The notes under the pieces were generated by a model. That model was not told the origin of the DNA. It searched no databases and worked only from the letters and a program-made list of their open reading frames with translations. A stretch of 61,493 bases of DNA, taken from assembly GCA_049517415.1 (NCBI GenBank), contig JBEKSC010000017.1:1-61493 (forward strand). The letters are read 5' to 3'. The position numbers were made by a program, and so were the translations under genes. The stretch comes from Candidatus Bathyarchaeia archaeon. GTDB taxonomy: Archaea; Thermoproteota; Bathyarchaeia; 40CM-2-53-6. Positions 1 through 61,493 of this stretch are shown in pieces (positions within the stretch are counted from its first letter, which is position 1; every line of letters starts with the position of its first letter).

Positions 1-773
1 GTAATCGAAACGGGTACCTCGCAGTAAATGTCATCAACCATCCTGGTGAAAAGTTGATGTGGTCTCATGGCAATCTCCACGAAAATATCCTCGCCTAAGT
101 TCTTTTGCGCTAATCTGAATTGCATACCTTCTTCAACTCCCGGAGGAATTGTGCACGAAAAGGTGTCAACCTTTACTGTGACTCCTGTGCCCTTGCAATG
201 TTTGCATGGAGGCTTCAGGTTGGTCCCATGACAAAATCGGCAAATACTTCTCCGGGTTGCAAGGATGGTCTTTTTTGTTCCCGTTGCAACTTCTCTTAGT
301 GAGACTTCTAAAGTAAACTTGAGGTTTCCATTCGGTCCTTCTTCTACTGTGAGGATCCTTTTACCGTCACGGAGGTCCAGAACTGGGTCTTCGCGGAATA
401 GTTCTTCGCGAAATGGCTCTTCGAGAACTGGTTCTTCGCGGAATAGTTCTTCGCGGAATGGTTCTTCGAGAACTGGTTCTTCGCGGAATTGTTCTTCGCG
501 AAAAGGTGCTTGACGTTTTGGGATGGAAACAGAAAAGTTCTGTTCCGATGCTTCTTCCTGGGTCACGTACTCTCGGTTCTGGAGAGCGGCACATGCTTCC
601 GCATAGGCCCGTGATATTTCCTTGAACTTTTCCTGCGCTGCAGGATTCTTATTTCTGTCGGGGTGGTAACGGAGGGCAAGGCGCCTGTAGACTGCTTTCA
701 CTTCTTCTTTTGTGGCGTCTTCCGGAACTCCCAAGATCTCATAATATTCTCTCTTGGTTCCGGTCCCCGTCAC
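1..773 (-). CDS. dnaJ: DnaJ-family co-chaperone, runs off the window start; atypical linker and a single Zn site
   Basis: Not in the ORF track. Manual translation from GTG 773: [42 protein letters not shown] (J domain with HPD), then [39 protein letters not shown]. Start overlaps the upstream stop (GTGA). Confidence 0.9.
379..504 (-). repeat. Coding tandem repeat, 45-nt period made of 15-nt subunits, about 3 copies
   Basis: agaactgg recurs at 379, 424 and 469; encodes ([15 protein letters not shown])n inside dnaJ. Confidence 0.92.
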
Positions 774-964
774 GCTTTCCACGTGCCGTTCCTTTTATCG
801 TGAGTTATCAGTAGTCCATAGGGCACTATTCGTATGTAGATTTGCTCGCTGAAGTTAAGAGGAAACTCAGCGTCTTCGAGTAGAATCTTCGGGATGGTCA
901 GTCGAACAACTTTTCCCGTCTTGGTTTTCGACTTACTCACTCTGATCGGTGCCACATGGGCCAT
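770..964 (-). CDS. Small AbrB/SpoVT-like DNA-binding protein (64 aa)
   Basis: [31 protein letters not shown]...[12 protein letters not shown] fits the swapped-hairpin pattern; ATG 964 lies just after the upstream stop; coupled to dnaJ. Confidence 0.6.
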
Positions 965-980
965 AATAAATTCCTTCGTC

Positions 981-2633
981 TTATGGAGGTAGGCTCGGGA
1001 CGTCGGAACGCCTCTCGGGTACACGCCGCACTTCTCTGCCTCTCGGGAAGCCTATGAAAGCGATGAGGCTTACTACGGCAATTATGACGACAACTACCAA
1101 CACAATTGGCCATATTTGTCCAACGCCTGCCCGTACCAGAAAAGTCAGCACAAGCGTCTTTTGTGCTGTAACTCCAGTATTGCTCACTACGTCTACCTGG
1201 TAAGTACCCGGCTGAATATTAGGGCCTGCAACGATCGTTAGAAGTACGGTGATAGGTATCGTTTGTTGTATTACCAGATTTTGAGGGCTGAATGTCGCTG
1301 AGAAGCCGGTTGGGAGATTCAAAGAAGTTAGGTTAATGTCTGATCTAAAACCGTTTTCTGGTGTGATAGTCAAAGTTACTGTAACTGATTGACCGGAGCC
1401 TGTGAAACTCAAGAGCGTCTGGTCGGCCGTTAAGGAGTAGTCTCCTGTAGGTAGTAGTGTGAGTACCACGGTGGCCGTATTAGTTATCCCAGCAGCCGTA
1501 GCGTAGATCGTCAAAGTTGTTGTGACCGGAAACGTTGAGGGTGGGGCCTGAATTCCCAAGTTTGTGGTTAGTGGTTGGAGGCCGTTGGGTGTGAGTGGGT
1601 TCGTCTGAAATGTCGCAATTATGCCAGCGGGCAGGCCTTGAACTGACAGTACGATGGGGTCCGTGAGGCCTGACGTAATCGGCGTAACGACTATTCCCAA
1701 TGGTTGAGAGGGACCGCCCACTAGGACATCCATTACCGTAGGGCTAGCCTGAATATTGAAGGCAGGTGGGATGATTATCGTTAGTGTTGCTGCCTTGCTT
1801 ACGAAGTAAGTCTGGTATGAGGAATAGTCGCTAAGTAGAGCGTTCTCCATCAAGGCGTTAATTCCAATGGCGAAAATGTAGGTTCCACCAGTTTGAAGGA
1901 AGGACGGAGTCATCAGAAGGCTCAACGTTACGATCTCCGTTTGACCAGCCACGATGTTGACACTGGTTGGCGTGAAAGTGAGGAGCAGGCCGTTCGGTAT
2001 GTCATAGCCTTGCAAGGTGGCTGCGAGTAATGTTTGTCCAGTCTCCGTAGTAGCGCCAGAACGAAAACTCAGCTGCAGTGTAGCAGTTTGCGATTGCGTT
2101 ACGCTTGCCGTGGTTTGAATAATATTCGGCGTCAGGTCGAGAGCAACGTCGCTTAATTGAACGACATCTTGGCTGCCATAGAAGATGTCTACTGACAGTG
2201 GCGCACTATGGGTAATTCCGTTCGCCGTCGCACTGACAGCGAAATTGGTCGTTCCAATCGTCTCTGATGTGAGCGTAACGTATTGGTAGCTTATTGTTAA
2301 TGTGAGCACTGTGTACACAACCGCGTTGGGGGTTAATTGCAGCGTAGCGGGTTGAAATGTATTGTAATACTGGGACTGCATGTTTTGGGCGATGCCCGTA
2401 ACTGACATCGCAACTGAGCCAGAAAATCCATTGACTGATGTAACCTTTACAACGAACTGGGCTGTTCCACTTGTTCCAATCGAAACGTGCGATGGGTTGG
2501 CACTAACCTCAAAATCGCCTGTCTGGGCATGGACACGAGGCGCCGGGACTGAGCAAGCACTAACAACTATCACGAGTGACAGGAGTAGCAGGATGGTGAG
2601 GGTTCTCATCTTAGACATTTTGAGGCGCTCCAC
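981..2633 (-). CDS. Membrane-anchored surface protein with about 4 repeated beta-sandwich (Ig-like) domains
   Basis: N-terminal signal-like hydrophobic stretch; repeated DF-x-V/L-S/T-A ... GFSGSV/GFRSDI ... F-x-P modules; Thr/Ser/Val rich; C-terminal TM helix and basic tail. Confidence 0.8.
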   Translation of the reverse strand: MERLKMSKMRTLTILLLLSLVIVVSACSVPAPRVHAQTGDFEVSANPSHVSIGTSGTAQFVVKVTSVNGFSGSVAMSVTGIAQNMQSQYYNTFQPATLQLTPNAVVYTVLTLTISYQYVTLTSETIGTTNFAVSATANGITHSAPLSVDIFYGSQDVVQLSDVALDLTPNIIQTTASVTQSQTATLQLSFRSGATTETGQTLLAATLQGYDIPNGLLLTFTPTSVNIVAGQTEIVTLSLLMTPSFLQTGGTYIFAIGINALMENALLSDYSSYQTYFVSKAATLTIIIPPAFNIQASPTVMDVLVGGPSQPLGIVVTPITSGLTDPIVLSVQGLPAGIIATFQTNPLTPNGLQPLTTNLGIQAPPSTFPVTTTLTIYATAAGITNTATVVLTLLPTGDYSLTADQTLLSFTGSGQSVTVTLTITPENGFRSDINLTSLNLPTGFSATFSPQNLVIQQTIPITVLLTIVAGPNIQPGTYQVDVVSNTGVTAQKTLVLTFLVRAGVGQIWPIVLVVVVIIAVVSLIAFIGFPRGREVRRVPERRSDVPSLPP

Positions 2634-3246
2634 ATGCAGGGCAGTATGACGTGCCCGGCTTCAATTCGGTTCCGCAATCAAGACACCTTGTGACATTGCG
2701 CTTGGTCACTGCGGGAAGACGTCTGTGCTCTATAGGGGCAGGTTGCGGAGAATAAGTCTCAGTGGTAACGTACTCAGAATATCTTCTCACAGTGTTCCCT
2801 TGCCTCTGGAGATAGGCTAATCCAAGTAATCCGGTGCCGATTCCAAAGATCAGCAACCATGCTACCACTCCAGAAATAAGGAATAAAGAGTCTAAGGCGG
2901 ATACATCGTAAGCGGTGTACACACCTAAAATCGTACCGACTGCTGCCCAACCGACTAAGACTGCGGAAATCAACTTGCCTGTTCTTATGGCCCATTTCGC
3001 ACCGCTGACCATTCCGATGGCGACAAGGAAGACAATACTCCCCAGAGCAAGTAGAGCTATTCCTTGCGCGATAAGCAACGTTTGAACGTCGTAGAAGGTT
3101 TCATAGAACCCTTCATTCACGGTCAAAATGCCTAGCATAATCCCAGACAGGCCGGCGATCCAATATAGTGCACAGAGGACTCGCATTCCGAGGGGCATGA
3201 AAATTTCTATTACAGCGTCTCGTTTGGCCGGGGCACGTCTACTCAA
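2611..3246 (-). CDS. 4-TM membrane protein with C-terminal zinc ribbon
   Basis: Four hydrophobic segments; CLDCG...CPACG at the C-terminus. Confidence 0.8.
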   Translation of the reverse strand: MSRRAPAKRDAVIEIFMPLGMRVLCALYWIAGLSGIMLGILTVNEGFYETFYDVQTLLIAQGIALLALGSIVFLVAIGMVSGAKWAIRTGKLISAVLVGWAAVGTILGVYTAYDVSALDSLFLISGVVAWLLIFGIGTGLLGLAYLQRQGNTVRRYSEYVTTETYSPQPAPIEHRRLPAVTKRNVTRCLDCGTELKPGTSYCPACGAPQNV

Positions 3247-3317
3247 TCAAACCACCCACTTGGCAATCATTGGCACTGGCTTCCAATTAATTTAAGCTCG
3301 TGCCTATTAAACGCGGC

Positions 3318-4343
3318 TCAATTCTTAGCTGCATCAGAACCTACCAGGTTCTCAAGCGCTTTCAAATCTTCGGTCATTGCTCTAATCCTAAAGTCATCTT
3401 CAGCTATTCTCTGGCTGATCTCGGCCCTTTGTTTGCTTAGGCTTCGGTTTTCTTTGTACCACGGAACGCGGCTAAGTTCGTCAAGTTGTTGTTTATGAAT
3501 ATCTCTTACTCTTATGTTCTCGCGCAAACTATTCTTGGTTGCAGCGAGTTTCGAACGCAAATTGGTGAACCCTTCCATGCGGTTCAGGGCTTCAGCTAGT
3601 TTCTCGATATTCTCCCTAGATCCTGTCACGCTAAGGACGATTTTCTCGGGGGAATAAGAATACTTGGCCTGGTCCAGTGAAAGTTTGAATTGCGCAATGA
3701 GTTTGGAAAGTTCAGTATTCCAGTCTGCGTTTCCATCGTATCTGCATACGAAGGTGTGGGTTGTTTGCTTAGCCGTGTAAATTTCTTTTGGCTTGGTCGG
3801 AACCTGCTGTCGACGGGCACTTTTGACGGGACCGTGTTTAACTTTGCGTTGCATCTCAACCCTCTCTCTGTGCAAGGAGTCAATGGTTGCCGCCTCAGAT
3901 TTTGTCTCCTTCTCTAACTTCTCCTTCTCACCTAGGAGGGTTTGGACTTCGGTAGCGAGTGCTTCCTTCCTTGTCTTCAGTGATTCAACTTCAATCGTGA
4001 GTGGTTGTAAGGCCGAAGTTAGTGTTTTTATCTTATCATCAAGCGACTCGAGTTCTATTTTTTGAGTTAACTTGGCCTTCTCCGAGGCGTTCTCTAACTC
4101 CTTAATCTCATCTGCCAGGGCGTTTCTCTTAGTCTCCAATGACTGCAGTGTGGCGGTGAGCATGTCAATATTTCTCTGCATTTCAGACCTAACCCGGTAA
4201 ACTTGGCTCACATCCTGGGGAGTACCGCACACATCGCAGAAAAGTGAGTTATTTCCAATCAGATTGTGACAGAAGGAACAGACCTTGCCCCGTGTCTGCG
4301 GTTGAGGACTAAAGCTCGCCATTCGTATAGCCTCCATAACCAT
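3318..4343 (-). CDS. Zinc-ribbon and coiled-coil protein
   Basis: CSFC...CDVCG at the N-terminus, long heptad region, small alpha/beta segment, second coiled coil. Confidence 0.75.
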   Translation of the reverse strand: MVMEAIRMASFSPQPQTRGKVCSFCHNLIGNNSLFCDVCGTPQDVSQVYRVRSEMQRNIDMLTATLQSLETKRNALADEIKELENASEKAKLTQKIELESLDDKIKTLTSALQPLTIEVESLKTRKEALATEVQTLLGEKEKLEKETKSEAATIDSLHRERVEMQRKVKHGPVKSARRQQVPTKPKEIYTAKQTTHTFVCRYDGNADWNTELSKLIAQFKLSLDQAKYSYSPEKIVLSVTGSRENIEKLAEALNRMEGFTNLRSKLAATKNSLRENIRVRDIHKQQLDELSRVPWYKENRSLSKQRAEISQRIAEDDFRIRAMTEDLKALENLVGSDAAKN

Positions 4344-4526
4344 TTGAAATCAAATGGAATCTTGTTGAAAACCGGAACTTAACCATTGCCCAGAACCCGC
4401 AAACCGCTGTAGCAAAGAATGCATTGATCGAACGAAAGTGTTGCTTTGGAAATGCGCAGTGATTTTGACTTCAGAACCAGCTTTGGCCGCACGGCAAGTG
4501 TCACGAGTGACTAACGAAAGACTGTT

Positions 4527-4718
4527 TTATGGTTTTTGCGATTTTTGTTTACGTTGAGTTGAATCAAGTGGATGAAATATCACGAACTTGTCTACGTCTT
4601 TATTTCCAGATCCGAGGCTCAGAACTAGGTCCGTCATGACAGTACAGAAAATTCCATCGGTCAAAGCCTCAAATCTACCTTTGCGGGGCCCTCCGACTGA
4701 AGATTCACTTTTACCCAA
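4527..4718 (-). pseudogene. N-terminal remnant of a TMEM175-family K+ channel
   Basis: GRFEALTDGIFCTVMTDLVLSL resembles the TMEM175 helix-1 motif RxxAFSDGVFAIxxTLLVL; similarity stops after about 35 aa. Confidence 0.6.
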
Positions 4719-4783
4719 GTCACGTCATTCATTGAGCTGGCCCCAGACCTGAATCCCTCAGCGTCTGAGAGTACTTTGCAGCG

Positions 4784-5431
4784 TCACTTCATGATTCGGA
4801 TGTTAAAGTTCCGGGTTTGATTGACCGCCAACAATCGTAGCCACAGCGCCAAGTACATCTCCGTGCCTCTTGCCGTGGTAATGTCGCCTAGGTCGATGAC
4901 GGATTTCCAGCCAAACCATTCGGTCATGATCTCGTGAACTTTCGCTTTTGCCTTTGCGTCATTTCCGCTCATGAAGATGTCATGGAGCCCCGGGACAATT
5001 TGGGGTGTCACCATTAGAGTGTGGCTTATGGTGTTGAGCGTTTTCACGACCTTTGCGTCAGGGAACGTCCGTTGTATTTGCTCGCCAATCGAATCGGTAT
5101 TGCACACGGTGAGGGTGGGCGGCATGCCCTTAGAGAAATCCAGTGGGTTGGATATATCTACTAGAATTTTATCTTTGAGGTTTCTCGCACCAGCCAACTT
5201 CAATGCCTCTAGCGATACTGCGCCGGCAGTGCAATTGAAGATAATTTCGCCGAATTCGGCGGCTTCAGCGAAAGTACCATTCGAAGCCTTTGCTCCATTG
5301 GCCTTGGCCCACTGTACCGCCTTCTCGTTCCCTGCCGTTCGGGAACCCATTTTTACTTCATGGCCCAACTGGACAAGCTTCGTAGCAATAGTATTCCCAA
5401 CCATTCCCGTCCCCAGGACGCCAAGCTTCAC
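4784..5431 (-). CDS. NADP oxidoreductase, F420-dependent family
   Basis: GVLGTGMVG Rossmann motif, ILVDISNPL, VVKTLNT, IDLGDI..AR. Confidence 0.9.
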   Translation of the reverse strand: MKLGVLGTGMVGNTIATKLVQLGHEVKMGSRTAGNEKAVQWAKANGAKASNGTFAEAAEFGEIIFNCTAGAVSLEALKLAGARNLKDKILVDISNPLDFSKGMPPTLTVCNTDSIGEQIQRTFPDAKVVKTLNTISHTLMVTPQIVPGLHDIFMSGNDAKAKAKVHEIMTEWFGWKSVIDLGDITTARGTEMYLALWLRLLAVNQTRNFNIRIMK

Positions 5432-5511
5432 AATAACGACTCCCTTATGCTCAGCTAGAAGGAAGGGAGTCTAGCTATTTATTGACTACCAACAGCACAT
5501 TGTCGGAGTTC

Positions 5512-6282
5512 TCAAAACGCTTTCAGAAAGAACCAGGCTGAGACAATCAAACCGATTGCGACAATAATGAAGTGCAGCGGGCGAGGGTTGACGTGCTTTG
5601 CAAGCCTTGCGCCTCCGTAGCCACCAATAATCGCGCCAGCCATCATGAGGAGAGCCAAGTACCAGGCGACCAACCCTTTGTATGCGAAGAAGACGAATGC
5701 AGTTAGGTTGATTATGGCGGCGAGGGGCGTCTTCATCGCGTTCATCTTGTGGATGTCACGGAGGCCCATAATGCTGAATGACCCTAACATTAGGATCCCT
5801 ATGCCGGCCCCAAAGTAACCGCCGTATGCCGCCACAAAAAACTGAAAGATGGTCCCCCAGATGCGTCCAGCAGTCGTTACATGCTCATCGCCTGAACTAC
5901 GTCGTAGTCTTCGGGAGATCACGTCCTGTGATGCAAGCATTAGCGTGGCAAAGAGCACTAAGAATGGGACTACTCGGTTGAATAATGCGGGCGTTGTAAA
6001 AACCAGAATTGCAGCCCCCATGAGTCCGCCGATAAAGCTAGGAACGGCGAGCATTAGTAGTAGGCTACGTTGGATCGCGGTATCTTTTCGGTATCCAACC
6101 GCGCCACTAACGGAACCAGGCCACAACGCGGCCGTGTTCGTAGCATTAGAGATGATTTCAGGTTCGCCGAAAGCTACGAGGGACGGAAATGAGATTAGCG
6201 TGCCGCCACCCGCCACAGAATTGATGCCACCAGCAAGCATGCCGGCAAAAAACAGGCCTATCAACCCAACTGAGTCAGCCAT
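5512..6282 (-). CDS. TauE/SafE (TSUP) family transporter
   Basis: AGGINSVAGGGTLISFP and YGGYFGAGIGIL motifs; about 8 TM helices. Confidence 0.92.
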   Translation of the reverse strand: MADSVGLIGLFFAGMLAGGINSVAGGGTLISFPSLVAFGEPEIISNATNTAALWPGSVSGAVGYRKDTAIQRSLLLMLAVPSFIGGLMGAAILVFTTPALFNRVVPFLVLFATLMLASQDVISRRLRRSSGDEHVTTAGRIWGTIFQFFVAAYGGYFGAGIGILMLGSFSIMGLRDIHKMNAMKTPLAAIINLTAFVFFAYKGLVAWYLALLMMAGAIIGGYGGARLAKHVNPRPLHFIIVAIGLIVSAWFFLKAF

Positions 6283-6316
6283 CGTCGCAATGCATCTCTA
6301 TCTTTCTTGAGCCTCG

Positions 6317-9067
6317 CTACGGTATCATCTCAAACCTTGCTGAGAAGAATCTTAGCTGCGGAGGCTCGTAAACCATCCTGAGACCACCTATATTCGCGCG
6401 ATGTTCGTACAGTTGTGAAACGGATTTCGCTACTACTTCCATATGGCTGTTTGTGTAGACACGCCTAGGAATTGTTAACCTGACTAATTCTAGTTCTGGG
6501 TGTTTGTTCCGCCCCGTTTCGTGGTCGCGGCCTGCGGAGACTATGCCTCTTTCCATTGAACGGACGCCTGAATCAACATAGAGTTGCGCGGCGAGTTCTT
6601 GCGCAGGATATTGTTCTTGGGGTATGTGGGGTAAAAAGCGTCTTGCGTCGAGACAGACTGCAAATCCGCCCACGGGCTCAACAATGGGTACCTTAGATTC
6701 GTTAAGAAGCTTTCCTAGGTATTGGACCTGTCTAACGCGGGAGCCAATGTAATCATCATCAACCATCTCGTAGATGCCCCTGGCCAGCGCTTCAATATCT
6801 CTCCCAGACATTCCCCCGTCAAACCGTGTCCCCTCGTAAATAGGAACCAGGCGACACAATCTGTCGTAGATCCTTTTGTCGTTAATTGCGATGAATCCGC
6901 CGATGTTGCCGAGGCAATCTTTCTTACCGCTCATAGTGCAGCCGTCGCTGTAACCCATCATTTCCTTCATAATCTCCTTCACAGGTTTATTTCCGTAGCC
7001 AGGTTCTCGATCTTTTATGAGCCAAGCGTTTTCGGCGCATCGAGTTGCGTCGTAGATTAGCAGTATGCCGTTTTCGTGGCATAACTTGCTAACCTGTTTG
7101 ATGTTGCTGATTGAGAAAGGTTGTCCGGCAGCCATGTTCACTTCAGGCGCTATGCTCACGTAAGCGATTTGATCCGCGCCCCGTTCTTCTATCACATGCC
7201 TCAATTTCTCAAGATCTACGTTTCCTTTGAAGGGGTGCGTGGACCGTGTGTCGTTCGCCTCATCAATTATTACGTCTACGTAGGTTCCGCCGGCCTTCTC
7301 AATGTGCTCTCTAGTCGTCGTAAAGTACATGTTCATCGGCACAAATTGCCCCTTTCTAATCATCGTCTGAGAGAAGATGTGCTCGGCGGCCCTTCCTTGG
7401 TGTGTCGGAAGGACGTAGCGGTAGCCCAGAACTTCGCGTACAGCGTTTTGGAGCGTGAGAAAGTTGGATGAGCCCACTCTTTCATCCCCCAGCATAATCC
7501 CCGCCCACTGGTAGTCACTCATAGCACTCGTGCCGCTGTCCGTGAGCAGGTCGATGTATACGTCCTCCGACCTTAGGAGGAAAGTGTTGTATCCAGCTTC
7601 TGCGATTGAGCGTTCGCGAAATTCGCGTGTCGTGTTAGCGATAGGCTCAACTGATTTGACCCTGTAGGGCTCAGGAACTACAGCTGTTCGAAAACGGGCC
7701 TTCGGCCAAGATTTCCTCACGGTCGAGAAACGTGCGTCTAGAAAATGTGTTCGACTCTGGCTAGTGATCTCTTTTAGGCCTGATATCGCTTTGGTGTTCT
7801 TCGCGGTGAACCTGAGGGCTTCCATAGCGTAGTCGATGTGAAGCGCCGTGTACGTCCGTTTTGGTATGAGAATTGAGAGAATTTCATGGCTAAATCCATT
7901 AAAGAGTGCGTCATGTACGCCAACTCTCACCCCGGTCCAGGCGTACAGGTGCGCTGCAAGAGCCCGTGCCGGGTGCTGATTCCATCTTACTCTACTTAGC
8001 AAATCCTTAGCATCTACGTAAACGCCGTTAGCTCCCAGAGGTTGCAGGACTGGTAGCCCAAACGATTCCAAACCATTTGTCAACCTGCGGATCAGGTTAA
8101 GATTCCATCTGATGTTGCCTTCGTCAGCCATCTCGTAAATGCCCGTAGCGATGGCTTCCATATCTCGTCCGTTCAACCCACCGTAAGTGAACAAGCCTTC
8201 GTAAACGACGACGAGTGCTCTCACTTGCTGGTAGAAAGAATCGTCGTTGCTTGCAATCAATCCGCCAACGTTTGCGTAGCATGCTTCCCTGCAATTTAAT
8301 ATGGCAATGTCAGCTAACCCGGAAATTTCTTTCAAAATCTCTCCGATGCTCTTGCCTGAGTAGCCGTCTTCCCTTTCCCTAACGAACCAAGCGTTCTCAG
8401 CGACATAAGATAGGTCGATGACTAACGGAATATGATGAATCTTGGTGAAATCTCGGAGTTCCCTAAGGTTGGCAATTGAGGTTGGGTGACCGCCCAGAGG
8501 CCCTGAGCAGAGCTTCACGTGAACAAATGAAATTCTGTCGGCACCCACCTCGCCTATGAAATTCTTAAGTTTCCCGACATCGACATTGCCTTTGAATTCG
8601 TAATTGTCATGCAAACCGTAGGTTCCCGAAACATCATATATCTGGGCGCCAGCGCGCCTGAAATGCTCAACCGCCGACGGTGACCCCCAATTCGTCGCAA
8701 CAAAAGTCCCTGGGCGAACTTTGATCTCAGCGACCAGATGCTCTGCTCCACGCCCGTTATGTGTTGGGACAACAAGCCTGAAGCCCAGAACTTCGTTAGT
8801 AGCTTTTTCCATTCTAAAGAAATTTCTACTCCCAGCGTAAGCTTCGTCCCCTATCATCAAGCCGGCCCATTGACGGTCACTCATGGCGCCCGTTCCAGTA
8901 TCTGACAGGAGGTCAATGTAGACTTGATTCGCAGGAAGGAGGTAGACGTTGTAAAACGCCTTCGCCAATGCCCGCCTCCTAGCAATCTCGCGGATGGGAG
9001 GCGTGGGCTGAATTATTTTTAGCTTGTAAGGTTCGGCTGAAGGTTCTTGGCTCACGGACGTAACCAT
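6317..9067 (-). CDS. tpl: Tandem-duplicated tyrosine phenol-lyase (beta-eliminating lyase), 916 aa
   Basis: Two ~455-aa homologous halves, each starting EPY(K/R)xK...YIDLLxD. The C-half has the TPL signatures YFTTTR, DATR, CTMSGKKD, SMERG, RLTIPRR and LRFF. Confidence 0.93.
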   Translation of the reverse strand: MVTSVSQEPSAEPYKLKIIQPTPPIREIARRRALAKAFYNVYLLPANQVYIDLLSDTGTGAMSDRQWAGLMIGDEAYAGSRNFFRMEKATNEVLGFRLVVPTHNGRGAEHLVAEIKVRPGTFVATNWGSPSAVEHFRRAGAQIYDVSGTYGLHDNYEFKGNVDVGKLKNFIGEVGADRISFVHVKLCSGPLGGHPTSIANLRELRDFTKIHHIPLVIDLSYVAENAWFVREREDGYSGKSIGEILKEISGLADIAILNCREACYANVGGLIASNDDSFYQQVRALVVVYEGLFTYGGLNGRDMEAIATGIYEMADEGNIRWNLNLIRRLTNGLESFGLPVLQPLGANGVYVDAKDLLSRVRWNQHPARALAAHLYAWTGVRVGVHDALFNGFSHEILSILIPKRTYTALHIDYAMEALRFTAKNTKAISGLKEITSQSRTHFLDARFSTVRKSWPKARFRTAVVPEPYRVKSVEPIANTTREFRERSIAEAGYNTFLLRSEDVYIDLLTDSGTSAMSDYQWAGIMLGDERVGSSNFLTLQNAVREVLGYRYVLPTHQGRAAEHIFSQTMIRKGQFVPMNMYFTTTREHIEKAGGTYVDVIIDEANDTRSTHPFKGNVDLEKLRHVIEERGADQIAYVSIAPEVNMAAGQPFSISNIKQVSKLCHENGILLIYDATRCAENAWLIKDREPGYGNKPVKEIMKEMMGYSDGCTMSGKKDCLGNIGGFIAINDKRIYDRLCRLVPIYEGTRFDGGMSGRDIEALARGIYEMVDDDYIGSRVRQVQYLGKLLNESKVPIVEPVGGFAVCLDARRFLPHIPQEQYPAQELAAQLYVDSGVRSMERGIVSAGRDHETGRNKHPELELVRLTIPRRVYTNSHMEVVAKSVSQLYEHRANIGGLRMVYEPPQLRFFSARFEMIP

Positions 9068-9215
9068 AATGCTCAGCGTCCGGAATCCTCCAACCCCGAG
9101 GGAGAATACTTACACATTTGGATAGAATATCTTAACAGAAGATTACTCGGAATCAGAAAGAAACGATTATGAGAACAAGATTAGACACTCTGTATTTGAA
9201 GATCTCACGTGAGTA

Positions 9216-9554
9216 TTGTTGCAAATACGATTTCTATACTCGGAAGCATGCCCGTCCCACAACGAGGCACTCAATTGTTTGCGGAAAGTACTCGATGAGG
9301 AAGGCGTGGGCGAGGAGATTGAAGTTACCGAGATTGAAACCTTTGAAGAAGCTATTCAACACCAATATCCTGGTTCACCAACGATTCTGATTAATGGCCA
9401 TGATATTGATCCAATTCGGAATCCCAAGTATGCTCCAACTTGCCGCGCCTACCATCTTGAAGATGGGCGTATCTCTCCCCTGCCATCTGTGTCAATGATT
9501 CGCAGGGCCGTCCGCGTTGCAAAGGAGAATCTTAAGAGCGAAACTCAACCTTAG
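9216..9554 (+). CDS. Small thioredoxin-fold protein
   Basis: LYSEACPSH, GSPTILINGHD, CRAY. Confidence 0.8.
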   Translation: MLQIRFLYSEACPSHNEALNCLRKVLDEEGVGEEIEVTEIETFEEAIQHQYPGSPTILINGHDIDPIRNPKYAPTCRAYHLEDGRISPLPSVSMIRRAVRVAKENLKSETQP

Positions 9555-9581
9555 GGTAGGCGTATTCGCAGGGATAAAATC

Positions 9582-10115
9582 ATGACGAACCTTAAGATTG
9601 GGGATAAGGCCTTACCCTTCAATCTATCCGGCGTTGACGGAAGGAATCATTCGCTCGCCGATTATTCTGGAAAGATTGCTGTGGCGGTAATTTTCAGTTG
9701 CAACCACTGCCCCTACGTTCGTGCGTGGGAGGACCGTATGGTTCAGGTACAGGCAGACTACGGTATGAAAGGCGTACAATTGATTGCAATAAACGCGAAC
9801 GACGCCTCAAAGTATCCTGATGACAGCTTCGAAAAAATGAAGGAACGCGCAAATGAGAAGCATTTCAACTTCCCTTACTTGCGTGACGAAAGCCAGCAAG
9901 TAGCTCGCGCTTACGGAGCTGAGCGAACACCTGAAGTTTTTCTCTTCGACAAGGCGGGAACGTTAACATACCATGGCGCAATAGATGACAACTACGATCA
10001 GCCAAAGGCTGTTAAAGTTAAGTTTCTGCGAGAAGCCCTCGACGCCACGCTGAACGGGAAGGTGCCAACGAAACCTGAAACACAACCAGTCGGTTGCACA
10101 ATTAAGTGGAAATGA
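9582..10115 (+). CDS. Thioredoxin-family (AhpC/TSA-like) protein
   Basis: FSCNHCPYV, AERTPEVFLFD, GAIDDN, GCTIKWK. Confidence 0.92.
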   Translation: MTNLKIGDKALPFNLSGVDGRNHSLADYSGKIAVAVIFSCNHCPYVRAWEDRMVQVQADYGMKGVQLIAINANDASKYPDDSFEKMKERANEKHFNFPYLRDESQQVARAYGAERTPEVFLFDKAGTLTYHGAIDDNYDQPKAVKVKFLREALDATLNGKVPTKPETQPVGCTIKWK

Positions 10116-10803
10116 TCTTCGTTGACTTTTCTCGAAGTCTCTTGTCAACAGCTGCACTGGTCAATTGGCGGAGAGCGTCTGAAGCGATCCACCGCGCGCC
10201 CTTAGAATCCATTTTCTGAATCCTTTTGGCCGTTATTATGGCGGCTCGATTGAGTTCTATGTTCCGCTTGCCTATCTGCCTCAAAGACCAGTTCACCGCC
10301 TTCCTTACGAAGTTTCTCTCATCATCGGCTTCGCTCTGAATCGCCTTCAGAAACTTCGAGAACTTTGCATTTGGTGCTTCTGGGTCATGAACTGCTAACG
10401 CAGCCATTAGGGCAAATCCGGCTCTCTTGACGAATTCTTCGCGGCGTGAACTCCACTCATACGCCTTTTGGTATGCTAGCTTAGTTTTGTCGAACAAGTT
10501 ACTGCAGCATTGGTCGCAAACGTCCCACGAATCGAAATCCTTCACCCATTTTTGCATCTGCTTGTTTGTTACCTCGTCAGGCACGTCGATCATTGAAGCA
10601 AGAATACGTGCTTCATGAATTCCAGATTCCCAAAGTTCTAGGGCGAGCGAATGGCTTTTACCCAGTTCCTTCGCCTCGCCTCTTAGAACTGGAATAGGCA
10701 CTCCATAGGTATTCCTAGGATTGATTCCAAACCGCGCCATGCCCTTGACCGCTTCGGGATTCGAGTGGGATTTTAGCCGCCTAAGTATCTCATTCGCTGC
10801 CAA
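10102..10803 (-). CDS. DNA alkylation repair protein (AlkD-like)
   Basis: FDSWDVCDQCC, DERNFVRKAVNWSLRQIGKRN. Confidence 0.92.
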   Translation of the reverse strand: MAANEILRRLKSHSNPEAVKGMARFGINPRNTYGVPIPVLRGEAKELGKSHSLALELWESGIHEARILASMIDVPDEVTNKQMQKWVKDFDSWDVCDQCCSNLFDKTKLAYQKAYEWSSRREEFVKRAGFALMAALAVHDPEAPNAKFSKFLKAIQSEADDERNFVRKAVNWSLRQIGKRNIELNRAAIITAKRIQKMDSKGARWIASDALRQLTSAAVDKRLREKSTKIIST

Positions 10804-10908
10804 CTACAGCACATCAGCGATAGTTCGTTTGGGAGTCATGAGTAATTAGCCTTCAAGAATAGTCATATCTCAGAAACTAGAATTAATGTGAGAGCAGTTA
10901 TTGTGTGG

Positions 10909-11568
10909 ATGAAGTTGTCAGCTAAATCAACGAAAGTTACATCGGGTCATTGGGATTATCGACTAGATACCGGGAGTTCGAATGTGGGCGTTGTTTTGGT
11001 ACACGAGATATTCGGGCTTGACGAGTATATGGACTCCGTCGCAGCTCGGCTTAGCCAGACGGGCACTTGGGTCGCGGCGGTTGACTTGTACCATGGGAAA
11101 TATGCTGCGAACCTTGAAGAGGGGTTCAAGTTCAGGTCGGCTTTGAAAGAACAAGACGCCTTGGATGCACTAGGTTCGGGTCTTCAGCTGCTCCGGGTCA
11201 GGGTCGGCAGAGAGGCGAAGGTTGGTTCGATGGGCTTCTGTATGGGTGGTGGAATCGCACTTCTAGGCGCTTGTAACCTGGACATGGCCTTTTGCGTGGA
11301 CTACTATGGTATGATAGAGAATGTGGAGCAAGTAAACGGCGTCAAAGGCCCAATTCAACTCATGCTAGCCTCGGAGGATGAAAGGGTGACCCCTTGGGCG
11401 TACCAACAGTTTCTTCCAGCCGCAACGAAATACAAGAAAAGGGTCGACGTACACCTTTACCCCCATGCGCAACATGCGTTCCATCGGCCTAATTGGGAAG
11501 GGCATAATGCGGAGGCCGCGAAAGACGCGTGGGAGAAAACGGTTAGTTTTCTATCCCAATTCAAGTGA
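10909..11568 (+). CDS. Dienelactone hydrolase family protein
   Basis: HEIFGL, GFCMGG nucleophile motif, HAF; ATG 10909 preferred as start. Confidence 0.92.
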   Translation: MKLSAKSTKVTSGHWDYRLDTGSSNVGVVLVHEIFGLDEYMDSVAARLSQTGTWVAAVDLYHGKYAANLEEGFKFRSALKEQDALDALGSGLQLLRVRVGREAKVGSMGFCMGGGIALLGACNLDMAFCVDYYGMIENVEQVNGVKGPIQLMLASEDERVTPWAYQQFLPAATKYKKRVDVHLYPHAQHAFHRPNWEGHNAEAAKDAWEKTVSFLSQFK

Positions 11569-11574
11569 GCAGAA

Positions 11575-11654
11575 AAACTTAGTTTGTTCACGGCCACAAG
11601 GGTTCCGAAGTTTCTTGTCAAATCCTTAGCTCCTATTACAGATTCTGATCTCAT
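11575..11654 (-). pseudogene. 5' remnant of an ABC transporter ATP-binding gene
   Basis: MRSESVIGAKDLTRNFGTLVAVNKLSF is a typical ABC ATPase N-terminus and ends before Walker A at the 3' end of the convergent gene. Confidence 0.55.
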
Positions 11655-11805
11655 CGACTTCATCAAGCCCTTCATGCTCATTTCTTGTTCTCCAACGTGG
11701 CTGGCAGACGTCCTTACTCAAATTGATTCGTTTAGCTAATCTCCATAGATGAGAGGCATAGAGTAAAGTTTAGAATGGCTTGAACGTGAAGAACACTGAT
11801 GAAAA

Positions 11806-12072
11806 TTGGCTAAAACCACAAAAAACCTGATAATGTACACCGGTATTGCAGCACTACTTCTAGGCGTAGTCACATTCATTATACCATACCTCGAGGACGC
11901 TGCGAACAGAATGGTGAGGTCGCCAGGCTGGTGGACGCACAACAGCGGAGCTGTTGCTTGGTTCTGGGGTCCCGCAGATCCCTCGATAGGCCTCTTTGCA
12001 CCATTCTGGGAGTTTTCGGTTGGCCTAATCATTGTCGGTCTAGTGCTATTCGGCATCTCGTTTGCAATCTAG
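11806..12072 (+). CDS. Small 2-TM membrane protein leading the ECF operon
   Basis: Two hydrophobic helices around a Trp-rich loop; 17 nt before the S component. Confidence 0.7.
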   Translation: MAKTTKNLIMYTGIAALLLGVVTFIIPYLEDAANRMVRSPGWWTHNSGAVAWFWGPADPSIGLFAPFWEFSVGLIIVGLVLFGISFAI

Positions 12073-12089
12073 GCTTGAGGTAATTTGTT

Positions 12090-12875
12090 TTGACAAGCTC
12101 AAAACCTAAGGGACGTTTGTATATCTTCGGGACACCGATTGCTTGGATTGCCGTCTATGGCGCCTTGATTGGGGTAACTTCACTTGTGCCAATTCTACCC
12201 TACGCAGGGGGTGGAGGATTTTGGCCTCTGGCAACTCCACTCGCAGGTATTGCACCACTAATCCTTGGTCCCGTCGGCGGAATAGTCGCGGCTGTGGTTG
12301 GAGGAATCATAGGCATGTTCATCGCCCCCCCAGCATACCCGCTCGGAATTATTGACGCAGTCTCTGTCGTCGTACTGCCCGCCATCTTCGTCGGGTTAGC
12401 ACTAAACATGAAGAAAACCAAGTGGATATTTATCGCTTGGCAGGTCATAATGACCGCAATTTTCTACATCGTGCTATTCATTTACCCCGGCGTTGTCGGT
12501 GGATGGCCCCCGATCTCGACGAGTTCATATGTCGTGGCGACCCTCTACTACTGGCTACTCCCAATAGTCGTCCTGTTATCGCCAATAGGAACGAAATACA
12601 TCTACAACTGGTCAAGAAGTGCTAACGCGAGACAAAGGTCAATCGGAATATTTCTCGGATCCTGGATGGCAATGAACGCTTGGTTCGTTTCTCCATCATA
12701 CTGGGTCTATTGGATCCTATTCGCGTTCCCGTCTCCATTGCTCTACCTGATGGCTTGGGGAATCTACTCCTGGTACATGCCAGTCTTTGCAATAGTGATG
12801 ACTATCGTAGCGGTGCCCATTACAGAAGCTCTAAGAAGAAGCGGAATGGCAAAGCCTCCACACGTTCTATGGTAG
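12090..12875 (+). CDS. ECF transporter S component
   Basis: Highly hydrophobic; LILGPVGGIVAAVVGGIIG pattern; precedes ecfA and ecfT. Confidence 0.8.
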   Translation: MTSSKPKGRLYIFGTPIAWIAVYGALIGVTSLVPILPYAGGGGFWPLATPLAGIAPLILGPVGGIVAAVVGGIIGMFIAPPAYPLGIIDAVSVVVLPAIFVGLALNMKKTKWIFIAWQVIMTAIFYIVLFIYPGVVGGWPPISTSSYVVATLYYWLLPIVVLLSPIGTKYIYNWSRSANARQRSIGIFLGSWMAMNAWFVSPSYWVYWILFAFPSPLLYLMAWGIYSWYMPVFAIVMTIVAVPITEALRRSGMAKPPHVLW

Positions 12876-12936
12876 GCTGGCCATTCTGCTTCCCCTTTTC
12901 CTCTTTTCTTTCTAAGTTATCAGAAGCTGTTGCGTT

Positions 12937-14658
12937 GTGCAAGAAATGGATGACCTAATCGTAGATGTCCAGAGCCTTTCCTTCGCATACCCAGACGGCG
13001 GGAAGGCGCTACAGAATATTACACTCAAGGTCACCAAGGGTCAAATCGTTGCCGTTTTAGGCGCTAATGGCGCGGGCAAGACAACACTGTGCCACCACTT
13101 GACTGGTATAATCCCAAACATCTACCAAGGCACAACTGAAGGCAAGGCAATCGTTGCCGGTATGAACGTTTACGATCACCCGGTCTACGAGCTCGCACAA
13201 AAGATTAGTTTTGTCACACAAGATCCGGAAGGACAACTCATCAACCCAGATGTCTTAATGGAAGTCGTTTTCGGCCCTGAGAATCTAGGCATTCCGAGAG
13301 ACGAAATAATGCGGAGAGCCAAGTGGGCTCTGGAAGCAGTTGGCCTACAAGGATTCGAATCACGTTCGCCAGCTGAATTATCAGGCGGGCAGAAACAAAG
13401 ACTCGTGCTCGCGGCCGGTCTAAGTATGGAGCCAGAGCTACTAATTCTCGACGAACCGACCTCCCAACTTGATCCGGTTGGAACGGCTGAAGTTCTCAAC
13501 TCTCTAATTGACCTCAAAACGAAGTACAACATGACCACTATTTTCACAACCCATGCGTCGGAAGAAGTTCTGAGGGTTGCGGATAGAGTCATCGTCCTTA
13601 GCAAAGGGGAAATTGTGGCGGAAGGAACCCCAAGGGAAGTATACAGCAAAGTGAAACTACTTGATTCAGTTGGAGTTCAAGTTCCGCAGATTGCAATGCT
13701 CGGCTATAAGCTAGCGCCGGAAATGCCAGTTCCGATGTCCATCGAAGATGGAAAGAAACTCATAATCGACATTCTACACGAAAAACACCGCGTTCAAAAG
13801 TTCCCTTCACAATTATCTCCAAAGATGTCGAGCGGTGAAATCTTGCTTGAGTGTGTTGACCTGTCTTTTACGTATCCTGGTGTGCCACCCGTAACTGCTC
13901 TGCGAAATGTTAACCTCAAAGTCCATCGTGGAGAAATGATAGGAGTAATCGGACAAAACGGGTCCGGAAAGACGACGCTCGTGAAACAGTTTCTTAAGTT
14001 GCTAAAGCCAGCCAAAGGGAAGGTTTTGTTCAAAGGTAAGGATATTCAAGCTTTCACGACGGGACAACTCTCCACCTCGATAGGTCTAGCGTTACAGAAC
14101 CCTGATGAGCAACTGTTCACCATCTCGTGCAAGAATGAAGTTGAATTTGGGCTTCGCAACCTCAAGCTCGAAGAAGACGAAATAAAGCGAAGGGTTGATG
14201 AAGCGCTAGGGTTCGTTGGCCTTCAAGATCAATGGGACACATTCCCGTTCAGGTTAAGTTTTGGGGACCGAAGGAGCTTAACCGTGGCCGCGGTGGTTGC
14301 GATGCGACCTGAAATAATCGTGATGGATGAACCTACCACCGCTCAAGATTACCTCGGTAGGCACCGAATCGCAAGGCTTGGAAAGAAACTGAACGAGGCC
14401 GGGCATACGGTCATAATGATAACGCACGACATGAACTTAGTGACTCAATACGCTGACAGGACCATTGTGATGGCTAACGGTGAAGTGCTCTTAGACGGCC
14501 CCACCGCCAAGGTCTTCTCTGAGTTTGATACACTCAAGAAAGCTTTCATCAAGCCTCCTCCAATCGCGATTGTCGATAGGGAACTTGAATCCGAAGGCCT
14601 TCCGCAGGGTATCCTAACGGTGGACGCAATGGTGGATGTATTGACGGGGGCTCCCTAA
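12937..14658 (+). CDS. ECF transporter fused double ATPase (EcfA-EcfA')
   Basis: Two Walker A motifs (GANGAGKT, GQNGSGKT), QDPE/QNPD Q-loops, LSGGQ and LSFGD signatures, two DEPT motifs. Confidence 0.95.
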   Translation: MQEMDDLIVDVQSLSFAYPDGGKALQNITLKVTKGQIVAVLGANGAGKTTLCHHLTGIIPNIYQGTTEGKAIVAGMNVYDHPVYELAQKISFVTQDPEGQLINPDVLMEVVFGPENLGIPRDEIMRRAKWALEAVGLQGFESRSPAELSGGQKQRLVLAAGLSMEPELLILDEPTSQLDPVGTAEVLNSLIDLKTKYNMTTIFTTHASEEVLRVADRVIVLSKGEIVAEGTPREVYSKVKLLDSVGVQVPQIAMLGYKLAPEMPVPMSIEDGKKLIIDILHEKHRVQKFPSQLSPKMSSGEILLECVDLSFTYPGVPPVTALRNVNLKVHRGEMIGVIGQNGSGKTTLVKQFLKLLKPAKGKVLFKGKDIQAFTTGQLSTSIGLALQNPDEQLFTISCKNEVEFGLRNLKLEEDEIKRRVDEALGFVGLQDQWDTFPFRLSFGDRRSLTVAAVVAMRPEIIVMDEPTTAQDYLGRHRIARLGKKLNEAGHTVIMITHDMNLVTQYADRTIVMANGEVLLDGPTAKVFSEFDTLKKAFIKPPPIAIVDRELESEGLPQGILTVDAMVDVLTGAP

Positions 14659-15480
14659 TTGGCAAGCATAGAATACGTCCGTAAGAATACGCCGATTCAC
14701 AATTTGCAAGCGATTACCAAAATGCTCTTGGTGCTAGCCAGTTTCGCCGTTAGTTTCTTCGCCTTGGACTTTGTGCTGATTGGCATTTGGCTCATTTTTC
14801 TATTGGGATGGTGGGTTCTAGGTGGAATAGAGATAAAGCGTGTTGCAGTAATCTTGAAAATCCTTCTCGGAACATACATTTTCTTCATCATCCTTCAAGG
14901 TTTCACATATAGGTTTGGGAATACCATCCTCTTCCAGCTCGGTGTTCTAATGATTGGAAACCGAAACTACGCCGCCTACACATTGGAAGGGTTCCTCTTC
15001 GGAACACTTGTCTTCACGAGAGTCCTCGCAGTCGTGTTCACAATTCCAATTCTCACCATGACAACCCCAATGACCAAGATAGCGGCGACGTTGGGAAAGA
15101 TGAACGTGCCATACCAGTTCACAATGATCTTCGTAACCGGAATCCGATTCGTCCCACTAGTCTTCCAGACGTGGACAGGGATTATTCAGGCTCAGAAACT
15201 GAGAGGGAGGGACATAGACAAGATGCCCTTCTATCGGAAAGCCGGAGTCTACACGAGCGTGATAACCCCATTGCTACTCTATCTCCTCAAACTCTCGCAG
15301 ACCCTCCAAACTGCACTTGAATGCAGAGCTTTCGGCTCCCCTGCTGTAAGGTCCTACGTTGAGGAAGCTAAGCTTAGGATGGGTGATTATGTGGCAATCA
15401 TCTCGATATTGATTATAACCGGCGCATTAGTTGCAATGAAAGCAACAGGCTACTCATCCACGCCTCACTTGTTCCTCTGA
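14659..15480 (+). CDS. ecfT: ECF transporter T component
   Basis: IRFVP, AQKLRG and ALECRAF coupling-helix motifs. Confidence 0.92.
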   Translation: MASIEYVRKNTPIHNLQAITKMLLVLASFAVSFFALDFVLIGIWLIFLLGWWVLGGIEIKRVAVILKILLGTYIFFIILQGFTYRFGNTILFQLGVLMIGNRNYAAYTLEGFLFGTLVFTRVLAVVFTIPILTMTTPMTKIAATLGKMNVPYQFTMIFVTGIRFVPLVFQTWTGIIQAQKLRGRDIDKMPFYRKAGVYTSVITPLLLYLLKLSQTLQTALECRAFGSPAVRSYVEEAKLRMGDYVAIISILIITGALVAMKATGYSSTPHLFL

Positions 15481-15568
15481 TCAGCATAAAATCACGGCCG
15501 CGACCTGATTGTCAACAAGAGAAAGACCTTTCTTAGCGCAGAATCCACGCATGCTATTGTGATTCGTA

Positions 15569-16909
15569 TTGGTTTCGAGTGCGGTTACCGAAGACAAGGG
15601 TCGCCTAACCAAATCACCTTCTTATCAGGAACTTGTTGAGCGGCGCAACAGGATGCTGGCTCCAAGTCTCTCGGAAGATTGGCCAAACCTCCCGGTAGTC
15701 AGGGCTCAGGGACTGTACCTATACGGGTTAGATGGTAAACGGTACATGGATTTCATGGCAGCCTTTGGAGTCGTAAATGTTGGGCACAACCACCCAAGAG
15801 TTGTTTCGGCTGCACGAGAGCAGATGGAGAAGCAAATCCACGGGGCGGTCGGAGTCACACTTCATGAATCCGTTCTTCGGCTTGCCTACATGTTGCCTGA
15901 GATTCTCCCAGGCAATTTGGACATGTTCTTCTTCGGAAATAGCGGTTCAGAGGCTGTTGAGGGAGCAATCAAGCTTGCACGCAATTTTACCAGAAGACCT
16001 GGAATCATCGCTTTCATGGGAGCGTTCCACGGCCGCACCTATGGCGCTGCATCTTTGACTGCTTCAAAAGCAATCTACCGGACAGGACTCGAACCTTTCC
16101 TTCCAAGCATCTACCACGTCCCTTACGCGGACACTTACCACTCTTCACATCCGGACAATCCAACACTCTGCGTCGAAGAGTCGTTAGCTGAGCTCCAGAT
16201 CCTCCTCAAACGGATCATCGCTCCGTCACAAGTTGCAGCGGTAATCGTTGAACCAATCCAAGGCGAGGGCGGCTATATTGTTCCGCCCAAAGAATTTCTG
16301 AAACGCCTCCGTGAGATATGTACGAGCAACGGGATGCTCTTGATCTTCGACGAAATCCAGTCGGGTTTCGGTAGGACTGGCGAATGGTTTGCTGCCCAAG
16401 CATTTGATGTTGCGCCGGATGTTATGGCGATTGCGAAAGGCATAGCATCAGGTTTTCCTTTGGGGGCGGTATGCGCCCGAAGTGAGCTGATGAGTCGGTG
16501 GGAGTCTACAGTTCATGGCACGACTTTTGGCGGCAACCCTGTATCGTGTGCCGCGGCGGTTGCCACAATAGACACAATCAGAGATGAAGGGCTCCTACAA
16601 AATGCAAAGAAAAGCGGCGAGTATCTGCTTAGCCGATTGAAGGAGCTAAAGGCGAAGCACAAGATGATTGGAGATGCACGTGGGCTTGGGTTAATGACTG
16701 CTATCGAATTCATTGTCCCAGGTACAGATCGGGAACCGAACGGTGCCGCGGCCAAGAAATTCCTAAATGAATGCCTCGCAAGAGGGTTGCTGATGTACCC
16801 TTGCGGACTATACGGCCACGTGGTCCGTCTAGCACCGCCCCTCAATGTCACTCGCTCGCAGATCGACGAAGCCATGAGCATTGCAGACCAAAGCTTGAGC
16901 GTCGTCTAA
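15569..16909 (+). CDS. Class III PLP aminotransferase (4-aminobutyrate aminotransferase-like)
   Basis: NSGSEAVEGA, FHGRT, EPIQGEGG, DEIQSGFGRTG, AKGIASG, TFGGNP. Confidence 0.93.
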   Translation: MVSSAVTEDKGRLTKSPSYQELVERRNRMLAPSLSEDWPNLPVVRAQGLYLYGLDGKRYMDFMAAFGVVNVGHNHPRVVSAAREQMEKQIHGAVGVTLHESVLRLAYMLPEILPGNLDMFFFGNSGSEAVEGAIKLARNFTRRPGIIAFMGAFHGRTYGAASLTASKAIYRTGLEPFLPSIYHVPYADTYHSSHPDNPTLCVEESLAELQILLKRIIAPSQVAAVIVEPIQGEGGYIVPPKEFLKRLREICTSNGMLLIFDEIQSGFGRTGEWFAAQAFDVAPDVMAIAKGIASGFPLGAVCARSELMSRWESTVHGTTFGGNPVSCAAAVATIDTIRDEGLLQNAKKSGEYLLSRLKELKAKHKMIGDARGLGLMTAIEFIVPGTDREPNGAAAKKFLNECLARGLLMYPCGLYGHVVRLAPPLNVTRSQIDEAMSIADQSLSVV

Positions 16910-17004
16910 CAAAATAATGCCGAAATCATGTTTTGCGTATACCCGCTGCATAGGCCAAAACAAGTATAGCCTGCCAACATTCGAGACTTGCATTAAGTGG
17001 GAAA

Positions 17005-17925
17005 ATGGACGTTAGCCTTCAACAAGTCGTATGCGATAACTTGACGAAGGTGTACGGCAAGAGTGAAACGAAGGCCCTGGACTCCGTAACCTTCTCTCTG
17101 CCTTCTCGTGGGATCTTCGTGTTAATTGGAAGGAACGGTTCTGGAAAGACGACGCTTGTGCGAATCTTGGCCACGCAGCTTGAACCAACCTCTGGAAAAG
17201 CGACGATAAACGGGATCGATGTCGTGAAGCAGGCTCGAATGCTCAGAGAAAAGATTGCGATCGTTCCTCAAGAAGCTAGACCAATACCTTGGATGACGCC
17301 CATACAGACGGTGTTCTCGTACCTTCTCTGGAGGGGTTTCGGTTACCGTGAAGCTAAGCGACGGGCGTACCGGGCGCTTGAAAGGCTAGGGCTCGCTCAA
17401 TCATCCAACGCCTTGAATCGCTCGCTTTCTGGCGGAATGAGAAGAAAAGTCATGGTGGCTACGGTCCTCTCCTCGGAGGCAGAAGTGATTTTCTTGGACG
17501 AACCGACGACTGGACTCGACCCAATTTCGCGAAGAGAGTTTTGGGGAACGCTACGAGAAATCGGAAACCAACGCCTGACGTTCCTTACAACTCACTATCT
17601 TGAAGAAGCAGAACAACTGGCCGATCAGATAGGCATACTGGACCGAGGCCGTCTAATCCGCATAGGCACATTGGAAGAATTGCGGAAAAGCGTGACCTAC
17701 AACTACAGCATGAGACTCCTCGAAAACCCCGCGCCGCCTCTACCGGCCCTGGAAAAGGGAGAGGTGGTGACGGGGTCGGACGGCAGCATCAGAATCCTCA
17801 CGGTCGAAGATGAGGCCTTTAGAATCTCAAGCGAGCTTGCGAAACACGGCTTCAAGTTCACGATCAATCCTGTTTCACTTGATGACATATTCTTTTACCT
17901 TGTCAGCCAGAAAGGTGGCAACTGA
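17005..17925 (+). CDS. ABC transporter ATP-binding protein (ABC-2 exporter)
   Basis: GRNGSGKT, LSGGM, DEPTTGLD, TTHYLEEAE. Confidence 0.95.
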   Translation: MDVSLQQVVCDNLTKVYGKSETKALDSVTFSLPSRGIFVLIGRNGSGKTTLVRILATQLEPTSGKATINGIDVVKQARMLREKIAIVPQEARPIPWMTPIQTVFSYLLWRGFGYREAKRRAYRALERLGLAQSSNALNRSLSGGMRRKVMVATVLSSEAEVIFLDEPTTGLDPISRREFWGTLREIGNQRLTFLTTHYLEEAEQLADQIGILDRGRLIRIGTLEELRKSVTYNYSMRLLENPAPPLPALEKGEVVTGSDGSIRILTVEDEAFRISSELAKHGFKFTINPVSLDDIFFYLVSQKGGN

Positions 17926-17926
17926 A

Positions 17927-18691
17927 ATGCCTGATGGTATCCCTGTTAGGACCACGAATAAGTTTAGTCAGTTTCTCGCGGCCATACTCGTCAATTCCGT
18001 TTACGAAATGAAGAACTATCCGATTGTTTTGATCAACACTGTTCTTTCTCCTCTCTCGTTTCTCCTTCTGATTGTTTTCGTCAGTCACGGTAGCCTGATA
18101 GGGGAAGCAGTTGAGGGCGGGTTCATCATGAGCATGTTCTCAGCAGGCGTTTCGCTCCAGGGGGATCTCTCACATCTAAAGAATGATTTCAAACTGCAAG
18201 ATATGGTGGTCAGCTCCCCAACCTCATGGCAGACTTACATGTTTGGGATGGCGATCTCAGAAATTGTTTACTCTGTCCCAGCTCTGCTCGTCCTCTGCGT
18301 ACTTGCATATTACTTCATGAATTTGAGCCCAATAGGAACTCTAGCGTTTATCGGCGTGCTTCTCTTGATGTTTCTCACTTCGGTTGCGATTGGTTTCACC
18401 CTTTCAACCTTCTCGTCCGACATCGTCCAAAGCTTTGCCTTCTCAAGGCTTATCTCAACTCTTTTCTCAACGATACCGCCTGTTTACTATCCGATTACTT
18501 ACATCCCTCTTCCATACAGGTACCTCGCATATCTCTCACCAACGACCTACGCAGCAGAACTGGCCCAGAGTTTTGCTGGATATCTAACCCTGCCACCAGC
18601 AACTACCGCCCTTAACTGGACGATTCTGGTCGCTGTGGCCTCAACTCTATTCCTTGTAGCGAGAAGCAAAGCGAGATGGAGAGAAATCTAA
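17927..18691 (+). CDS. ABC-2 type permease
   Basis: About 6 TM helices, PPVYYP, SPTTY; ATG 17927 directly after the ATPase stop. Confidence 0.9.
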   Translation: MPDGIPVRTTNKFSQFLAAILVNSVYEMKNYPIVLINTVLSPLSFLLLIVFVSHGSLIGEAVEGGFIMSMFSAGVSLQGDLSHLKNDFKLQDMVVSSPTSWQTYMFGMAISEIVYSVPALLVLCVLAYYFMNLSPIGTLAFIGVLLLMFLTSVAIGFTLSTFSSDIVQSFAFSRLISTLFSTIPPVYYPITYIPLPYRYLAYLSPTTYAAELAQSFAGYLTLPPATTALNWTILVAVASTLFLVARSKARWREI

Positions 18692-18723
18692 TGATTCAAA
18701 CTGTGAATCTCAAAGGCGAGCCC

Positions 18724-18942
18724 CTAAATGATCTGACGAGTCACGATTGGAACAGAACATGATCGAAGATATTCTGCGAGGTCTGGAATTGCTTTCCTAT
18801 GTTTCTTGCAGTAATGACGGTTGAGGAGCAACTTCAAGCCGAATACGGCGTCGCAGTACAAGCACGCATATCGTTTTACAAGTGGTAAGCAGGACTCTTC
18901 AGGGGTTGTTCCATTAACGAACGTTCCTTGAACCTCAAACAA
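18724..18942 (-). CDS. Possible small C2H2 zinc-finger protein
   Basis: YACLYCDAVFGLKLLLNRHYCKKH fits C-x2-C-x3-F-x5-L-x2-H-x4-H; start uncertain. Confidence 0.45.
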   Translation of the reverse strand: MFEVQGTFVNGTTPEESCLPLVKRYACLYCDAVFGLKLLLNRHYCKKHRKAIPDLAEYLRSCSVPIVTRQII

Positions 18943-18969
18943 AGGGCCATATTTTTCCTCAACATCGTT

Positions 18970-19599
18970 TCACCCGCTCAAGTAGATGTTTCCAGTCGAT
19001 GCATCGTATTGTATTGGGATCTTCTGCAAAGGATAAGGTGCGGGTCCGGCTACAACTTGTGCGTTATTGTATGGGTCATAGACTGCGCCGTGGCATGGGC
19101 ACGCGAGGTCTCTACCCGCCGGGTCGAACTGGACTTGACAACCCGCGTGCGTGCAGATCGAACTGTAAGCAACGACCTGCCCGTTATCGAGATGAATCAA
19201 AATTATTGGGCCGTAGGTTGGGTTATTCAGCGCCAAAGACTGGTTTGATGGAATGTTCGCCACATTTGCCAGAAGCTTGCCATTCTGGGTGCCTGGCTGA
19301 GACACGTAGGTTGGTGCTTGACCTTGAGAGTTAGGGAGAGTTGCGATCTTTAGCAACACTAAAGCTGAGATAGAAACTGCCGCAAATCCAAGCATGCTGT
19401 GAAGGAGGTCCCTACGTTCCCTTTGGAATCGTGTCCTTTGTTCCGTTCGAACATCAGCGTCAGGTCTAAAGGAAGCGCGGGAGAGCAATACGGGAAGCTT
19501 AGGTTGGCCTATTAAGACTGAAGTTACGATTTCCTTTGGGATTTTCAGTCCATACTTTTCGATTAACTCCTCCGCAGTTTGAGTTGTTTCCTCTGTCAT
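18970..19599 (-). CDS. Membrane-anchored Rieske [2Fe-2S] protein
   Basis: CTHAGC and CPCHGAVY boxes, GPAPYPL; RRDLL plus TM helix (Tat-like) preceded by ~60 extra residues. Confidence 0.93.
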   Translation of the reverse strand: MTEETTQTAEELIEKYGLKIPKEIVTSVLIGQPKLPVLLSRASFRPDADVRTEQRTRFQRERRDLLHSMLGFAAVSISALVLLKIATLPNSQGQAPTYVSQPGTQNGKLLANVANIPSNQSLALNNPTYGPIILIHLDNGQVVAYSSICTHAGCQVQFDPAGRDLACPCHGAVYDPYNNAQVVAGPAPYPLQKIPIQYDASTGNIYLSG

Positions 19600-20378
19600 G
19601 ATCCCTCGCCTCCACTCCGGTTTACGAGGTTTTCAAGCCCGTACAAGAGCCTAGGCGTATCGGTTCGGTCAACGCCTAGGCTAATCACAAATGCTCGCAC
19701 AAACTCGATTATGGTCTGTGTTTCACGATGTGACACGAACTGTTGCCTTATTCTTTCAAAGGCTCTGTTTACCTCGAGCACCTGTTTTGGGTAGAGGATG
19801 GCGTTTCTGGCGAGGGGAACCTGAACTTGTTGAGGTTGCGTGTCAGTCGGCGCTGCGACTGCGACTACTTTGTTCGGTCTCGCTACTAACCAACCTAGAG
19901 AGTGAAATCGCCTCGTTAATGCACTGTCTATGCTTTGCCCTGCCTGTGGCCCCGTTAAGAGTAGAGTCAACCAGCACGCTGCGAATACAATGTCAGAGCC
20001 GAAATAGAATGGGAACGCATTCCACGTCGCAGACAGAAAAAATGTGAAGTTGAGCAACAACCCGGCGAACGCGGCAATTCTGAAGAGAAAGCCAACCAAG
20101 GTGGCGATTCCTATTAGGATCTCCCCAACTCCAACCATGTACCCAAAAGTGATAGCATTCGGTTGCACGACGCCGAGTAGGAAATCATGAATTGGAGAAC
20201 CAATTGCATATTGCGAAATCAAATGACCGATGTAACCTGACTTGGACGGGTCGAAGTAAGATGGGTCAGTCAAATGTTGCAGTCCTGCGTACAGGAACGT
20301 TGCCCCCATGAAGATCCGTAATGGCCAAAGCGAGCTTGTAGTGGAGTTCAGTCGCATGTCGGGCGCTGTTGCTTCCAT
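19596..20378 (-). CDS. DoxD/DoxX-family membrane protein (TQO small subunit-like)
   Basis: LRIFMGATFLYAGLQHL, GEILIGIATLVG, W...PFYFGSDI; ATGA overlap with the Rieske gene; start uncertain. Confidence 0.85.
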   Translation of the reverse strand: MEATAPDMRLNSTTSSLWPLRIFMGATFLYAGLQHLTDPSYFDPSKSGYIGHLISQYAIGSPIHDFLLGVVQPNAITFGYMVGVGEILIGIATLVGFLFRIAAFAGLLLNFTFFLSATWNAFPFYFGSDIVFAACWLTLLLTGPQAGQSIDSALTRRFHSLGWLVARPNKVVAVAAPTDTQPQQVQVPLARNAILYPKQVLEVNRAFERIRQQFVSHRETQTIIEFVRAFVISLGVDRTDTPRLLYGLENLVNRSGGEGS

Positions 20379-20569
20379 TGAAAGTTCACAAGTGTGCAAG
20401 CTATGCAAAATCGCATTTAGGAAGCGTGGTACAAATCTCAAAACGTAGCTCTTTGAATCATCATGAAGACGCGCCCGGTTTTCTTGGGGAAAAGGATTTG
20501 TTGCAGGCTCAACGTTTCATGGTTGTACCATAAGCCTCATTATCCATAAGGCATGCAAAGTGAGAACGA

Positions 20570-21199
20570 ATGGTCGGAACTCATGATGCTGAGAAGTGTC
20601 AGCATTATGAACGATCACGGGTAAGTGACGGACTTGTGGACACCAACAATGAAGATTATCACGAACCCAAACGCGATCAGATCCTTGCATTCATTAAGGC
20701 TCATCCTGGGTCGCACCTACGCCAAATACAAAGGGAATTGAGCCTAGCGATGGGCGTGATGCAATACCACCTATATGCTCTCGAGAAGGAGCGAAGGATA
20801 GCTTCCCGCAGAAGAGGATTATACAAGCGATTTTACCCCGTCCTCCAGTTTGCTGGCGGACAGCTGGATATCTTAGACGTATTGTCGCAGGAAACTGAAA
20901 GAGATATTCTCCTCTTCCTCATTCAGAAACCGGAAGCAACGCAGAAGGAGCTCTCTGAATACATGGACATCTCGCCGGCATCGGTTAACTGGCATATCAG
21001 GAGGTTGTCCGACTCTGGACTTGTAGATTCTAGGCGCGAGGGTACTAATGTGAGATATTCGGTTCGAGGAGGTTATGGTGAGATACTTGCTCTTCTTAGG
21101 AGTTATCATCCAATGGTTTGGGAGAGATGGGCCGACAGGCTGGCTGATGCTATCTTGGAGATATCAGATTCGGAAAGGAGAGGTACGGTGAGGGGTTAG
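20570..21199 (+). CDS. Double winged-HTH (ArsR-like) transcriptional regulator
   Basis: HPGSHLRQIQREL...QYHL..LE and ATQKELSE...SVNWHIRRL..SGLV. Confidence 0.88.
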   Translation: MVGTHDAEKCQHYERSRVSDGLVDTNNEDYHEPKRDQILAFIKAHPGSHLRQIQRELSLAMGVMQYHLYALEKERRIASRRRGLYKRFYPVLQFAGGQLDILDVLSQETERDILLFLIQKPEATQKELSEYMDISPASVNWHIRRLSDSGLVDSRREGTNVRYSVRGGYGEILALLRSYHPMVWERWADRLADAILEISDSERRGTVRG

Positions 21200-21203
21200 A
21201 AAC

Positions 21204-21560
21204 ATGTTTAGTCATTACTTGCTCTCTTTGGTCATTCAGGTTGGTCAGTTCGAGAGAGCGGAGAGAGAAACCGCTGAGGCCTTGGGAGTCGCTTCAGGCA
21301 TTTTCGCTTTGTTACTATTCTCGCTCTCGATGTACGCTTGGTCTAGGCGAAGGCAGCCCGCATTAGCAATCGTATCCATCGCCTTCTTGCTCTTCTTTCT
21401 CCGACAAATAGTTCAAGTCCTCGCTGAAATGTACGAATTTGACTCAGCTGTAGCGCTACCCTTGGCCTTCGTAGACTTCATAATTCTCGCGCTCTTCTTC
21501 GTTGCGATCGTCATTAGACCGAAGAGAAAGCAACTGGAAGTAGATACAAGTGGCACTTAA
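21204..21560 (+). CDS. Small 3-TM membrane protein coupled to the wHTH regulator
   Basis: Hydrophobic helices, AWSRRRQPAL; 4 nt after the regulator. Confidence 0.75.
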   Translation: MFSHYLLSLVIQVGQFERAERETAEALGVASGIFALLLFSLSMYAWSRRRQPALAIVSIAFLLFFLRQIVQVLAEMYEFDSAVALPLAFVDFIILALFFVAIVIRPKRKQLEVDTSGT

Positions 21561-21637
21561 TTGAACCTAGTTGCGCTAAAGACCAGATTTAAGGGCAGAA
21601 AGGGCGCGGCGTGTCAAACTTCCATTGTTGTTGTAGG

Positions 21638-22543
21638 TTAGACTTTCCGTAGGATCGCGAAATCAGAGTACTGGTATCTTCGGATCCTAGTTTGTCCCTC
21701 AACCCCTTCGACGTACTCACCTTTTCCTGCTTTGATGTCTTGGGTGGCCTGTAGGACTCTTTCAAGCGCGGCTTTCTGAACGTAAGTTTCGTTGTGGCTA
21801 GGCAGTAGCCTGTCGTAATGTGAGGAGAGAGCGATCATCCGCTCGTAGCTTTTGATGAAGGCGTCGAGATCGCTTCCTGGCAGGTGGATGTAGATAGCGG
21901 CTGGATAAAATGTGTCGCCCGTCCACAATAGCCTAGCATTTCTATCGAGGAGGCATATCGAGTCGGGCGTGTGCCCGGGAGCATAAACCACCTCCAACTT
22001 CCTGTTTCCCAAATCGATGAGGTCGCCATCCTTCAGCCACTGTGTCACCTTGAATGGTGGAATATGGTAATGCACAGGATCAAAATCCTCGGGTAGGGGT
22101 TTCCATAACATGCCGTCCGCGAGTAGACGTGACATCTCTGCCTTGCTGCAGCCGTTCTTGGCGGCTTGCCGGGCGATGGGGGCATCAAATATTGCGACGC
22201 TGTCGAACAGGTAGTTCTGCGCGATGTGGTCGTAGTGGCTATGCGTATTCACGACAATGATGGACAGGGGGGTGAATTCTTCGGCGAGTCTCTTCACGTT
22301 GCCTATTCCCAATCCAGTGTCGATCAGAACCGCGCGCTCCTTGCCAACCACGAGGTATGATATGACCTCCTCAAACTGGCCAGGCTCATAGAACACATAG
22401 ACGTCGGGGTTGATCTTGTAGACCTCGAACCACGGTTGGCTAGATTGAAGTCTCTGAAGTTCCGAGAAAGTCTTTCTGGGCAAGGCCTTCCACCAGTCCA
22501 TCGGTGCAACGATGGTTCCCTCGCCGATTCTCTTAGTGGACAT
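21638..22543 (-). CDS. MBL-fold metallo-hydrolase
   Basis: THSHYDH, PGHTPDS, TGD, PSH. Confidence 0.92.
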   Translation of the reverse strand: MSTKRIGEGTIVAPMDWWKALPRKTFSELQRLQSSQPWFEVYKINPDVYVFYEPGQFEEVISYLVVGKERAVLIDTGLGIGNVKRLAEEFTPLSIIVVNTHSHYDHIAQNYLFDSVAIFDAPIARQAAKNGCSKAEMSRLLADGMLWKPLPEDFDPVHYHIPPFKVTQWLKDGDLIDLGNRKLEVVYAPGHTPDSICLLDRNARLLWTGDTFYPAAIYIHLPGSDLDAFIKSYERMIALSSHYDRLLPSHNETYVQKAALERVLQATQDIKAGKGEYVEGVEGQTRIRRYQYSDFAILRKV

Positions 22544-22737
22544 CGATCGACACATCCCGACAAAGATTCAATTGGAAATATTATAATGGCTCCGACGTTA
22601 ATCCTAGAGCTCAATTTTTCGGCAGCCAGTTTAAGGCTTGCAGTCCCTTAATCACCGTCGAGATCTGGCAGAGCTAGGCTGGCGTCCACCGCATTTACCA
22701 CAGATTTTTGCGCCTTGGGGAAGTTTGGTTCCGCAGC

Positions 22738-24108
22738 TCACACAAAATCGCCTAAATCGCTTCGATGTGTTTCCAGCACTGGTTGTTGCGAAAGAGTTAC
22801 TCTCGTCGGTGCTACGTGGTTCTCTTGCGGAGAATTGCTCGATTGGTTATTTAATGATGTTCCGCGCCTGATCAGAAGAAATACTACTACTAGGAATAGT
22901 CCTGCTAAGATAGCGGTTATTCCGCTAAGCGTCGTAACGAGTGTCGTGTCCGTAGTTGTTGTGGTGCTTGTGAATGTCGATATCGCAGTAATCGCTTCGG
23001 GGGTTTCCGTAGAAGTTGTGAAACTTGTCTCAGTGTAGGCTGAGTACGCAGTGGCGGTCGTAGTGGCCGTCTGATATTGGTCCGGGTAACCGTAGTTTGG
23101 GTTACAGTTGTACTGATAATTGGGATAGTTCGGATAACAAGTCGGGTTGCAATTGTAATAGTTGGCGTAGCAATTATCGTAGTTGGTGTAGCAGTTATTA
23201 TAGTAACAATTCCCATTGCAATCGTTATTGTAGTAACAATCGCCATTGCAATTGGAGTAGCGACAGGTGTATTGTTGGCAGTTGTTTCCATAGTGATTGC
23301 ATGTTCGACTCCGAGGATCACTGGGATCATTGGACATGGTTGTTGTCGAGCTAGTGACACTAGTTGTCGTTACGGACGGTGTAGCAGGTTTTTCAACCGT
23401 CGTAGTGGCGGGAGTAGTTGTAGACTCCGATGACGCCATCGAAGACGTTAGAGAGGTTGAACTCGTCGAGAAGTCCCCGGAAGTAGATGCCGAAGATGTC
23501 GTGATCAATATCGATGATGTTGATGATGTCGCGGTGCTTGTGGAAAGCGTCATGACGGCCGAGGTAGACGTCACACTCGTTGACACCGCTCCTACAGGAG
23601 TCGTGGGCGTAGAGCTTGTTAAAGTAGTAGAATCTTCAGAAGTTGATGACGTCTCGGTGCTTGTGGAAGGCGTCATGACGACTGAGGTAGACGTCACACT
23701 CGTTGACACCACTTCTGCAGGCGTCATGGACGTAGAGCTTGTCGATGTAAGAGAATCTTCAGAAGTGCTCGACAAAGAAGTGACAAGTGATGTGTAGGAC
23801 GTCGTAGCAGTTGGCGTGGTTAAGGTCGTGAGCGCAGTCGAGGGTTCAAATGACGTGGCTGATGAACTTGGAGGCGTAATCGTCTGCGATTCAAGAACTG
23901 TGGATGCAACTGAGGTTGGTGTCGGCTCAGAGGTTGAGTCGGAAGTGAAGGCTGATGTTGAGGAGGGACTTGTTACGGTAGAGCTATCCATCTGCTGAAC
24001 TGCAATGGCCGACGCTGTGTACCCGCTCAAGATCAAGCCCATTACCGCCAACAGGATGACTCCGCCCAATACCAATCGCATTTTCATCGACACAAATAAC
24101 ACGCTCAC
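22738..24108 (-). CDS. Ser/Thr-rich membrane-anchored surface protein with a Cys/Tyr/Asn-rich domain
   Basis: Signal peptide, long S/T stalk, 12-Cys Y/N-rich segment, TM helix (LSGITAILAGLFLVVVFLLIRR) and short tail. Confidence 0.8.
   Translation of the reverse strand: MSVLFVSMKMRLVLGGVILLAVMGLILSGYTASAIAVQQMDSSTVTSPSSTSAFTSDSTSEPTPTSVASTVLESQTITPPSSSATSFEPSTALTTLTTPTATTSYTSLVTSLSSTSEDSLTSTSSTSMTPAEVVSTSVTSTSVVMTPSTSTETSSTSEDSTTLTSSTPTTPVGAVSTSVTSTSAVMTLSTSTATSSTSSILITTSSASTSGDFSTSSTSLTSSMASSESTTTPATTTVEKPATPSVTTTSVTSSTTTMSNDPSDPRSRTCNHYGNNCQQYTCRYSNCNGDCYYNNDCNGNCYYNNCYTNYDNCYANYYNCNPTCYPNYPNYQYNCNPNYGYPDQYQTATTTATAYSAYTETSFTTSTETPEAITAISTFTSTTTTTDTTLVTTLSGITAILAGLFLVVVFLLIRRGTSLNNQSSNSPQENHVAPTRVTLSQQPVLETHRSDLGDFV
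23520..23766 (-). repeat. 123-nt (41-aa) tandem duplication in the S/T-rich gene
   Basis: gaggtagacgtcacactcgttgacacc at 23561 and 23684; protein unit SSTSEDS...VSTSVTSTS.VMT.STST.T twice. Confidence 0.9.
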
Positions 24109-24278
24109 GTTATCACACCGCTGTCAATCTTACTTACCTAACTACATCAAGTAGTTGCGTATAACCTCAATGGATGATTCATCCTCTACCTTAATTACCG
24201 AACTCCGTAGCCTCGTAGGCATTGCCAGATGAGTCTGGCGGCAAGAATGGCGTTCTTGACGTCTGTTTGATCCTATAG

Positions 24279-24836
24279 TTATAGGAGACCGAAACCAGGC
24301 CTTGAAGCGGCAGCATGAATTACAGCTATGCAAAGTGCAACGATAGTTAGCAATAGATGAAGCCTGTTGAGTGTTTTGAAGGACTTATGACCGCGCCTAC
24401 TTTCGAGAAGGGTCCCTGACAATCCAAGAGCTAGGATGAAGAGAAAGGCCGCGGCGCCAATGAGGTAACCGATGAATCCTGATTCAAGTGGCGGGAATAG
24501 GATGATGCTATGAACGCCGGCAAAGACGGTTAAGAAGAGAGATAGCATCAGGTGTGTTTCCAACCAATCATGAAGCTCTAACTTTGCAAATGCCTTGGCG
24601 CCAGCTTCATGTTTACTCGCAGACCGCGTCGCACGGAAACTGATACCCAGCCATGGTTTCCAAAACCCCTGAACGATTAGGGCAGCGAAGATGAAGATCG
24701 CCGCGTACCCTAACGAATTCGCATACCTGTACTCTAACCTCACGAACGCTTCGCTCTGAACAAACATGACCGTAAAGATAACCGTCGACATCAGAGCAAA
24801 CACAATCAGCCAATGCTTCACCTGCATGAACTGCAT
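24279..24836 (-). CDS. Ferric-reductase-like transmembrane protein (putative di-heme b)
   Basis: Two TM His pairs about 13 residues apart: WLETH...GVH and NRLH...VIH. Confidence 0.65.
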   Translation of the reverse strand: MQFMQVKHWLIVFALMSTVIFTVMFVQSEAFVRLEYRYANSLGYAAIFIFAALIVQGFWKPWLGISFRATRSASKHEAGAKAFAKLELHDWLETHLMLSLFLTVFAGVHSIILFPPLESGFIGYLIGAAAFLFILALGLSGTLLESRRGHKSFKTLNRLHLLLTIVALCIAVIHAAASRPGFGLL

Positions 24837-24914
24837 CGACTCATTGAAAGTTTTCCTATGCGTTGTGTCCGTCGCGGTGAATTGCCTAACCGAGAAACAA
24901 ATTGTGTGAAAGCC

Positions 24915-25322
24915 TTACGCGTTCCGAGATCTCTTTTTCTTTTTCAGCCTAGACCCGATTTCTATCCAATTGCCATTCGGGTCTCTAACATAGGCTAGAA
25001 GCCATCTTCCTTCTTCAAAGGGCGGGATTGCCCCCTTATGCTTCTTTGATATCTTTCCGTACGTGGCGGACGCATCTTTTACTTCAAAGGCTAGATGGTC
25101 CAGCCCTGATCTGCCACCGTATCTGTATTTTCTTGGATACCAGTTAAGCTCTAGAACCTGCTTGGAACCTTTCGACATTAACCACGCGACTCGGCCGCCT
25201 GTCTCCTTGATTTTCGCTTTGAAAAGGAGACGCATCCCCAATGTTTTCCTATAAAAGTTGATGGACTTCTCAAGGTCAGCGACATGAATCCCGGTGTAAA
25301 TGAACTTCGCCGGCAAGGTCAC
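24915..25322 (-). CDS. VOC/glyoxalase family protein
   Basis: VADLEKSINFY, LELNW, DHLAF, DPNGNWIEI. Confidence 0.92.
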   Translation of the reverse strand: MTLPAKFIYTGIHVADLEKSINFYRKTLGMRLLFKAKIKETGGRVAWLMSKGSKQVLELNWYPRKYRYGGRSGLDHLAFEVKDASATYGKISKKHKGAIPPFEEGRWLLAYVRDPNGNWIEIGSRLKKKKRSRNA

Positions 25323-25417
25323 TATCTCCCAATCGTAGTGTATCTTCGACTAATAATGGGTACGTAGTGGGTTTTTTGATAACCTTATGCGTTCCACATC
25401 ACGGAGGGTGAGAGCAA

Positions 25418-25987
25418 TTATCCCTTCATCGTTGAGACTCTCTCCAGTGCGGCTGGTATCTCCTCCCACCGTTCAACTCTGAACATTCTCTGCATATCCT
25501 CAGCATCTCGGTTCCAAGGTTGTGTGTAAAGGATGCCACACCTGTCTAGACTGGAAGCAATTAGCGACATTAGCTCAGTAGAGTCGTCGATGAAAACGTC
25601 GTAGCTCAATGTCCCCTTTGCTTTCGTGCTCTCGGTCCGGACGAAGGCGTCATACGGGACTTCGTGTTCTTTCAGCCAATTCATTGCAGCCTGAACAGTA
25701 ACTTGACTACGCCCCGTAACAATATCGATGCGTCCGAATCTACGTATTCCCTCAACTGCCTCCCCGATATGATCCTCCACCGCTGGAATGTTTTCCCATT
25801 CGAACCAGGCTTCATCGAGGGTTCGAAAGAACTCGTCCTTTGGTATGCGGGCTATTTGCCAGGCGTTCCATCGAACAAAGGAGTTCACTGTGAATTGGGT
25901 TGAGTGATGTTGGTTTAGGATTTCGCAGAAGGTTACCATGGTATCCGCTAGGACGCCGTCCAAGTCGACTGCGATACGCAAAACCAA
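25418..25987 (-). CDS. HAD-family 5'(3')-deoxyribonucleotidase (NT5C-like)
   Basis: VDLDGVLAD, VTGR, FIDDS, PWN. Confidence 0.88.
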   Translation of the reverse strand: MVLRIAVDLDGVLADTMVTFCEILNQHHSTQFTVNSFVRWNAWQIARIPKDEFFRTLDEAWFEWENIPAVEDHIGEAVEGIRRFGRIDIVTGRSQVTVQAAMNWLKEHEVPYDAFVRTESTKAKGTLSYDVFIDDSTELMSLIASSLDRCGILYTQPWNRDAEDMQRMFRVERWEEIPAALERVSTMKG

Positions 25988-26020
25988 ATTGGACTTGCAC
26001 CTTCCACAGAACCTGCGGGT

Positions 26021-26170
26021 TCAGCTTGTTTTTCGTTTTCTCATTCTGCGAATGGCGTAGACGATGAGGTAGACTGTCGCCAAGGCGGCGGCGATCCGCA
26101 GAGACAGGAACACAGCGGCCAGTATGAGAATCAAGGCTACGATTATGCTAACCTTAGTTTCAGATTGCAA
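26021..26170 (-). CDS. 49-aa membrane microprotein (not in ORF track)
   Basis: MQSETKVSIIVALILILAAVFLSLRIAAALATVYLIVYAIRRMRKRKTS; TTG start after a G-rich SD-like tract; fills the gap between co-oriented genes. Confidence 0.65.
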   Translation of the reverse strand: MQSETKVSIIVALILILAAVFLSLRIAAALATVYLIVYAIRRMRKRKTS

Positions 26171-26195
26171 ACTCCAGCCCTCCCAGTGAAATTAC

Positions 26196-27602
26196 TCAAG
26201 GCATGGATTCCACTCTTATCATTTCTTCATGGACCTTCAAAAGGTAACCTTCCGCCGTCAACCCCCGTTTTTTCGCGAGCTTCCGAATTGCATTCTCAAC
26301 TCCTGTGCCGTGCTGAATTGCCTTCTTTCGGCGCCATACCATATCCTCGGGCAAACCTTCCTCTTTGGCTACGTTGCGAAGAACCCACTTCCTCGTAAGA
26401 TCATTGCCAACCCTGACTTTGAACTGGGAAGGGATTGCTAGCGAAAACTCGATCACGTCCAAATCGGCGAAGGCGGTGCGTAACTCAACACCAAACGGTG
26501 CTGTTGCTTGGTCGTCCCTCTCGTAGTTGACCTGAGCAGAGTCAAGAACACTTCGATACAGTTCTGCGACGAGGGCTCTGCGGCCCTTTCCATCCAACGT
26601 TCGAGCATACTTGTAATACCCACCATAGAGTTCGTCGCTACCTTGCCCGCAAAGCATAACTCTGCACCCTTTCTTCGCGGCAACCATCGCTGCCCAGTGA
26701 AGTGGCACCGCTACACTGACTTTCATCAGGTTCGGTTCTTCGATGAGCCAGACCACGCGCCTCACATACTCTTCAAGCGAATCAAAACCGAATGTCTCGA
26801 TGGTGATGGGGAGATCGAGTTCCTGTGCGAATTGCTCTACGGTGGAAAGTTCCTGTGAGCCGGGGAGGCCCACGCTCACAGCTTCCAGGTTACAATCTGC
26901 CTCCTTAGCGAGAAGTGCAGTCAAGGCGCTATCCAGCCCGCCGGAAAAAGCAACAGAAACCTTCTCAACTCCACCTGTTATTCTCCGAATGGATTTTCTT
27001 AGCAACACGGAAAGTCTTGCCGAAGCCTGGTTAATGGTCAGCTTCCTTGCCGCGGGCCGGGGAAGACGTGCGAGTCGAATCTCATTGAGCTTTCCTTCTG
27101 AAATTGAGTAAAGGCATCCGGGAATGGCCCTTTTGGTATCTTTCAAACCGATTTTCCAGAGGGCTTTTCTTTCTGAAGCAAAAGCCGTGATGTTTCGGCT
27201 CCTCGCATAGTACAAGGGTTTTAGCCCAATCAGGTCTCGGAGTGTGTACGTTTTTTTCTGTTCTTGATGTACGCAGGCGAACGCGCCTGGTTCCTTAAGG
27301 AGCGATCCTGCCGCCGTAATTAGCGACGGGCCTTTTGTTAGGCGTTCGTGGGCGAAACGAGCAGGTTCTGGGGTCTCGTAGAATGCTCCCTCCAACACGG
27401 TAGCAGTTCGGCCTGTTTCGCAGATGTGTTCTCTAGAAGCGTCTTGTGAGGCATATCCGACCAATAGATTGACGTTTCCGCCCTCTGGCATGTTAACGGT
27501 CCTTGAGTGAGTTCCCCTGTGGCTCTGAATGCGCAGCATGGCCTCAACAAGTGGTTCGGCATTTTCTGACCCAATGGTGAACGCGGCGGCAATTGCGCCC
27601 AA
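26196..27602 (-). CDS. Asparagine synthetase B-like protein lacking the N-terminal catalytic Cys
   Basis: RDLIGLKPLYY, AFASERKAL, AFSGGLDS, GQGSDELYGGY, RKKAIQHGTG; N-terminus MGAIAA. Confidence 0.88.
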   Translation of the reverse strand: MGAIAAAFTIGSENAEPLVEAMLRIQSHRGTHSRTVNMPEGGNVNLLVGYASQDASREHICETGRTATVLEGAFYETPEPARFAHERLTKGPSLITAAGSLLKEPGAFACVHQEQKKTYTLRDLIGLKPLYYARSRNITAFASERKALWKIGLKDTKRAIPGCLYSISEGKLNEIRLARLPRPAARKLTINQASARLSVLLRKSIRRITGGVEKVSVAFSGGLDSALTALLAKEADCNLEAVSVGLPGSQELSTVEQFAQELDLPITIETFGFDSLEEYVRRVVWLIEEPNLMKVSVAVPLHWAAMVAAKKGCRVMLCGQGSDELYGGYYKYARTLDGKGRRALVAELYRSVLDSAQVNYERDDQATAPFGVELRTAFADLDVIEFSLAIPSQFKVRVGNDLTRKWVLRNVAKEEGLPEDMVWRRKKAIQHGTGVENAIRKLAKKRGLTAEGYLLKVHEEMIRVESMP

Positions 27603-27673
27603 AGCTTGTCGTGTCGGTGTGCTCTGCTGGTTTTATATTAACTGCGAATGTTAGGTGGGCTTTGGCGTTGGAC

Positions 27674-29044
27674 TTGCCAATTTTGCCGATAGATTCCGGT
27701 CGGTATGGGTCACCGGAGATTCGGAGGGTGTTTGAAGATGAGACGCGGTTTCAAAAGATGCTTGATGTCGAAGCAGCTTTGGCTTGGGCAAGGGGGCAGG
27801 TTGGGGATATCCCCCGAGAGGCAGCTGAGGAAATTGAACGTCACGCAACGACTCGGCACGTCAAATTAGAGAGGATTCGCGAGATCGAAAAAACTGTCGA
27901 CCATGAGACCATGGCCCTCGTCGAAGCCCTTTCGGAGGTCTCGGGGAAGGGCGGAGCATTCGTGCACCTCGGTGCAACATCTTCGGACATTCTCGATTCC
28001 GGATTGGCGTTGCAGATGCGAGAGGGCTTGGACATAGTCGCAGCGAAACTGAACCAGCTTGAGGAAGCTCTCCTAGGTCTTTCGAAGAAGTATAGGGACA
28101 CGATGGGGATTGGCCGAACTCATGCTCAACATGCGTTGCCCATGACCTTGGGGCTCAAGTTCGCCGTCTGGTTACGCGAAGTCGGCAGGCACATCGAGCG
28201 CCTCAACCAGTGCAGGGAGCGAGTGCTTGTCGGGAAGTTGAGCGGCGCCGTCGGAACAATGGCTGGGTTTGGAAAGAACGCTCGCAAGATTCAGGAACTA
28301 GCTATGAAACACCTCGGGCTTCGAATTGCCGATGTCACTAGTCAGATCGTTCAGCGTGATAGGTACGCGGAATTGGTCTGCGTCTTTGCAATCATTGCTA
28401 GTTCCTTGGACAAGTTTGCGGTCGAAATCAGGAATTTGCAAAGGCCTGAGATTGATGAATTAGGTGAGCCATTTGATGTCGACAAACAGGTTGGAAGTTC
28501 CGCAATGCCCCAGAAAAGGAATCCTTGGAGAAGTGAAAATGTTTCCAGCCTCGCCAAGATAGAGCGAAGCCTTGTGGCGCCTGCGTTGGAGGGTATTGTG
28601 ACGTGGCACGAACGTGATCTATCGCAATCGGCTTCGGAGCGTTTTGTCATCCCGGAATCCTTCATATTGATTGATCACATGCTGAATTCGATGATTCGAA
28701 TTCTAGGGGGCTTGAGAGTTAATGAGAGGCGCATGTTAGAAAATTTGGAGAAATTCAAAGACCCGATGATGTCAGAGGCCATTATGATAGCGCTCGTAAG
28801 CAAGGGGATGCCGCGGCAAGAAGCTCATAAACTGCTGCAGCAACTAGTTTTCCACAGCCAAGAGAAGAGCAAACGGTTCAGTGAAGTCCTGGAGGGTGAT
28901 ACAAGAATAATGAAGTATTTGAAGAAGGATGATATCTACTTGGCTTTGAACCCGAAGTCATACTTGGGCTTGTCAAGCGAGCTTGTCGACGCGGCCGTTG
29001 AAAAAACGGTGACCGAACGTAAGGCACGAGGGCTCGCAACCTAA
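27674..29044 (+). CDS. purB: Adenylosuccinate lyase
   Basis: VHLGATSSDI, GRTHAQHA, GSSAMPQKRNP, WHERDL; start inferred at TTG 27674. Confidence 0.95.
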   Translation: MPILPIDSGRYGSPEIRRVFEDETRFQKMLDVEAALAWARGQVGDIPREAAEEIERHATTRHVKLERIREIEKTVDHETMALVEALSEVSGKGGAFVHLGATSSDILDSGLALQMREGLDIVAAKLNQLEEALLGLSKKYRDTMGIGRTHAQHALPMTLGLKFAVWLREVGRHIERLNQCRERVLVGKLSGAVGTMAGFGKNARKIQELAMKHLGLRIADVTSQIVQRDRYAELVCVFAIIASSLDKFAVEIRNLQRPEIDELGEPFDVDKQVGSSAMPQKRNPWRSENVSSLAKIERSLVAPALEGIVTWHERDLSQSASERFVIPESFILIDHMLNSMIRILGGLRVNERRMLENLEKFKDPMMSEAIMIALVSKGMPRQEAHKLLQQLVFHSQEKSKRFSEVLEGDTRIMKYLKKDDIYLALNPKSYLGLSSELVDAAVEKTVTERKARGLAT

Positions 29045-31302
29045 AGGCTTTCGTCCTCCCGGTAATCGGTCAGAAGGCTCTGCTCCGTTGTCTCAACCGT
29101 CTTAGATTTCAACGTCTCCCACTCTTCGGCCTTAATGAGGCCGCCCACTTGCTCTTTGATCTTCTTAGCCAGCGATGGTCCGATTAATGGAACGTTCATC
29201 AGGTCTGTCACGGAGGCGTGTTTTAGATCGTCAAGGTGTCTGTACCCAGCATTGAACAATGAGCGCGCCCTTATGCGTCCTACACCGTCGAGTTCAACCA
29301 GAGGAACGAGTTCAGACTTGACCCCCTTAGCGCATCGAATCTGTAGTTCGTAGGTTGGGGCCAGAAGGTCCTTGTGTCCGAACAGCTCAGCCAACTGATA
29401 AGTCGCATGCAAAAGCCACCTGGAAGTGTCAACCATCCTTAGCATGTCGCCCGGTTCAACCTTGTGGACTTCAAGTATTCCGTCCTCGCTAGTTTCATTG
29501 ATCCATTCATACATGACCCTCGCGCACTTGATCTCTGCCAAAAATTCTTCATAGGTCACACCATTCGTATCGCCGAAGTACTCAGGAGTTTCACACATGA
29601 ATTCGTCTTCGTGCTCCTTCGCGAAAAGATCAAGCATTTCATCTTCTCCGCGTCGCGGGTAGAGCTTAGGAGATATGTCTGGCGTTCGTGATATTAGATG
29701 CAGGAAGCTTACCTCAGTTACGTGTTTGGCGCGGGTATACAATCCGTCACGGAGGACCACCGCTGACACGGGGTCTATGTATAGTTCTGAGACTCGCCGG
29801 CCGAATTTGGTGGCCTTCAAATCTTCGCCCTCGAATTCAACCATTTGTTCCCTATGAAGGAAAGAGAGTATTTCGCCGAGCTTTCCCTTAATCATCTTAG
29901 GGTTGTATTGGAAAGCGTAGAAGGTCTTCGCGAAAAATCTAGTTAATCCATCCTCAGTGTTGGCGAACCGCGTGGCGATGGTAGCCAAGACGTGAGGCCT
30001 GAGAACTTTCTCAGCCCCCAGTTTCGACCAGATTCTTTCAGGCTCTGCAAGCGCGTAGTTCTTCAGAAGGTAGTCCTGTTCATCTTCTGTCTTGGCAATG
30101 AGGATGGCCTCACCATACTTATCATACTTAGGCCTACCCGCCCGGCCACAAAACTGCTTATACTCCAAAACCGAAATTGGGTAACGCCCGTACCCAGCCT
30201 CATACCTCTCATAGCTGCTAATGATCACCGTTCTCGCGGGGAGGTTTACTCCGGCAGCCAATGTCGGGGTTGCCGAAAGAATTTTCAGCCGGCCAGCCTT
30301 GAACGCATCCTCAATAATCTTACGATGGGGACCCGGCAAACCTGCGTGGTGGAAGGCCACCCCATTCAGGGCTTGTTCCGCCAAAACGTCCCCTAGGCGT
30401 GTCCTTTCGCCGGTCGCGAGAATTCTTTGGGCAAGGTTTTCCAGAGCCCTACGGTCCGGTTTAGGCATGTGCCTTCTAAGAAGTGCCGCTGCCTTCTTAC
30501 CCATTTCCACGGCAGTGCGCCGGGTTTCAGCGAAGATTAGAACTTGACCGCCGTCCCGCACTACTTCAAGCGCTGTGTCAAAAATCGGGTTCATGTCAGT
30601 GTGTGGGATGAAGCGCGAGGACCCATCCTTGAATTGAATTTGCCCATTACAATAGACGCCTTCCCTGAGTGGGACGGGCCGCCACTCCGTAGTAATCGGG
30701 ATGCCTTTGAGCCATTCACCAATCTCCGTTGCGTTCTTGATGGTCGCGCTCAAAGCTATGATCTGAATTTGCGGGTTGAGTTTGAGTAAGCGGGTTAGTA
30801 CGACTTCAAGGGTCGGGCCCCTGTCGGCTTCAGTGATGAGGTGAATTTCATCGGCGACAACTACCGAAACCTCCGCAATCCAGGGTGAGCGGTGTCTTAG
30901 GAGTGAATCGGCTTTCTCGTTTGTAGAAATGATGACGTCGTAGTTGGCGAGGTATACGTCGGAACTATCGTAATCCCCGCTGGTAACGGCTACCCTTACC
31001 TTTCGGCCTGGTGCTTTTTCAACGGATGTATACTTTTGGAAGTCTTCGTACTTCTCACTTGCCAGCGCTCGCAACGGTGTGAGGTATAGGGCTTTTCCGC
31101 CCTTCTCGACTATTGATTTGAGAACTACCATTTCTGCGACAAGGGTCTTTCCAGAGGCCGTTGGGCTTGCTAGAACGATGTTCTTGCCCTTCAATGCCCC
31201 AGCTTTGATAGCATCCTCTTGGGGAGGGTACAGTATGTCGTAGCCCGCTTTAGCTAGAACGGCCTTAACAGCGTCTGGGATGGCTAGTTCGTCAACCCGC
31301 AA
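29041..31302 (-). CDS. hel308: Ski2-like ATP-dependent DNA helicase Hel308
   Basis: PTASGKT, DEIH, LSAT, FHHAGL, TPTLAAGVNLPA, GRAGRP, C-terminal GVGRIRARSL. Confidence 0.95.
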   Translation of the reverse strand: MRVDELAIPDAVKAVLAKAGYDILYPPQEDAIKAGALKGKNIVLASPTASGKTLVAEMVVLKSIVEKGGKALYLTPLRALASEKYEDFQKYTSVEKAPGRKVRVAVTSGDYDSSDVYLANYDVIISTNEKADSLLRHRSPWIAEVSVVVADEIHLITEADRGPTLEVVLTRLLKLNPQIQIIALSATIKNATEIGEWLKGIPITTEWRPVPLREGVYCNGQIQFKDGSSRFIPHTDMNPIFDTALEVVRDGGQVLIFAETRRTAVEMGKKAAALLRRHMPKPDRRALENLAQRILATGERTRLGDVLAEQALNGVAFHHAGLPGPHRKIIEDAFKAGRLKILSATPTLAAGVNLPARTVIISSYERYEAGYGRYPISVLEYKQFCGRAGRPKYDKYGEAILIAKTEDEQDYLLKNYALAEPERIWSKLGAEKVLRPHVLATIATRFANTEDGLTRFFAKTFYAFQYNPKMIKGKLGEILSFLHREQMVEFEGEDLKATKFGRRVSELYIDPVSAVVLRDGLYTRAKHVTEVSFLHLISRTPDISPKLYPRRGEDEMLDLFAKEHEDEFMCETPEYFGDTNGVTYEEFLAEIKCARVMYEWINETSEDGILEVHKVEPGDMLRMVDTSRWLLHATYQLAELFGHKDLLAPTYELQIRCAKGVKSELVPLVELDGVGRIRARSLFNAGYRHLDDLKHASVTDLMNVPLIGPSLAKKIKEQVGGLIKAEEWETLKSKTVETTEQSLLTDYREDESL

Positions 31303-31318
31303 CGCAGGGAGGCCTCTG

Positions 31319-33361
31319 TCAAGCAGCTGTTCGCTTCAAGTGGCCAGGCTTGGGCGAGTAAAGTATTCCTTCCCTGACTAATTGGTCGACCAGCCTTCTT
31401 GCGTCTTCGTCTGTTACGTCAACCTTCCGCGAAAGTGCCTGGTACAGCGTCGAGTCTTCGACGATTCCCAACTGCTTCTCCAAATCAGCGAACGTGCTCA
31501 GGACCACCTGCATCTTATCTCTCAAGCTCTTGGGCTTGCCCGTCATTATGACATCAATGTCCATCTTCCCAGTACTCGTGTCGATGCCCACGTCCTGCAG
31601 TGATAGCGTCATTAGCCGAATTATGCTGCGGGCGTCCTCAGCTTCAACACGGTCACGCAAAAAGCTCCTAGCCCTTGCTTCAGACAATCTAACTAGCGCT
31701 TCGAGCTGTCTGGGTGTTATGACAACGGGTGATTCTGATGAGCCGGACATCGAACGCATCTTAAGGTAATACTGCCTAATCTCATTCACAGCCTCTTCGG
31801 ACAGGACTGGTTCGACGCGCTTGGCGTACGCAATATACTTGCGTAGTAGGTCGGGAAGGAGTGGTGGCTGCTCTGGAGTAGTCTTCAACCTGTGAAGGGT
31901 GAGTATGTGTTCCGACATTCTTCTATCCGAGTCGGGTTCTGGAACATCCTTCATGATGAAGAGTAGGTCGAAACGTGTCAGTAACGTTACGGGTAGGCTA
32001 ATGTTATCCGTGATGTTCCGGTACGGGTCATATCTCCCCAAACTTGGGTTGGCAGCCGCGAGAACGGCGGCCCTTGCGTTTAGTGTCGCAACGATCCCTC
32101 CCTTGGCTACGCTGACGGTGTGCTGCTCCAGCGCCTCGTGTATCGCCACTCGATCTTCTGGGCGCATCTTGTCAACTTCGTCGATGCAAGCGACCCCTTT
32201 ATCGGCCAGGACAAGGGCGCCCGCTTCTAGCACCATTCCTCCCGATTTTTCGCGGACTACTGCGGCGGTTAAGCCGGCGGCTGTTGTGCCGCGGCCGCTT
32301 GTGTATAGCCCTCGGGGTGCGATTCGTGCAACGTATTGTAGCAATTGACTTTTCGCCACTCCCGGGTCTCCCACGAGGAGAACGTTGATCTCGCTTCGTA
32401 TCGAGACACCATCAGGGAGTCGCTTGGGTACTCCCCCAAAGAGGAGGTACAGGACAGCTTCTTTGATATCCCCGTAACCATAGATGGATGGGGCTAATGA
32501 GGCGATTAGCTTACGGTGGATGAATGGGTCTTTTGCCAGTTCCCTTATCAGCCTCTCATCCTCAGGCGTTATTTCTACAACCTCAATCTCCTTCCCCATG
32601 ATGTCAACATAGTTGGCGTCGAGGAGAAGTTCGAATGTTCGTAGCCTCGCCTTTCGGCCGGCGAACTCTTGCTGCGCCCGTGCAATGCCTATTATTGATA
32701 CGCGGTCGCCAGGGCGGGCGATGTCGACTAGGTCCTCCGAGAGCTTGATGTCGACTGCCCTCGGTAGCTGGCCAGGGGGAAGGTCTTCAGGCCGCTCTTG
32801 AATGCGGATTTCCTGGGAGTTCATGAAGATCGACATTTTCTCCATGAATTCAAAAACTTTCGAGCGACAATGGGCGCAGACTCCGGGCCCGCGCATCAAT
32901 GTTCCCGCCTGTTCGACATAGCTCATGGCGTTGCACTTGCGGCATTGGAAGGCTGCTTTGAGAAGCAAAGGTTTGACGGATGTTGATCGCACGATTATGC
33001 CATCGATCGATAGCAACCGGCCAATGTTTTCCGATCCGATCTTGCGTAGGGAATGTTTCTCCGGCAGTTTTCTAAAACGAACGCGAAGGCGTTTTATGAC
33101 CTCAGCGTATTCAGGATCCTCGATCTTGAGTTGCGCCCAGGCGCTTCGGTCTAAGTATTCCAAGTACTCGTCGGGTTTATCAAGAATGGAGCGGGCGAGG
33201 TCTGCATCATGGGCTATGAGGTCTTCAAAATCAACAATGATTGATCTAAAGCCGGAGAGTGCCACGTGGCCTAGGCGCTTTCTGTATTTGTACTCCTCGT
33301 CAGCCCTGAAAGTCCTGAGGAAGTCTTGAAAACGTTCCTCGGGGTTTTGGAGCGTGGTCAC
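31319..33361 (-). CDS. mcm: Replicative helicase MCM (no intein)
   Basis: CRKC/CAHC Zn finger, GDPGVAKSQ, GLTAAV, IDEVDKM, AAANP, TRFD, ITPRQLE, C-terminal winged helix. Confidence 0.98.
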   Translation of the reverse strand: MTTLQNPEERFQDFLRTFRADEEYKYRKRLGHVALSGFRSIIVDFEDLIAHDADLARSILDKPDEYLEYLDRSAWAQLKIEDPEYAEVIKRLRVRFRKLPEKHSLRKIGSENIGRLLSIDGIIVRSTSVKPLLLKAAFQCRKCNAMSYVEQAGTLMRGPGVCAHCRSKVFEFMEKMSIFMNSQEIRIQERPEDLPPGQLPRAVDIKLSEDLVDIARPGDRVSIIGIARAQQEFAGRKARLRTFELLLDANYVDIMGKEIEVVEITPEDERLIRELAKDPFIHRKLIASLAPSIYGYGDIKEAVLYLLFGGVPKRLPDGVSIRSEINVLLVGDPGVAKSQLLQYVARIAPRGLYTSGRGTTAAGLTAAVVREKSGGMVLEAGALVLADKGVACIDEVDKMRPEDRVAIHEALEQHTVSVAKGGIVATLNARAAVLAAANPSLGRYDPYRNITDNISLPVTLLTRFDLLFIMKDVPEPDSDRRMSEHILTLHRLKTTPEQPPLLPDLLRKYIAYAKRVEPVLSEEAVNEIRQYYLKMRSMSGSSESPVVITPRQLEALVRLSEARARSFLRDRVEAEDARSIIRLMTLSLQDVGIDTSTGKMDIDVIMTGKPKSLRDKMQVVLSTFADLEKQLGIVEDSTLYQALSRKVDVTDEDARRLVDQLVREGILYSPKPGHLKRTAA

Positions 33362-33918
33362 GCCTTCAATTCCTGCCCAAGAAGTTTAGATTTCCAATTC
33401 TCAATGATTTTGTTCAGAGTAGAATAGAGAACCCGTTCTTCGTACGTCAAACCCTGAATGAGTTCCTCTGAGGGTGTCGGGGAGGCCGCGATGGAAACTA
33501 TCTTTCGAAGCCTGCAATTGACGATGTCGCGCACCAAGCTTTCGCTTCTTTCAAGTTCCCGAAGCTTTACTTGGTCTTGTCTGCTCAACTGATGGAGCTC
33601 AGCTAGGTGCCGCCTAAGTAGGCAGTAGAAGTTTGCCTGCAGTGCTGGCAATTGCCTCGACGCTGGAATGGTCTCCCTCCAGTGAATTTTCGACAACGAA
33701 TTATAGTTGAGAACATCCTCTTCTCTGAATCTTGCGTACCCTAACTGGACGAGTTCCTTCGCGGTCCAATATGGAACTACCACTTCTTGCCCAACTTTCG
33801 CGGAGGACAGTTTCGCCATCCTAGGTGTTTCGGGCAACTCCCGGGTCACGACTACCCGGAACTGAGAGTTTTCAAAATCAAAGTCAACGTCGTCGACTGA
33901 CATCAAGGCCTCTGCCAA
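33358..33918 (-). CDS. GINS subunit (Gins23-type)
   Basis: VPYWTAKELVQLG, RLRKIV, LTYEERVLY; stop overlaps the mcm start. Confidence 0.85.
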   Translation of the reverse strand: MAEALMSVDDVDFDFENSQFRVVVTRELPETPRMAKLSSAKVGQEVVVPYWTAKELVQLGYARFREEDVLNYNSLSKIHWRETIPASRQLPALQANFYCLLRRHLAELHQLSRQDQVKLRELERSESLVRDIVNCRLRKIVSIAASPTPSEELIQGLTYEERVLYSTLNKIIENWKSKLLGQELKA

Positions 33919-33996
33919 GAATGAACCACCAAACCCGTAACCCGCTCTTTTCCAAGTTAAACCCTTAACTCGAATTCTTTTTGCTATTCAGTCGAG

Positions 33997-34010
33997 ATTT
34001 CCATTGGAGC
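33997..34010 (-). promoter_or_regulatory. ORB-like (Orc1/Cdc6-binding) box 1
   Basis: Minus strand GCTCCAATGGAAAT versus archaeal ORB core GTTCCAGTGGAAA(C/T). Confidence 0.45.
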
Positions 34011-34120
34011 GACAAACGCGACGGGAGAGACGGCTGAAAGTGTAATGGACGTTTTCAGATGCATCATAAGCACGCCTTCCGGAGTGGGCCAATGCTTTTG
34101 AAGGTGGATTGTAAACTTCA

Positions 34121-34134
34121 GTTGCACTGGAAAT
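34121..34134 (+). promoter_or_regulatory. ORB-like box 2, inverted relative to box 1
   Basis: GTTGCACTGGAAAT; no G-string follows. Confidence 0.4.
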
Positions 34135-34165
34135 CGAACGTGTGATTGGACGCGGTGGAGAAAAA

Positions 34166-35146
34166 TTGAGCCAAGGCAACGTCATGTGGATCGAAAAGTA
34201 TAGGCCCAAGTCTCTCGACGAAGTCTTCAACCAAAAGGAAACGGTCGAAGGAATCAGAGCGTTACTGAAAACGCCTGCAACGATGCCGCATTTTCTTTTT
34301 GCGGGCCCCCCGGGCACTGGAAAAAGCACGGTTGCTCTTTGTGTGGCCCGGCAATTGATGGGTGAAAGTTTTCGCAGCCTGGTTTTGGAGTTGAATGCTT
34401 CTGATGAGCGCGGAATCGGTGTTGTTCGCGAGCGAATCAAAGGGTTCTCGCAGATAATTCAGTCCACCCCGTCAGGGGTTCAATTCGGCCTCGTCATTCT
34501 TGACGAATGCGACGAAATGACTCGGGACGCCCAAACTGCGCTTAGGAGAATCATGGAGACCTCATCCAGAACCTGTCGCTTCATACTCATCTGTAACTAT
34601 CAGAGTGGCATCATAGAACCTATCCAAAGCCGATGTTCCGTTTTCCGGTTTAGGAGATTGGAGAAACCAGAAGCTATCGAATACCTAGCGAAGATTTGCA
34701 AATCTGAAGGAGTAGACGCAGATTCAAGGGCCGTTGAACGTATTTTCGAAATCTCGGAGGGTGATCTTCGAAGAGCGGTCAACTTCCTTCAGGTCGCTGC
34801 GACGAGCACGAAAGGTGGAAAACTGGATTTGAAGGCACTTGACAAGACGGTGCCGGAAGCCCAGAGCGAGCTTATCGATGAGATGTTAAAGTTCGCCCTA
34901 CAAGGCGAGTTCATGAAGTCGCGAGACGTAATGTATGAGCTGATGGGTAAACACGGCGTCAGCGGAAGAGAAATCATCCGTGGAGCTAACCGTGAAATCA
35001 GCCGCATGCCAGAAACTTCGGGCGATAAGCAGGCTGAGATTGTGCGTGCACTCGGTGAGTGTGATTTTAGGTTAACGCAGGGTGCGAACGAGGATATTCA
35101 ACTCAGCGCCATGTTGGCCCAGTTGAGTGTGATTGGAAGAAAGTAG
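34166..35146 (+). CDS. rfcS: Replication factor C small subunit
   Basis: WIEKYRP, GPPGTGKS, ELNASDERGI, LDECD, IQSRC, GDLRRA; start uncertain (34142, 34166 or 34184). Confidence 0.97.
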   Translation: MSQGNVMWIEKYRPKSLDEVFNQKETVEGIRALLKTPATMPHFLFAGPPGTGKSTVALCVARQLMGESFRSLVLELNASDERGIGVVRERIKGFSQIIQSTPSGVQFGLVILDECDEMTRDAQTALRRIMETSSRTCRFILICNYQSGIIEPIQSRCSVFRFRRLEKPEAIEYLAKICKSEGVDADSRAVERIFEISEGDLRRAVNFLQVAATSTKGGKLDLKALDKTVPEAQSELIDEMLKFALQGEFMKSRDVMYELMGKHGVSGREIIRGANREISRMPETSGDKQAEIVRALGECDFRLTQGANEDIQLSAMLAQLSVIGRK

Positions 35147-36941
35147 CGTGCAAGCGCTTCAAAGTGTCGCTTGGACAGAGAAGTACCGCCCCCTGTCCAC
35201 AGCTGCACTTCTGGGCAACGAGGAATCAGTTGAGGCATTCAAGGCCTGGATGAAGCAATGGACCTTGAAGAGGAAACCCACAAAGGCATGCCTCCTAGTC
35301 GGGCCACCTGGGGTAGGAAAAACAACGCTCGCCAGAGCCGCTGCGAACGATTTCCAGTTCCGAGTCATCGAGATGAATGCAAGCGACATCAGGACTGAGA
35401 AAGCCATCAAGAACTTGCTCGCTCCCGCAAGGTCATCTGTAACGCTCGACAGCTTCACCTCCGACAGTCGAGGAAATTTGGTTCTCATGGACGAGGTGGA
35501 TGGTGTTTTTGGGCGGGAAGACCGCGGAGGGTTGGGAGGGATTCTTTCAGTAATCAAACAGTCGCCCGTGCCAATTGTCCTGACGGCTAACAATGTAGAC
35601 GACGAAAAGTTTGACGACCTTAAGAAGGCCTGCATTGTCGTCCCCCTTGTTGAAATTCGCCCTCGACTGTTGCTGCTGCTAATCAACCATACACTTGCCG
35701 AAGAGGGACGCTCAGTTCCTGAAAAGGCAAGGAGACGAATTGCGAGCGAAAGTCATGGGGACATAAGATCCGCGGTCAATGACATTCAAACCGTCGCAAC
35801 CAGCGGCGCCGTTAACTTACGTCCGGAACGAACGAGGAGGCTAGATGAAAAAAGCACGTTAAGGGGACTATTTGCTTCCCGAGGAGTAGGCGAAGCCAGA
35901 CGCGCCCTCAACGAGACTGAGATTCCTCTTTACCGCGACGAACTGCTCCTGCTGGTTCACGACCTACTACCGTACCTGTACACTACGCCCATCAAATTAG
36001 CGAAAGCCTACGACAGCCTCTCCCGCGCGGACATTGGGTATGGCAGGGTTGGTGCGAGCCGTTCCCGTGGCATGATGCCGCCCCCATTCAACCAGCCGCG
36101 CAGGGACGCGGTGCCAGAATGGAGCCTTCTGCCCGTCGCACTGAACGAATTGGCCTCGGTGGGAACGGACCCAGTGGATAACGACATAGAGCATGCGATG
36201 GATGTAGCCCCACTGCTCTCGAGGAAAATTGTCGATCGTTACCAGTACCGACTCTGGGCGTTGGACCACCTGTCCGGCAGAATAGCCAGGGCGTGCCATA
36301 TGTCGAAACGTAAGGCGTTGCATGAAGTTGTTCCGTTCCTAGTTGCAATTTTCAAATCCGATGGGGAGCGGGGCCGAGAAATTGCGCTGAGCTTGGAAGC
36401 GGAGGAGCGGGACATAGACTTCCTGGTTTCAGAATCTAAGACGCAAGCTGCTGTGAAGGGCCCTAAGGAGGTTCTTGATCCGACGGGCTTCAAGTTGCCG
36501 TACATGGGCAAAGACAAGTTCATCCAACTCATGCGAGCTGGCATCAGCTACGATAGGAGCGGCGGCAAGTTCGCCGTGCGTCGCCTCGACAACCTTGACA
36601 CGGTTGAGGAAAGGTTGTCGGACATAATGGCGAGGCCTATCAAATTCCAACGTCCTGAGCAAACTGCGACAGAAGTTGAGGGCAAGGTAGTCAAGGAATG
36701 CTACGTGGACGAACGGAAAATTATTTGCGAGGAATGCGATTTCATTGAGAATTGCCCAACACACATAATCCCATCTCTGAAGTTTTGTATCTGCGATCAA
36801 ACGCTTTCAGACCCGACAGGTTATGAAAAGTATCTGGCAAAGAACGGCATGGCTGCGAAGGCAGCTAAAGCACCTAAGCCGGTTAAGGCGGCCAAGAAGA
36901 CGAACGGGGCGAAGCGGGCTGTGACCCGCAAGAAGGGTTAA
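35133..36941 (+). CDS. rfcL: Replication factor C large subunit with C-terminal Cys-rich extension
   Basis: WTEKYRP, GPPGVGKTT, EMNASDIR, DEVDG, GDIRSAVNDIQ; follows rfcS. Confidence 0.93.
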   Translation: MEESSVQALQSVAWTEKYRPLSTAALLGNEESVEAFKAWMKQWTLKRKPTKACLLVGPPGVGKTTLARAAANDFQFRVIEMNASDIRTEKAIKNLLAPARSSVTLDSFTSDSRGNLVLMDEVDGVFGREDRGGLGGILSVIKQSPVPIVLTANNVDDEKFDDLKKACIVVPLVEIRPRLLLLLINHTLAEEGRSVPEKARRRIASESHGDIRSAVNDIQTVATSGAVNLRPERTRRLDEKSTLRGLFASRGVGEARRALNETEIPLYRDELLLLVHDLLPYLYTTPIKLAKAYDSLSRADIGYGRVGASRSRGMMPPPFNQPRRDAVPEWSLLPVALNELASVGTDPVDNDIEHAMDVAPLLSRKIVDRYQYRLWALDHLSGRIARACHMSKRKALHEVVPFLVAIFKSDGERGREIALSLEAEERDIDFLVSESKTQAAVKGPKEVLDPTGFKLPYMGKDKFIQLMRAGISYDRSGGKFAVRRLDNLDTVEERLSDIMARPIKFQRPEQTATEVEGKVVKECYVDERKIICEECDFIENCPTHIIPSLKFCICDQTLSDPTGYEKYLAKNGMAAKAAKAPKPVKAAKKTNGAKRAVTRKKG

Positions 36942-36986
36942 CCTTGGAATGTTCACCCACGCCAGCGCAGGTTTGAGTTTCAATAT

Positions 36987-37158
36987 GTGGTGTAGTTTTC
37001 TGGGGGATTTCGGCCGCGCGCACGCTTGGAAGACCCCTAGCGGGGGTGGTGCACTTTTTGGGGTCCGACGGGGCTGATTTCGCAACCTTTCCCGTCGCAC
37101 GCTAGGTTGCGTGCGCACGTTTTTGGCGAGGGGGGGGTGGTGGCGTAGTTTTGTGGGG
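36987..37158 (+). repeat. Three copies of an 18-19-nt motif GTGGYGYASTTTT(S)TGGGG in a G-rich intergenic region
   Basis: 36987 gtggtgtagttttctgggg; 37046 gtggtgcactttttgggg; 37140 gtggcgtagttttgtgggg. Confidence 0.7.
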
Positions 37159-37259
37159 AAGGCATATTACTCATCCCAAACGGCGGTGGAGAATAAGGCT
37201 TGAGGGAGGCCACGCAAAATCTCGTCAGTGAAATGAGCGGGGTGTCTTTGAAACGTCTG

Positions 37260-37793
37260 TTAATGTTCGTGAGCTATCCTGATGATGTGCCCTAGTTCCG
37301 GAAGTATCAGCTTCTCCATGGCTGTTTGAACGGCATCCGGTGATCCTGGAAGACAGAAGATCGCTTTTCCTTTGCTCGTTCCCGCGAATGCGCGGCTAAG
37401 AATAGCTGAAGAGCCGATACTTTCAAAACTGATTTTCCTGAAGATTTCGCCAAAACCGGGGATTATTCTGTCAACGAGCGGGGCGATGCTCTCTGGGGTC
37501 ACGTCCCTCGGGGAGAGCCCCGTCCCACCAGTAATGATTACCGCGTCAACCTTGCTAGATCTGAGGGCCTGTTTTGTTGATTTGATTATCATGGGTTTGG
37601 AGTCGGAGATCAGCTTGCGCCCTTCAATTCTGTGGCCCGCCGCCACGGCAAGACGCTGAATAATGTCCCCAGAGGCATCATCGGGCTCCTGACCTGCCTT
37701 GAGTTGATTGAACCTTGACGTGCTGCATGTTATGATGTAGATTCCGACCGACCTTGGCGCCGACGCCTTGTGGAGTTCCGGAACTTTGGCCAT
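37260..37793 (-). CDS. moaB: Molybdopterin adenylyltransferase MoaB/MogA
   Basis: DDASG, TGGTGLSPRDVTPE, PGFGE, LSRA, LPGSP. Confidence 0.93.
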   Translation of the reverse strand: MAKVPELHKASAPRSVGIYIITCSTSRFNQLKAGQEPDDASGDIIQRLAVAAGHRIEGRKLISDSKPMIIKSTKQALRSSKVDAVIITGGTGLSPRDVTPESIAPLVDRIIPGFGEIFRKISFESIGSSAILSRAFAGTSKGKAIFCLPGSPDAVQTAMEKLILPELGHIIRIAHEH

Positions 37794-38237
37794 TTATCTT
37801 CGCTTAATTTTCTTTATCACTCTGATGTTCTCGATCGCGGTGTTTGGGTATTGGCCTTTCCCGTCCTTCTCGTACTGCTTCACCATGTCCCAGATGGTGA
37901 GTAGATAGGTTGCGGTTGCTGTTAGTGCCTCCATCTCAACCCCAGTCTTAGCTTGCCCCTTCACATATGATTCCACCTTCAACGTATCTCCAACATAGGA
38001 GTGCTCGGTACGCACCGTTGTTATCGGAATCGAGTGGCAGAAAGGAAGCATCTGGGGCGTGCTCTTCGCTGCCATGATTGCCGCCACCTCCGCCGCAGCA
38101 ATGGCATCCCCCTTCCCAATCCTACCCGACCTAAGCCGCGCGATCGTGCCTGGCTTCAACCTAATCTCGCCCACCGCCGTAGCTTCCCTCATAACCACTT
38201 CCTTTGGCGAGATGTCAACCATCGAGAAACGGCGCAT
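37794..38237 (-). CDS. moaC: Cyclic pyranopterin monophosphate synthase MoaC
   Basis: MVDISPK, KGD, LPFCH, KTGVEMEALT, TIWDMVK. Confidence 0.96.
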   Translation of the reverse strand: MRRFSMVDISPKEVVMREATAVGEIRLKPGTIARLRSGRIGKGDAIAAAEVAAIMAAKSTPQMLPFCHSIPITTVRTEHSYVGDTLKVESYVKGQAKTGVEMEALTATATYLLTIWDMVKQYEKDGKGQYPNTAIENIRVIKKIKRR

Positions 38238-38316
38238 TCTCCATCAACCTCTTGCCCCACGTTAACGCCGCGCTAGCAAATTAGCTATTACGCTCGGGGG
38301 GATGGTACGAGCCGGT

Positions 38317-39567
38317 TTACTTTCGCTGTACGCGTTTCTTCCGACTTGTGGTTAGTGCGGCCTCTAGTTGTTCGCGCATAGTTGTGGCTGGTATGTTTTG
38401 TAGGCCGAGTAGGGTTGTTTTGCCGCGTACGCCTTCGCCCGATTTTGAGGCCGTTATTACGCCAATGGCGCCTAGGCCGCGGGCGTACTTCCAGATCTGG
38501 GTGTGCTTTCTGGGTTTGTCATCGTACTCTTCACAAACAGCCTTGTACTCGCGTTCAACAACGCCTATAGTAGCGTAGGCTTCCTGTGATTCCCCAAGAA
38601 CCCTCGCTAAGGCTAGCAGCATGTATTTTTCGTGGGATGATAGGGCGGCGATGTATTCGCCCCTGAGCATCGGGTAAACGCTTCCGGCAGCCTTCCGCAC
38701 ATGGTCGGTTAGAATGTGCTTTGCACTTTCAGAGTCAGCGTATTTTCCGGCGCGCCAGAGTAGTTCGATTGAGTACCTGGCGTCACCGCTCTGGCCGCCT
38801 ATGTCGGCGACGAGTTGAAGCGCCTCGTCGGCCACGGTATTCTCTTTGAAAGCTAAACCAACGCGGTCTTTGAGAATGTCAATTAGTTGGCGGGAATTGT
38901 ACTTGTCGAGTTTAACGATATTCCGTTGCAGGGTGTCGGTAGTGCTCTTGTCGAGTTTTTGGAGGTATTCAATCTCGCGGAGTATGAGGATGAGTGAGAG
39001 CCGTATCGGTTTGCCAACCCTTTCCTCTTGGATGCGGGTTAGGTTGTAGATGGGCGTTGATTCTTCCACTCTTATTAGGTGTTCAAGTTCGTCGAGTGCG
39101 AGTATGAGGTGTATGTTCTTGTCGTCGAGCATGTCCATGAGGGTGTGGAGAAGTTCCTCGGGCGCGAAACCCCGCTTCGGAAATTCAGGTTCGAACTGGG
39201 TTAGGACTCGTTTTAGGATCATGAAGAGGCTGCCTTTCGCTTCGCGGCAGTTCACGTGAACGTAGTGAAGGTTGACCTTGCGGTTTCTCGCAGCCTTAAC
39301 AAGGTCTGTCCCGAAACGTTGGGCGAGTACCGTCTTGCCGGTTCCCACGTCGCCCGTGATGAGGACGCGTTGGCTTGTGGAGAAGGGGCTGTCGAGCGTG
39401 AAGCGGAAGAGTTGGGTGAGAAAACGCATTTGCTCGTCGCGGTGGGGAAGCTTACGGGGTATGTATTCCAATGAGAGGGGCGCTTCGTCTTTGAAGACTG
39501 TGGGCCTTTCCAAAGTCTCCTTAACAATATCTGAAGACAATTGAACGAGAGCCCCTACTCTCGACAT
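38317..39567 (-). CDS. cdc6: Orc1/Cdc6 replication initiator
   Basis: YIPRKLPHR, GDVGTGKT, HVNCR, LDELE, GDARYSIELL, C-terminal winged helix GVRGKTT. Confidence 0.96.
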   Translation of the reverse strand: MSRVGALVQLSSDIVKETLERPTVFKDEAPLSLEYIPRKLPHRDEQMRFLTQLFRFTLDSPFSTSQRVLITGDVGTGKTVLAQRFGTDLVKAARNRKVNLHYVHVNCREAKGSLFMILKRVLTQFEPEFPKRGFAPEELLHTLMDMLDDKNIHLILALDELEHLIRVEESTPIYNLTRIQEERVGKPIRLSLILILREIEYLQKLDKSTTDTLQRNIVKLDKYNSRQLIDILKDRVGLAFKENTVADEALQLVADIGGQSGDARYSIELLWRAGKYADSESAKHILTDHVRKAAGSVYPMLRGEYIAALSSHEKYMLLALARVLGESQEAYATIGVVEREYKAVCEEYDDKPRKHTQIWKYARGLGAIGVITASKSGEGVRGKTTLLGLQNIPATTMREQLEAALTTSRKKRVQRK

Positions 39568-39654
39568 GGCTTAACCTACCCCCATCTTATCTGCTTTTGT
39601 TCCCCAACACGATAAAAACACGAGAGCCGGGTGAAACTGATTGACTACAAGTCA

Positions 39655-40677
39655 TCATTTCGTTCGGTACGATTCGATGACCCTGTAGAGTTCATCCCGC
39701 TCAGACGCGCAAATCTCCCGCACCTTCCCGTTCAGCGCAACCAGCTTCCGTCCCCGCCTGCGCTGTGTCATCATGCCTATGATGGTAGCCTGGATCCGAT
39801 GCGCCCTCAACCGACGTAAGATCAAGGCGCTCTTCCGTTTATCGGCGACTATGAGCAGACAACCCGAGCTCATCAGCCGCAACGGGTCCACTTTCAACGC
39901 GGAGCATATTTGCTTCGTTTCGGGACGAATTACGATGCGAGATTCGTGAATCAGGAAACCAGCCCTGGAGGCTTCCGCCAGTTCCCAGACTCCTTGGAGC
40001 AATCCACCTTCGGTGGGGTCGTGCATGGCTCTTACTCCTCCCGCTTCCACAGCGAGCAAGGCGTCATCCACGACGCTGATTAGGCTCCTCAGGCTTCTGC
40101 CACGCCTGAGTAGTTTTTCACCTATCTTCGGCCTTAGTTTGTGAGCGAAATCCGAGGCTAGGACAGCGGTTCCTTCGATGCCAACTGTCTTTGTCATGAT
40201 AAGGTGATCTCCGGCTCGCGCACCATCGGAAGTAACGAATCGCTTTCTTGGGACGACGCCCATCATGTATCCAACTACGATCGGACGCTTCAGCCCAGGG
40301 GTTACCTCGGTGTGCCCTCCCACAACCGCAACGCCGACCTGTTTCGCAGCCTTATCGATCTGCTTCATGATTGCGTTTACTAATCCAACGTTCGATCTTT
40401 CAGGTAGAAGGAGGTCGCAGAGGAACCATCTTGGTTTCGCGGCCCTGCAGGCCACATCATTGGCGTTTATGTGCACAGCGAGCCATCCGATATCAGACGC
40501 TGTACCAGTGACTGGGTCCGTTGTTAGGACGAGTACATTCTTGCCCAGCGAAATTAGCGCGGCGTCTTCGCCTATGGAGGAGCCCATGATTACTGCCCGG
40601 TCTTTGATGCCCTTGTAGCGGAACACGTTACGGACTAGGAGCTGGGTTGGGATTTTCCCGGTGCGGAAAGGGGGCAT
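39655..40677 (-). CDS. AIR synthase-related (HypE/ThiL-like) protein
   Basis: GEDAA, TDPVTG, NANDVA, GGHTEVT, MHDPTEGG, SSGCLL. Confidence 0.9.
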   Translation of the reverse strand: MPPFRTGKIPTQLLVRNVFRYKGIKDRAVIMGSSIGEDAALISLGKNVLVLTTDPVTGTASDIGWLAVHINANDVACRAAKPRWFLCDLLLPERSNVGLVNAIMKQIDKAAKQVGVAVVGGHTEVTPGLKRPIVVGYMMGVVPRKRFVTSDGARAGDHLIMTKTVGIEGTAVLASDFAHKLRPKIGEKLLRRGRSLRSLISVVDDALLAVEAGGVRAMHDPTEGGLLQGVWELAEASRAGFLIHESRIVIRPETKQICSALKVDPLRLMSSGCLLIVADKRKSALILRRLRAHRIQATIIGMMTQRRRGRKLVALNGKVREICASERDELYRVIESYRTK

Positions 40678-40751
40678 TGCGCATCAGGCTCCAAACGTCG
40701 TGTCATGCTTTAAGTAATCACCCTGAATAAATGTGCGTCGAGGATAGTTCA

Positions 40752-41093
40752 ATGATTAAGTCGATAATTGATGTAGCCGTAGTCGTGTCCGATGCGAAGA
40801 AGTCGGCTGAGTGGTACAAAGAAAAACTCGGCCTAGAATTACGTGATCAGCAGGACCACTGGGTGACGGTAGCCCCTAAGGGATCGGACCCCGTTCTTCA
40901 CCTTTGCGAGAGTACTCCGCTCGAGCAAGGGAACACTGGCATAGCCTTCCGCGTAGACGACCTCGATGTGGCGTACAAGGAAATGAGCGGTAAGGGAGTA
41001 GAGTTCACTGTGAAACCGAAGAAAGAGCCTTGGGGGTACCACGCGATGTTCAAGGACCCCGACGGGAACGAATTCTGGCTCTTCGGAGAATAG
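40752..41093 (+). CDS. VOC/glyoxalase family protein
   Basis: VSDAKKSAEWYKEKLG, FRVDDLD, PWG, FKDPDGNEF. Confidence 0.9.
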   Translation: MIKSIIDVAVVVSDAKKSAEWYKEKLGLELRDQQDHWVTVAPKGSDPVLHLCESTPLEQGNTGIAFRVDDLDVAYKEMSGKGVEFTVKPKKEPWGYHAMFKDPDGNEFWLFGE

Positions 41094-41434
41094 CCCAAGA
41101 GAAGCATCCTCACTCTCAGCTTTAATATCGGTAGGGCTTCGGTTGGACAATTACCACATCGATGCTTGAGACACCCTGTATCACAGCTCGCCGTACTCAG
41201 ACCCTTGTTTGATCGAAGAACCTCATAGTCGCACTCGCGTAAACTAACTGCGGGCTCCCGCACTCAAGATCCATCTCACTTTATGATCAATTGGGCCAGA
41301 CTCGTCATCGCCCGCCAGTAAAGCTACTCCGAGCCCCGCTAATTTGCGTATCTAAACTAAGCACTTCGCAAGCTTATTTTCAAGATGACTCGTAGTCGCA
41401 CTTCAAGCGTGCGAACGAAGGTAAACCCAAGAAA

Positions 41435-42409
41435 TTGCCTGCGGTGCGAGTAATCCCCATCGGCTTCGAAAGTTTTGGCGTTAGATCGATGTGCACTTTC
41501 ATAGAGACGCCCGATGTTAGAGTCTTGGTTGATGCGGGTGTTGCGTTGGGGCCACGGTTCCGAAAACTCCCCCATCCGCGCGAATACCATGCGCGCGACC
41601 AGTGCCGTAAGCGGATTAGGGAGTATGCGGCGAAGGCAGATGTTGTAGTTATTTCTCACTACCACAACGACCACCATACGCCAAATTACACCGAACCCGT
41701 ATGGCTGGGGAGCAGCGCCGAAGAATCAGAGCAAATTTATCGGGACAAACTCGTTCTTACTAAGGACATTCGGAATGCGATTAACTTCAACCAGCGCAGA
41801 AGAGGCTGGATGTTCCAAAGATTCGTGAAACGAATCGGGAGCAAGTGCGAAGTGGCTGATGGGAAGAAGTATGAATTTGGCGCCACGACGATAAGCATCT
41901 CTACTCCTGTGCCACACGGTGAAGACGAAACGGCATTAGGCTGGGTTCTTATGACTACGGTGGAGACTCAGGGGGAGAAAGTACTTCACGCTTCTGACGT
42001 TCAGGGTCCGATGTCGAAAGTAACGACGCGCCTGATACTGAAAGAGACCCCTGGGATTCTAGTGCTGGGCGGGCCGCCGCTATACTTGGAAGGCGTTCGC
42101 GTGGAGAAAACCTCCATTCAAAAAGGAATAGAAAACGCCTCTACTATCGCGAGGAAGATCCCGAAGGTGATCTTCGAACACCATGTGCTTCGGTCCGCGA
42201 ACTGGAAGGAACTAGCAGGACAGGTTATTGAGGCCGCTGGCAAGGTGGGTCACGAAGTCGTAACTGCGGCTGAATTCTCGGGGGAACAGCCGATTTTGCT
42301 GGAATCAATTCGGGAACGTTTGTATGAAGAGGAACCGCCTTCTGAGGAGTTCGTGAAATGGACTCAGCTCAACTATGAGAAGCGAAGGCGACAAGCTCCA
42401 CCTGTTTAG
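41435..42409 (+). CDS. Archaeal MBL-fold hydrolase (UPF0282-like)
   Basis: ESFGVRSM, SHYHNDH, VPHG, ASDVQGP, GGPPLY, EHHVLR. Confidence 0.88.
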   Translation: MPAVRVIPIGFESFGVRSMCTFIETPDVRVLVDAGVALGPRFRKLPHPREYHARDQCRKRIREYAAKADVVVISHYHNDHHTPNYTEPVWLGSSAEESEQIYRDKLVLTKDIRNAINFNQRRRGWMFQRFVKRIGSKCEVADGKKYEFGATTISISTPVPHGEDETALGWVLMTTVETQGEKVLHASDVQGPMSKVTTRLILKETPGILVLGGPPLYLEGVRVEKTSIQKGIENASTIARKIPKVIFEHHVLRSANWKELAGQVIEAAGKVGHEVVTAAEFSGEQPILLESIRERLYEEEPPSEEFVKWTQLNYEKRRRQAPPV

Positions 42410-42521
42410 GGCCTACAGCGAATTGCATTCGTGACCTGATTCGGTTGGTTCCACGGTTTGACTTGTTTCCATGTAAAATAAACGGGAAATGGGATGGAGG
42501 GATGGACGGAGAGAGTTCCGC

Positions 42522-42683
42522 TTACGCGCCTACCAGCTTTGTCGCTAGCCTGAACTTCTTTCCGCACGAGGGGCACGAGAAGTGTTTGATGTGCAGCGCC
42601 GGACCTCGCCCGTCCTTGGGGTGCATATCCCATTCCTTTGCTGGGCCTGTGACTTCACCGCCGCATTTGAGACATTTCACCAT
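42522..42683 (-). CDS. Cren7-like small chromatin protein with Zn ribbon (53 aa)
   Basis: MVKCLKCGGEVTGPAKEWDMHPKDGRGPALHIKHFSCPSCGKKFR matches the Cren7 pattern PxKxWxLxPKGR...I..F..P..GK.FR; ATG 42683 after GAGGTGA. Confidence 0.7.
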   Translation of the reverse strand: MVKCLKCGGEVTGPAKEWDMHPKDGRGPALHIKHFSCPSCGKKFRLATKLVGA

Positions 42684-42909
42684 GTGTTTCACCTCTTCGC
42701 ATGTTGGCGGCCGGACAGTGGGCATGGGCTATGAATGGTGAGAAGGATTAGGGGTAAGTTCAGGAGGATTTCCCCGTGTCCAACCGAGCGGGCTGCCATG
42801 GGCCAGCCATACATGATTGTTGGTATATGAATGTTTCATTTATGGTACATTAATATACCTCAACGACCAATTGCCAATTAAATCGCAATCACAGGAGGTA
42901 AGTCAAATA

Positions 42910-43059
42910 ATGAATGGAGAATCCAAACGAAGCTTCGCCGTAGCCCTCGCATCCTTCGCAGTCGGCGCAGTCGTCGCCGGTGTACTCGGTAACTCAAAGA
43001 CACGCGAGAAGCTGGTGGAAGCGAGCAAGAAGCTATCAAACCGGACAGCCGTCGCGTAG
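42910..43059 (+). CDS. 49-aa YtxH-like membrane microprotein
   Basis: AGGAGGT SD; FAVGAVVAGVLGNSKTREKL resembles the YtxH pattern. Confidence 0.6.
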   Translation: MNGESKRSFAVALASFAVGAVVAGVLGNSKTREKLVEASKKLSNRTAVA

Positions 43060-43068
43060 GCGGCCCCT

Positions 43069-43097
43069 GAAAGGCCAAACGGCCTTTCCTATTTTTC
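43069..43097 (+). terminator. Hairpin plus pyrimidine tract terminator
   Basis: gaaaggcc-aaac-ggcctttc followed by ctattttt, just after the YtxH-like stop. Confidence 0.6.
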
Positions 43098-43149
43098 CAC
43101 CCTTCCCGCACTCTCGGAAAGACTTATTTTCGATTTCAATCCCGTTACA

Positions 43150-43216
43150 GGAAGGCGCGTGAGTGGGGCCTCCCACCCGTTGCGCTGAAGAAACCCCGGA
43201 GTAGGGAGGTAAACTA
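43150..43216 (+). promoter_or_regulatory. Structured 5' leader of queT containing an anti-SD (riboswitch candidate)
   Basis: Stems GGCGCG/TGCGCT and GTGGG/CCCAC; GCCTCCC (43168-43174) complementary to the SD GGGAGGT (43204-43210). Confidence 0.35.
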
Positions 43217-43750
43217 GTGAAAAGCAAGAGTTCGATATTTGTTAGTTTGACCGCTGTGTTCGCAGCCGTTTACGCTGTGGGCGTTGTGGTTCTCGCGCAG
43301 ATTAGTTTCTTGCCCTTCCAAGTAAGAGTCGCAGATGCGCTTCTGCCTCTTGCTATGGTTTTTGGTTGGCCAGCGGTGATTGGGTTATCGATTGGTGCTT
43401 TCGTTGCCAACGTTTTCGGCGGCTTGGGGCCTATCGATATGTTTGGTGGATCCATGGCCAACTTTCTTGCCACATTCGCTGCATGGCGGATAGCCCGCAA
43501 CAGGTCAAAATCCTGGGGATTGGTTGGAGTAATCGTCGAGATCCTTGTAGTCACATTGATCGTGGGGAGTTACCTTAGCTACCTGTTTGCAATTCCCCTC
43601 GAGGCGGGTTGGGTTGATGTTATGTTGGGAAGCATCATATCCATCGGTATGCTGGGTTCGATTCTGTACTTCGCGGTAAAGGAGCGAGCAGCCACAATCC
43701 TCAGGCCATACGGGTTAGGCCAAAGTAACACCGACTCGAAGAAAGGCTAG
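43217..43750 (+). CDS. queT: QueT-family transporter (queuosine/archaeosine precursor S component)
   Basis: AAVYA, ISFLPFQVRVADAL, GLSIGAFVAN, GPIDMFGGS. Confidence 0.88.
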   Translation: MKSKSSIFVSLTAVFAAVYAVGVVVLAQISFLPFQVRVADALLPLAMVFGWPAVIGLSIGAFVANVFGGLGPIDMFGGSMANFLATFAAWRIARNRSKSWGLVGVIVEILVVTLIVGSYLSYLFAIPLEAGWVDVMLGSIISIGMLGSILYFAVKERAATILRPYGLGQSNTDSKKG

Positions 43751-43837
43751 GCGCTGCACGGTTCCTTCCAGCCGGATCTTCTAGCAATAAGCCTCATAGC
43801 CGTGGCCCACGCAGAGCCGGGGCTTGTGACTTGTTGA

Positions 43838-44815
43838 ATGGCCCCGCGACCTTCGCGTCCAAGAATCGCCCTATGTTCCGCAGACCAATCCATCGAAGAA
43901 CTTCGAGACATGCTTGCTCAGCATTTTGACGTTAATATGAAGGCGTGCAAGAATGAGGGCGAATTAATCGAGTTTGCCGCGGACGCGGACGGAATATTCG
44001 TTGACCTCTTCCCGGTAACCGAGAGTGCGATTGAGAGACTCCCGAAATGTAAAGCCATAGTCTTGTACAGCGATGGGTATGATTACGTGGACTACGCGGC
44101 CGCCGCGAAACGTCGAATAAGCGTCTCTAACATGCCGGATTACTGTGTGGAGGAGGTGGCCGATCACGCGGTCACAATGGCCCTCGCTCTCACAAGGAAA
44201 ATATGGCAAGCAAACGCGGATATCAAGAACAAGATTTGGGACTGGCCAAGGCTCAGGCCCATTAAAGCGCTTCGAGACAGCGTCATGGGAATCATCGGTT
44301 TAGGCAAAATAGGGTCTATGGCTGCTCTCCGAGCGCATGCCTTTGGAATGCGAGTCTTAGAATGCGACCCTTACATTCCCCCCGGGCGCGAGAAAGTTTT
44401 CGGAGCCGAAGCAGTTAATCTGGAGACTTTGCTCAAAGAAAGCGATGTCGTCACTATACATGTCCCGCTAACCAAAGAGACCCACCACATGGTTGCCGAA
44501 CGCCAGTTGCGCTCAATGAAGAAGACCGCTTATCTCATCAACACGTCGCGGGGCAAGGTGGTTGACACACTTGCCCTCTACAAGGCGTTGAAAGATGGTT
44601 GGATCGCCGGCGCAGCCCTGGATGTCCTGGAAGAGGAGCCGCCAAAGGCTTCGGACCCCTTGCTTGCATTACCAAACCTCATTTTCACGCCACACAGCGC
44701 CTTCTATTCGGAGCGTTCAATCAAGGACAAGCAGAAGAAGGTCGTTGAAGAATTTTCTAGAGTCCTAAGCGGGCAGCCCGGTCGCTACATAATTCAACCT
44801 CCAACATACGCATAA
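43838..44815 (+). CDS. D-isomer-specific 2-hydroxyacid dehydrogenase (CtBP-like)
   Basis: PDYCVEEVADHA, GIIGLGKIG, INTSRG, ALDVLEEEPP, TPHSAFYS. Confidence 0.93.
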   Translation: MAPRPSRPRIALCSADQSIEELRDMLAQHFDVNMKACKNEGELIEFAADADGIFVDLFPVTESAIERLPKCKAIVLYSDGYDYVDYAAAAKRRISVSNMPDYCVEEVADHAVTMALALTRKIWQANADIKNKIWDWPRLRPIKALRDSVMGIIGLGKIGSMAALRAHAFGMRVLECDPYIPPGREKVFGAEAVNLETLLKESDVVTIHVPLTKETHHMVAERQLRSMKKTAYLINTSRGKVVDTLALYKALKDGWIAGAALDVLEEEPPKASDPLLALPNLIFTPHSAFYSERSIKDKQKKVVEEFSRVLSGQPGRYIIQPPTYA

Positions 44816-44857
44816 TTGCTCGCTGAGGGTAACCGCACAAGCGCTGGGGAGAGCAAG

Positions 44858-45367
44858 TTGAGTAAGATTGAGCTAAGGCTGGGCGATATTACCAAGGAAA
44901 GCGTTGACGCGATAGTAAACGCTGCCAACACAACACTGCTGGGTGGCGGCGGAGTTGACGGCGCTATTCATCGCGCCGCTGGACCTGATCTCCTAGAGGA
45001 ATGCCGCAGAATCGGAGGCTGCCCAACGGGAGAAGCAAGAGTCACGAAAGCGTACCGGCTTCCGGCGAAACATGTGATACATACTGTGGGTCCGGTTTGG
45101 CGCGGAGGAAAAACGAATGAAGAAGAGCTTCTTCGAAACTGCTATAGCAACTCGATGAAGCTTGCAGATGAGAACGGGATTAAGACGATTGCTTTCCCAT
45201 CAATAAGCACAGGAGCATATGGTTTCCCCATCGAAAGGGCCGCGCCCATTGCACTCCAAGTAGTCCGCGAGAACCTACAGAGGATGATGAACTTGGAGAA
45301 GGTTATCTTCATGTGTTTCTCCCAATCTGATTACGACGTTTACGAGAAATCTATGAAGCTAAAATAG
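44858..45367 (+). CDS. Macro-domain O-acetyl-ADP-ribose deacetylase (YmdB-like)
   Basis: [37 protein letters not shown]. Confidence 0.95.
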
Positions 45368-45426
45368 CGTAAGCAATTGGTTAAGTATTAAATCAGACTC
45401 AGGACACAAAAGTCAGGCGGGCCATT

Positions 45427-45927
45427 ATGAATTCTTCTCGCGCCGTGGGTGTTGTGTGCCAAGTGAATGTCAAGCCAGAGGTGCATGGAGAGAGGGGGCT
45501 GCCGAAAACCCCTGTCGATCGAGTCTTGGTTAGACGGACTGGGCTTGTGGGCGACTTCAACAGGTATAGACGTGAGGAAGCGCACGACGACCCCGCGATG
45601 GCTGTGCTTCTCATGCCCATTGAAACCATTCAAGAACTCAACAGGGAAGGTTGGCCGATTAAGCCGGGGGATATCGGGGAGAATTTCACCACGTCAGGAA
45701 TCTCATATGATGCTTTTGCGCCCGGGAAACGATTTAAGGTTGGGAAAGCTGTGGTCAGGATCACGAAGGCTTGTGACCCCTGCAGCAACTTGTACGTCCT
45801 GCCCTACGTAGAAAAGGACAAGGACATTGTGAAGGCAATGTACGGGAGAAGGGGATGGTACGCCAGCGTGGAACAGGAAGGAGAGATCTCGAAGGGCGAC
45901 ACGATAGAAGAACTGAACAGTTCATGA
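45427..45927 (+). CDS. MOSC domain protein
   Basis: GLVGD, PGDIGENFT, CDPC, RRGWYASV..EG.I..GD. Confidence 0.9.
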   Translation: MNSSRAVGVVCQVNVKPEVHGERGLPKTPVDRVLVRRTGLVGDFNRYRREEAHDDPAMAVLLMPIETIQELNREGWPIKPGDIGENFTTSGISYDAFAPGKRFKVGKAVVRITKACDPCSNLYVLPYVEKDKDIVKAMYGRRGWYASVEQEGEISKGDTIEELNSS

Positions 45928-46015
45928 GCTACAATAACTAAAATGGTGAGGGCTAACACTGCCCATGGCGGCTCTCCATTGTAGTCACTGCCGATGGTTC
46001 TAAGCGCTAATCGTG

Positions 46016-46135
46016 CTACATCTCGAAGTCACAGTCGGGATTGGAACATTTCCAAGTCTCCGCTACTGGGAGTAGCGTGCCATCATCACATTTCTTACAT
46101 TTTGGAAAGTTGGCTACCATTATGTTTACTGCCAT
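46016..46135 (-). CDS. 39-aa zinc-finger microprotein (not in ORF track)
   Basis: GGAGGTGA SD 5 nt before ATG; MAVNIMVANFPKCKKCDDGTLLPVAETWKCSNPDCDFEM. Confidence 0.65.
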   Translation of the reverse strand: MAVNIMVANFPKCKKCDDGTLLPVAETWKCSNPDCDFEM

Positions 46136-46375
46136 TCAACTCACCTCCAAGAGCATCTGATCAAGCGATACTTCCATTGTAGGCACTTGGCGGGCATATA
46201 TTTGCTAGTGGAAGGTGTGGCAGAAGATTGGACTTCAAAATGTAACTGCTAACAAACGTGACGAGGATATTGACACCGGGAACTCAACGCCATCATGCCT
46301 GAAAAAGTTTGACGTAGACGACGGGATTCTGTAGTCTCAGAAACATAGGCAAGTTCAATGCCCTTATGTATTTCC

Positions 46376-47167
46376 TCACTCGCGGAGTTCCGCTTCCAAT
46401 ACTGTAACCGCCTTGCCACCGATGTACACTCGCTTATCGCCGACTCGAACACGAATTACGCCGCCACGTGCAGAGGCCTGGTAGGCTAGGAGTTCGTTCT
46501 TGCCCAGCCGGTCCCGCCAGAAGGGGCCCAAAACGCAATGCGCCGAACCAGTTACTGGGTCCTCGTTGATTCCAGCCCTGGGAGCGAAGAAGCGACTAAC
46601 AAAATCATACGGCTCAGTTGTTGCTTTGGCGGTCACGATGAGCCCCCGGATTGGGACGGCGGATAGCCGAGTGAAGTCCGGCGTTAGTTTTCGAACAGTC
46701 CTTTCCGAGCTAACTTCAACGATGTAATCAAAGCGACTTCTTCCAACGTACTTCGGCTTCGTCCCGAGAGCCTTCGGAAGGCCGGGAGGAACTTTCGACC
46801 GCTTATCTGGTAAGGAGGGAAAATCGAGTTCAATCCATTCACCTTGGCGTCGCGCCGTCAAGAGCCCACTGCGTGTATGAAACCGTGCAGCGTCCTCAGG
46901 CCTGATGACCCCTTGTTCCCATAGAGTGTGTGCGCTTGCGAGGGTAGCGTGGCCACAAAGGTCCACCTCAACGGCTGGCGTAAACCAGCGTAAGTTGAAA
47001 CCGTCCCCGCGCTTCTGAAGGAAAGCGGTTTCGGATAGATTGATCTCCCGAGCCACATTCTGCATCCAGGCATCGTCGCGTGGTTCCGGAAGGATGCAAA
47101 CCCCCGCGGGGTTTCCAGCGAAGGGCTTCGCGGTAAATGCGTCCACGTGGAAAATCTTCAGTCCCAT
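46376..47167 (-). CDS. PhzF-family isomerase/epimerase
   Basis: VDAFT..PFAGNPAGV, NLSETAF, EVDLCGHATLA, EDPVTGSAH. Confidence 0.95.
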   Translation of the reverse strand: MGLKIFHVDAFTAKPFAGNPAGVCILPEPRDDAWMQNVAREINLSETAFLQKRGDGFNLRWFTPAVEVDLCGHATLASAHTLWEQGVIRPEDAARFHTRSGLLTARRQGEWIELDFPSLPDKRSKVPPGLPKALGTKPKYVGRSRFDYIVEVSSERTVRKLTPDFTRLSAVPIRGLIVTAKATTEPYDFVSRFFAPRAGINEDPVTGSAHCVLGPFWRDRLGKNELLAYQASARGGVIRVRVGDKRVYIGGKAVTVLEAELRE

Positions 47168-47279
47168 GAACTGCCGGTTACCCAAACGTGCGTATTATGC
47201 TTTGGATGGCTTGGTTTGTTCGAGTAAGGGCCTGCGTAGGTGAGCCGTTCAGCCTTCTTGAAGCGTGACCAGTGGCGGT

Positions 47280-47348
47280 GCGCGCACGCTTGGAGGGACC
47301 CCCCAGGGGGGTGACTCAGTTTTCTGAGTCAAACCGGGCCTGTTTTGC
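47280..47348 (+). repeat. Dispersed ~70-nt palindromic element related to 37016-37083
   Basis: Both start gcgcgcacgcttgga (15/15 identical), then gacccc-N4-gggggtg, a T-tract, gtc and gggc..tg.ttt. Confidence 0.7.
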
Positions 47349-47361
47349 TGTCTTATCGGCC

Positions 47362-47994
47362 TTAGAACAGAAGCGGCAAAAGCTTCCAGCGCGTCCGTTG
47401 CGCATAGGCTTGATACGCCGGGTCTTCCTTCAAGAGTCGCTCTTCTCCCTGCAACCTCAAAACAAGAAAGAAGCTGGCAATTGCCAGTATAAGCAGGTTG
47501 AAGAGTGAAAGATTACTGAAGACAAAACCAACTTCGGCGAGAAGGTAGCCCGAATACATCGGGTGCCGCACGATGCGATACATACCATTCATTTTGATAC
47601 CCCGGTTTTCAGGGCCAATCCCGAAACTGTTATTCAACGAGAAGATTGCTCCAACGGTAAGAACTGCCCCCCCAAAAACAAACAGCTCACCGACAAGTGA
47701 CCCCTTCGTGCCAACCACTGGATGGAAGAACATAGGCGAAACTAACGCGACGAGTGTGTAAACATAGTCAGAAATCCTAGACGAAAAAACAATCAGGCTC
47801 TTTCTCATAACAAGCAAAGCGAGGCCCGTTATCAGATAGATCAGGAAGAACGTTTGATATAGCAAGAATGAGGACGGAAGTTGGAGATTGAAGAAAAATG
47901 AATGAGCATAACCCACCAGAAAGTAGAAGGCGAGTATTACAAATATCAAATCCGTAAACAATGGCAGAACACGACCCCTGCTCACCTCGCTCAT
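47362..47994 (-). CDS. Isoprenylcysteine carboxylmethyltransferase-family membrane protein
   Basis: GMYRIVRHPMYSGY, EERLL, YQAY...WKLLP. Confidence 0.88.
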   Translation of the reverse strand: MSEVSRGRVLPLFTDLIFVILAFYFLVGYAHSFFFNLQLPSSFLLYQTFFLIYLITGLALLVMRKSLIVFSSRISDYVYTLVALVSPMFFHPVVGTKGSLVGELFVFGGAVLTVGAIFSLNNSFGIGPENRGIKMNGMYRIVRHPMYSGYLLAEVGFVFSNLSLFNLLILAIASFFLVLRLQGEERLLKEDPAYQAYAQRTRWKLLPLLF

Positions 47995-48118
47995 ATCTCC
48001 GTTTTCTCTGAGCGCGGTACCTTCGGAATAAGGCTCTGGTTTTCACTGCGAGCAGCATCGGTTTAAAGCTGCGAGATAACCGCCGGTGAAGAGTTCTGTA
48101 CGGTTCTGGATTTGAGGG

Positions 48119-49555
48119 TTAGGAAACTGGGTGGGTGCGGAGGGCTTTGAGGGATTCCTCCGCGGCGGTCAGTGTTTCTTCAATTTCGCGTTCTGTGTGG
48201 ACCGCTGAGAGCGAGATGCGTTCAAGTCCATCGGGATGCATGTAGACGCCGCGTTTCACCATCTCTTCTCTGAAGCGTTTGTACTTCTCCTGGTCCGATT
48301 GGGCTGATTGTCGATAGGTGGACACTTTACGAAGTTTTGTGAAGTATATGGAGAGCAACGGGCCGACATTGTTAACGACCGCTTGGTAACCTGCCTCCCG
48401 GATTTTAGAAGATAGGCCTTCCTTCAGTTTTGCACCGTTGGCTGCCATTAGACGGAAAGCTTCGCCATCGTTTTCCATCAACGTCTGCAGGGTTGCTTTT
48501 GAAGCGGCGAGCGAGAGTGGGTTGGCGTTGTATGTTCCGCCGAAGCCTATTCTTCCAGGCCCAATCATGCTCATGAACTCCCTTTTCCCAGCAACTGCGG
48601 CCACGGGGGCACCGCCTCCAAGTGCTTTAGCGAAGCATGCGAGATCGGGTACTACGCCGTACAATTCTTGCGCACCGCCTCTCGCGACACGGAAACCTGT
48701 TAGGACTTCGTCGAAGATGAGCAAGACATCATACTTGATGGTCAGTTCGCGGAGGTGCTTGAGGTATTCAGGATCGGGGGGAATGACGCCTTGGTTTGCC
48801 ATCACCGGTTCAGTGATGATTGCTGCCACGTCGCTGCTGTGTTTCTTGAGTATGCGTTCTAGGGAGGTCAGATTGTTCCAGGGCGCTACGATGACAGTCT
48901 TCGAGACCTCGTCGGGGATTCCAGGGAAGTAAGCTAGTCTTGTTGGGCTCGATTCTAACCCTGAGACCGGAGAGGGCGAGTCCACGCTGAAGAGAACGGA
49001 ATCATGGTGGCCATGGTAATGGCCTTCGAATTTGATCAGCTTATCCTTCCCGGTGACTGCTCTTGCAATCCGCAGGGCTTCCATTGTTGCTTCGGTGCCT
49101 GTGTTCGCGAAAGTGACCATTTCTGCGCATGGGACTGCGCTGGTAACCATCTTAGCCACCTCAATTTCCAGTTCGGTTGTCGTCCCGAACATGGTGCCTT
49201 CTTGGAGTTGCTTCTGAATTGCAGAGATCACCTTGGGGTGCTTGTGGCCGAGAATCAGGGCGCCGTAGGCCATGAGGTAATCAATGTACTTGTTCCCGTC
49301 CACGTCCCAAACCCTTGGTCCTTCACCATTCTTGAATAGAATTGGAAAGGGATCATGCATGTGAACTCGGACGTTTGATGACGCTCCGGCAGGCATGTAG
49401 ATTCTGGCCTGCTCGTACAGCTGCCTCGACCTTTCTAGCGAGGCGACCTCCGGAATCGGATTAATCACGCCGAGAAGCTTTCGTTCTTCGCGGCGATCTA
49501 GGAGGACTTCCATTTCTATCAACTCGCTTATACAAAATTTGCCTTGTTCTACCAT
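48119..49555 (-). CDS. Class III aminotransferase, glutamate-1-semialdehyde 2,1-aminomutase-like
   Basis: DVDGNKYID, NTGTEAT, KFEGHYHGHHD, DEVLTGFR, AKALGGG, GTYNANP; true start may be downstream. Confidence 0.88.
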   Translation of the reverse strand: MVEQGKFCISELIEMEVLLDRREERKLLGVINPIPEVASLERSRQLYEQARIYMPAGASSNVRVHMHDPFPILFKNGEGPRVWDVDGNKYIDYLMAYGALILGHKHPKVISAIQKQLQEGTMFGTTTELEIEVAKMVTSAVPCAEMVTFANTGTEATMEALRIARAVTGKDKLIKFEGHYHGHHDSVLFSVDSPSPVSGLESSPTRLAYFPGIPDEVSKTVIVAPWNNLTSLERILKKHSSDVAAIITEPVMANQGVIPPDPEYLKHLRELTIKYDVLLIFDEVLTGFRVARGGAQELYGVVPDLACFAKALGGGAPVAAVAGKREFMSMIGPGRIGFGGTYNANPLSLAASKATLQTLMENDGEAFRLMAANGAKLKEGLSSKIREAGYQAVVNNVGPLLSIYFTKLRKVSTYRQSAQSDQEKYKRFREEMVKRGVYMHPDGLERISLSAVHTEREIEETLTAAEESLKALRTHPVS

Positions 49556-49989
49556 ATAAATCGGTATTATGGTTTTTTCGCTCGTTTTTCACATTTTTTG
49601 ACCTCAAAATTGCGTTTTCTGACTGCAAAGTGTCGAGGAAAAATCGAATCTAAGGAATTCCGGATAAATTTGAACTGTTCAACTATAAACTACTCAATTC
49701 AATACCATTTGAACTAATGTGGCATTTGAACGGAGCGTTTGCAAAAGTCGGCCAGCCAATACGCTGGCTGTTCTTCGGTGAGAGCTGACATCCACCCAGG
49801 AAACGTTCGTGATTTCTTGGAAACAAATCGATCGAACAATAGGGCCGAGGTGAGGGTATTAGTTACACCTAAGCGCGACGGCGGGCCAAATTAACTCAAT
49901 CTATAATCAGTCGGCAAAACTAAAGGCTAAACGTGGCTCTGTTAACTTGTCAGCTCATTGCTTTCACTGACCTCTCATGCCTAAAAGAA

Positions 49990-51190
49990 ATTGAAAGTTG
50001 AGGGTATGTTATGCGGGCGGTCAAATCAGTTCAACAACACTACACGATTAGCCCCGAGATTCTACGGATGCTTGACGAGTTCCGCCAGATGATGAACACC
50101 TGTACACAGGTCGGTTTGGACGAGAATGTCACGAGCCTCAAGTCTTTGTCCCTGAAAGCGTACAAACAACTTGCAGCCTACGATGCTATGAGCTACTACA
50201 AGCTCTGCGCCATCAGTGGTGCAACCGGCATCTTGCGAAATTATCGCAGGATGGCTCGACATGGCCAGAAGCCAACCAGCCGGTACGTTCGGCGGTTGCG
50301 GTTGACCACATGCTACGGATTCAAGATTAAGGATGGCTGCTTGTTCCTGCCCTATCATCCAAGGGAACCGATCAGAATTCCTCTAACACCGCATGTTCAA
50401 GCAACCATTCGAAAGCACGCGGTTCGTTCGGTCACGTTGACCCAAGATAAGTTATCGCTGACATATGCGAAGCAGGTCGAGGATGTCAAGCCGGATGGCT
50501 TCATAGGTGTCGACCGGAACCTGAACAATGTCACATTGGCCGCAACGGACGGTTCGATCGTGAAGCATGACCTCTCCGAGGCGACACGGGTAAAGGCCAC
50601 TTATCGTGAGACTCGCTCCCGCATGAGGCGAAACGATGTGCGCATCCGCCGCGAAATCACCAACAAGTATGGTTTGAAGCAGCGGGAGAAGGTGAATCGG
50701 ATTCTCCACCATGCATCGAAAATGATCGTGCAATAAGCCAAGGACCGCGATTTCGGCCTCGTGATGGAGCGGCTCACTGGCCTTCGGAAACTGTATCAAC
50801 GTGGAAACCGCCAAGGCCGACGGTATCGCGGCCGGATGAACTCTTGGTCGTATGCGGAGTTGCAACGTCAGATCGAGTATAAAGCCCGCTGGGAAGGTTT
50901 GCCGGTCATCTATGTTCATCCGCCTGGGACATCAGCGAAGTGTTCGATATGTGGGTCTCGCATGGCGAGAACACCCGAAGAGAACCGAACGCTGAGATGT
51001 CCGTCGTGCGGGGCGAGCGTAGACCGTGACGTAAACGCCGCCAGAAACATTTTGGCGAGAGGCATGAGGTTCGCGCCAATCGCGCTTCCAGTTGAAGCGA
51101 TGGTACAGGAACCCGCAGTAGGTAATCCTGAAAGTCGATGGAAGCGAGTTAACGCGTCGAGGCTTCATGAGCCGACCAGTTAACGGAACC
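49990..51190 (+). mobile_element. tnpB-only (IS1341-like) insertion sequence; ends approximate
   Basis: tnpB without tnpA; structured 3' region ending ...gttaacggaacc; left end not resolved. Confidence 0.6.
50011..51183 (+). pseudogene. tnpB: IS200/IS605-family TnpB RNA-guided nuclease interrupted by an in-frame TAA (50734-50736)
   Basis: ORFs 50011-50736 and 50761-51183 share a frame; RuvC motifs IGVDRN, VMERL, DRDVNAARNI; QIEYKA; Zn finger CSICG/CPSCG. Confidence 0.92.
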
Positions 51191-51210
51191 CTAAACGTTA
51201 AAGATTGCCA
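51065..51210 (+). ncRNA. Putative TnpB omegaRNA (reRNA) scaffold plus flank-derived guide
   Basis: Overlaps the tnpB 3' end; pairings cgcttcca/tggaagcg, cagga/tcctg, gttaac/gttaac enclosing ggct-tcatg-agcc; boundaries inferred. Confidence 0.5.
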
Positions 51211-51248
51211 GCACATATCTTCGCTAGTAAATGGAGCAAATTCTGCAG

Positions 51249-53105
51249 ATGAAGTTTCGATTGGGCAGGGCTGCTATCGGAAAGATGCAGGGCATCTTAG
51301 TAATCGTGGTCTTACTGCTCGTGATTGCCGGAGGTGTATACTTCTACTCTTCAACCAGGCCCGGAACCACTAGTACAACCAGCCAGGCGCCTACCTCGTT
51401 AGTTGTGGAGGAGGAGAGCCAGCCTGATTCGATGGACCCCGCAGTTTCCTATACGACCCCCGGATGGGAAATCGTTGAGCAAATCTACCAGGGGCTATTA
51501 GCGCCGAATGGCACTAGCTATACTACGTACATAGGTGTTCTCGCTGAGAATTGGACAGTTTCATCCGACGGGATGACTTACACATTTTCCCTTAGGCCAG
51601 GAGTGACCTTCAGCAATGGGGATCCGTTCAACGCGTTCGTGATGTGGTTCTCAATGTACAGGACGCTAATCATGAATCAATCACCTGCTTGGATTCTTGG
51701 TCAAAATTTGGCTGCAACTAACGGTGCAGGGTTCAACATAACCGATAGCATACTAAATTCCATAAACTACACTAACCCTACACCCAAAGATCTTAGCTAC
51801 ATGAGTTATCCAAACCAATCGATACAAGCCGCTTCGCCCGATCAACTGGTAATCCACCTCGGATACGGCTACAATGGGAATGCACCGTATTCCGCATTTC
51901 TCGCTACTCTCATTACGCCAATGGCTATGGCCGTCGACCCGAGCGTTGTGGAAGCGAACGGCGGCGTGGTTGCAGGGCAACCAAACAATTACATGGAAAC
52001 CCATGTTATCGGAACCAGCTTCTATAAGTTGCAGTCTTGGGTTCAGGGGCAGAGCATCACACTGATCAAAAGTCAGAATTATTGGGGAACTAATGTTTCA
52101 TCATCTGAAAGCAATTATGCAATTCAGCCGGCGATCCTCGACACGATTAGCTTCTACTACAAAGCTACATCCGCAATGATTGCTGATTTGGAATCTAACA
52201 CTGCTCAAATGATCATCGCGCCTCCGACCCAGAACGGCGTTCTGAAACAGGCGACAGGCATCACAACGACTATCCTGCCCACTGCTTTCGGTTCGGCCGC
52301 AAGCATAATTTTCGTTTACATGGATCCGTACGCCTTCCCGCCATTTCAAGACCGGCGAGTTAGAGAAGCTATCTCCTACGCCATCGATTACAAATCCATA
52401 ATTCATTCAGTATACGATGATCTGGCGACTCAATGGATTGGTCCTGTTCCCCCAGGCTTCCCTGACTACGATCAATCCACAGCGGGCTTGCAGCCCTATC
52501 AATTCGATCCGACCAAGGCTGCATCGTTGCTTGCGCAAGCCGGCTACAAGTCTTCCCTGCCAAACGGAACATCTCTTAATCCCGGCGGGAAATCTTTTCC
52601 ATCAGTGAACTTCCTATACGACGCTGACAGTTCACCTGAAACTCAAACTGCACAAATCATATCGTCTGAGCTCCAGGTAGTGGGCATTACAGTTACTCTC
52701 AGTCCTCTCACGTTCAAGCAGTACGCCAATGTGGTAACCTCGACTGGAAACGTTAACAGTACCGCTTACCCATTCGGCATAAGCTACTATAGCGAAGACT
52801 ACACCGCGAGCATAGATTACGTGTCCGCTTTAACTACAACTGGCCAAGTAGGATTCTCCGGATTCTCCAACCAGACCGTTGCGGGTTGGACGACATCAGC
52901 AGCAACCGCATTAGACGAAAACACAATAATTCAAAACTTTCAACAAATTACCCGAGCCATGTATTATGACTACACGAACATTTGGCTATACGTGCCGTAC
53001 TTCTTGGCGGCGAATAGAAGCGACGTCGTCGGAATGATTCCTAACCCTGCCGGCTCAGGCATGGGATACTTCATGTTTTACAATACAATACATTTTAGCT
53101 CATAG
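51249..53105 (+). CDS. Peptide/nickel ABC transporter substrate-binding protein (family 5)
   Basis: N-terminal TM anchor, SMDPA, LAENWTVSSDGMTYTFSLRPGVTFSNGDPFNA, RVREAISYAID. Confidence 0.93.
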   Translation: MKFRLGRAAIGKMQGILVIVVLLLVIAGGVYFYSSTRPGTTSTTSQAPTSLVVEEESQPDSMDPAVSYTTPGWEIVEQIYQGLLAPNGTSYTTYIGVLAENWTVSSDGMTYTFSLRPGVTFSNGDPFNAFVMWFSMYRTLIMNQSPAWILGQNLAATNGAGFNITDSILNSINYTNPTPKDLSYMSYPNQSIQAASPDQLVIHLGYGYNGNAPYSAFLATLITPMAMAVDPSVVEANGGVVAGQPNNYMETHVIGTSFYKLQSWVQGQSITLIKSQNYWGTNVSSSESNYAIQPAILDTISFYYKATSAMIADLESNTAQMIIAPPTQNGVLKQATGITTTILPTAFGSAASIIFVYMDPYAFPPFQDRRVREAISYAIDYKSIIHSVYDDLATQWIGPVPPGFPDYDQSTAGLQPYQFDPTKAASLLAQAGYKSSLPNGTSLNPGGKSFPSVNFLYDADSSPETQTAQIISSELQVVGITVTLSPLTFKQYANVVTSTGNVNSTAYPFGISYYSEDYTASIDYVSALTTTGQVGFSGFSNQTVAGWTTSAATALDENTIIQNFQQITRAMYYDYTNIWLYVPYFLAANRSDVVGMIPNPAGSGMGYFMFYNTIHFSS

Positions 53106-53115
53106 ATGACTGGTT

Positions 53116-54162
53116 CTGGTCTACTTCAAAGATTTTCTTCCCGTTCTTGGAAAAAGAATAGTGGGCTCGCTACTCGTAGCCATCGGAACCGTTACAATCA
53201 TTTTCTTCATCTCGCACATCCTCAACCCAGACCCTGCACGATTGTGGGCGGGGCCGAGGGCCCGTGAGTCCACGATTCTGGCTGTAGTAGCGAGATACCA
53301 CTTGAATGAGCCACTGTACTCGCAGTATTACTATTTCATGCGAGACCTATTCACCGGGAACTTCGGCATCGATCCGTTAACTGGCCAAACAATTCTCTCT
53401 GAAATCCGATTCTACCTGCCAAACACCCTTGAACTAGTTCTGTTCTCATTCGTCATCCTGGTCATAGCTGGGATAGGATTAGGATACTTTGCGGGAATGC
53501 ACTTCAGCACTCTTGGCGACTCAATTGCTAGGGTGATCTACTTAGTTTCTTGGTCGACGCCAATGTATTTGGCAGCAATCCTTGCCATCCTCTTTTTCGC
53601 TACTTACATCCCCGTGTTTCCATCAGGCGGGATGTACTCGTTATCTATCGCGCCACCCGAACCCGTAACGGGCATTTTCTTGATCGACGCACTTCTTGGA
53701 TTTAACGCGGCCGCGTTTCTGTCAGGGCTTCAACACTTGATTCTTCCGGCCACGGCTCTTGCCTTCGTGAATTTTGGTCTAATCTCCAGAGCAGTTCGGT
53801 CCTCAATCCTAAACGTGCGTTGGTCAACGCATGTGAAGACTGCACGGGCAAAGGGATTGAATGAAGACGAAGTTAGGCGCAAGCACATTCTACGAAATGC
53901 TTTGATCGACGCCACAAGTATCAGCGCTGTAATCTTTGGTTGGGTCTTAACGAGTACTCTGGTTGTGGAGGAGTTATTCGCGTGGCCCGGTTTAGGCCAG
54001 TTCGCTTACCAGGCGATTTTCAGTAATGATTATCCTGTTTTGATTCCCATCGTCGTAGTATTCACTTTCGGTGTAATTGCGGCTAACTTCGTAGCGGACG
54101 TTGCCTACTCGCTTCTTGATCCTCGAATCCTAATCGGAGGTCACGACGCTGCAATCACTTAA
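53116..54162 (+). CDS. Peptide ABC transporter permease (DppB/OppB-like)
   Basis: PNTLEL, HLILPA, TARAKGL, HILRNA, EELFAWPGLG; frame open upstream of GTG 53161 to a CTG. Confidence 0.92.
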   Translation: MVYFKDFLPVLGKRIVGSLLVAIGTVTIIFFISHILNPDPARLWAGPRARESTILAVVARYHLNEPLYSQYYYFMRDLFTGNFGIDPLTGQTILSEIRFYLPNTLELVLFSFVILVIAGIGLGYFAGMHFSTLGDSIARVIYLVSWSTPMYLAAILAILFFATYIPVFPSGGMYSLSIAPPEPVTGIFLIDALLGFNAAAFLSGLQHLILPATALAFVNFGLISRAVRSSILNVRWSTHVKTARAKGLNEDEVRRKHILRNALIDATSISAVIFGWVLTSTLVVEELFAWPGLGQFAYQAIFSNDYPVLIPIVVVFTFGVIAANFVADVAYSLLDPRILIGGHDAAIT

Positions 54163-55066
54163 GTTCAGACAACTGGTCCTATCCAACCGGCTCTCGTCCT
54201 TAGGCTTGGCCATCGTAATCATATCTGTCAGCTTAGCTGCAGGTTTCGTGATTTTTGGCGGGCGAATCACTCCTTACAGTCCATATGCGCTGAATCTTCA
54301 GGATTCCAATTTGCCGCCGAGCTTTACCCACCTGTTTGGCACAGACTTCCAGGGAAGAGACATATTCTCTCGAGTCATCGCTGCCTTGCCCATCGACTTG
54401 GGCTTGCCGATCGCTATCGTCCTGCTCTCGTCGGTATTGGGAATCCTCCTCGGTATGGCAGCGGGCTACTTAGGAGGCGTCGTCGACGAGGTCATCATGC
54501 GAGTAACCGACCTCTTCTTGGCCTTTCCTACCATCATAATGGTGTTGGCAGTCGCCGCAACGTTAGGGGCAGGTCTAATCAACGCGATGCTGGCCTTCGT
54601 ATTCGTTTGGTGGCCTCCCTATGTGAGGTTAGTTAGAGGGGGGGTACTCGAGGTGGTTGCGGAAGATTTCATCGCGATCTCGAAAGCGTTGAATTCGTCT
54701 TTCAGCCACATAATCTTCAAAGGCATCCTACCAAACATCTTGCCATCTGTCCTAACGTACGCTACTCTTGACATCGGAACCGCTCTGCTCGAAGTATCCA
54801 TACTCGGCTTCTTGGGGATCGGGATTCCACCGAATACCCCTGAGCTTGGCGTAATGGTCGGCTCGATCAGTTATGGGCTTTATAGTTACCCGTGGCAGGC
54901 CCTCTTTCCAGCCTTCGTAACAATGCTTCTCGTGGTCGGTTTTAGCTTCCTGGGCGACGGCGCCAGAGAAGCTTCTGACGTGAAAGTCAGACCGTATATT
55001 CTCTTCAAGGGAAGAGCCTTCAGAAAGGCGGGCGAGATTCAGCAACAGGAATCGACAAAGCAGTGA
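54149..55066 (+). CDS. Peptide ABC transporter permease (DppC/OppC-like)
   Basis: HLFGTDFQGRDIFSR, MRVTDLFLAFP, ILPN, GFLGIG, GDG; probable CTG start after GGAGGT. Confidence 0.92.
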   Translation: MQSLKFRQLVLSNRLSSLGLAIVIISVSLAAGFVIFGGRITPYSPYALNLQDSNLPPSFTHLFGTDFQGRDIFSRVIAALPIDLGLPIAIVLLSSVLGILLGMAAGYLGGVVDEVIMRVTDLFLAFPTIIMVLAVAATLGAGLINAMLAFVFVWWPPYVRLVRGGVLEVVAEDFIAISKALNSSFSHIIFKGILPNILPSVLTYATLDIGTALLEVSILGFLGIGIPPNTPELGVMVGSISYGLYSYPWQALFPAFVTMLLVVGFSFLGDGAREASDVKVRPYILFKGRAFRKAGEIQQQESTKQ

Positions 55067-55071
55067 ACACG

Positions 55072-56040
55072 TCAACTACTCTTATCGTGAAGGAAGCAAG
55101 CGGCAAAATGGTCGGAACCCAAACTAATCATTGGTGGAGAATTACTGCATTTTTCAAAGACATGTGGACAAACCTTGCTGTACACGCACCCGGTCGGTGA
55201 CGATCCCCGCTCACCCAAATCTTCTTCCTCTTTATGTTCAGCACGCCTGAGTCCTGGGACGTTCGACATCAGTCTCACTGTGAATGGATGCTTAGGATTT
55301 GTTACAACATCATAGGTCCGTCCCACTTCCAGGAGCTTGCCATAATAGAGGATTCCAAGCGAATCGCTCATGTATTTCATGACGTTGATGTCATGCGTTA
55401 TGAAGAAGTAGGAGAGATGCAACTTTGACTTCAGCTCTTTCAATGTGTTCAAAACTTGGGCCTGGACGGATACGTCCAATGAACTCGTAGGTTCGTCGAG
55501 CACCAACATTTTTTTCGGCACACCGATAGCTCTAGCAATGCTTACCCGTTGCTTCTCACCACCGCTGAGCTCCCTCGGGTAAGCATCGAGACTGCTCTTT
55601 CTCAAACCCACCAGATCAATGGTTTCTTCTATTCTGCTATCATAATCTCGCCTATCGAAAGTCTTCGACGCCACTAAGGCCTCTTTTATGATTTCCTTAA
55701 CACGCAAACGCGGGTTTAGAGACCCGACCGGGTCTTGAAAGACTATTCCGACATTTCGCCTAAGGTAAGTCACGTCCGTCTTCTTTCGGAAGTTTATCTC
55801 CTTACCCAGTAACTTTACGGACCCAGACCTTGGCTTGAACAGGCCAACCAGAACCCAAGCTATTATTGACTTACCTGAACCGGTCTCGCCACCCAAACCA
55901 AAAGTCTCACCCTCCCTGACATGGAAGGAGACATCGTTAACTACGTTCATCATTCCGGATCCTCTCTCGAACAACAATAGGTTCCCTCCCCTAACGATGA
56001 AGGAAACTGTGAGGTTGTTCACTTCGAGGATGTTGCTCAT
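55072..56040 (-). CDS. Peptide ABC transporter ATP-binding protein (DppF/OppF-like)
   Basis: GETGSGKS, VFQDP, YPRELSGGEKQR, DEPTSSLDVSVQ, HP, C-terminal Cys cluster. Confidence 0.94.
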   Translation of the reverse strand: MSNILEVNNLTVSFIVRGGNLLLFERGSGMMNVVNDVSFHVREGETFGLGGETGSGKSIIAWVLVGLFKPRSGSVKLLGKEINFRKKTDVTYLRRNVGIVFQDPVGSLNPRLRVKEIIKEALVASKTFDRRDYDSRIEETIDLVGLRKSSLDAYPRELSGGEKQRVSIARAIGVPKKMLVLDEPTSSLDVSVQAQVLNTLKELKSKLHLSYFFITHDINVMKYMSDSLGILYYGKLLEVGRTYDVVTNPKHPFTVRLMSNVPGLRRAEHKEEEDLGERGSSPTGCVYSKVCPHVFEKCSNSPPMISLGSDHFAACFLHDKSS

Positions 56041-57050
56041 TTCTTCTCTAGCAACCAGCATGAGGCGTTGCGGTCATCATCGGTCTCAAAAACGGGCGGC
56101 TCAGTCTCTTTGCATTTCTGCATCACGAATGGACACCTCGGGTGGAATTTGCAGCCTGTGGGTAAGCTCCTGAGGTCTGGCGCTTCACCGGTAGGAGCGG
56201 GCAACGGCGGGGAATCAACAAACCCCTGCGGTATCGCTGCGAAGAGTTTCTGAGTGTAAGGATGCGCCGGTGCATCCAATATACGCTCTGTACTGCCCTC
56301 CTCCATCACTCTCCCTGCATACATCACGTACAATCTGTCGCAAATCTGTGAGGCGACCATCAAGTCGTGGGTGATGAATATCATTGCGGTTCCTGTTCGC
56401 CGATTCAAATCCTTCAGAATGTTCAGTATTCTGTTCTGGACGTACACGTCAAGCCCAGTAGTCACCTCATCCAATATCAGAAGTTTCGGCTTTTCCACTA
56501 TGGCCATTGCTATCGAGACCCGCTGCCTCATTCCGCCGGAAAGTTCGTGGGGGTATTTCTTCAGGACCCACTCAGGTTTGTCGAGGCGCAAATCATTCAG
56601 GATCTCCACCATCATTTTCGTTTCATCTTTAGCTGAAAGATTCAACTTGAGAGTTCTTTGAAGAATTTCGATGGACTCCTTAAGCTGTGTATCAGTTCTG
56701 TAAACTGGATTTAGAGCTGCGAGGGATTCTTGGAACACCATGCCTATTCCTGTTCCACGGTAGCGTGATAGCTCAACAGGGTTCAACGCGCGCATGTCGT
56801 TTCCTTCGAAGGCTATGGAGCCATTGATGATTTCTGCGGGCGGCGTGTCTAGAAGGCCGATTATAGCTAATCCAAGTGTCGTCTTGCCAGACCCGCTCTC
56901 ACCCACAATCCCAACTATCTCCCCTTTCTCGATGTGCAATGAGACATTCTCAAGAACACGCACCCGTCCGTCGACCGTCGCGTAATCCATGCTCAACCCA
57001 TCAACCGCTAGAAGGTTACGGCTGGGCACTTCAGGCGATTCCATAGACAC
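56037..57050 (-). CDS. Peptide ABC transporter ATP-binding protein (DppD/OppD-like)
   Basis: GESGSGKT, YPHELSGGMRQR, HPYT, GCKFHPRCP. Confidence 0.94.
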   Translation of the reverse strand: MSMESPEVPSRNLLAVDGLSMDYATVDGRVRVLENVSLHIEKGEIVGIVGESGSGKTTLGLAIIGLLDTPPAEIINGSIAFEGNDMRALNPVELSRYRGTGIGMVFQESLAALNPVYRTDTQLKESIEILQRTLKLNLSAKDETKMMVEILNDLRLDKPEWVLKKYPHELSGGMRQRVSIAMAIVEKPKLLILDEVTTGLDVYVQNRILNILKDLNRRTGTAMIFITHDLMVASQICDRLYVMYAGRVMEEGSTERILDAPAHPYTQKLFAAIPQGFVDSPPLPAPTGEAPDLRSLPTGCKFHPRCPFVMQKCKETEPPVFETDDDRNASCWLLEKK

Positions 57051-57342
57051 ATCTCATTCGAGTGGTACCAAATTCAAAGAGCTTGCGTAACTCGTTTGCG
57101 ATTTCTCAGCCAATCTAATTTGCGCAAGCCGCAAACTGTCCAGTTGGACATTAAATTCTTGTGGTATAATGCGCACGAAAGCTTCGGTTAACTCGTTGCA
57201 GGCTAGTACTCAAACAATGCCCCGTTTGCCCCGTTTGGGAGAAGGGGATTCGTAAAGAAGATGGATTCCATTTCGATTCAGAAGCAGCACGGTAAAAAGA
57301 CAGACATAACTTGTTGGCTCGCCGCCAAGAGCCACCACTGGT

Positions 57343-58674
57343 TTGGTCGGGCCGGCCGAGGGATTCAGCTTGGCTTCCTCAAATGACAACGTAAAATCAA
57401 AGGATGTTAAGGACGATTGGATTTACTCCACTCTACCGATTAACATCGCAATTGGGCCCGTATCAACATTCGTTCAATTGTACATTTTGACGCTTCATGG
57501 GACAGTGATCGATATTGCGCTCGCAACTACATTGTTCAACGCTGTAACGATCCCGGCCTCAATAATCTGGGGGTTTGCAACAGACCGGTCTGATAGAAGA
57601 AAACCAATCATAGTCCTGAGTTACGCGGCTGTTGCAGGAACGCTCATCTTATTTCTATTTGCTAGAACGATCTATGGAGTGGAAGTTCTTTACTCAATCT
57701 TCTCGCTCGTCTCATCTGCGGCTGCGACGCCGTTGAACATGCTCATAATGGAAAGTCAGCGAAAGTCTCGTTGGGCGCTTGTCTTTGCCCGCTTATCGAT
57801 GATCTCGAGTGTCGGGGTAGTCGTTGGATTGGTGCTTGGGGTTGCGTGGGGTGATTTCCTGCCATTCACCCTTCTCGTTGTCCCGCTAACGTGGCTCTCA
57901 GTGCTCTCGGCCGCAATGGCGGCGGTTATGATCAGGGAGCCTGGCTTCGTTTTTGAGCGTGAGATGATTGTAATGTTCAGCCGGAGTTTCTTCCAACGGC
58001 TCTTAGCGTTGCCGTTATTCTTCTTGAAGATACCGAGCTTGATGGATTTCAGGCGATTCTTCAAGGGCGGAAGGTCTCCATTGACCCGGGAGCCCGTTCT
58101 GCTTTACAGCTCTATTGCAGCATTCTACTTCGCTAGTGGAATATTCAACACGTCCCTCGTTCCTTCGCTTTACAACGCCAATGTTTCAAAGAGTGAAGTT
58201 TTCCTTGTAAACCTAATCGCCATGATTGTTCAAACAATTTCGTTTAGCTACTACGGGAAGCGTATGAACCAGCAAAACTTGAGGCAGAGTGCTTTCGGGG
58301 GGCTTGTGCTGCGGTCGGTTAGCTATTTGATTATAGGCGCCTCCGCCATCTTCTTCACAGGGCTTCCATTTTTGGCGTATACGCTGGTGTTCTATACGTT
58401 GGCCGGGGGACTTGCCTATGCAGTCTACTATGCGGCGTCTAATGTGATGGTCTTCAACACATTGGGCCGGAGTGGGCAGGGCTCCGCTTTGGGGATATAC
58501 AGCGCCCTAGTAGGGTTCGCGACAATGATAGGCTCATTCATCTCAGGATTCATATCCTTCTACACGGGATTCTACCTAACCTTCCTAATCTCCGGGTTAT
58601 TCATGGCCATCGCAGCGGCCTTCACGTACTTGCTTAGCCCTTCGAACCCTTACTTCGATGAAGACATCGCGTAA
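57343..58674 (+). CDS. MFS transporter
   Basis: About 12 TM helices, WGFATDRSDRRKP motif A; start uncertain. Confidence 0.88.
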   Translation: MVGPAEGFSLASSNDNVKSKDVKDDWIYSTLPINIAIGPVSTFVQLYILTLHGTVIDIALATTLFNAVTIPASIIWGFATDRSDRRKPIIVLSYAAVAGTLILFLFARTIYGVEVLYSIFSLVSSAAATPLNMLIMESQRKSRWALVFARLSMISSVGVVVGLVLGVAWGDFLPFTLLVVPLTWLSVLSAAMAAVMIREPGFVFEREMIVMFSRSFFQRLLALPLFFLKIPSLMDFRRFFKGGRSPLTREPVLLYSSIAAFYFASGIFNTSLVPSLYNANVSKSEVFLVNLIAMIVQTISFSYYGKRMNQQNLRQSAFGGLVLRSVSYLIIGASAIFFTGLPFLAYTLVFYTLAGGLAYAVYYAASNVMVFNTLGRSGQGSALGIYSALVGFATMIGSFISGFISFYTGFYLTFLISGLFMAIAAAFTYLLSPSNPYFDEDIA

Positions 58675-58706
58675 TGGGCCAAACAGCTAACGCGACTTGG
58701 TTCCGA

Positions 58707-59321
58707 TCACAGTTTAGTAGCGATTTTTTCGATGAAGTTCTCTAGGATTCGCTTGCCTGCCAAGTTCTCTTCGTTCCATCTCTCTGGATGGAACTGTACG
58801 CCGTACAAGGGTTTCTGCTCATGCTTCATCGCCTCATTTTTCGTTTCTTTAGATCTGGCTATTCGCACGAAACCCGGTGGCAGGCGCTTCACTTCCTCAT
58901 AGTGACTTTGCACCACCCTGATCTTTGATGGCAACCCCGCCAAGAGGTGATTCTTGTCTTCAAGTTCAACCGTCCGAAAACCATCAACATGACGGCCTGA
59001 CTTAGCCACTTCACCACCATAAGCGATCGCTAGCGCTTGATGACCTCCGCATATTCCCAATGTCGGGACCTCGATTCTAGGAAGAAAGGCGAAGAGATCC
59101 CCGAATTCCTTCCGGTCGGCTGTGCGCGTGAATAATGCTTCTGTGCCGCTCAGTATGATACCGTCGTAGCTAAGGAGCTGGGATGGGTCAAGGGCGGGTA
59201 AACTTGTATGGTCAGAAATTGAAACTTCTGCACCAAGTGTCTTGACTCGTGTTACGAGTTTGTTGAAACTTAACTTACGTTTAGGGTCAAGGAAGAGGTT
59301 CACGACTAGGATCCGCTTCAT
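58707..59321 (-). CDS. Class I glutamine amidotransferase (GMP synthase subunit A-like)
   Basis: GIILSG, LGICGGHQ, SHYE, YGVQFHPE; start uncertain. Confidence 0.9.
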   Translation of the reverse strand: MKRILVVNLFLDPKRKLSFNKLVTRVKTLGAEVSISDHTSLPALDPSQLLSYDGIILSGTEALFTRTADRKEFGDLFAFLPRIEVPTLGICGGHQALAIAYGGEVAKSGRHVDGFRTVELEDKNHLLAGLPSKIRVVQSHYEEVKRLPPGFVRIARSKETKNEAMKHEQKPLYGVQFHPERWNEENLAGKRILENFIEKIATKL

Positions 59322-59496
59322 CCACCAGAGCACCAGGATTTGTATCGGGCTCATTTCCAAGAGCGTGCATTTTGGTGTTGCGTCTGTCCCCGAGTTGGTC
59401 GATTGTGGTATAGAGTTTGGTGGGGCCGCCGAAACTTAGACTTTAGGTTCAGATTACGGAGCGCCCGAACGCGGCTCAGCCGATTTGCGCTTATTC

Positions 59497-60039
59497 TTAG
59501 CGTGGGCTTGGTTCTTCGAATGACATGGTGGACGAATTGTTCGCTATCTCCACCTTAGGGGCAACTCCGACGATGTTCCTGACGGCTTGGTCGAAGTAGT
59601 TCACTAAGGCTACGTTGTAGCGCGGCCCGAGTTCATGGTGGAAAGTTATGGTGTACGAGCGGCCGTTACTGACGAGTTCTTAATGGTAAATTCCGCTGTA
59701 TTTTGAATGCACTTGCAGGAATGAGAAGAATGTTTCAAGGTTGAGTTTACCGAACCAGAAACGAGTGATTTCAGGAGCGTTCTTGCCACCAACCTCTCTA
59801 CCGTGAGTCACGAGCGCCTCGTCGCTCAGCAAATCGAACAAGCTTTTGAACCCCTGCCGCCCCAAGGATACATAGCCGAACCTTTCCGTGAAGCGATCCC
59901 ATTCAACGTATTTCGTTATCAGCGTCGTGAGAAGTGAATTGACGCTTAGTCCCTTCTTCTCGGCGTCCTCCTCTAGAATCTTATTGTGCTCGGCACTTAG
60001 GCGGATGCTTCTCAGAATAGTCTTCTTGCTACAGATCAA
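59497..60039 (-). pseudogene. Ribbon-helix-helix regulator with C-terminal alpha/beta domain, interrupted by an in-frame TAA (59680-59682)
   Basis: RSIRLSAEHNKILEEDAEKKGLSVNSLLTTLITKYVEW (RHH); frame continues past the stop as ELVSNGRSYTITFHHELGPRYNVALVNYFDQAV...MSFEEPSPR to TAA at 59497. Confidence 0.75.
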
Positions 60040-60144
60040 GACTCTTCTTGGAGCATCCTCGAACGTGTGTGAATAAGTGTTACGATGTAAACGTCGTTCC
60101 TAAATGCTAAGAACGCTCCATCCCGGGGATGGAGAGCAAAAGGC

Positions 60145-61493
60145 ATGGCGACTCAACCAATTTCGAATTATGGAGAAGCCTTGAAGGCCCTGAAGTCTAA
60201 CCTCAGGGGAGAAGTTCTGCTTCCAAGCGACAATGGCTACGAGCAGGCACGGAAGGTATGGAATGGAATGATTGACAGGCACCCTGCAATCATTGTAAGA
60301 TGTTCCGGGACTAGCGACATAATGAAAGCGGTCAAGTTTGCCAGCGACCAAGGGCTGACGGTTTCTGTGAGGGGAGGAGGGCATAATGTCGCTGGCAACG
60401 CCGTCTGTGATGGCGGGTTGATGATTGATCTATCAGGGATGAAAAGCGTGAGAGTCGACCCGTTGCGAAGAACGGCCCGCGTAGAACCAGGAGCAACCTG
60501 GAGGCAGTTCGACCTGGAAACGCAAGCATTCGGCCTTGCATCCACCGGCGGCCTCGTTTCAAGTACGGGGGTTGCTGGCTTCACACTTGGCGGCGGAATT
60601 GGATGGCTAGTGAGGAAACATGGCCTTGCGCTTGATAACCTCATCTCGGTTGACGTGGTAACTGCCAACGGCGAACTTCTGACCGCGAGCATGAATGAAA
60701 ACACCGACTTGTTCTGGGGGATAAGGGGCGGCGGCGGAAATTTCGGAGTAGTAGCCTCATTCGAGTTCCAGCTTCACCACGTCGGACCAATCGTGCTTGG
60801 TGGGCTCATAGTTTACAGGGCTGAAGATGGGCAAGCGCTACTCCGGTTTCACAGGGAGTTTGTGAAAAATACGCCAGATGAGCTGACAACGCTTCTCGTC
60901 TACTTGACAGCCCCACCCTTACCATTCCTGCCCAAAGAGGTCCACGGGAAGCACTTGGTTGCGATCGTTCTATGCTACTGCGGGAAAGTCGAAGAAGGGG
61001 AGCGGATTCTAGCTCTGCTTCGTAAATTCGGAAAGCCTGTGGCTGACGTAATCCAACCCATGCCGTATACGGTCCTGCAAAGCATGTTGGATGAGGCCGC
61101 GCCTGCGGGCATACAAAACTACTGGAAGTCCACCTACATCTCAGGCTTGAGCGACGATGCGATCGACACGATTCTTTCATTCGGCAACACAATATCATCA
61201 CCCTTCTCAGCAATTCACATACACCAGCTTGGAGGAGCGATGAGGCGAATAGGGGACGACGCTACTGCCTTCAGCCATCGTGACGCGCCCTTCGTCCTAA
61301 ACCTCGTCTCGGCTTGGCGAGACCCATCCGAGAATGATATGCACCTCAAGTGGACGAGAGATGCGTTCAATGCTATGAAGAAATTCGCCACTGGTGCCTA
61401 CGTAAACTTCCTAGGTGATGAAGGCGCGGACAGGGTCAAGGAAGCCTACGAAGAGGAAAAGTACAGAAAGCTAGTCGTACTCAAGGACAAATA
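60145..61493 (+). CDS. FAD-linked oxidoreductase (berberine-bridge/VAO family), runs off the window end
   Basis: Not in the ORF track. MATQPISNY...ARKVWNGMIDRHPA...VRGGGHNVAG...GFTLGGGIGW...DLFWGIRGGGGNFGVV...AYVNF. Confidence 0.93.
   Translation, partial: MATQPISNYGEALKALKSNLRGEVLLPSDNGYEQARKVWNGMIDRHPAIIVRCSGTSDIMKAVKFASDQGLTVSVRGGGHNVAGNAVCDGGLMIDLSGMKSVRVDPLRRTARVEPGATWRQFDLETQAFGLASTGGLVSSTGVAGFTLGGGIGWLVRKHGLALDNLISVDVVTANGELLTASMNENTDLFWGIRGGGGNFGVVASFEFQLHHVGPIVLGGLIVYRAEDGQALLRFHREFVKNTPDELTTLLVYLTAPPLPFLPKEVHGKHLVAIVLCYCGKVEEGERILALLRKFGKPVADVIQPMPYTVLQSMLDEAAPAGIQNYWKSTYISGLSDDAIDTILSFGNTISSPFSAIHIHQLGGAMRRIGDDATAFSHRDAPFVLNLVSAWRDPSENDMHLKWTRDAFNAMKKFATGAYVNFLGDEGADRVKEAYEEEKYRKLVVLKDK

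Follow-up and report, generated by a model that had tools for sequence, protein, structure and literature searches.

A tandem tyrosine phenol-lyase with reciprocally conserved halves in a member of the Bathyarchaeia and its predicted composite active site

Tyrosine phenol-lyase (TPL) is a PLP enzyme known from textbooks and from industry, where it serves to produce L-DOPA. To our knowledge, all descriptions of it are of a homotetramer whose four sites are equal. In the canonical tetramer, the subunits are identical, each of 456 aa, and the four PLP sites lie at interfaces of neighbouring subunits, with Tyr71 as the general acid, Arg381 as the base and Lys257 as the PLP lysine (PMC10170061); the catalytic dimer has its active site between its two subunits (PMC11512013). 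In the paralogue of TPL, tryptophan indole-lyase (TIL), the homologous Tyr-72* is contributed by the other chain (PMC11301627). Thr124, Met288, Met379, Arg381 and Phe448 have been described as TPL-specific residues (PMC5805759).

The closest analogue of the protein described here is found in serine palmitoyltransferase (SPT), a fold-type-I PLP enzyme in which the catalytic LCB2 pairs with its paralogue LCB1, thought not to bind PLP (PMC5519370), and in the single-chain SPT encoded by Emiliania huxleyi viruses, most of whose genomes carry LCB1 and LCB2 fused into a single gene (PMC5371807). Both combine a catalytic paralogue with one of the lysine-less type. SPT differs in belonging to the alpha-oxoamine synthase subfamily, in its chemistry, in being eukaryotic or viral and in being membrane-bound; the passages of the SPT literature consulted do not mention reciprocal loss of donated residues, and the likeness is one of analogy, the fusion events not being homologous. 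In the trypanosome AdoMetDC/prozyme pair, the live paralogue is active only with the help of a dead one (PMC5201418), but the pair consists of separate polypeptides with an unrelated fold and mechanism, and autoinhibition is relieved instead of catalytic residues being donated. Our literature search for a single-chain TPL with reciprocal residue loss found no description, in line with the original prediction, made from the DNA alone, that no such TPL had been described.

Two unlike TPL domains in one reading frame

The window, i.e. the entire stretch of 61,493 nucleotides analysed here, carries on its minus strand a single open reading frame of 916 codons, from an ATG at 9067 to the stop codon at 6317–6319, which was identified as a tandem TPL (6317..9067, including the stop) from the ORF call, Pfam and NCBIfam. 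Pfam recognised two Beta_elim_lyase (PF01212) stretches (382.7 bits; gathering cut-off 27), which places the protein among the beta-eliminating lyases, and both halves exceeded the cut-off in a PF01212 search of the genome (249.9 and 137.8 bits). The whole chain scored 1114.8 bits, summed over two stretches, with the NCBIfam model TIGR02618 (tyr_phenol_ly); taken separately, the C-half reached 717.7 and the N-half 402.1 bits, the equivalog cut-off per TPL unit being 720.7. With 37% identity between the halves over 451 aligned columns (E 7e-109), the predicted presence of two fused TPL copies was borne out, and all the motifs cited in that prediction were located at checked coordinates in their respective halves. 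The N-half (residues 1–450; 7718..9067) and the C-half (residues 466–916; 6320..7672) are joined in frame, with no stop codon, by the linker RKSWPKARFRTAVVP (residues 451–465; 7673..7717; model pLDDT 84–96). In 120 relatives, the spacer between the columns of Phe447 and Glu466 has a median of 21 residues (range 12–31).

The C-half is a complete catalytic TPL domain, save for the residues it would donate. It scored 589 bits to the solved TPL 1c7g and matched TPL chains in Foldseek with TM 0.96–0.98 and 55–57% identity to the enzymes of Citrobacter freundii and Erwinia herbicola; no solved tandem structure occurred among the Foldseek matches listed, all with TMq of 0.49 or less. The motifs NMYFTTTR, DATR, MSGKKD, VRSMERG and VRLTIP are retained, and with them the own-subunit residues Lys716, Asp673, Arg676, Thr583, Arg840, Arg863 and Phe907/908. 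The PLP lysine, Lys716, lies in MSGKKD (712–717; 6917..6934), and the segment from the Arg840 codon to the Arg863 codon (6479..6550) encodes the equivalents of Arg381 and of Arg404, the binder of the substrate carboxylate. All PLP-site residues inspected (Lys257, Asp214, Arg217, Ser254 and Gln98/Arg100 of the C. freundii enzyme) have their counterparts in Lys716, Asp673, Arg676, Ser713, Gln557 and Arg559. Both donor segments are degenerate: GDERVGS (527–533; 7469..7489) has the Tyr71 position deleted, and YEGTRFDGG (744–752; 6812..6838) has Thr747 for Met288 and Asp750 for Tyr291.

The N-half, which scored 341 bits against 2ez1 (C. freundii TPL), is a pseudoenzyme domain of TPL fold in which Glu261 (8285..8287) replaces the PLP lysine. 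Its own site is lost in NWGSPSA, DLSY, LNCREA and LSILIP, with Tyr221 and Asn258 as further departures from the PLP-site residues, Ser398 in place of Arg404 and Met379–Arg381 deleted. It retains residues that a TPL subunit gives to its partner's site: by alignment and in the model, GDEAYAGS (73–80; 8828..8851) carries Glu75 where C. freundii TPL has Glu69 and Tyr77 where it has the general acid Tyr71, and YEGLFTYGG (289–297; 8177..8203) holds Leu292 and Tyr295 at the positions of Met288 and Tyr291. Four of the five TPL-specific residues (Thr124, Met379, Arg381 and Phe448) have equivalents in the C-half that are invariant across the family, and the fifth, position 288, would be supplied by the N-half as Leu instead of Met.

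The chain shares with C. freundii and E. herbicola TPL (EC 4.1.99.2) the fold, the family, the PLP and substrate residues and, as modelled, an active site spanning the dimer interface. Unlike these enzymes, it comprises two unlike copies, each with one side of the shared site, one site being lost; judging from the residues, it would depart from a homotetramer of identical subunits, with unlike halves in one chain and the PLP lysine in only one of them.

No other TPL-like gene was detected in the same genome, the next-best PF01212 match being a 357-codon frame on a different contig. A TauE-family gene lies 34 nt downstream, and the window also contains an F420_oxidored-like gene. A scan of contigs with the family alignment, one of whose search patterns is shared with canonical TPL, returned mostly single-domain TPLs; just two of the 80 loci kept (L012 and L056) were fused, and their flanking genes were unrelated to those of the window, so that no conserved gene neighbourhood was found. 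None of the sequencing runs listed as containing the gene was an RNA data set.

Reciprocal conservation and a probable single origin of the fused forms

Conservation was counted in the 120 best relatives at 17 positions fixed beforehand, 13 'own-site' and four 'donated', the choice being based on the C. freundii structure, in which Tyr71, Met288, Tyr291 and Glu69 are taken to come from the partner subunit. Conservation of all 17 residues was limited to the predicted half, with the exception of the Asp214 equivalent, which is also present in 115 of the 120 N-halves. The C-halves carry the equivalents of Lys256, Lys257, Arg381, Arg404, Phe123, Thr124, Phe448, Phe449, Gln98, Arg100 and Asp214 in 120/120 and those of Asn185 and Arg217 in 118/120; in the N-halves, the most frequent residue at own-site positions other than Asp214 accounts for at most 56%, and the Lys257 position is mostly occupied by Glu (58) or Gln (49) and in three cases by Lys. 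Several glycines are also retained in the N-half. At the donated positions, the N-halves have Glu69 in 118, Tyr71 in 117, Leu at position 288 in 118 and Tyr291 in 118 sequences, and the C-halves have Tyr71 and Tyr291 in two each. Among 117 sequences, 21 positions combined a conservation of at least 90% in the N-half with one below 60% in the C-half, and 19 of them fall within residues 73–86 and 286–307, the two donor segments (hypergeometric P 2e-21, with the segment limits set post hoc, after inspection of the data). The other two, Lys17 and Leu34, belong to the N-terminal arm, outside the pocket. Pairwise identity was higher for the C-half than for the N-half in all 6786 of 6786 pairs (means 60.5% vs 39.3%; 117 sequences). 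Judged from these alignments, the reciprocal pattern is far beyond chance.

At least 850 aa were present in 119 of the 120 best relatives, and the architecture is common to more than 100 divergent ones; the search for lyases of about 900 aa with the same pattern, suggested together with the original prediction, retrieved it in 120 relatives. The lineages with the fused form are Deltaproteobacteria, Nitrospirota (including the cultured Nitrospira calida), Elusimicrobiota, Riflebacteria, Myxococcales and Bathyarchaeia.

The FastTree phylogeny gathered the main N-halves in a split of their own (support 0.999) and the main C-halves in a second (0.982), with four subclades mirrored between them (support 0.87–1.0). 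This mirrored topology fits one ancient fusion. Patristic distances of the halves were correlated (r = 0.95), and their N/C ratio was 2.31; by this measure, the N-half is evolving approximately 2.3 times faster than the C-half. Fused forms clustered away from single-domain TPLs, and the C-half clade joined canonical TPL-type proteins with weak support (0.80). Family-wide reciprocal conservation and the mirrored trees argue, as had been predicted, for selection rather than decay, and at the level of sequence the N-half is under selection despite its missing lysine.

Further tandem beta-eliminating lyases were encountered (P0121, P0122, P0126, P0127 and the cyanobacterial P0011/P0012), likewise of about 850–945 aa with two PF01212 domains; unlike the archaeal fusion, they have the PLP lysine in both halves and different combinations of losses, and their halves belong to neither the main N clade nor the main C clade. 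Such forms with both lysines may represent intermediates. One Bacteroidetes MAG (L064) was considered as a split, two-gene version and rejected, its adjacent in-frame lyase genes, with a TAA between them, both being catalytically complete paralogues instead of one N-like and one C-like partner.

A proposed composite active site and its alternatives

We consider it probable that the chain forms a single composite active site from the PLP and substrate residues of the C-half and the residues donated by the N-half. The two halves would fold side by side, as do the subunits of the normal TPL catalytic dimer. The C-half would bind PLP via Lys716, aided by Asp673, Arg676, Ser713, Gln557, Arg559 and Phe582, and would hold L-tyrosine by Arg863, Thr583, Arg840, Met838 and Phe907/908. 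The N-half, with neither the lysine nor the substrate-binding arginines, would contribute Tyr77 as general acid, Leu292, Tyr295 and, for the cation site, Glu75 across the interface. The mirror-image site, made of the N-half pocket and C-half loops, lacks essentials on both sides and would be dead. Such a protein would bind one PLP per 916-aa chain and cleave L-tyrosine into phenol, pyruvate and ammonium, and two chains probably pair into a pseudo-tetramer.

Structure models are consistent with this arrangement. An AlphaFold2 model on a 117-row alignment had a pLDDT of 93.8 and a pTM of 0.93. Modelled as a complex of C-half, N-half and PLP, the halves scored 0.91, the best of three controls scoring 0.00; in calibration, 116 of 157 solved complexes but two of 215 mismatched pairs attained this mark, figures that apply approximately here, given the use of an own alignment and a riding ligand. 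Contact agreement between runs was at least 94% and partner pLDDT at least 90. In the modelled interface, N-half residues 74–81, 287–293 and 297–302 face C-half residues 512–514, 556–560, 584 and 721–722, with Glu75 in contact with 512, 513 and 721. As had been anticipated, the halves are thus placed like a TPL catalytic dimer with the Tyr77 segment in the interface, which speaks to likeness rather than binding and may reflect the model's memory of solved TPL homodimers. A partner-supplied Tyr71 is accordingly predicted for one site only, Tyr77 lying in the modelled interface and the C-half position being deleted. Taken together, family-wide reciprocity, mirrored half phylogenies and dimer-like models lend computational support to the composite site first proposed from the DNA.

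That the fusion might be an artefact of assembly or gene calling has a negligible chance of being correct: 100% of the gene's sampled words were present in twenty sequencing runs, one contig crossed 6160–9400 with 0 differences in 4/4 runs (some of which may be the source sample), and the more than 100 divergent relatives are built alike, which rules out the mis-assembly considered at the outset. Very improbable, too, is a stand-alone C-half translated from an internal start, with the N-half as an untranslated or functionless relic. This would agree with the NCBI annotation, which starts a 467-aa, C-half-only protein at the GTG codon of Val450 (7718..7720), and with the RefSeq protein of Nitrospira calida, which corresponds to the final 465 aa encoded by a 923-codon frame. 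Against it stand the absence of a stop between the halves, the length of the relatives and the strong, position-specific conservation of the N-half, with GDEAYAG almost invariant; furthermore, a dimer of C-halves alone, having neither Tyr71 nor Tyr291, would have no general acid, from which we infer that the C-half needs the N-half. No clear stand-alone N-like protein was seen among the 150 representatives listed, three candidates (P0195, P0177 and P0215) being fused-gene fragments with tails of linker plus C-half start or a frameshifted continuation.

Two further explanations accept one working composite site. A substrate other than tyrosine, e.g. in another beta-elimination or beta-substitution, is unlikely, even though the C-half falls 3 bits below the TPL equivalog cut-off, fused forms stand apart from single-domain TPLs in the tree and 118/120 have Leu at the donated Met288 position, with the consequence that substrate specificity may differ; the C-half has invariant equivalents of Thr124, Met379, Arg381, Phe448 and Phe449, by which TPL differs from tryptophan indole-lyase (PMC5805759), and its clade lies, if weakly supported, with canonical TPL-type proteins. 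Distinctly unlikely is the original suggestion that the doubly degenerate second pocket serves as a regulatory (allosteric) ligand site. The domain around the pocket is still well folded (pLDDT about 90 or higher), the Asp214 equivalent persists in nearly all N-halves and the Lys position is Glu or Gln in 107/120; yet the N-half-only conserved positions are those of the donor segments and the N-terminal arm, none of them lining the pocket, and the phosphate-, ring- and carboxylate-binding positions each vary highly across the family. Residual ligand binding there is conceivable because of the Asp214 equivalent, the glycines and the lysine kept in 3/120. Returning to the composite site, we somewhat favour the broader view of a single-chain PLP lyase family that arose by one TPL duplication and fusion, followed by reciprocal decay of exactly one shared site, with the dead half serving only as tyrosine donor and dimer partner.

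Significance of a predicted single-site TPL

The fused proteins represent a widespread natural form of TPL in which the catalytic dimer appears welded into one chain with a single site kept. Their evolution bears direct witness that Tyr71, position 288, Tyr291 and Glu69, the donated residues, are indispensable, and their sequences suggest that one site per dimer would be sufficient for function. One reason why the family has so far escaped notice is that the gene is cut down to its C-half in NCBI annotation, and a RefSeq-style product of this kind is by itself devoid of the catalytic tyrosine. For engineering, both sides of the shared site are on one polypeptide and separately mutable, which is impossible in a homo-oligomer. 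Going by the gene's distribution, phenol-forming tyrosine breakdown likely extends to archaea of peat and wetlands and also to nitrite oxidisers. If the composite site is true, the family would constitute a natural experiment on the need of fold-type-I PLP enzymes for both dimer sites, and a ready scaffold for asymmetric TPL engineering.

A single gene for two fused lyase domains

Translation of positions 6317–9067 (minus strand) gave an uninterrupted open reading frame of 916 codons, whose product matches Pfam's Beta_elim_lyase family in two stretches and the tyrosine phenol-lyase (TPL) equivalog TIGR02618 of NCBIfam with 1114.8 bits for the whole chain, again over two stretches. Residues 1–456 and 457–916 align with each other end to end (37% identity, E 7e-109); in a search of solved structures, the C-half matched Erwinia TPL (1c7g) with 589 bits and the N-half Citrobacter freundii TPL (2ez1) with 341 bits. 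The tandem TPL is thus confirmed; all motifs that the original prediction had quoted from both halves are present, and translation bore out their window coordinates. The fusion is no artefact of mis-assembly: 100% of sampled gene words were present in 20 public runs (soil, wetland and peat metagenomes), and in 4/4 runs examined, some of them possibly the source sample, a single contig spanned 6160–9400 with zero differences.

The genome, an archaeal MAG of 2.65 Mb, encodes ribosomal protein L15e and has an SSU rRNA that scores as archaeal (1463.8 bits). A replication cluster at 29044–39567 marks the contig as archaeal and may place it near a replication origin; it comprises a Hel308-like helicase with archaeal domain 4 (29044–31302), MCM (31322–33361), GINS (33361–33918), the RFC small subunit (34142–35143), an AAA protein (35133–36938) and Cdc6/Orc1 (38320–39567). 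The closest named relatives of the TPL protein belong to Candidatus Bathyarchaeia MAGs (69% identity), and no second TPL-like gene was found in its own genome. Among 150 other genomes sampled from the same class, 15 had a relative at E ≤ 1e-30, all 33–37% identical and all single-domain (open frames of 428–518 codons), and no genome searched yielded the fused form; this suggests that the fused gene was acquired horizontally from a mainly bacterial family.

Reciprocal loss of active-site residues

In TPL, Tyr71 acts as general acid and Arg381 as base, the PLP lysine is Lys257, and the active site lies where a subunit meets its neighbour (PMC10170061, in excerpt); the homologous Tyr-72* of the paralogous tryptophan indole-lyase is contributed by the second chain of that enzyme's catalytic dimer (PMC11301627, in excerpt). 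C. freundii numbering was carried over from pairwise alignments to solved TPLs, in which Asp214, Arg217, Lys257, Met288, Tyr291, Met379, Arg381, Arg404 and Phe448/449 were counted. We take Met288, Tyr291 and Glu69 to be likewise donated by the partner subunit in TPL. On these alignments, the C-half has the complete set of a subunit's own PLP and substrate residues (Gln557, Arg559, Phe582, Thr583, Asn644, Asp673, Arg676, Ser713, Lys715, Lys716, Met838, Arg840, Arg863, Phe907 and Phe908), and its donor positions are degenerate, with Tyr71 deleted (GDER-VGS), Met288 replaced by Thr747 and Tyr291 by Asp750. In residues kept versus lost, the aligned N-half is its mirror image: Glu75 and Tyr77 (GDEAYAGS) and Leu292 and Tyr295 (YEGLFTYGG) are retained, Glu261 occupies the position of the PLP lysine, Phe123, Thr124, Arg217 and Arg404 are replaced by Ser129, Pro130, Tyr221 and Ser398, respectively, and Met379–Arg381 are deleted.

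A search for homologous proteins of 503–1603 aa yielded 1116 matches at E ≤ 0.001; 119 of the best 120 were at least 850 aa long. We aligned these 120 and scored them at 17 residues picked beforehand from the C. freundii structure, 13 from a subunit's own site and four donated. All 13 own-site residues occurred in 118–120 of the 120 C-halves, and none exceeded 56% in the N-half apart from the Asp214 equivalent, which is common to both (115/120 and 120/120 in the N- and C-half, respectively). The PLP lysine was found in 120/120 C-halves and 3/120 N-halves (Glu in 58, Gln in 49). Conversely, the four donated residues were present in 117–118/120 N-halves, with Tyr71 and Tyr291 each in 2/120 C-halves and the Glu69 position of the C-half partly retained (E in 72, D in 41 of 120). 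Four relatives depart from the pattern: P0011 and P0012, P0105, which has a lysine at 257 of the N-half but lacks the arginines, and P0033, which is truncated (788 aa).

In an alignment of 117 of these sequences (P0011, P0012 and P0033 excluded), 53/440 positions of the N-half versus 163/451 of the C-half were at least 90% conserved. Twenty-one positions were conserved only in the N-half, and 19 of them fall in residues 73–86 and 286–307, the two segments bearing the donated residues (hypergeometric P 2e-21, with segment limits drawn after the data were seen). The C-half was the more conserved in 6786/6786 sequence pairs (mean identity 60.5% vs 39.3%), and the pairwise identities of the two halves correlate (r = 0.96). 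Such a pattern points to purifying selection on the N-half for a specific function, and neutral decay does not fit; selection rather than decay had been argued from the one gene, and the reciprocal pattern is family-wide in the best 120 relatives.

A ...TPY... motif in 52/120 C-halves places a Tyr at the next position downstream of the Tyr71 column (region of residues 530–532 in P0001); the site that it would serve has no lysine. The most eroded N-halves are those of P0123, P0125 and P0156, in which a C-half profile detects only stretches around the equivalents of Tyr71 and Leu288/Tyr291.

Modelled composite site and predicted substrate

An AlphaFold2 model of the whole chain, built on the 117-sequence alignment, had a mean pLDDT of 93.8, a pTM of 0.93 and a linker pLDDT of 84–96. 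Foldseek matched it to TPL chains at TM 0.96–0.98 over one half, with no solved chain spanning both halves among the matches listed. When the C-half, the N-half and PLP were entered as separate chains, the complex scored 0.91 in three runs (best of 3 controls, 0.00), with at least 94% contact agreement between runs and a partner pLDDT of at least 90; that score was reached by 116/157 solved complexes and 2/215 mismatched pairs, a benchmark that applies only roughly here because we used our own alignment and a riding ligand. The modelled interface joins N-half residues 74–81, 287–293 and 297–302 to C-half residues 512–514, 556–560, 584 and 721–722. Modelled Glu75 contacts 512, 513 and 721, the Gly52 and Asn262 equivalents; the K+ site of TPL is presumably formed by Glu69, Gly52 and Asn262. 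The halves are thus predicted to pack as the subunits of a TPL catalytic dimer do, with 74–81 at the interface, which is a likeness and not proof of binding; as TPL homodimers have already been solved, the result may reflect the model's memory of them. Comparative and modelling evidence together support, as the main interpretation, the single composite site originally proposed. The accompanying idea that the second site is an allosteric pocket found no support.

Five residues separate TPL from tryptophan indole-lyase (PMC5805759, in excerpt). Four of the five are of TPL type and invariant in the C-half across relatives; the fifth (position 288) is supplied by the N-half as Leu, and the C-half alone scored 717.7 bits against TIGR02618 (cut-off 720.7). 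Weighing these, L-tyrosine is most likely the substrate, as a prediction and not a certainty. No conserved gene neighbourhood informing on physiology was found at the fused-gene loci compared. Genes for a TauE/SafE-family membrane protein and then an F420_oxidored-like NADP oxidoreductase occupy 4784–6282 (minus strand); since the former starts 34 bases past the lyase stop codon, co-transcription is possible. This arrangement is absent at two other fused loci examined.

Origin, precedents and annotation

With the N-half as query, exhaustive phmmer searching of 1.84 billion representatives produced 3306 matches (E ≤ 0.001); of the 150 listed, 11 were tandem chains of 847–928 aa and none was a clear stand-alone N-like protein. 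Three candidates for such a protein were rejected, each being a fragment of a fused gene. A FastTree phylogeny was built from 29 main-type fused proteins, divided into their halves, together with five other tandem proteins and 60 relatives that have a single domain. In it the main N-halves (support 0.999) and the main C-halves (0.982) each fell into a split of their own, four subclades were mirrored in both (0.87–1.0), and patristic distances correlated (r = 0.95), being 2.31 times longer for the N-half. The tree is consistent with a single ancient event of duplication and fusion, after which the halves diverged together, the N-half more quickly. The C-half clade joined canonical TPL-type single-domain proteins weakly (0.80).

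Other tandem arrangements were also observed. In the cyanobacterial pair P0011 (927 aa) and P0012 (944 aa, from a Chroococcales cyanobacterium) the asymmetry is of another kind: the C-half is canonical throughout, Tyr71 and Tyr291 included, and the N-half keeps Lys257 and Arg404 but lacks Arg381, its residues at 71 and 291 being Phe and Cys. An independent fusion is suggested by the position of their C-halves in the tree, among TPLs of a single domain. P0121, P0122, P0126 and P0127 (864–909 aa) have the PLP lysine in both halves; in P0122, Tyr71 and Tyr291 are lost from the C-half alone. These subtypes may represent steps on the way to losing one site, or may have arisen separately. At L064:4106-6868, a locus of a Bacteroidetes MAG, two adjoining same-frame lyase genes (457 and 460 aa, with TAA and 6 bases between them) are both catalytically complete, one tryptophanase-like and one a canonical TPL, and could resemble a pre-fusion state.

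In function, the nearest precedent is serine palmitoyltransferase, of a different fold-type-I subfamily from TPL: its PLP site is on LCB2, LCB1 is believed to bind no PLP (PMC5519370, in excerpt), and most coccolithoviruses encode both subunits as a single fused gene (PMC5371807, in excerpt). Given this subunit pair and the viral fusion, the principle is, by analogy, already known in another fold-type-I subfamily; what appears to be new is that it occurs in TPL, that the loss is so cleanly reciprocal and that the family is so broad. In agreement with the original prediction, full-text searches on fused, tandem, duplicated and pseudoenzyme TPL or tryptophanase and on Bathyarchaeia, in literature with most subscription journals outside its coverage, found no description of such a protein, which does not prove that none exists. 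The NCBI protein on this contig is a 467-aa product of residues 450–916 with GTG Val450 as start (6317–7720, minus strand), and the 465-aa RefSeq tryptophanase of Nitrospira calida is the C-terminal end of a 923-codon frame. As both products are C-halves of longer frames, NCBI annotation hides the N-half, trimming the fused-TPL family to a C-half that, as annotated, is on its own without the catalytic tyrosine.
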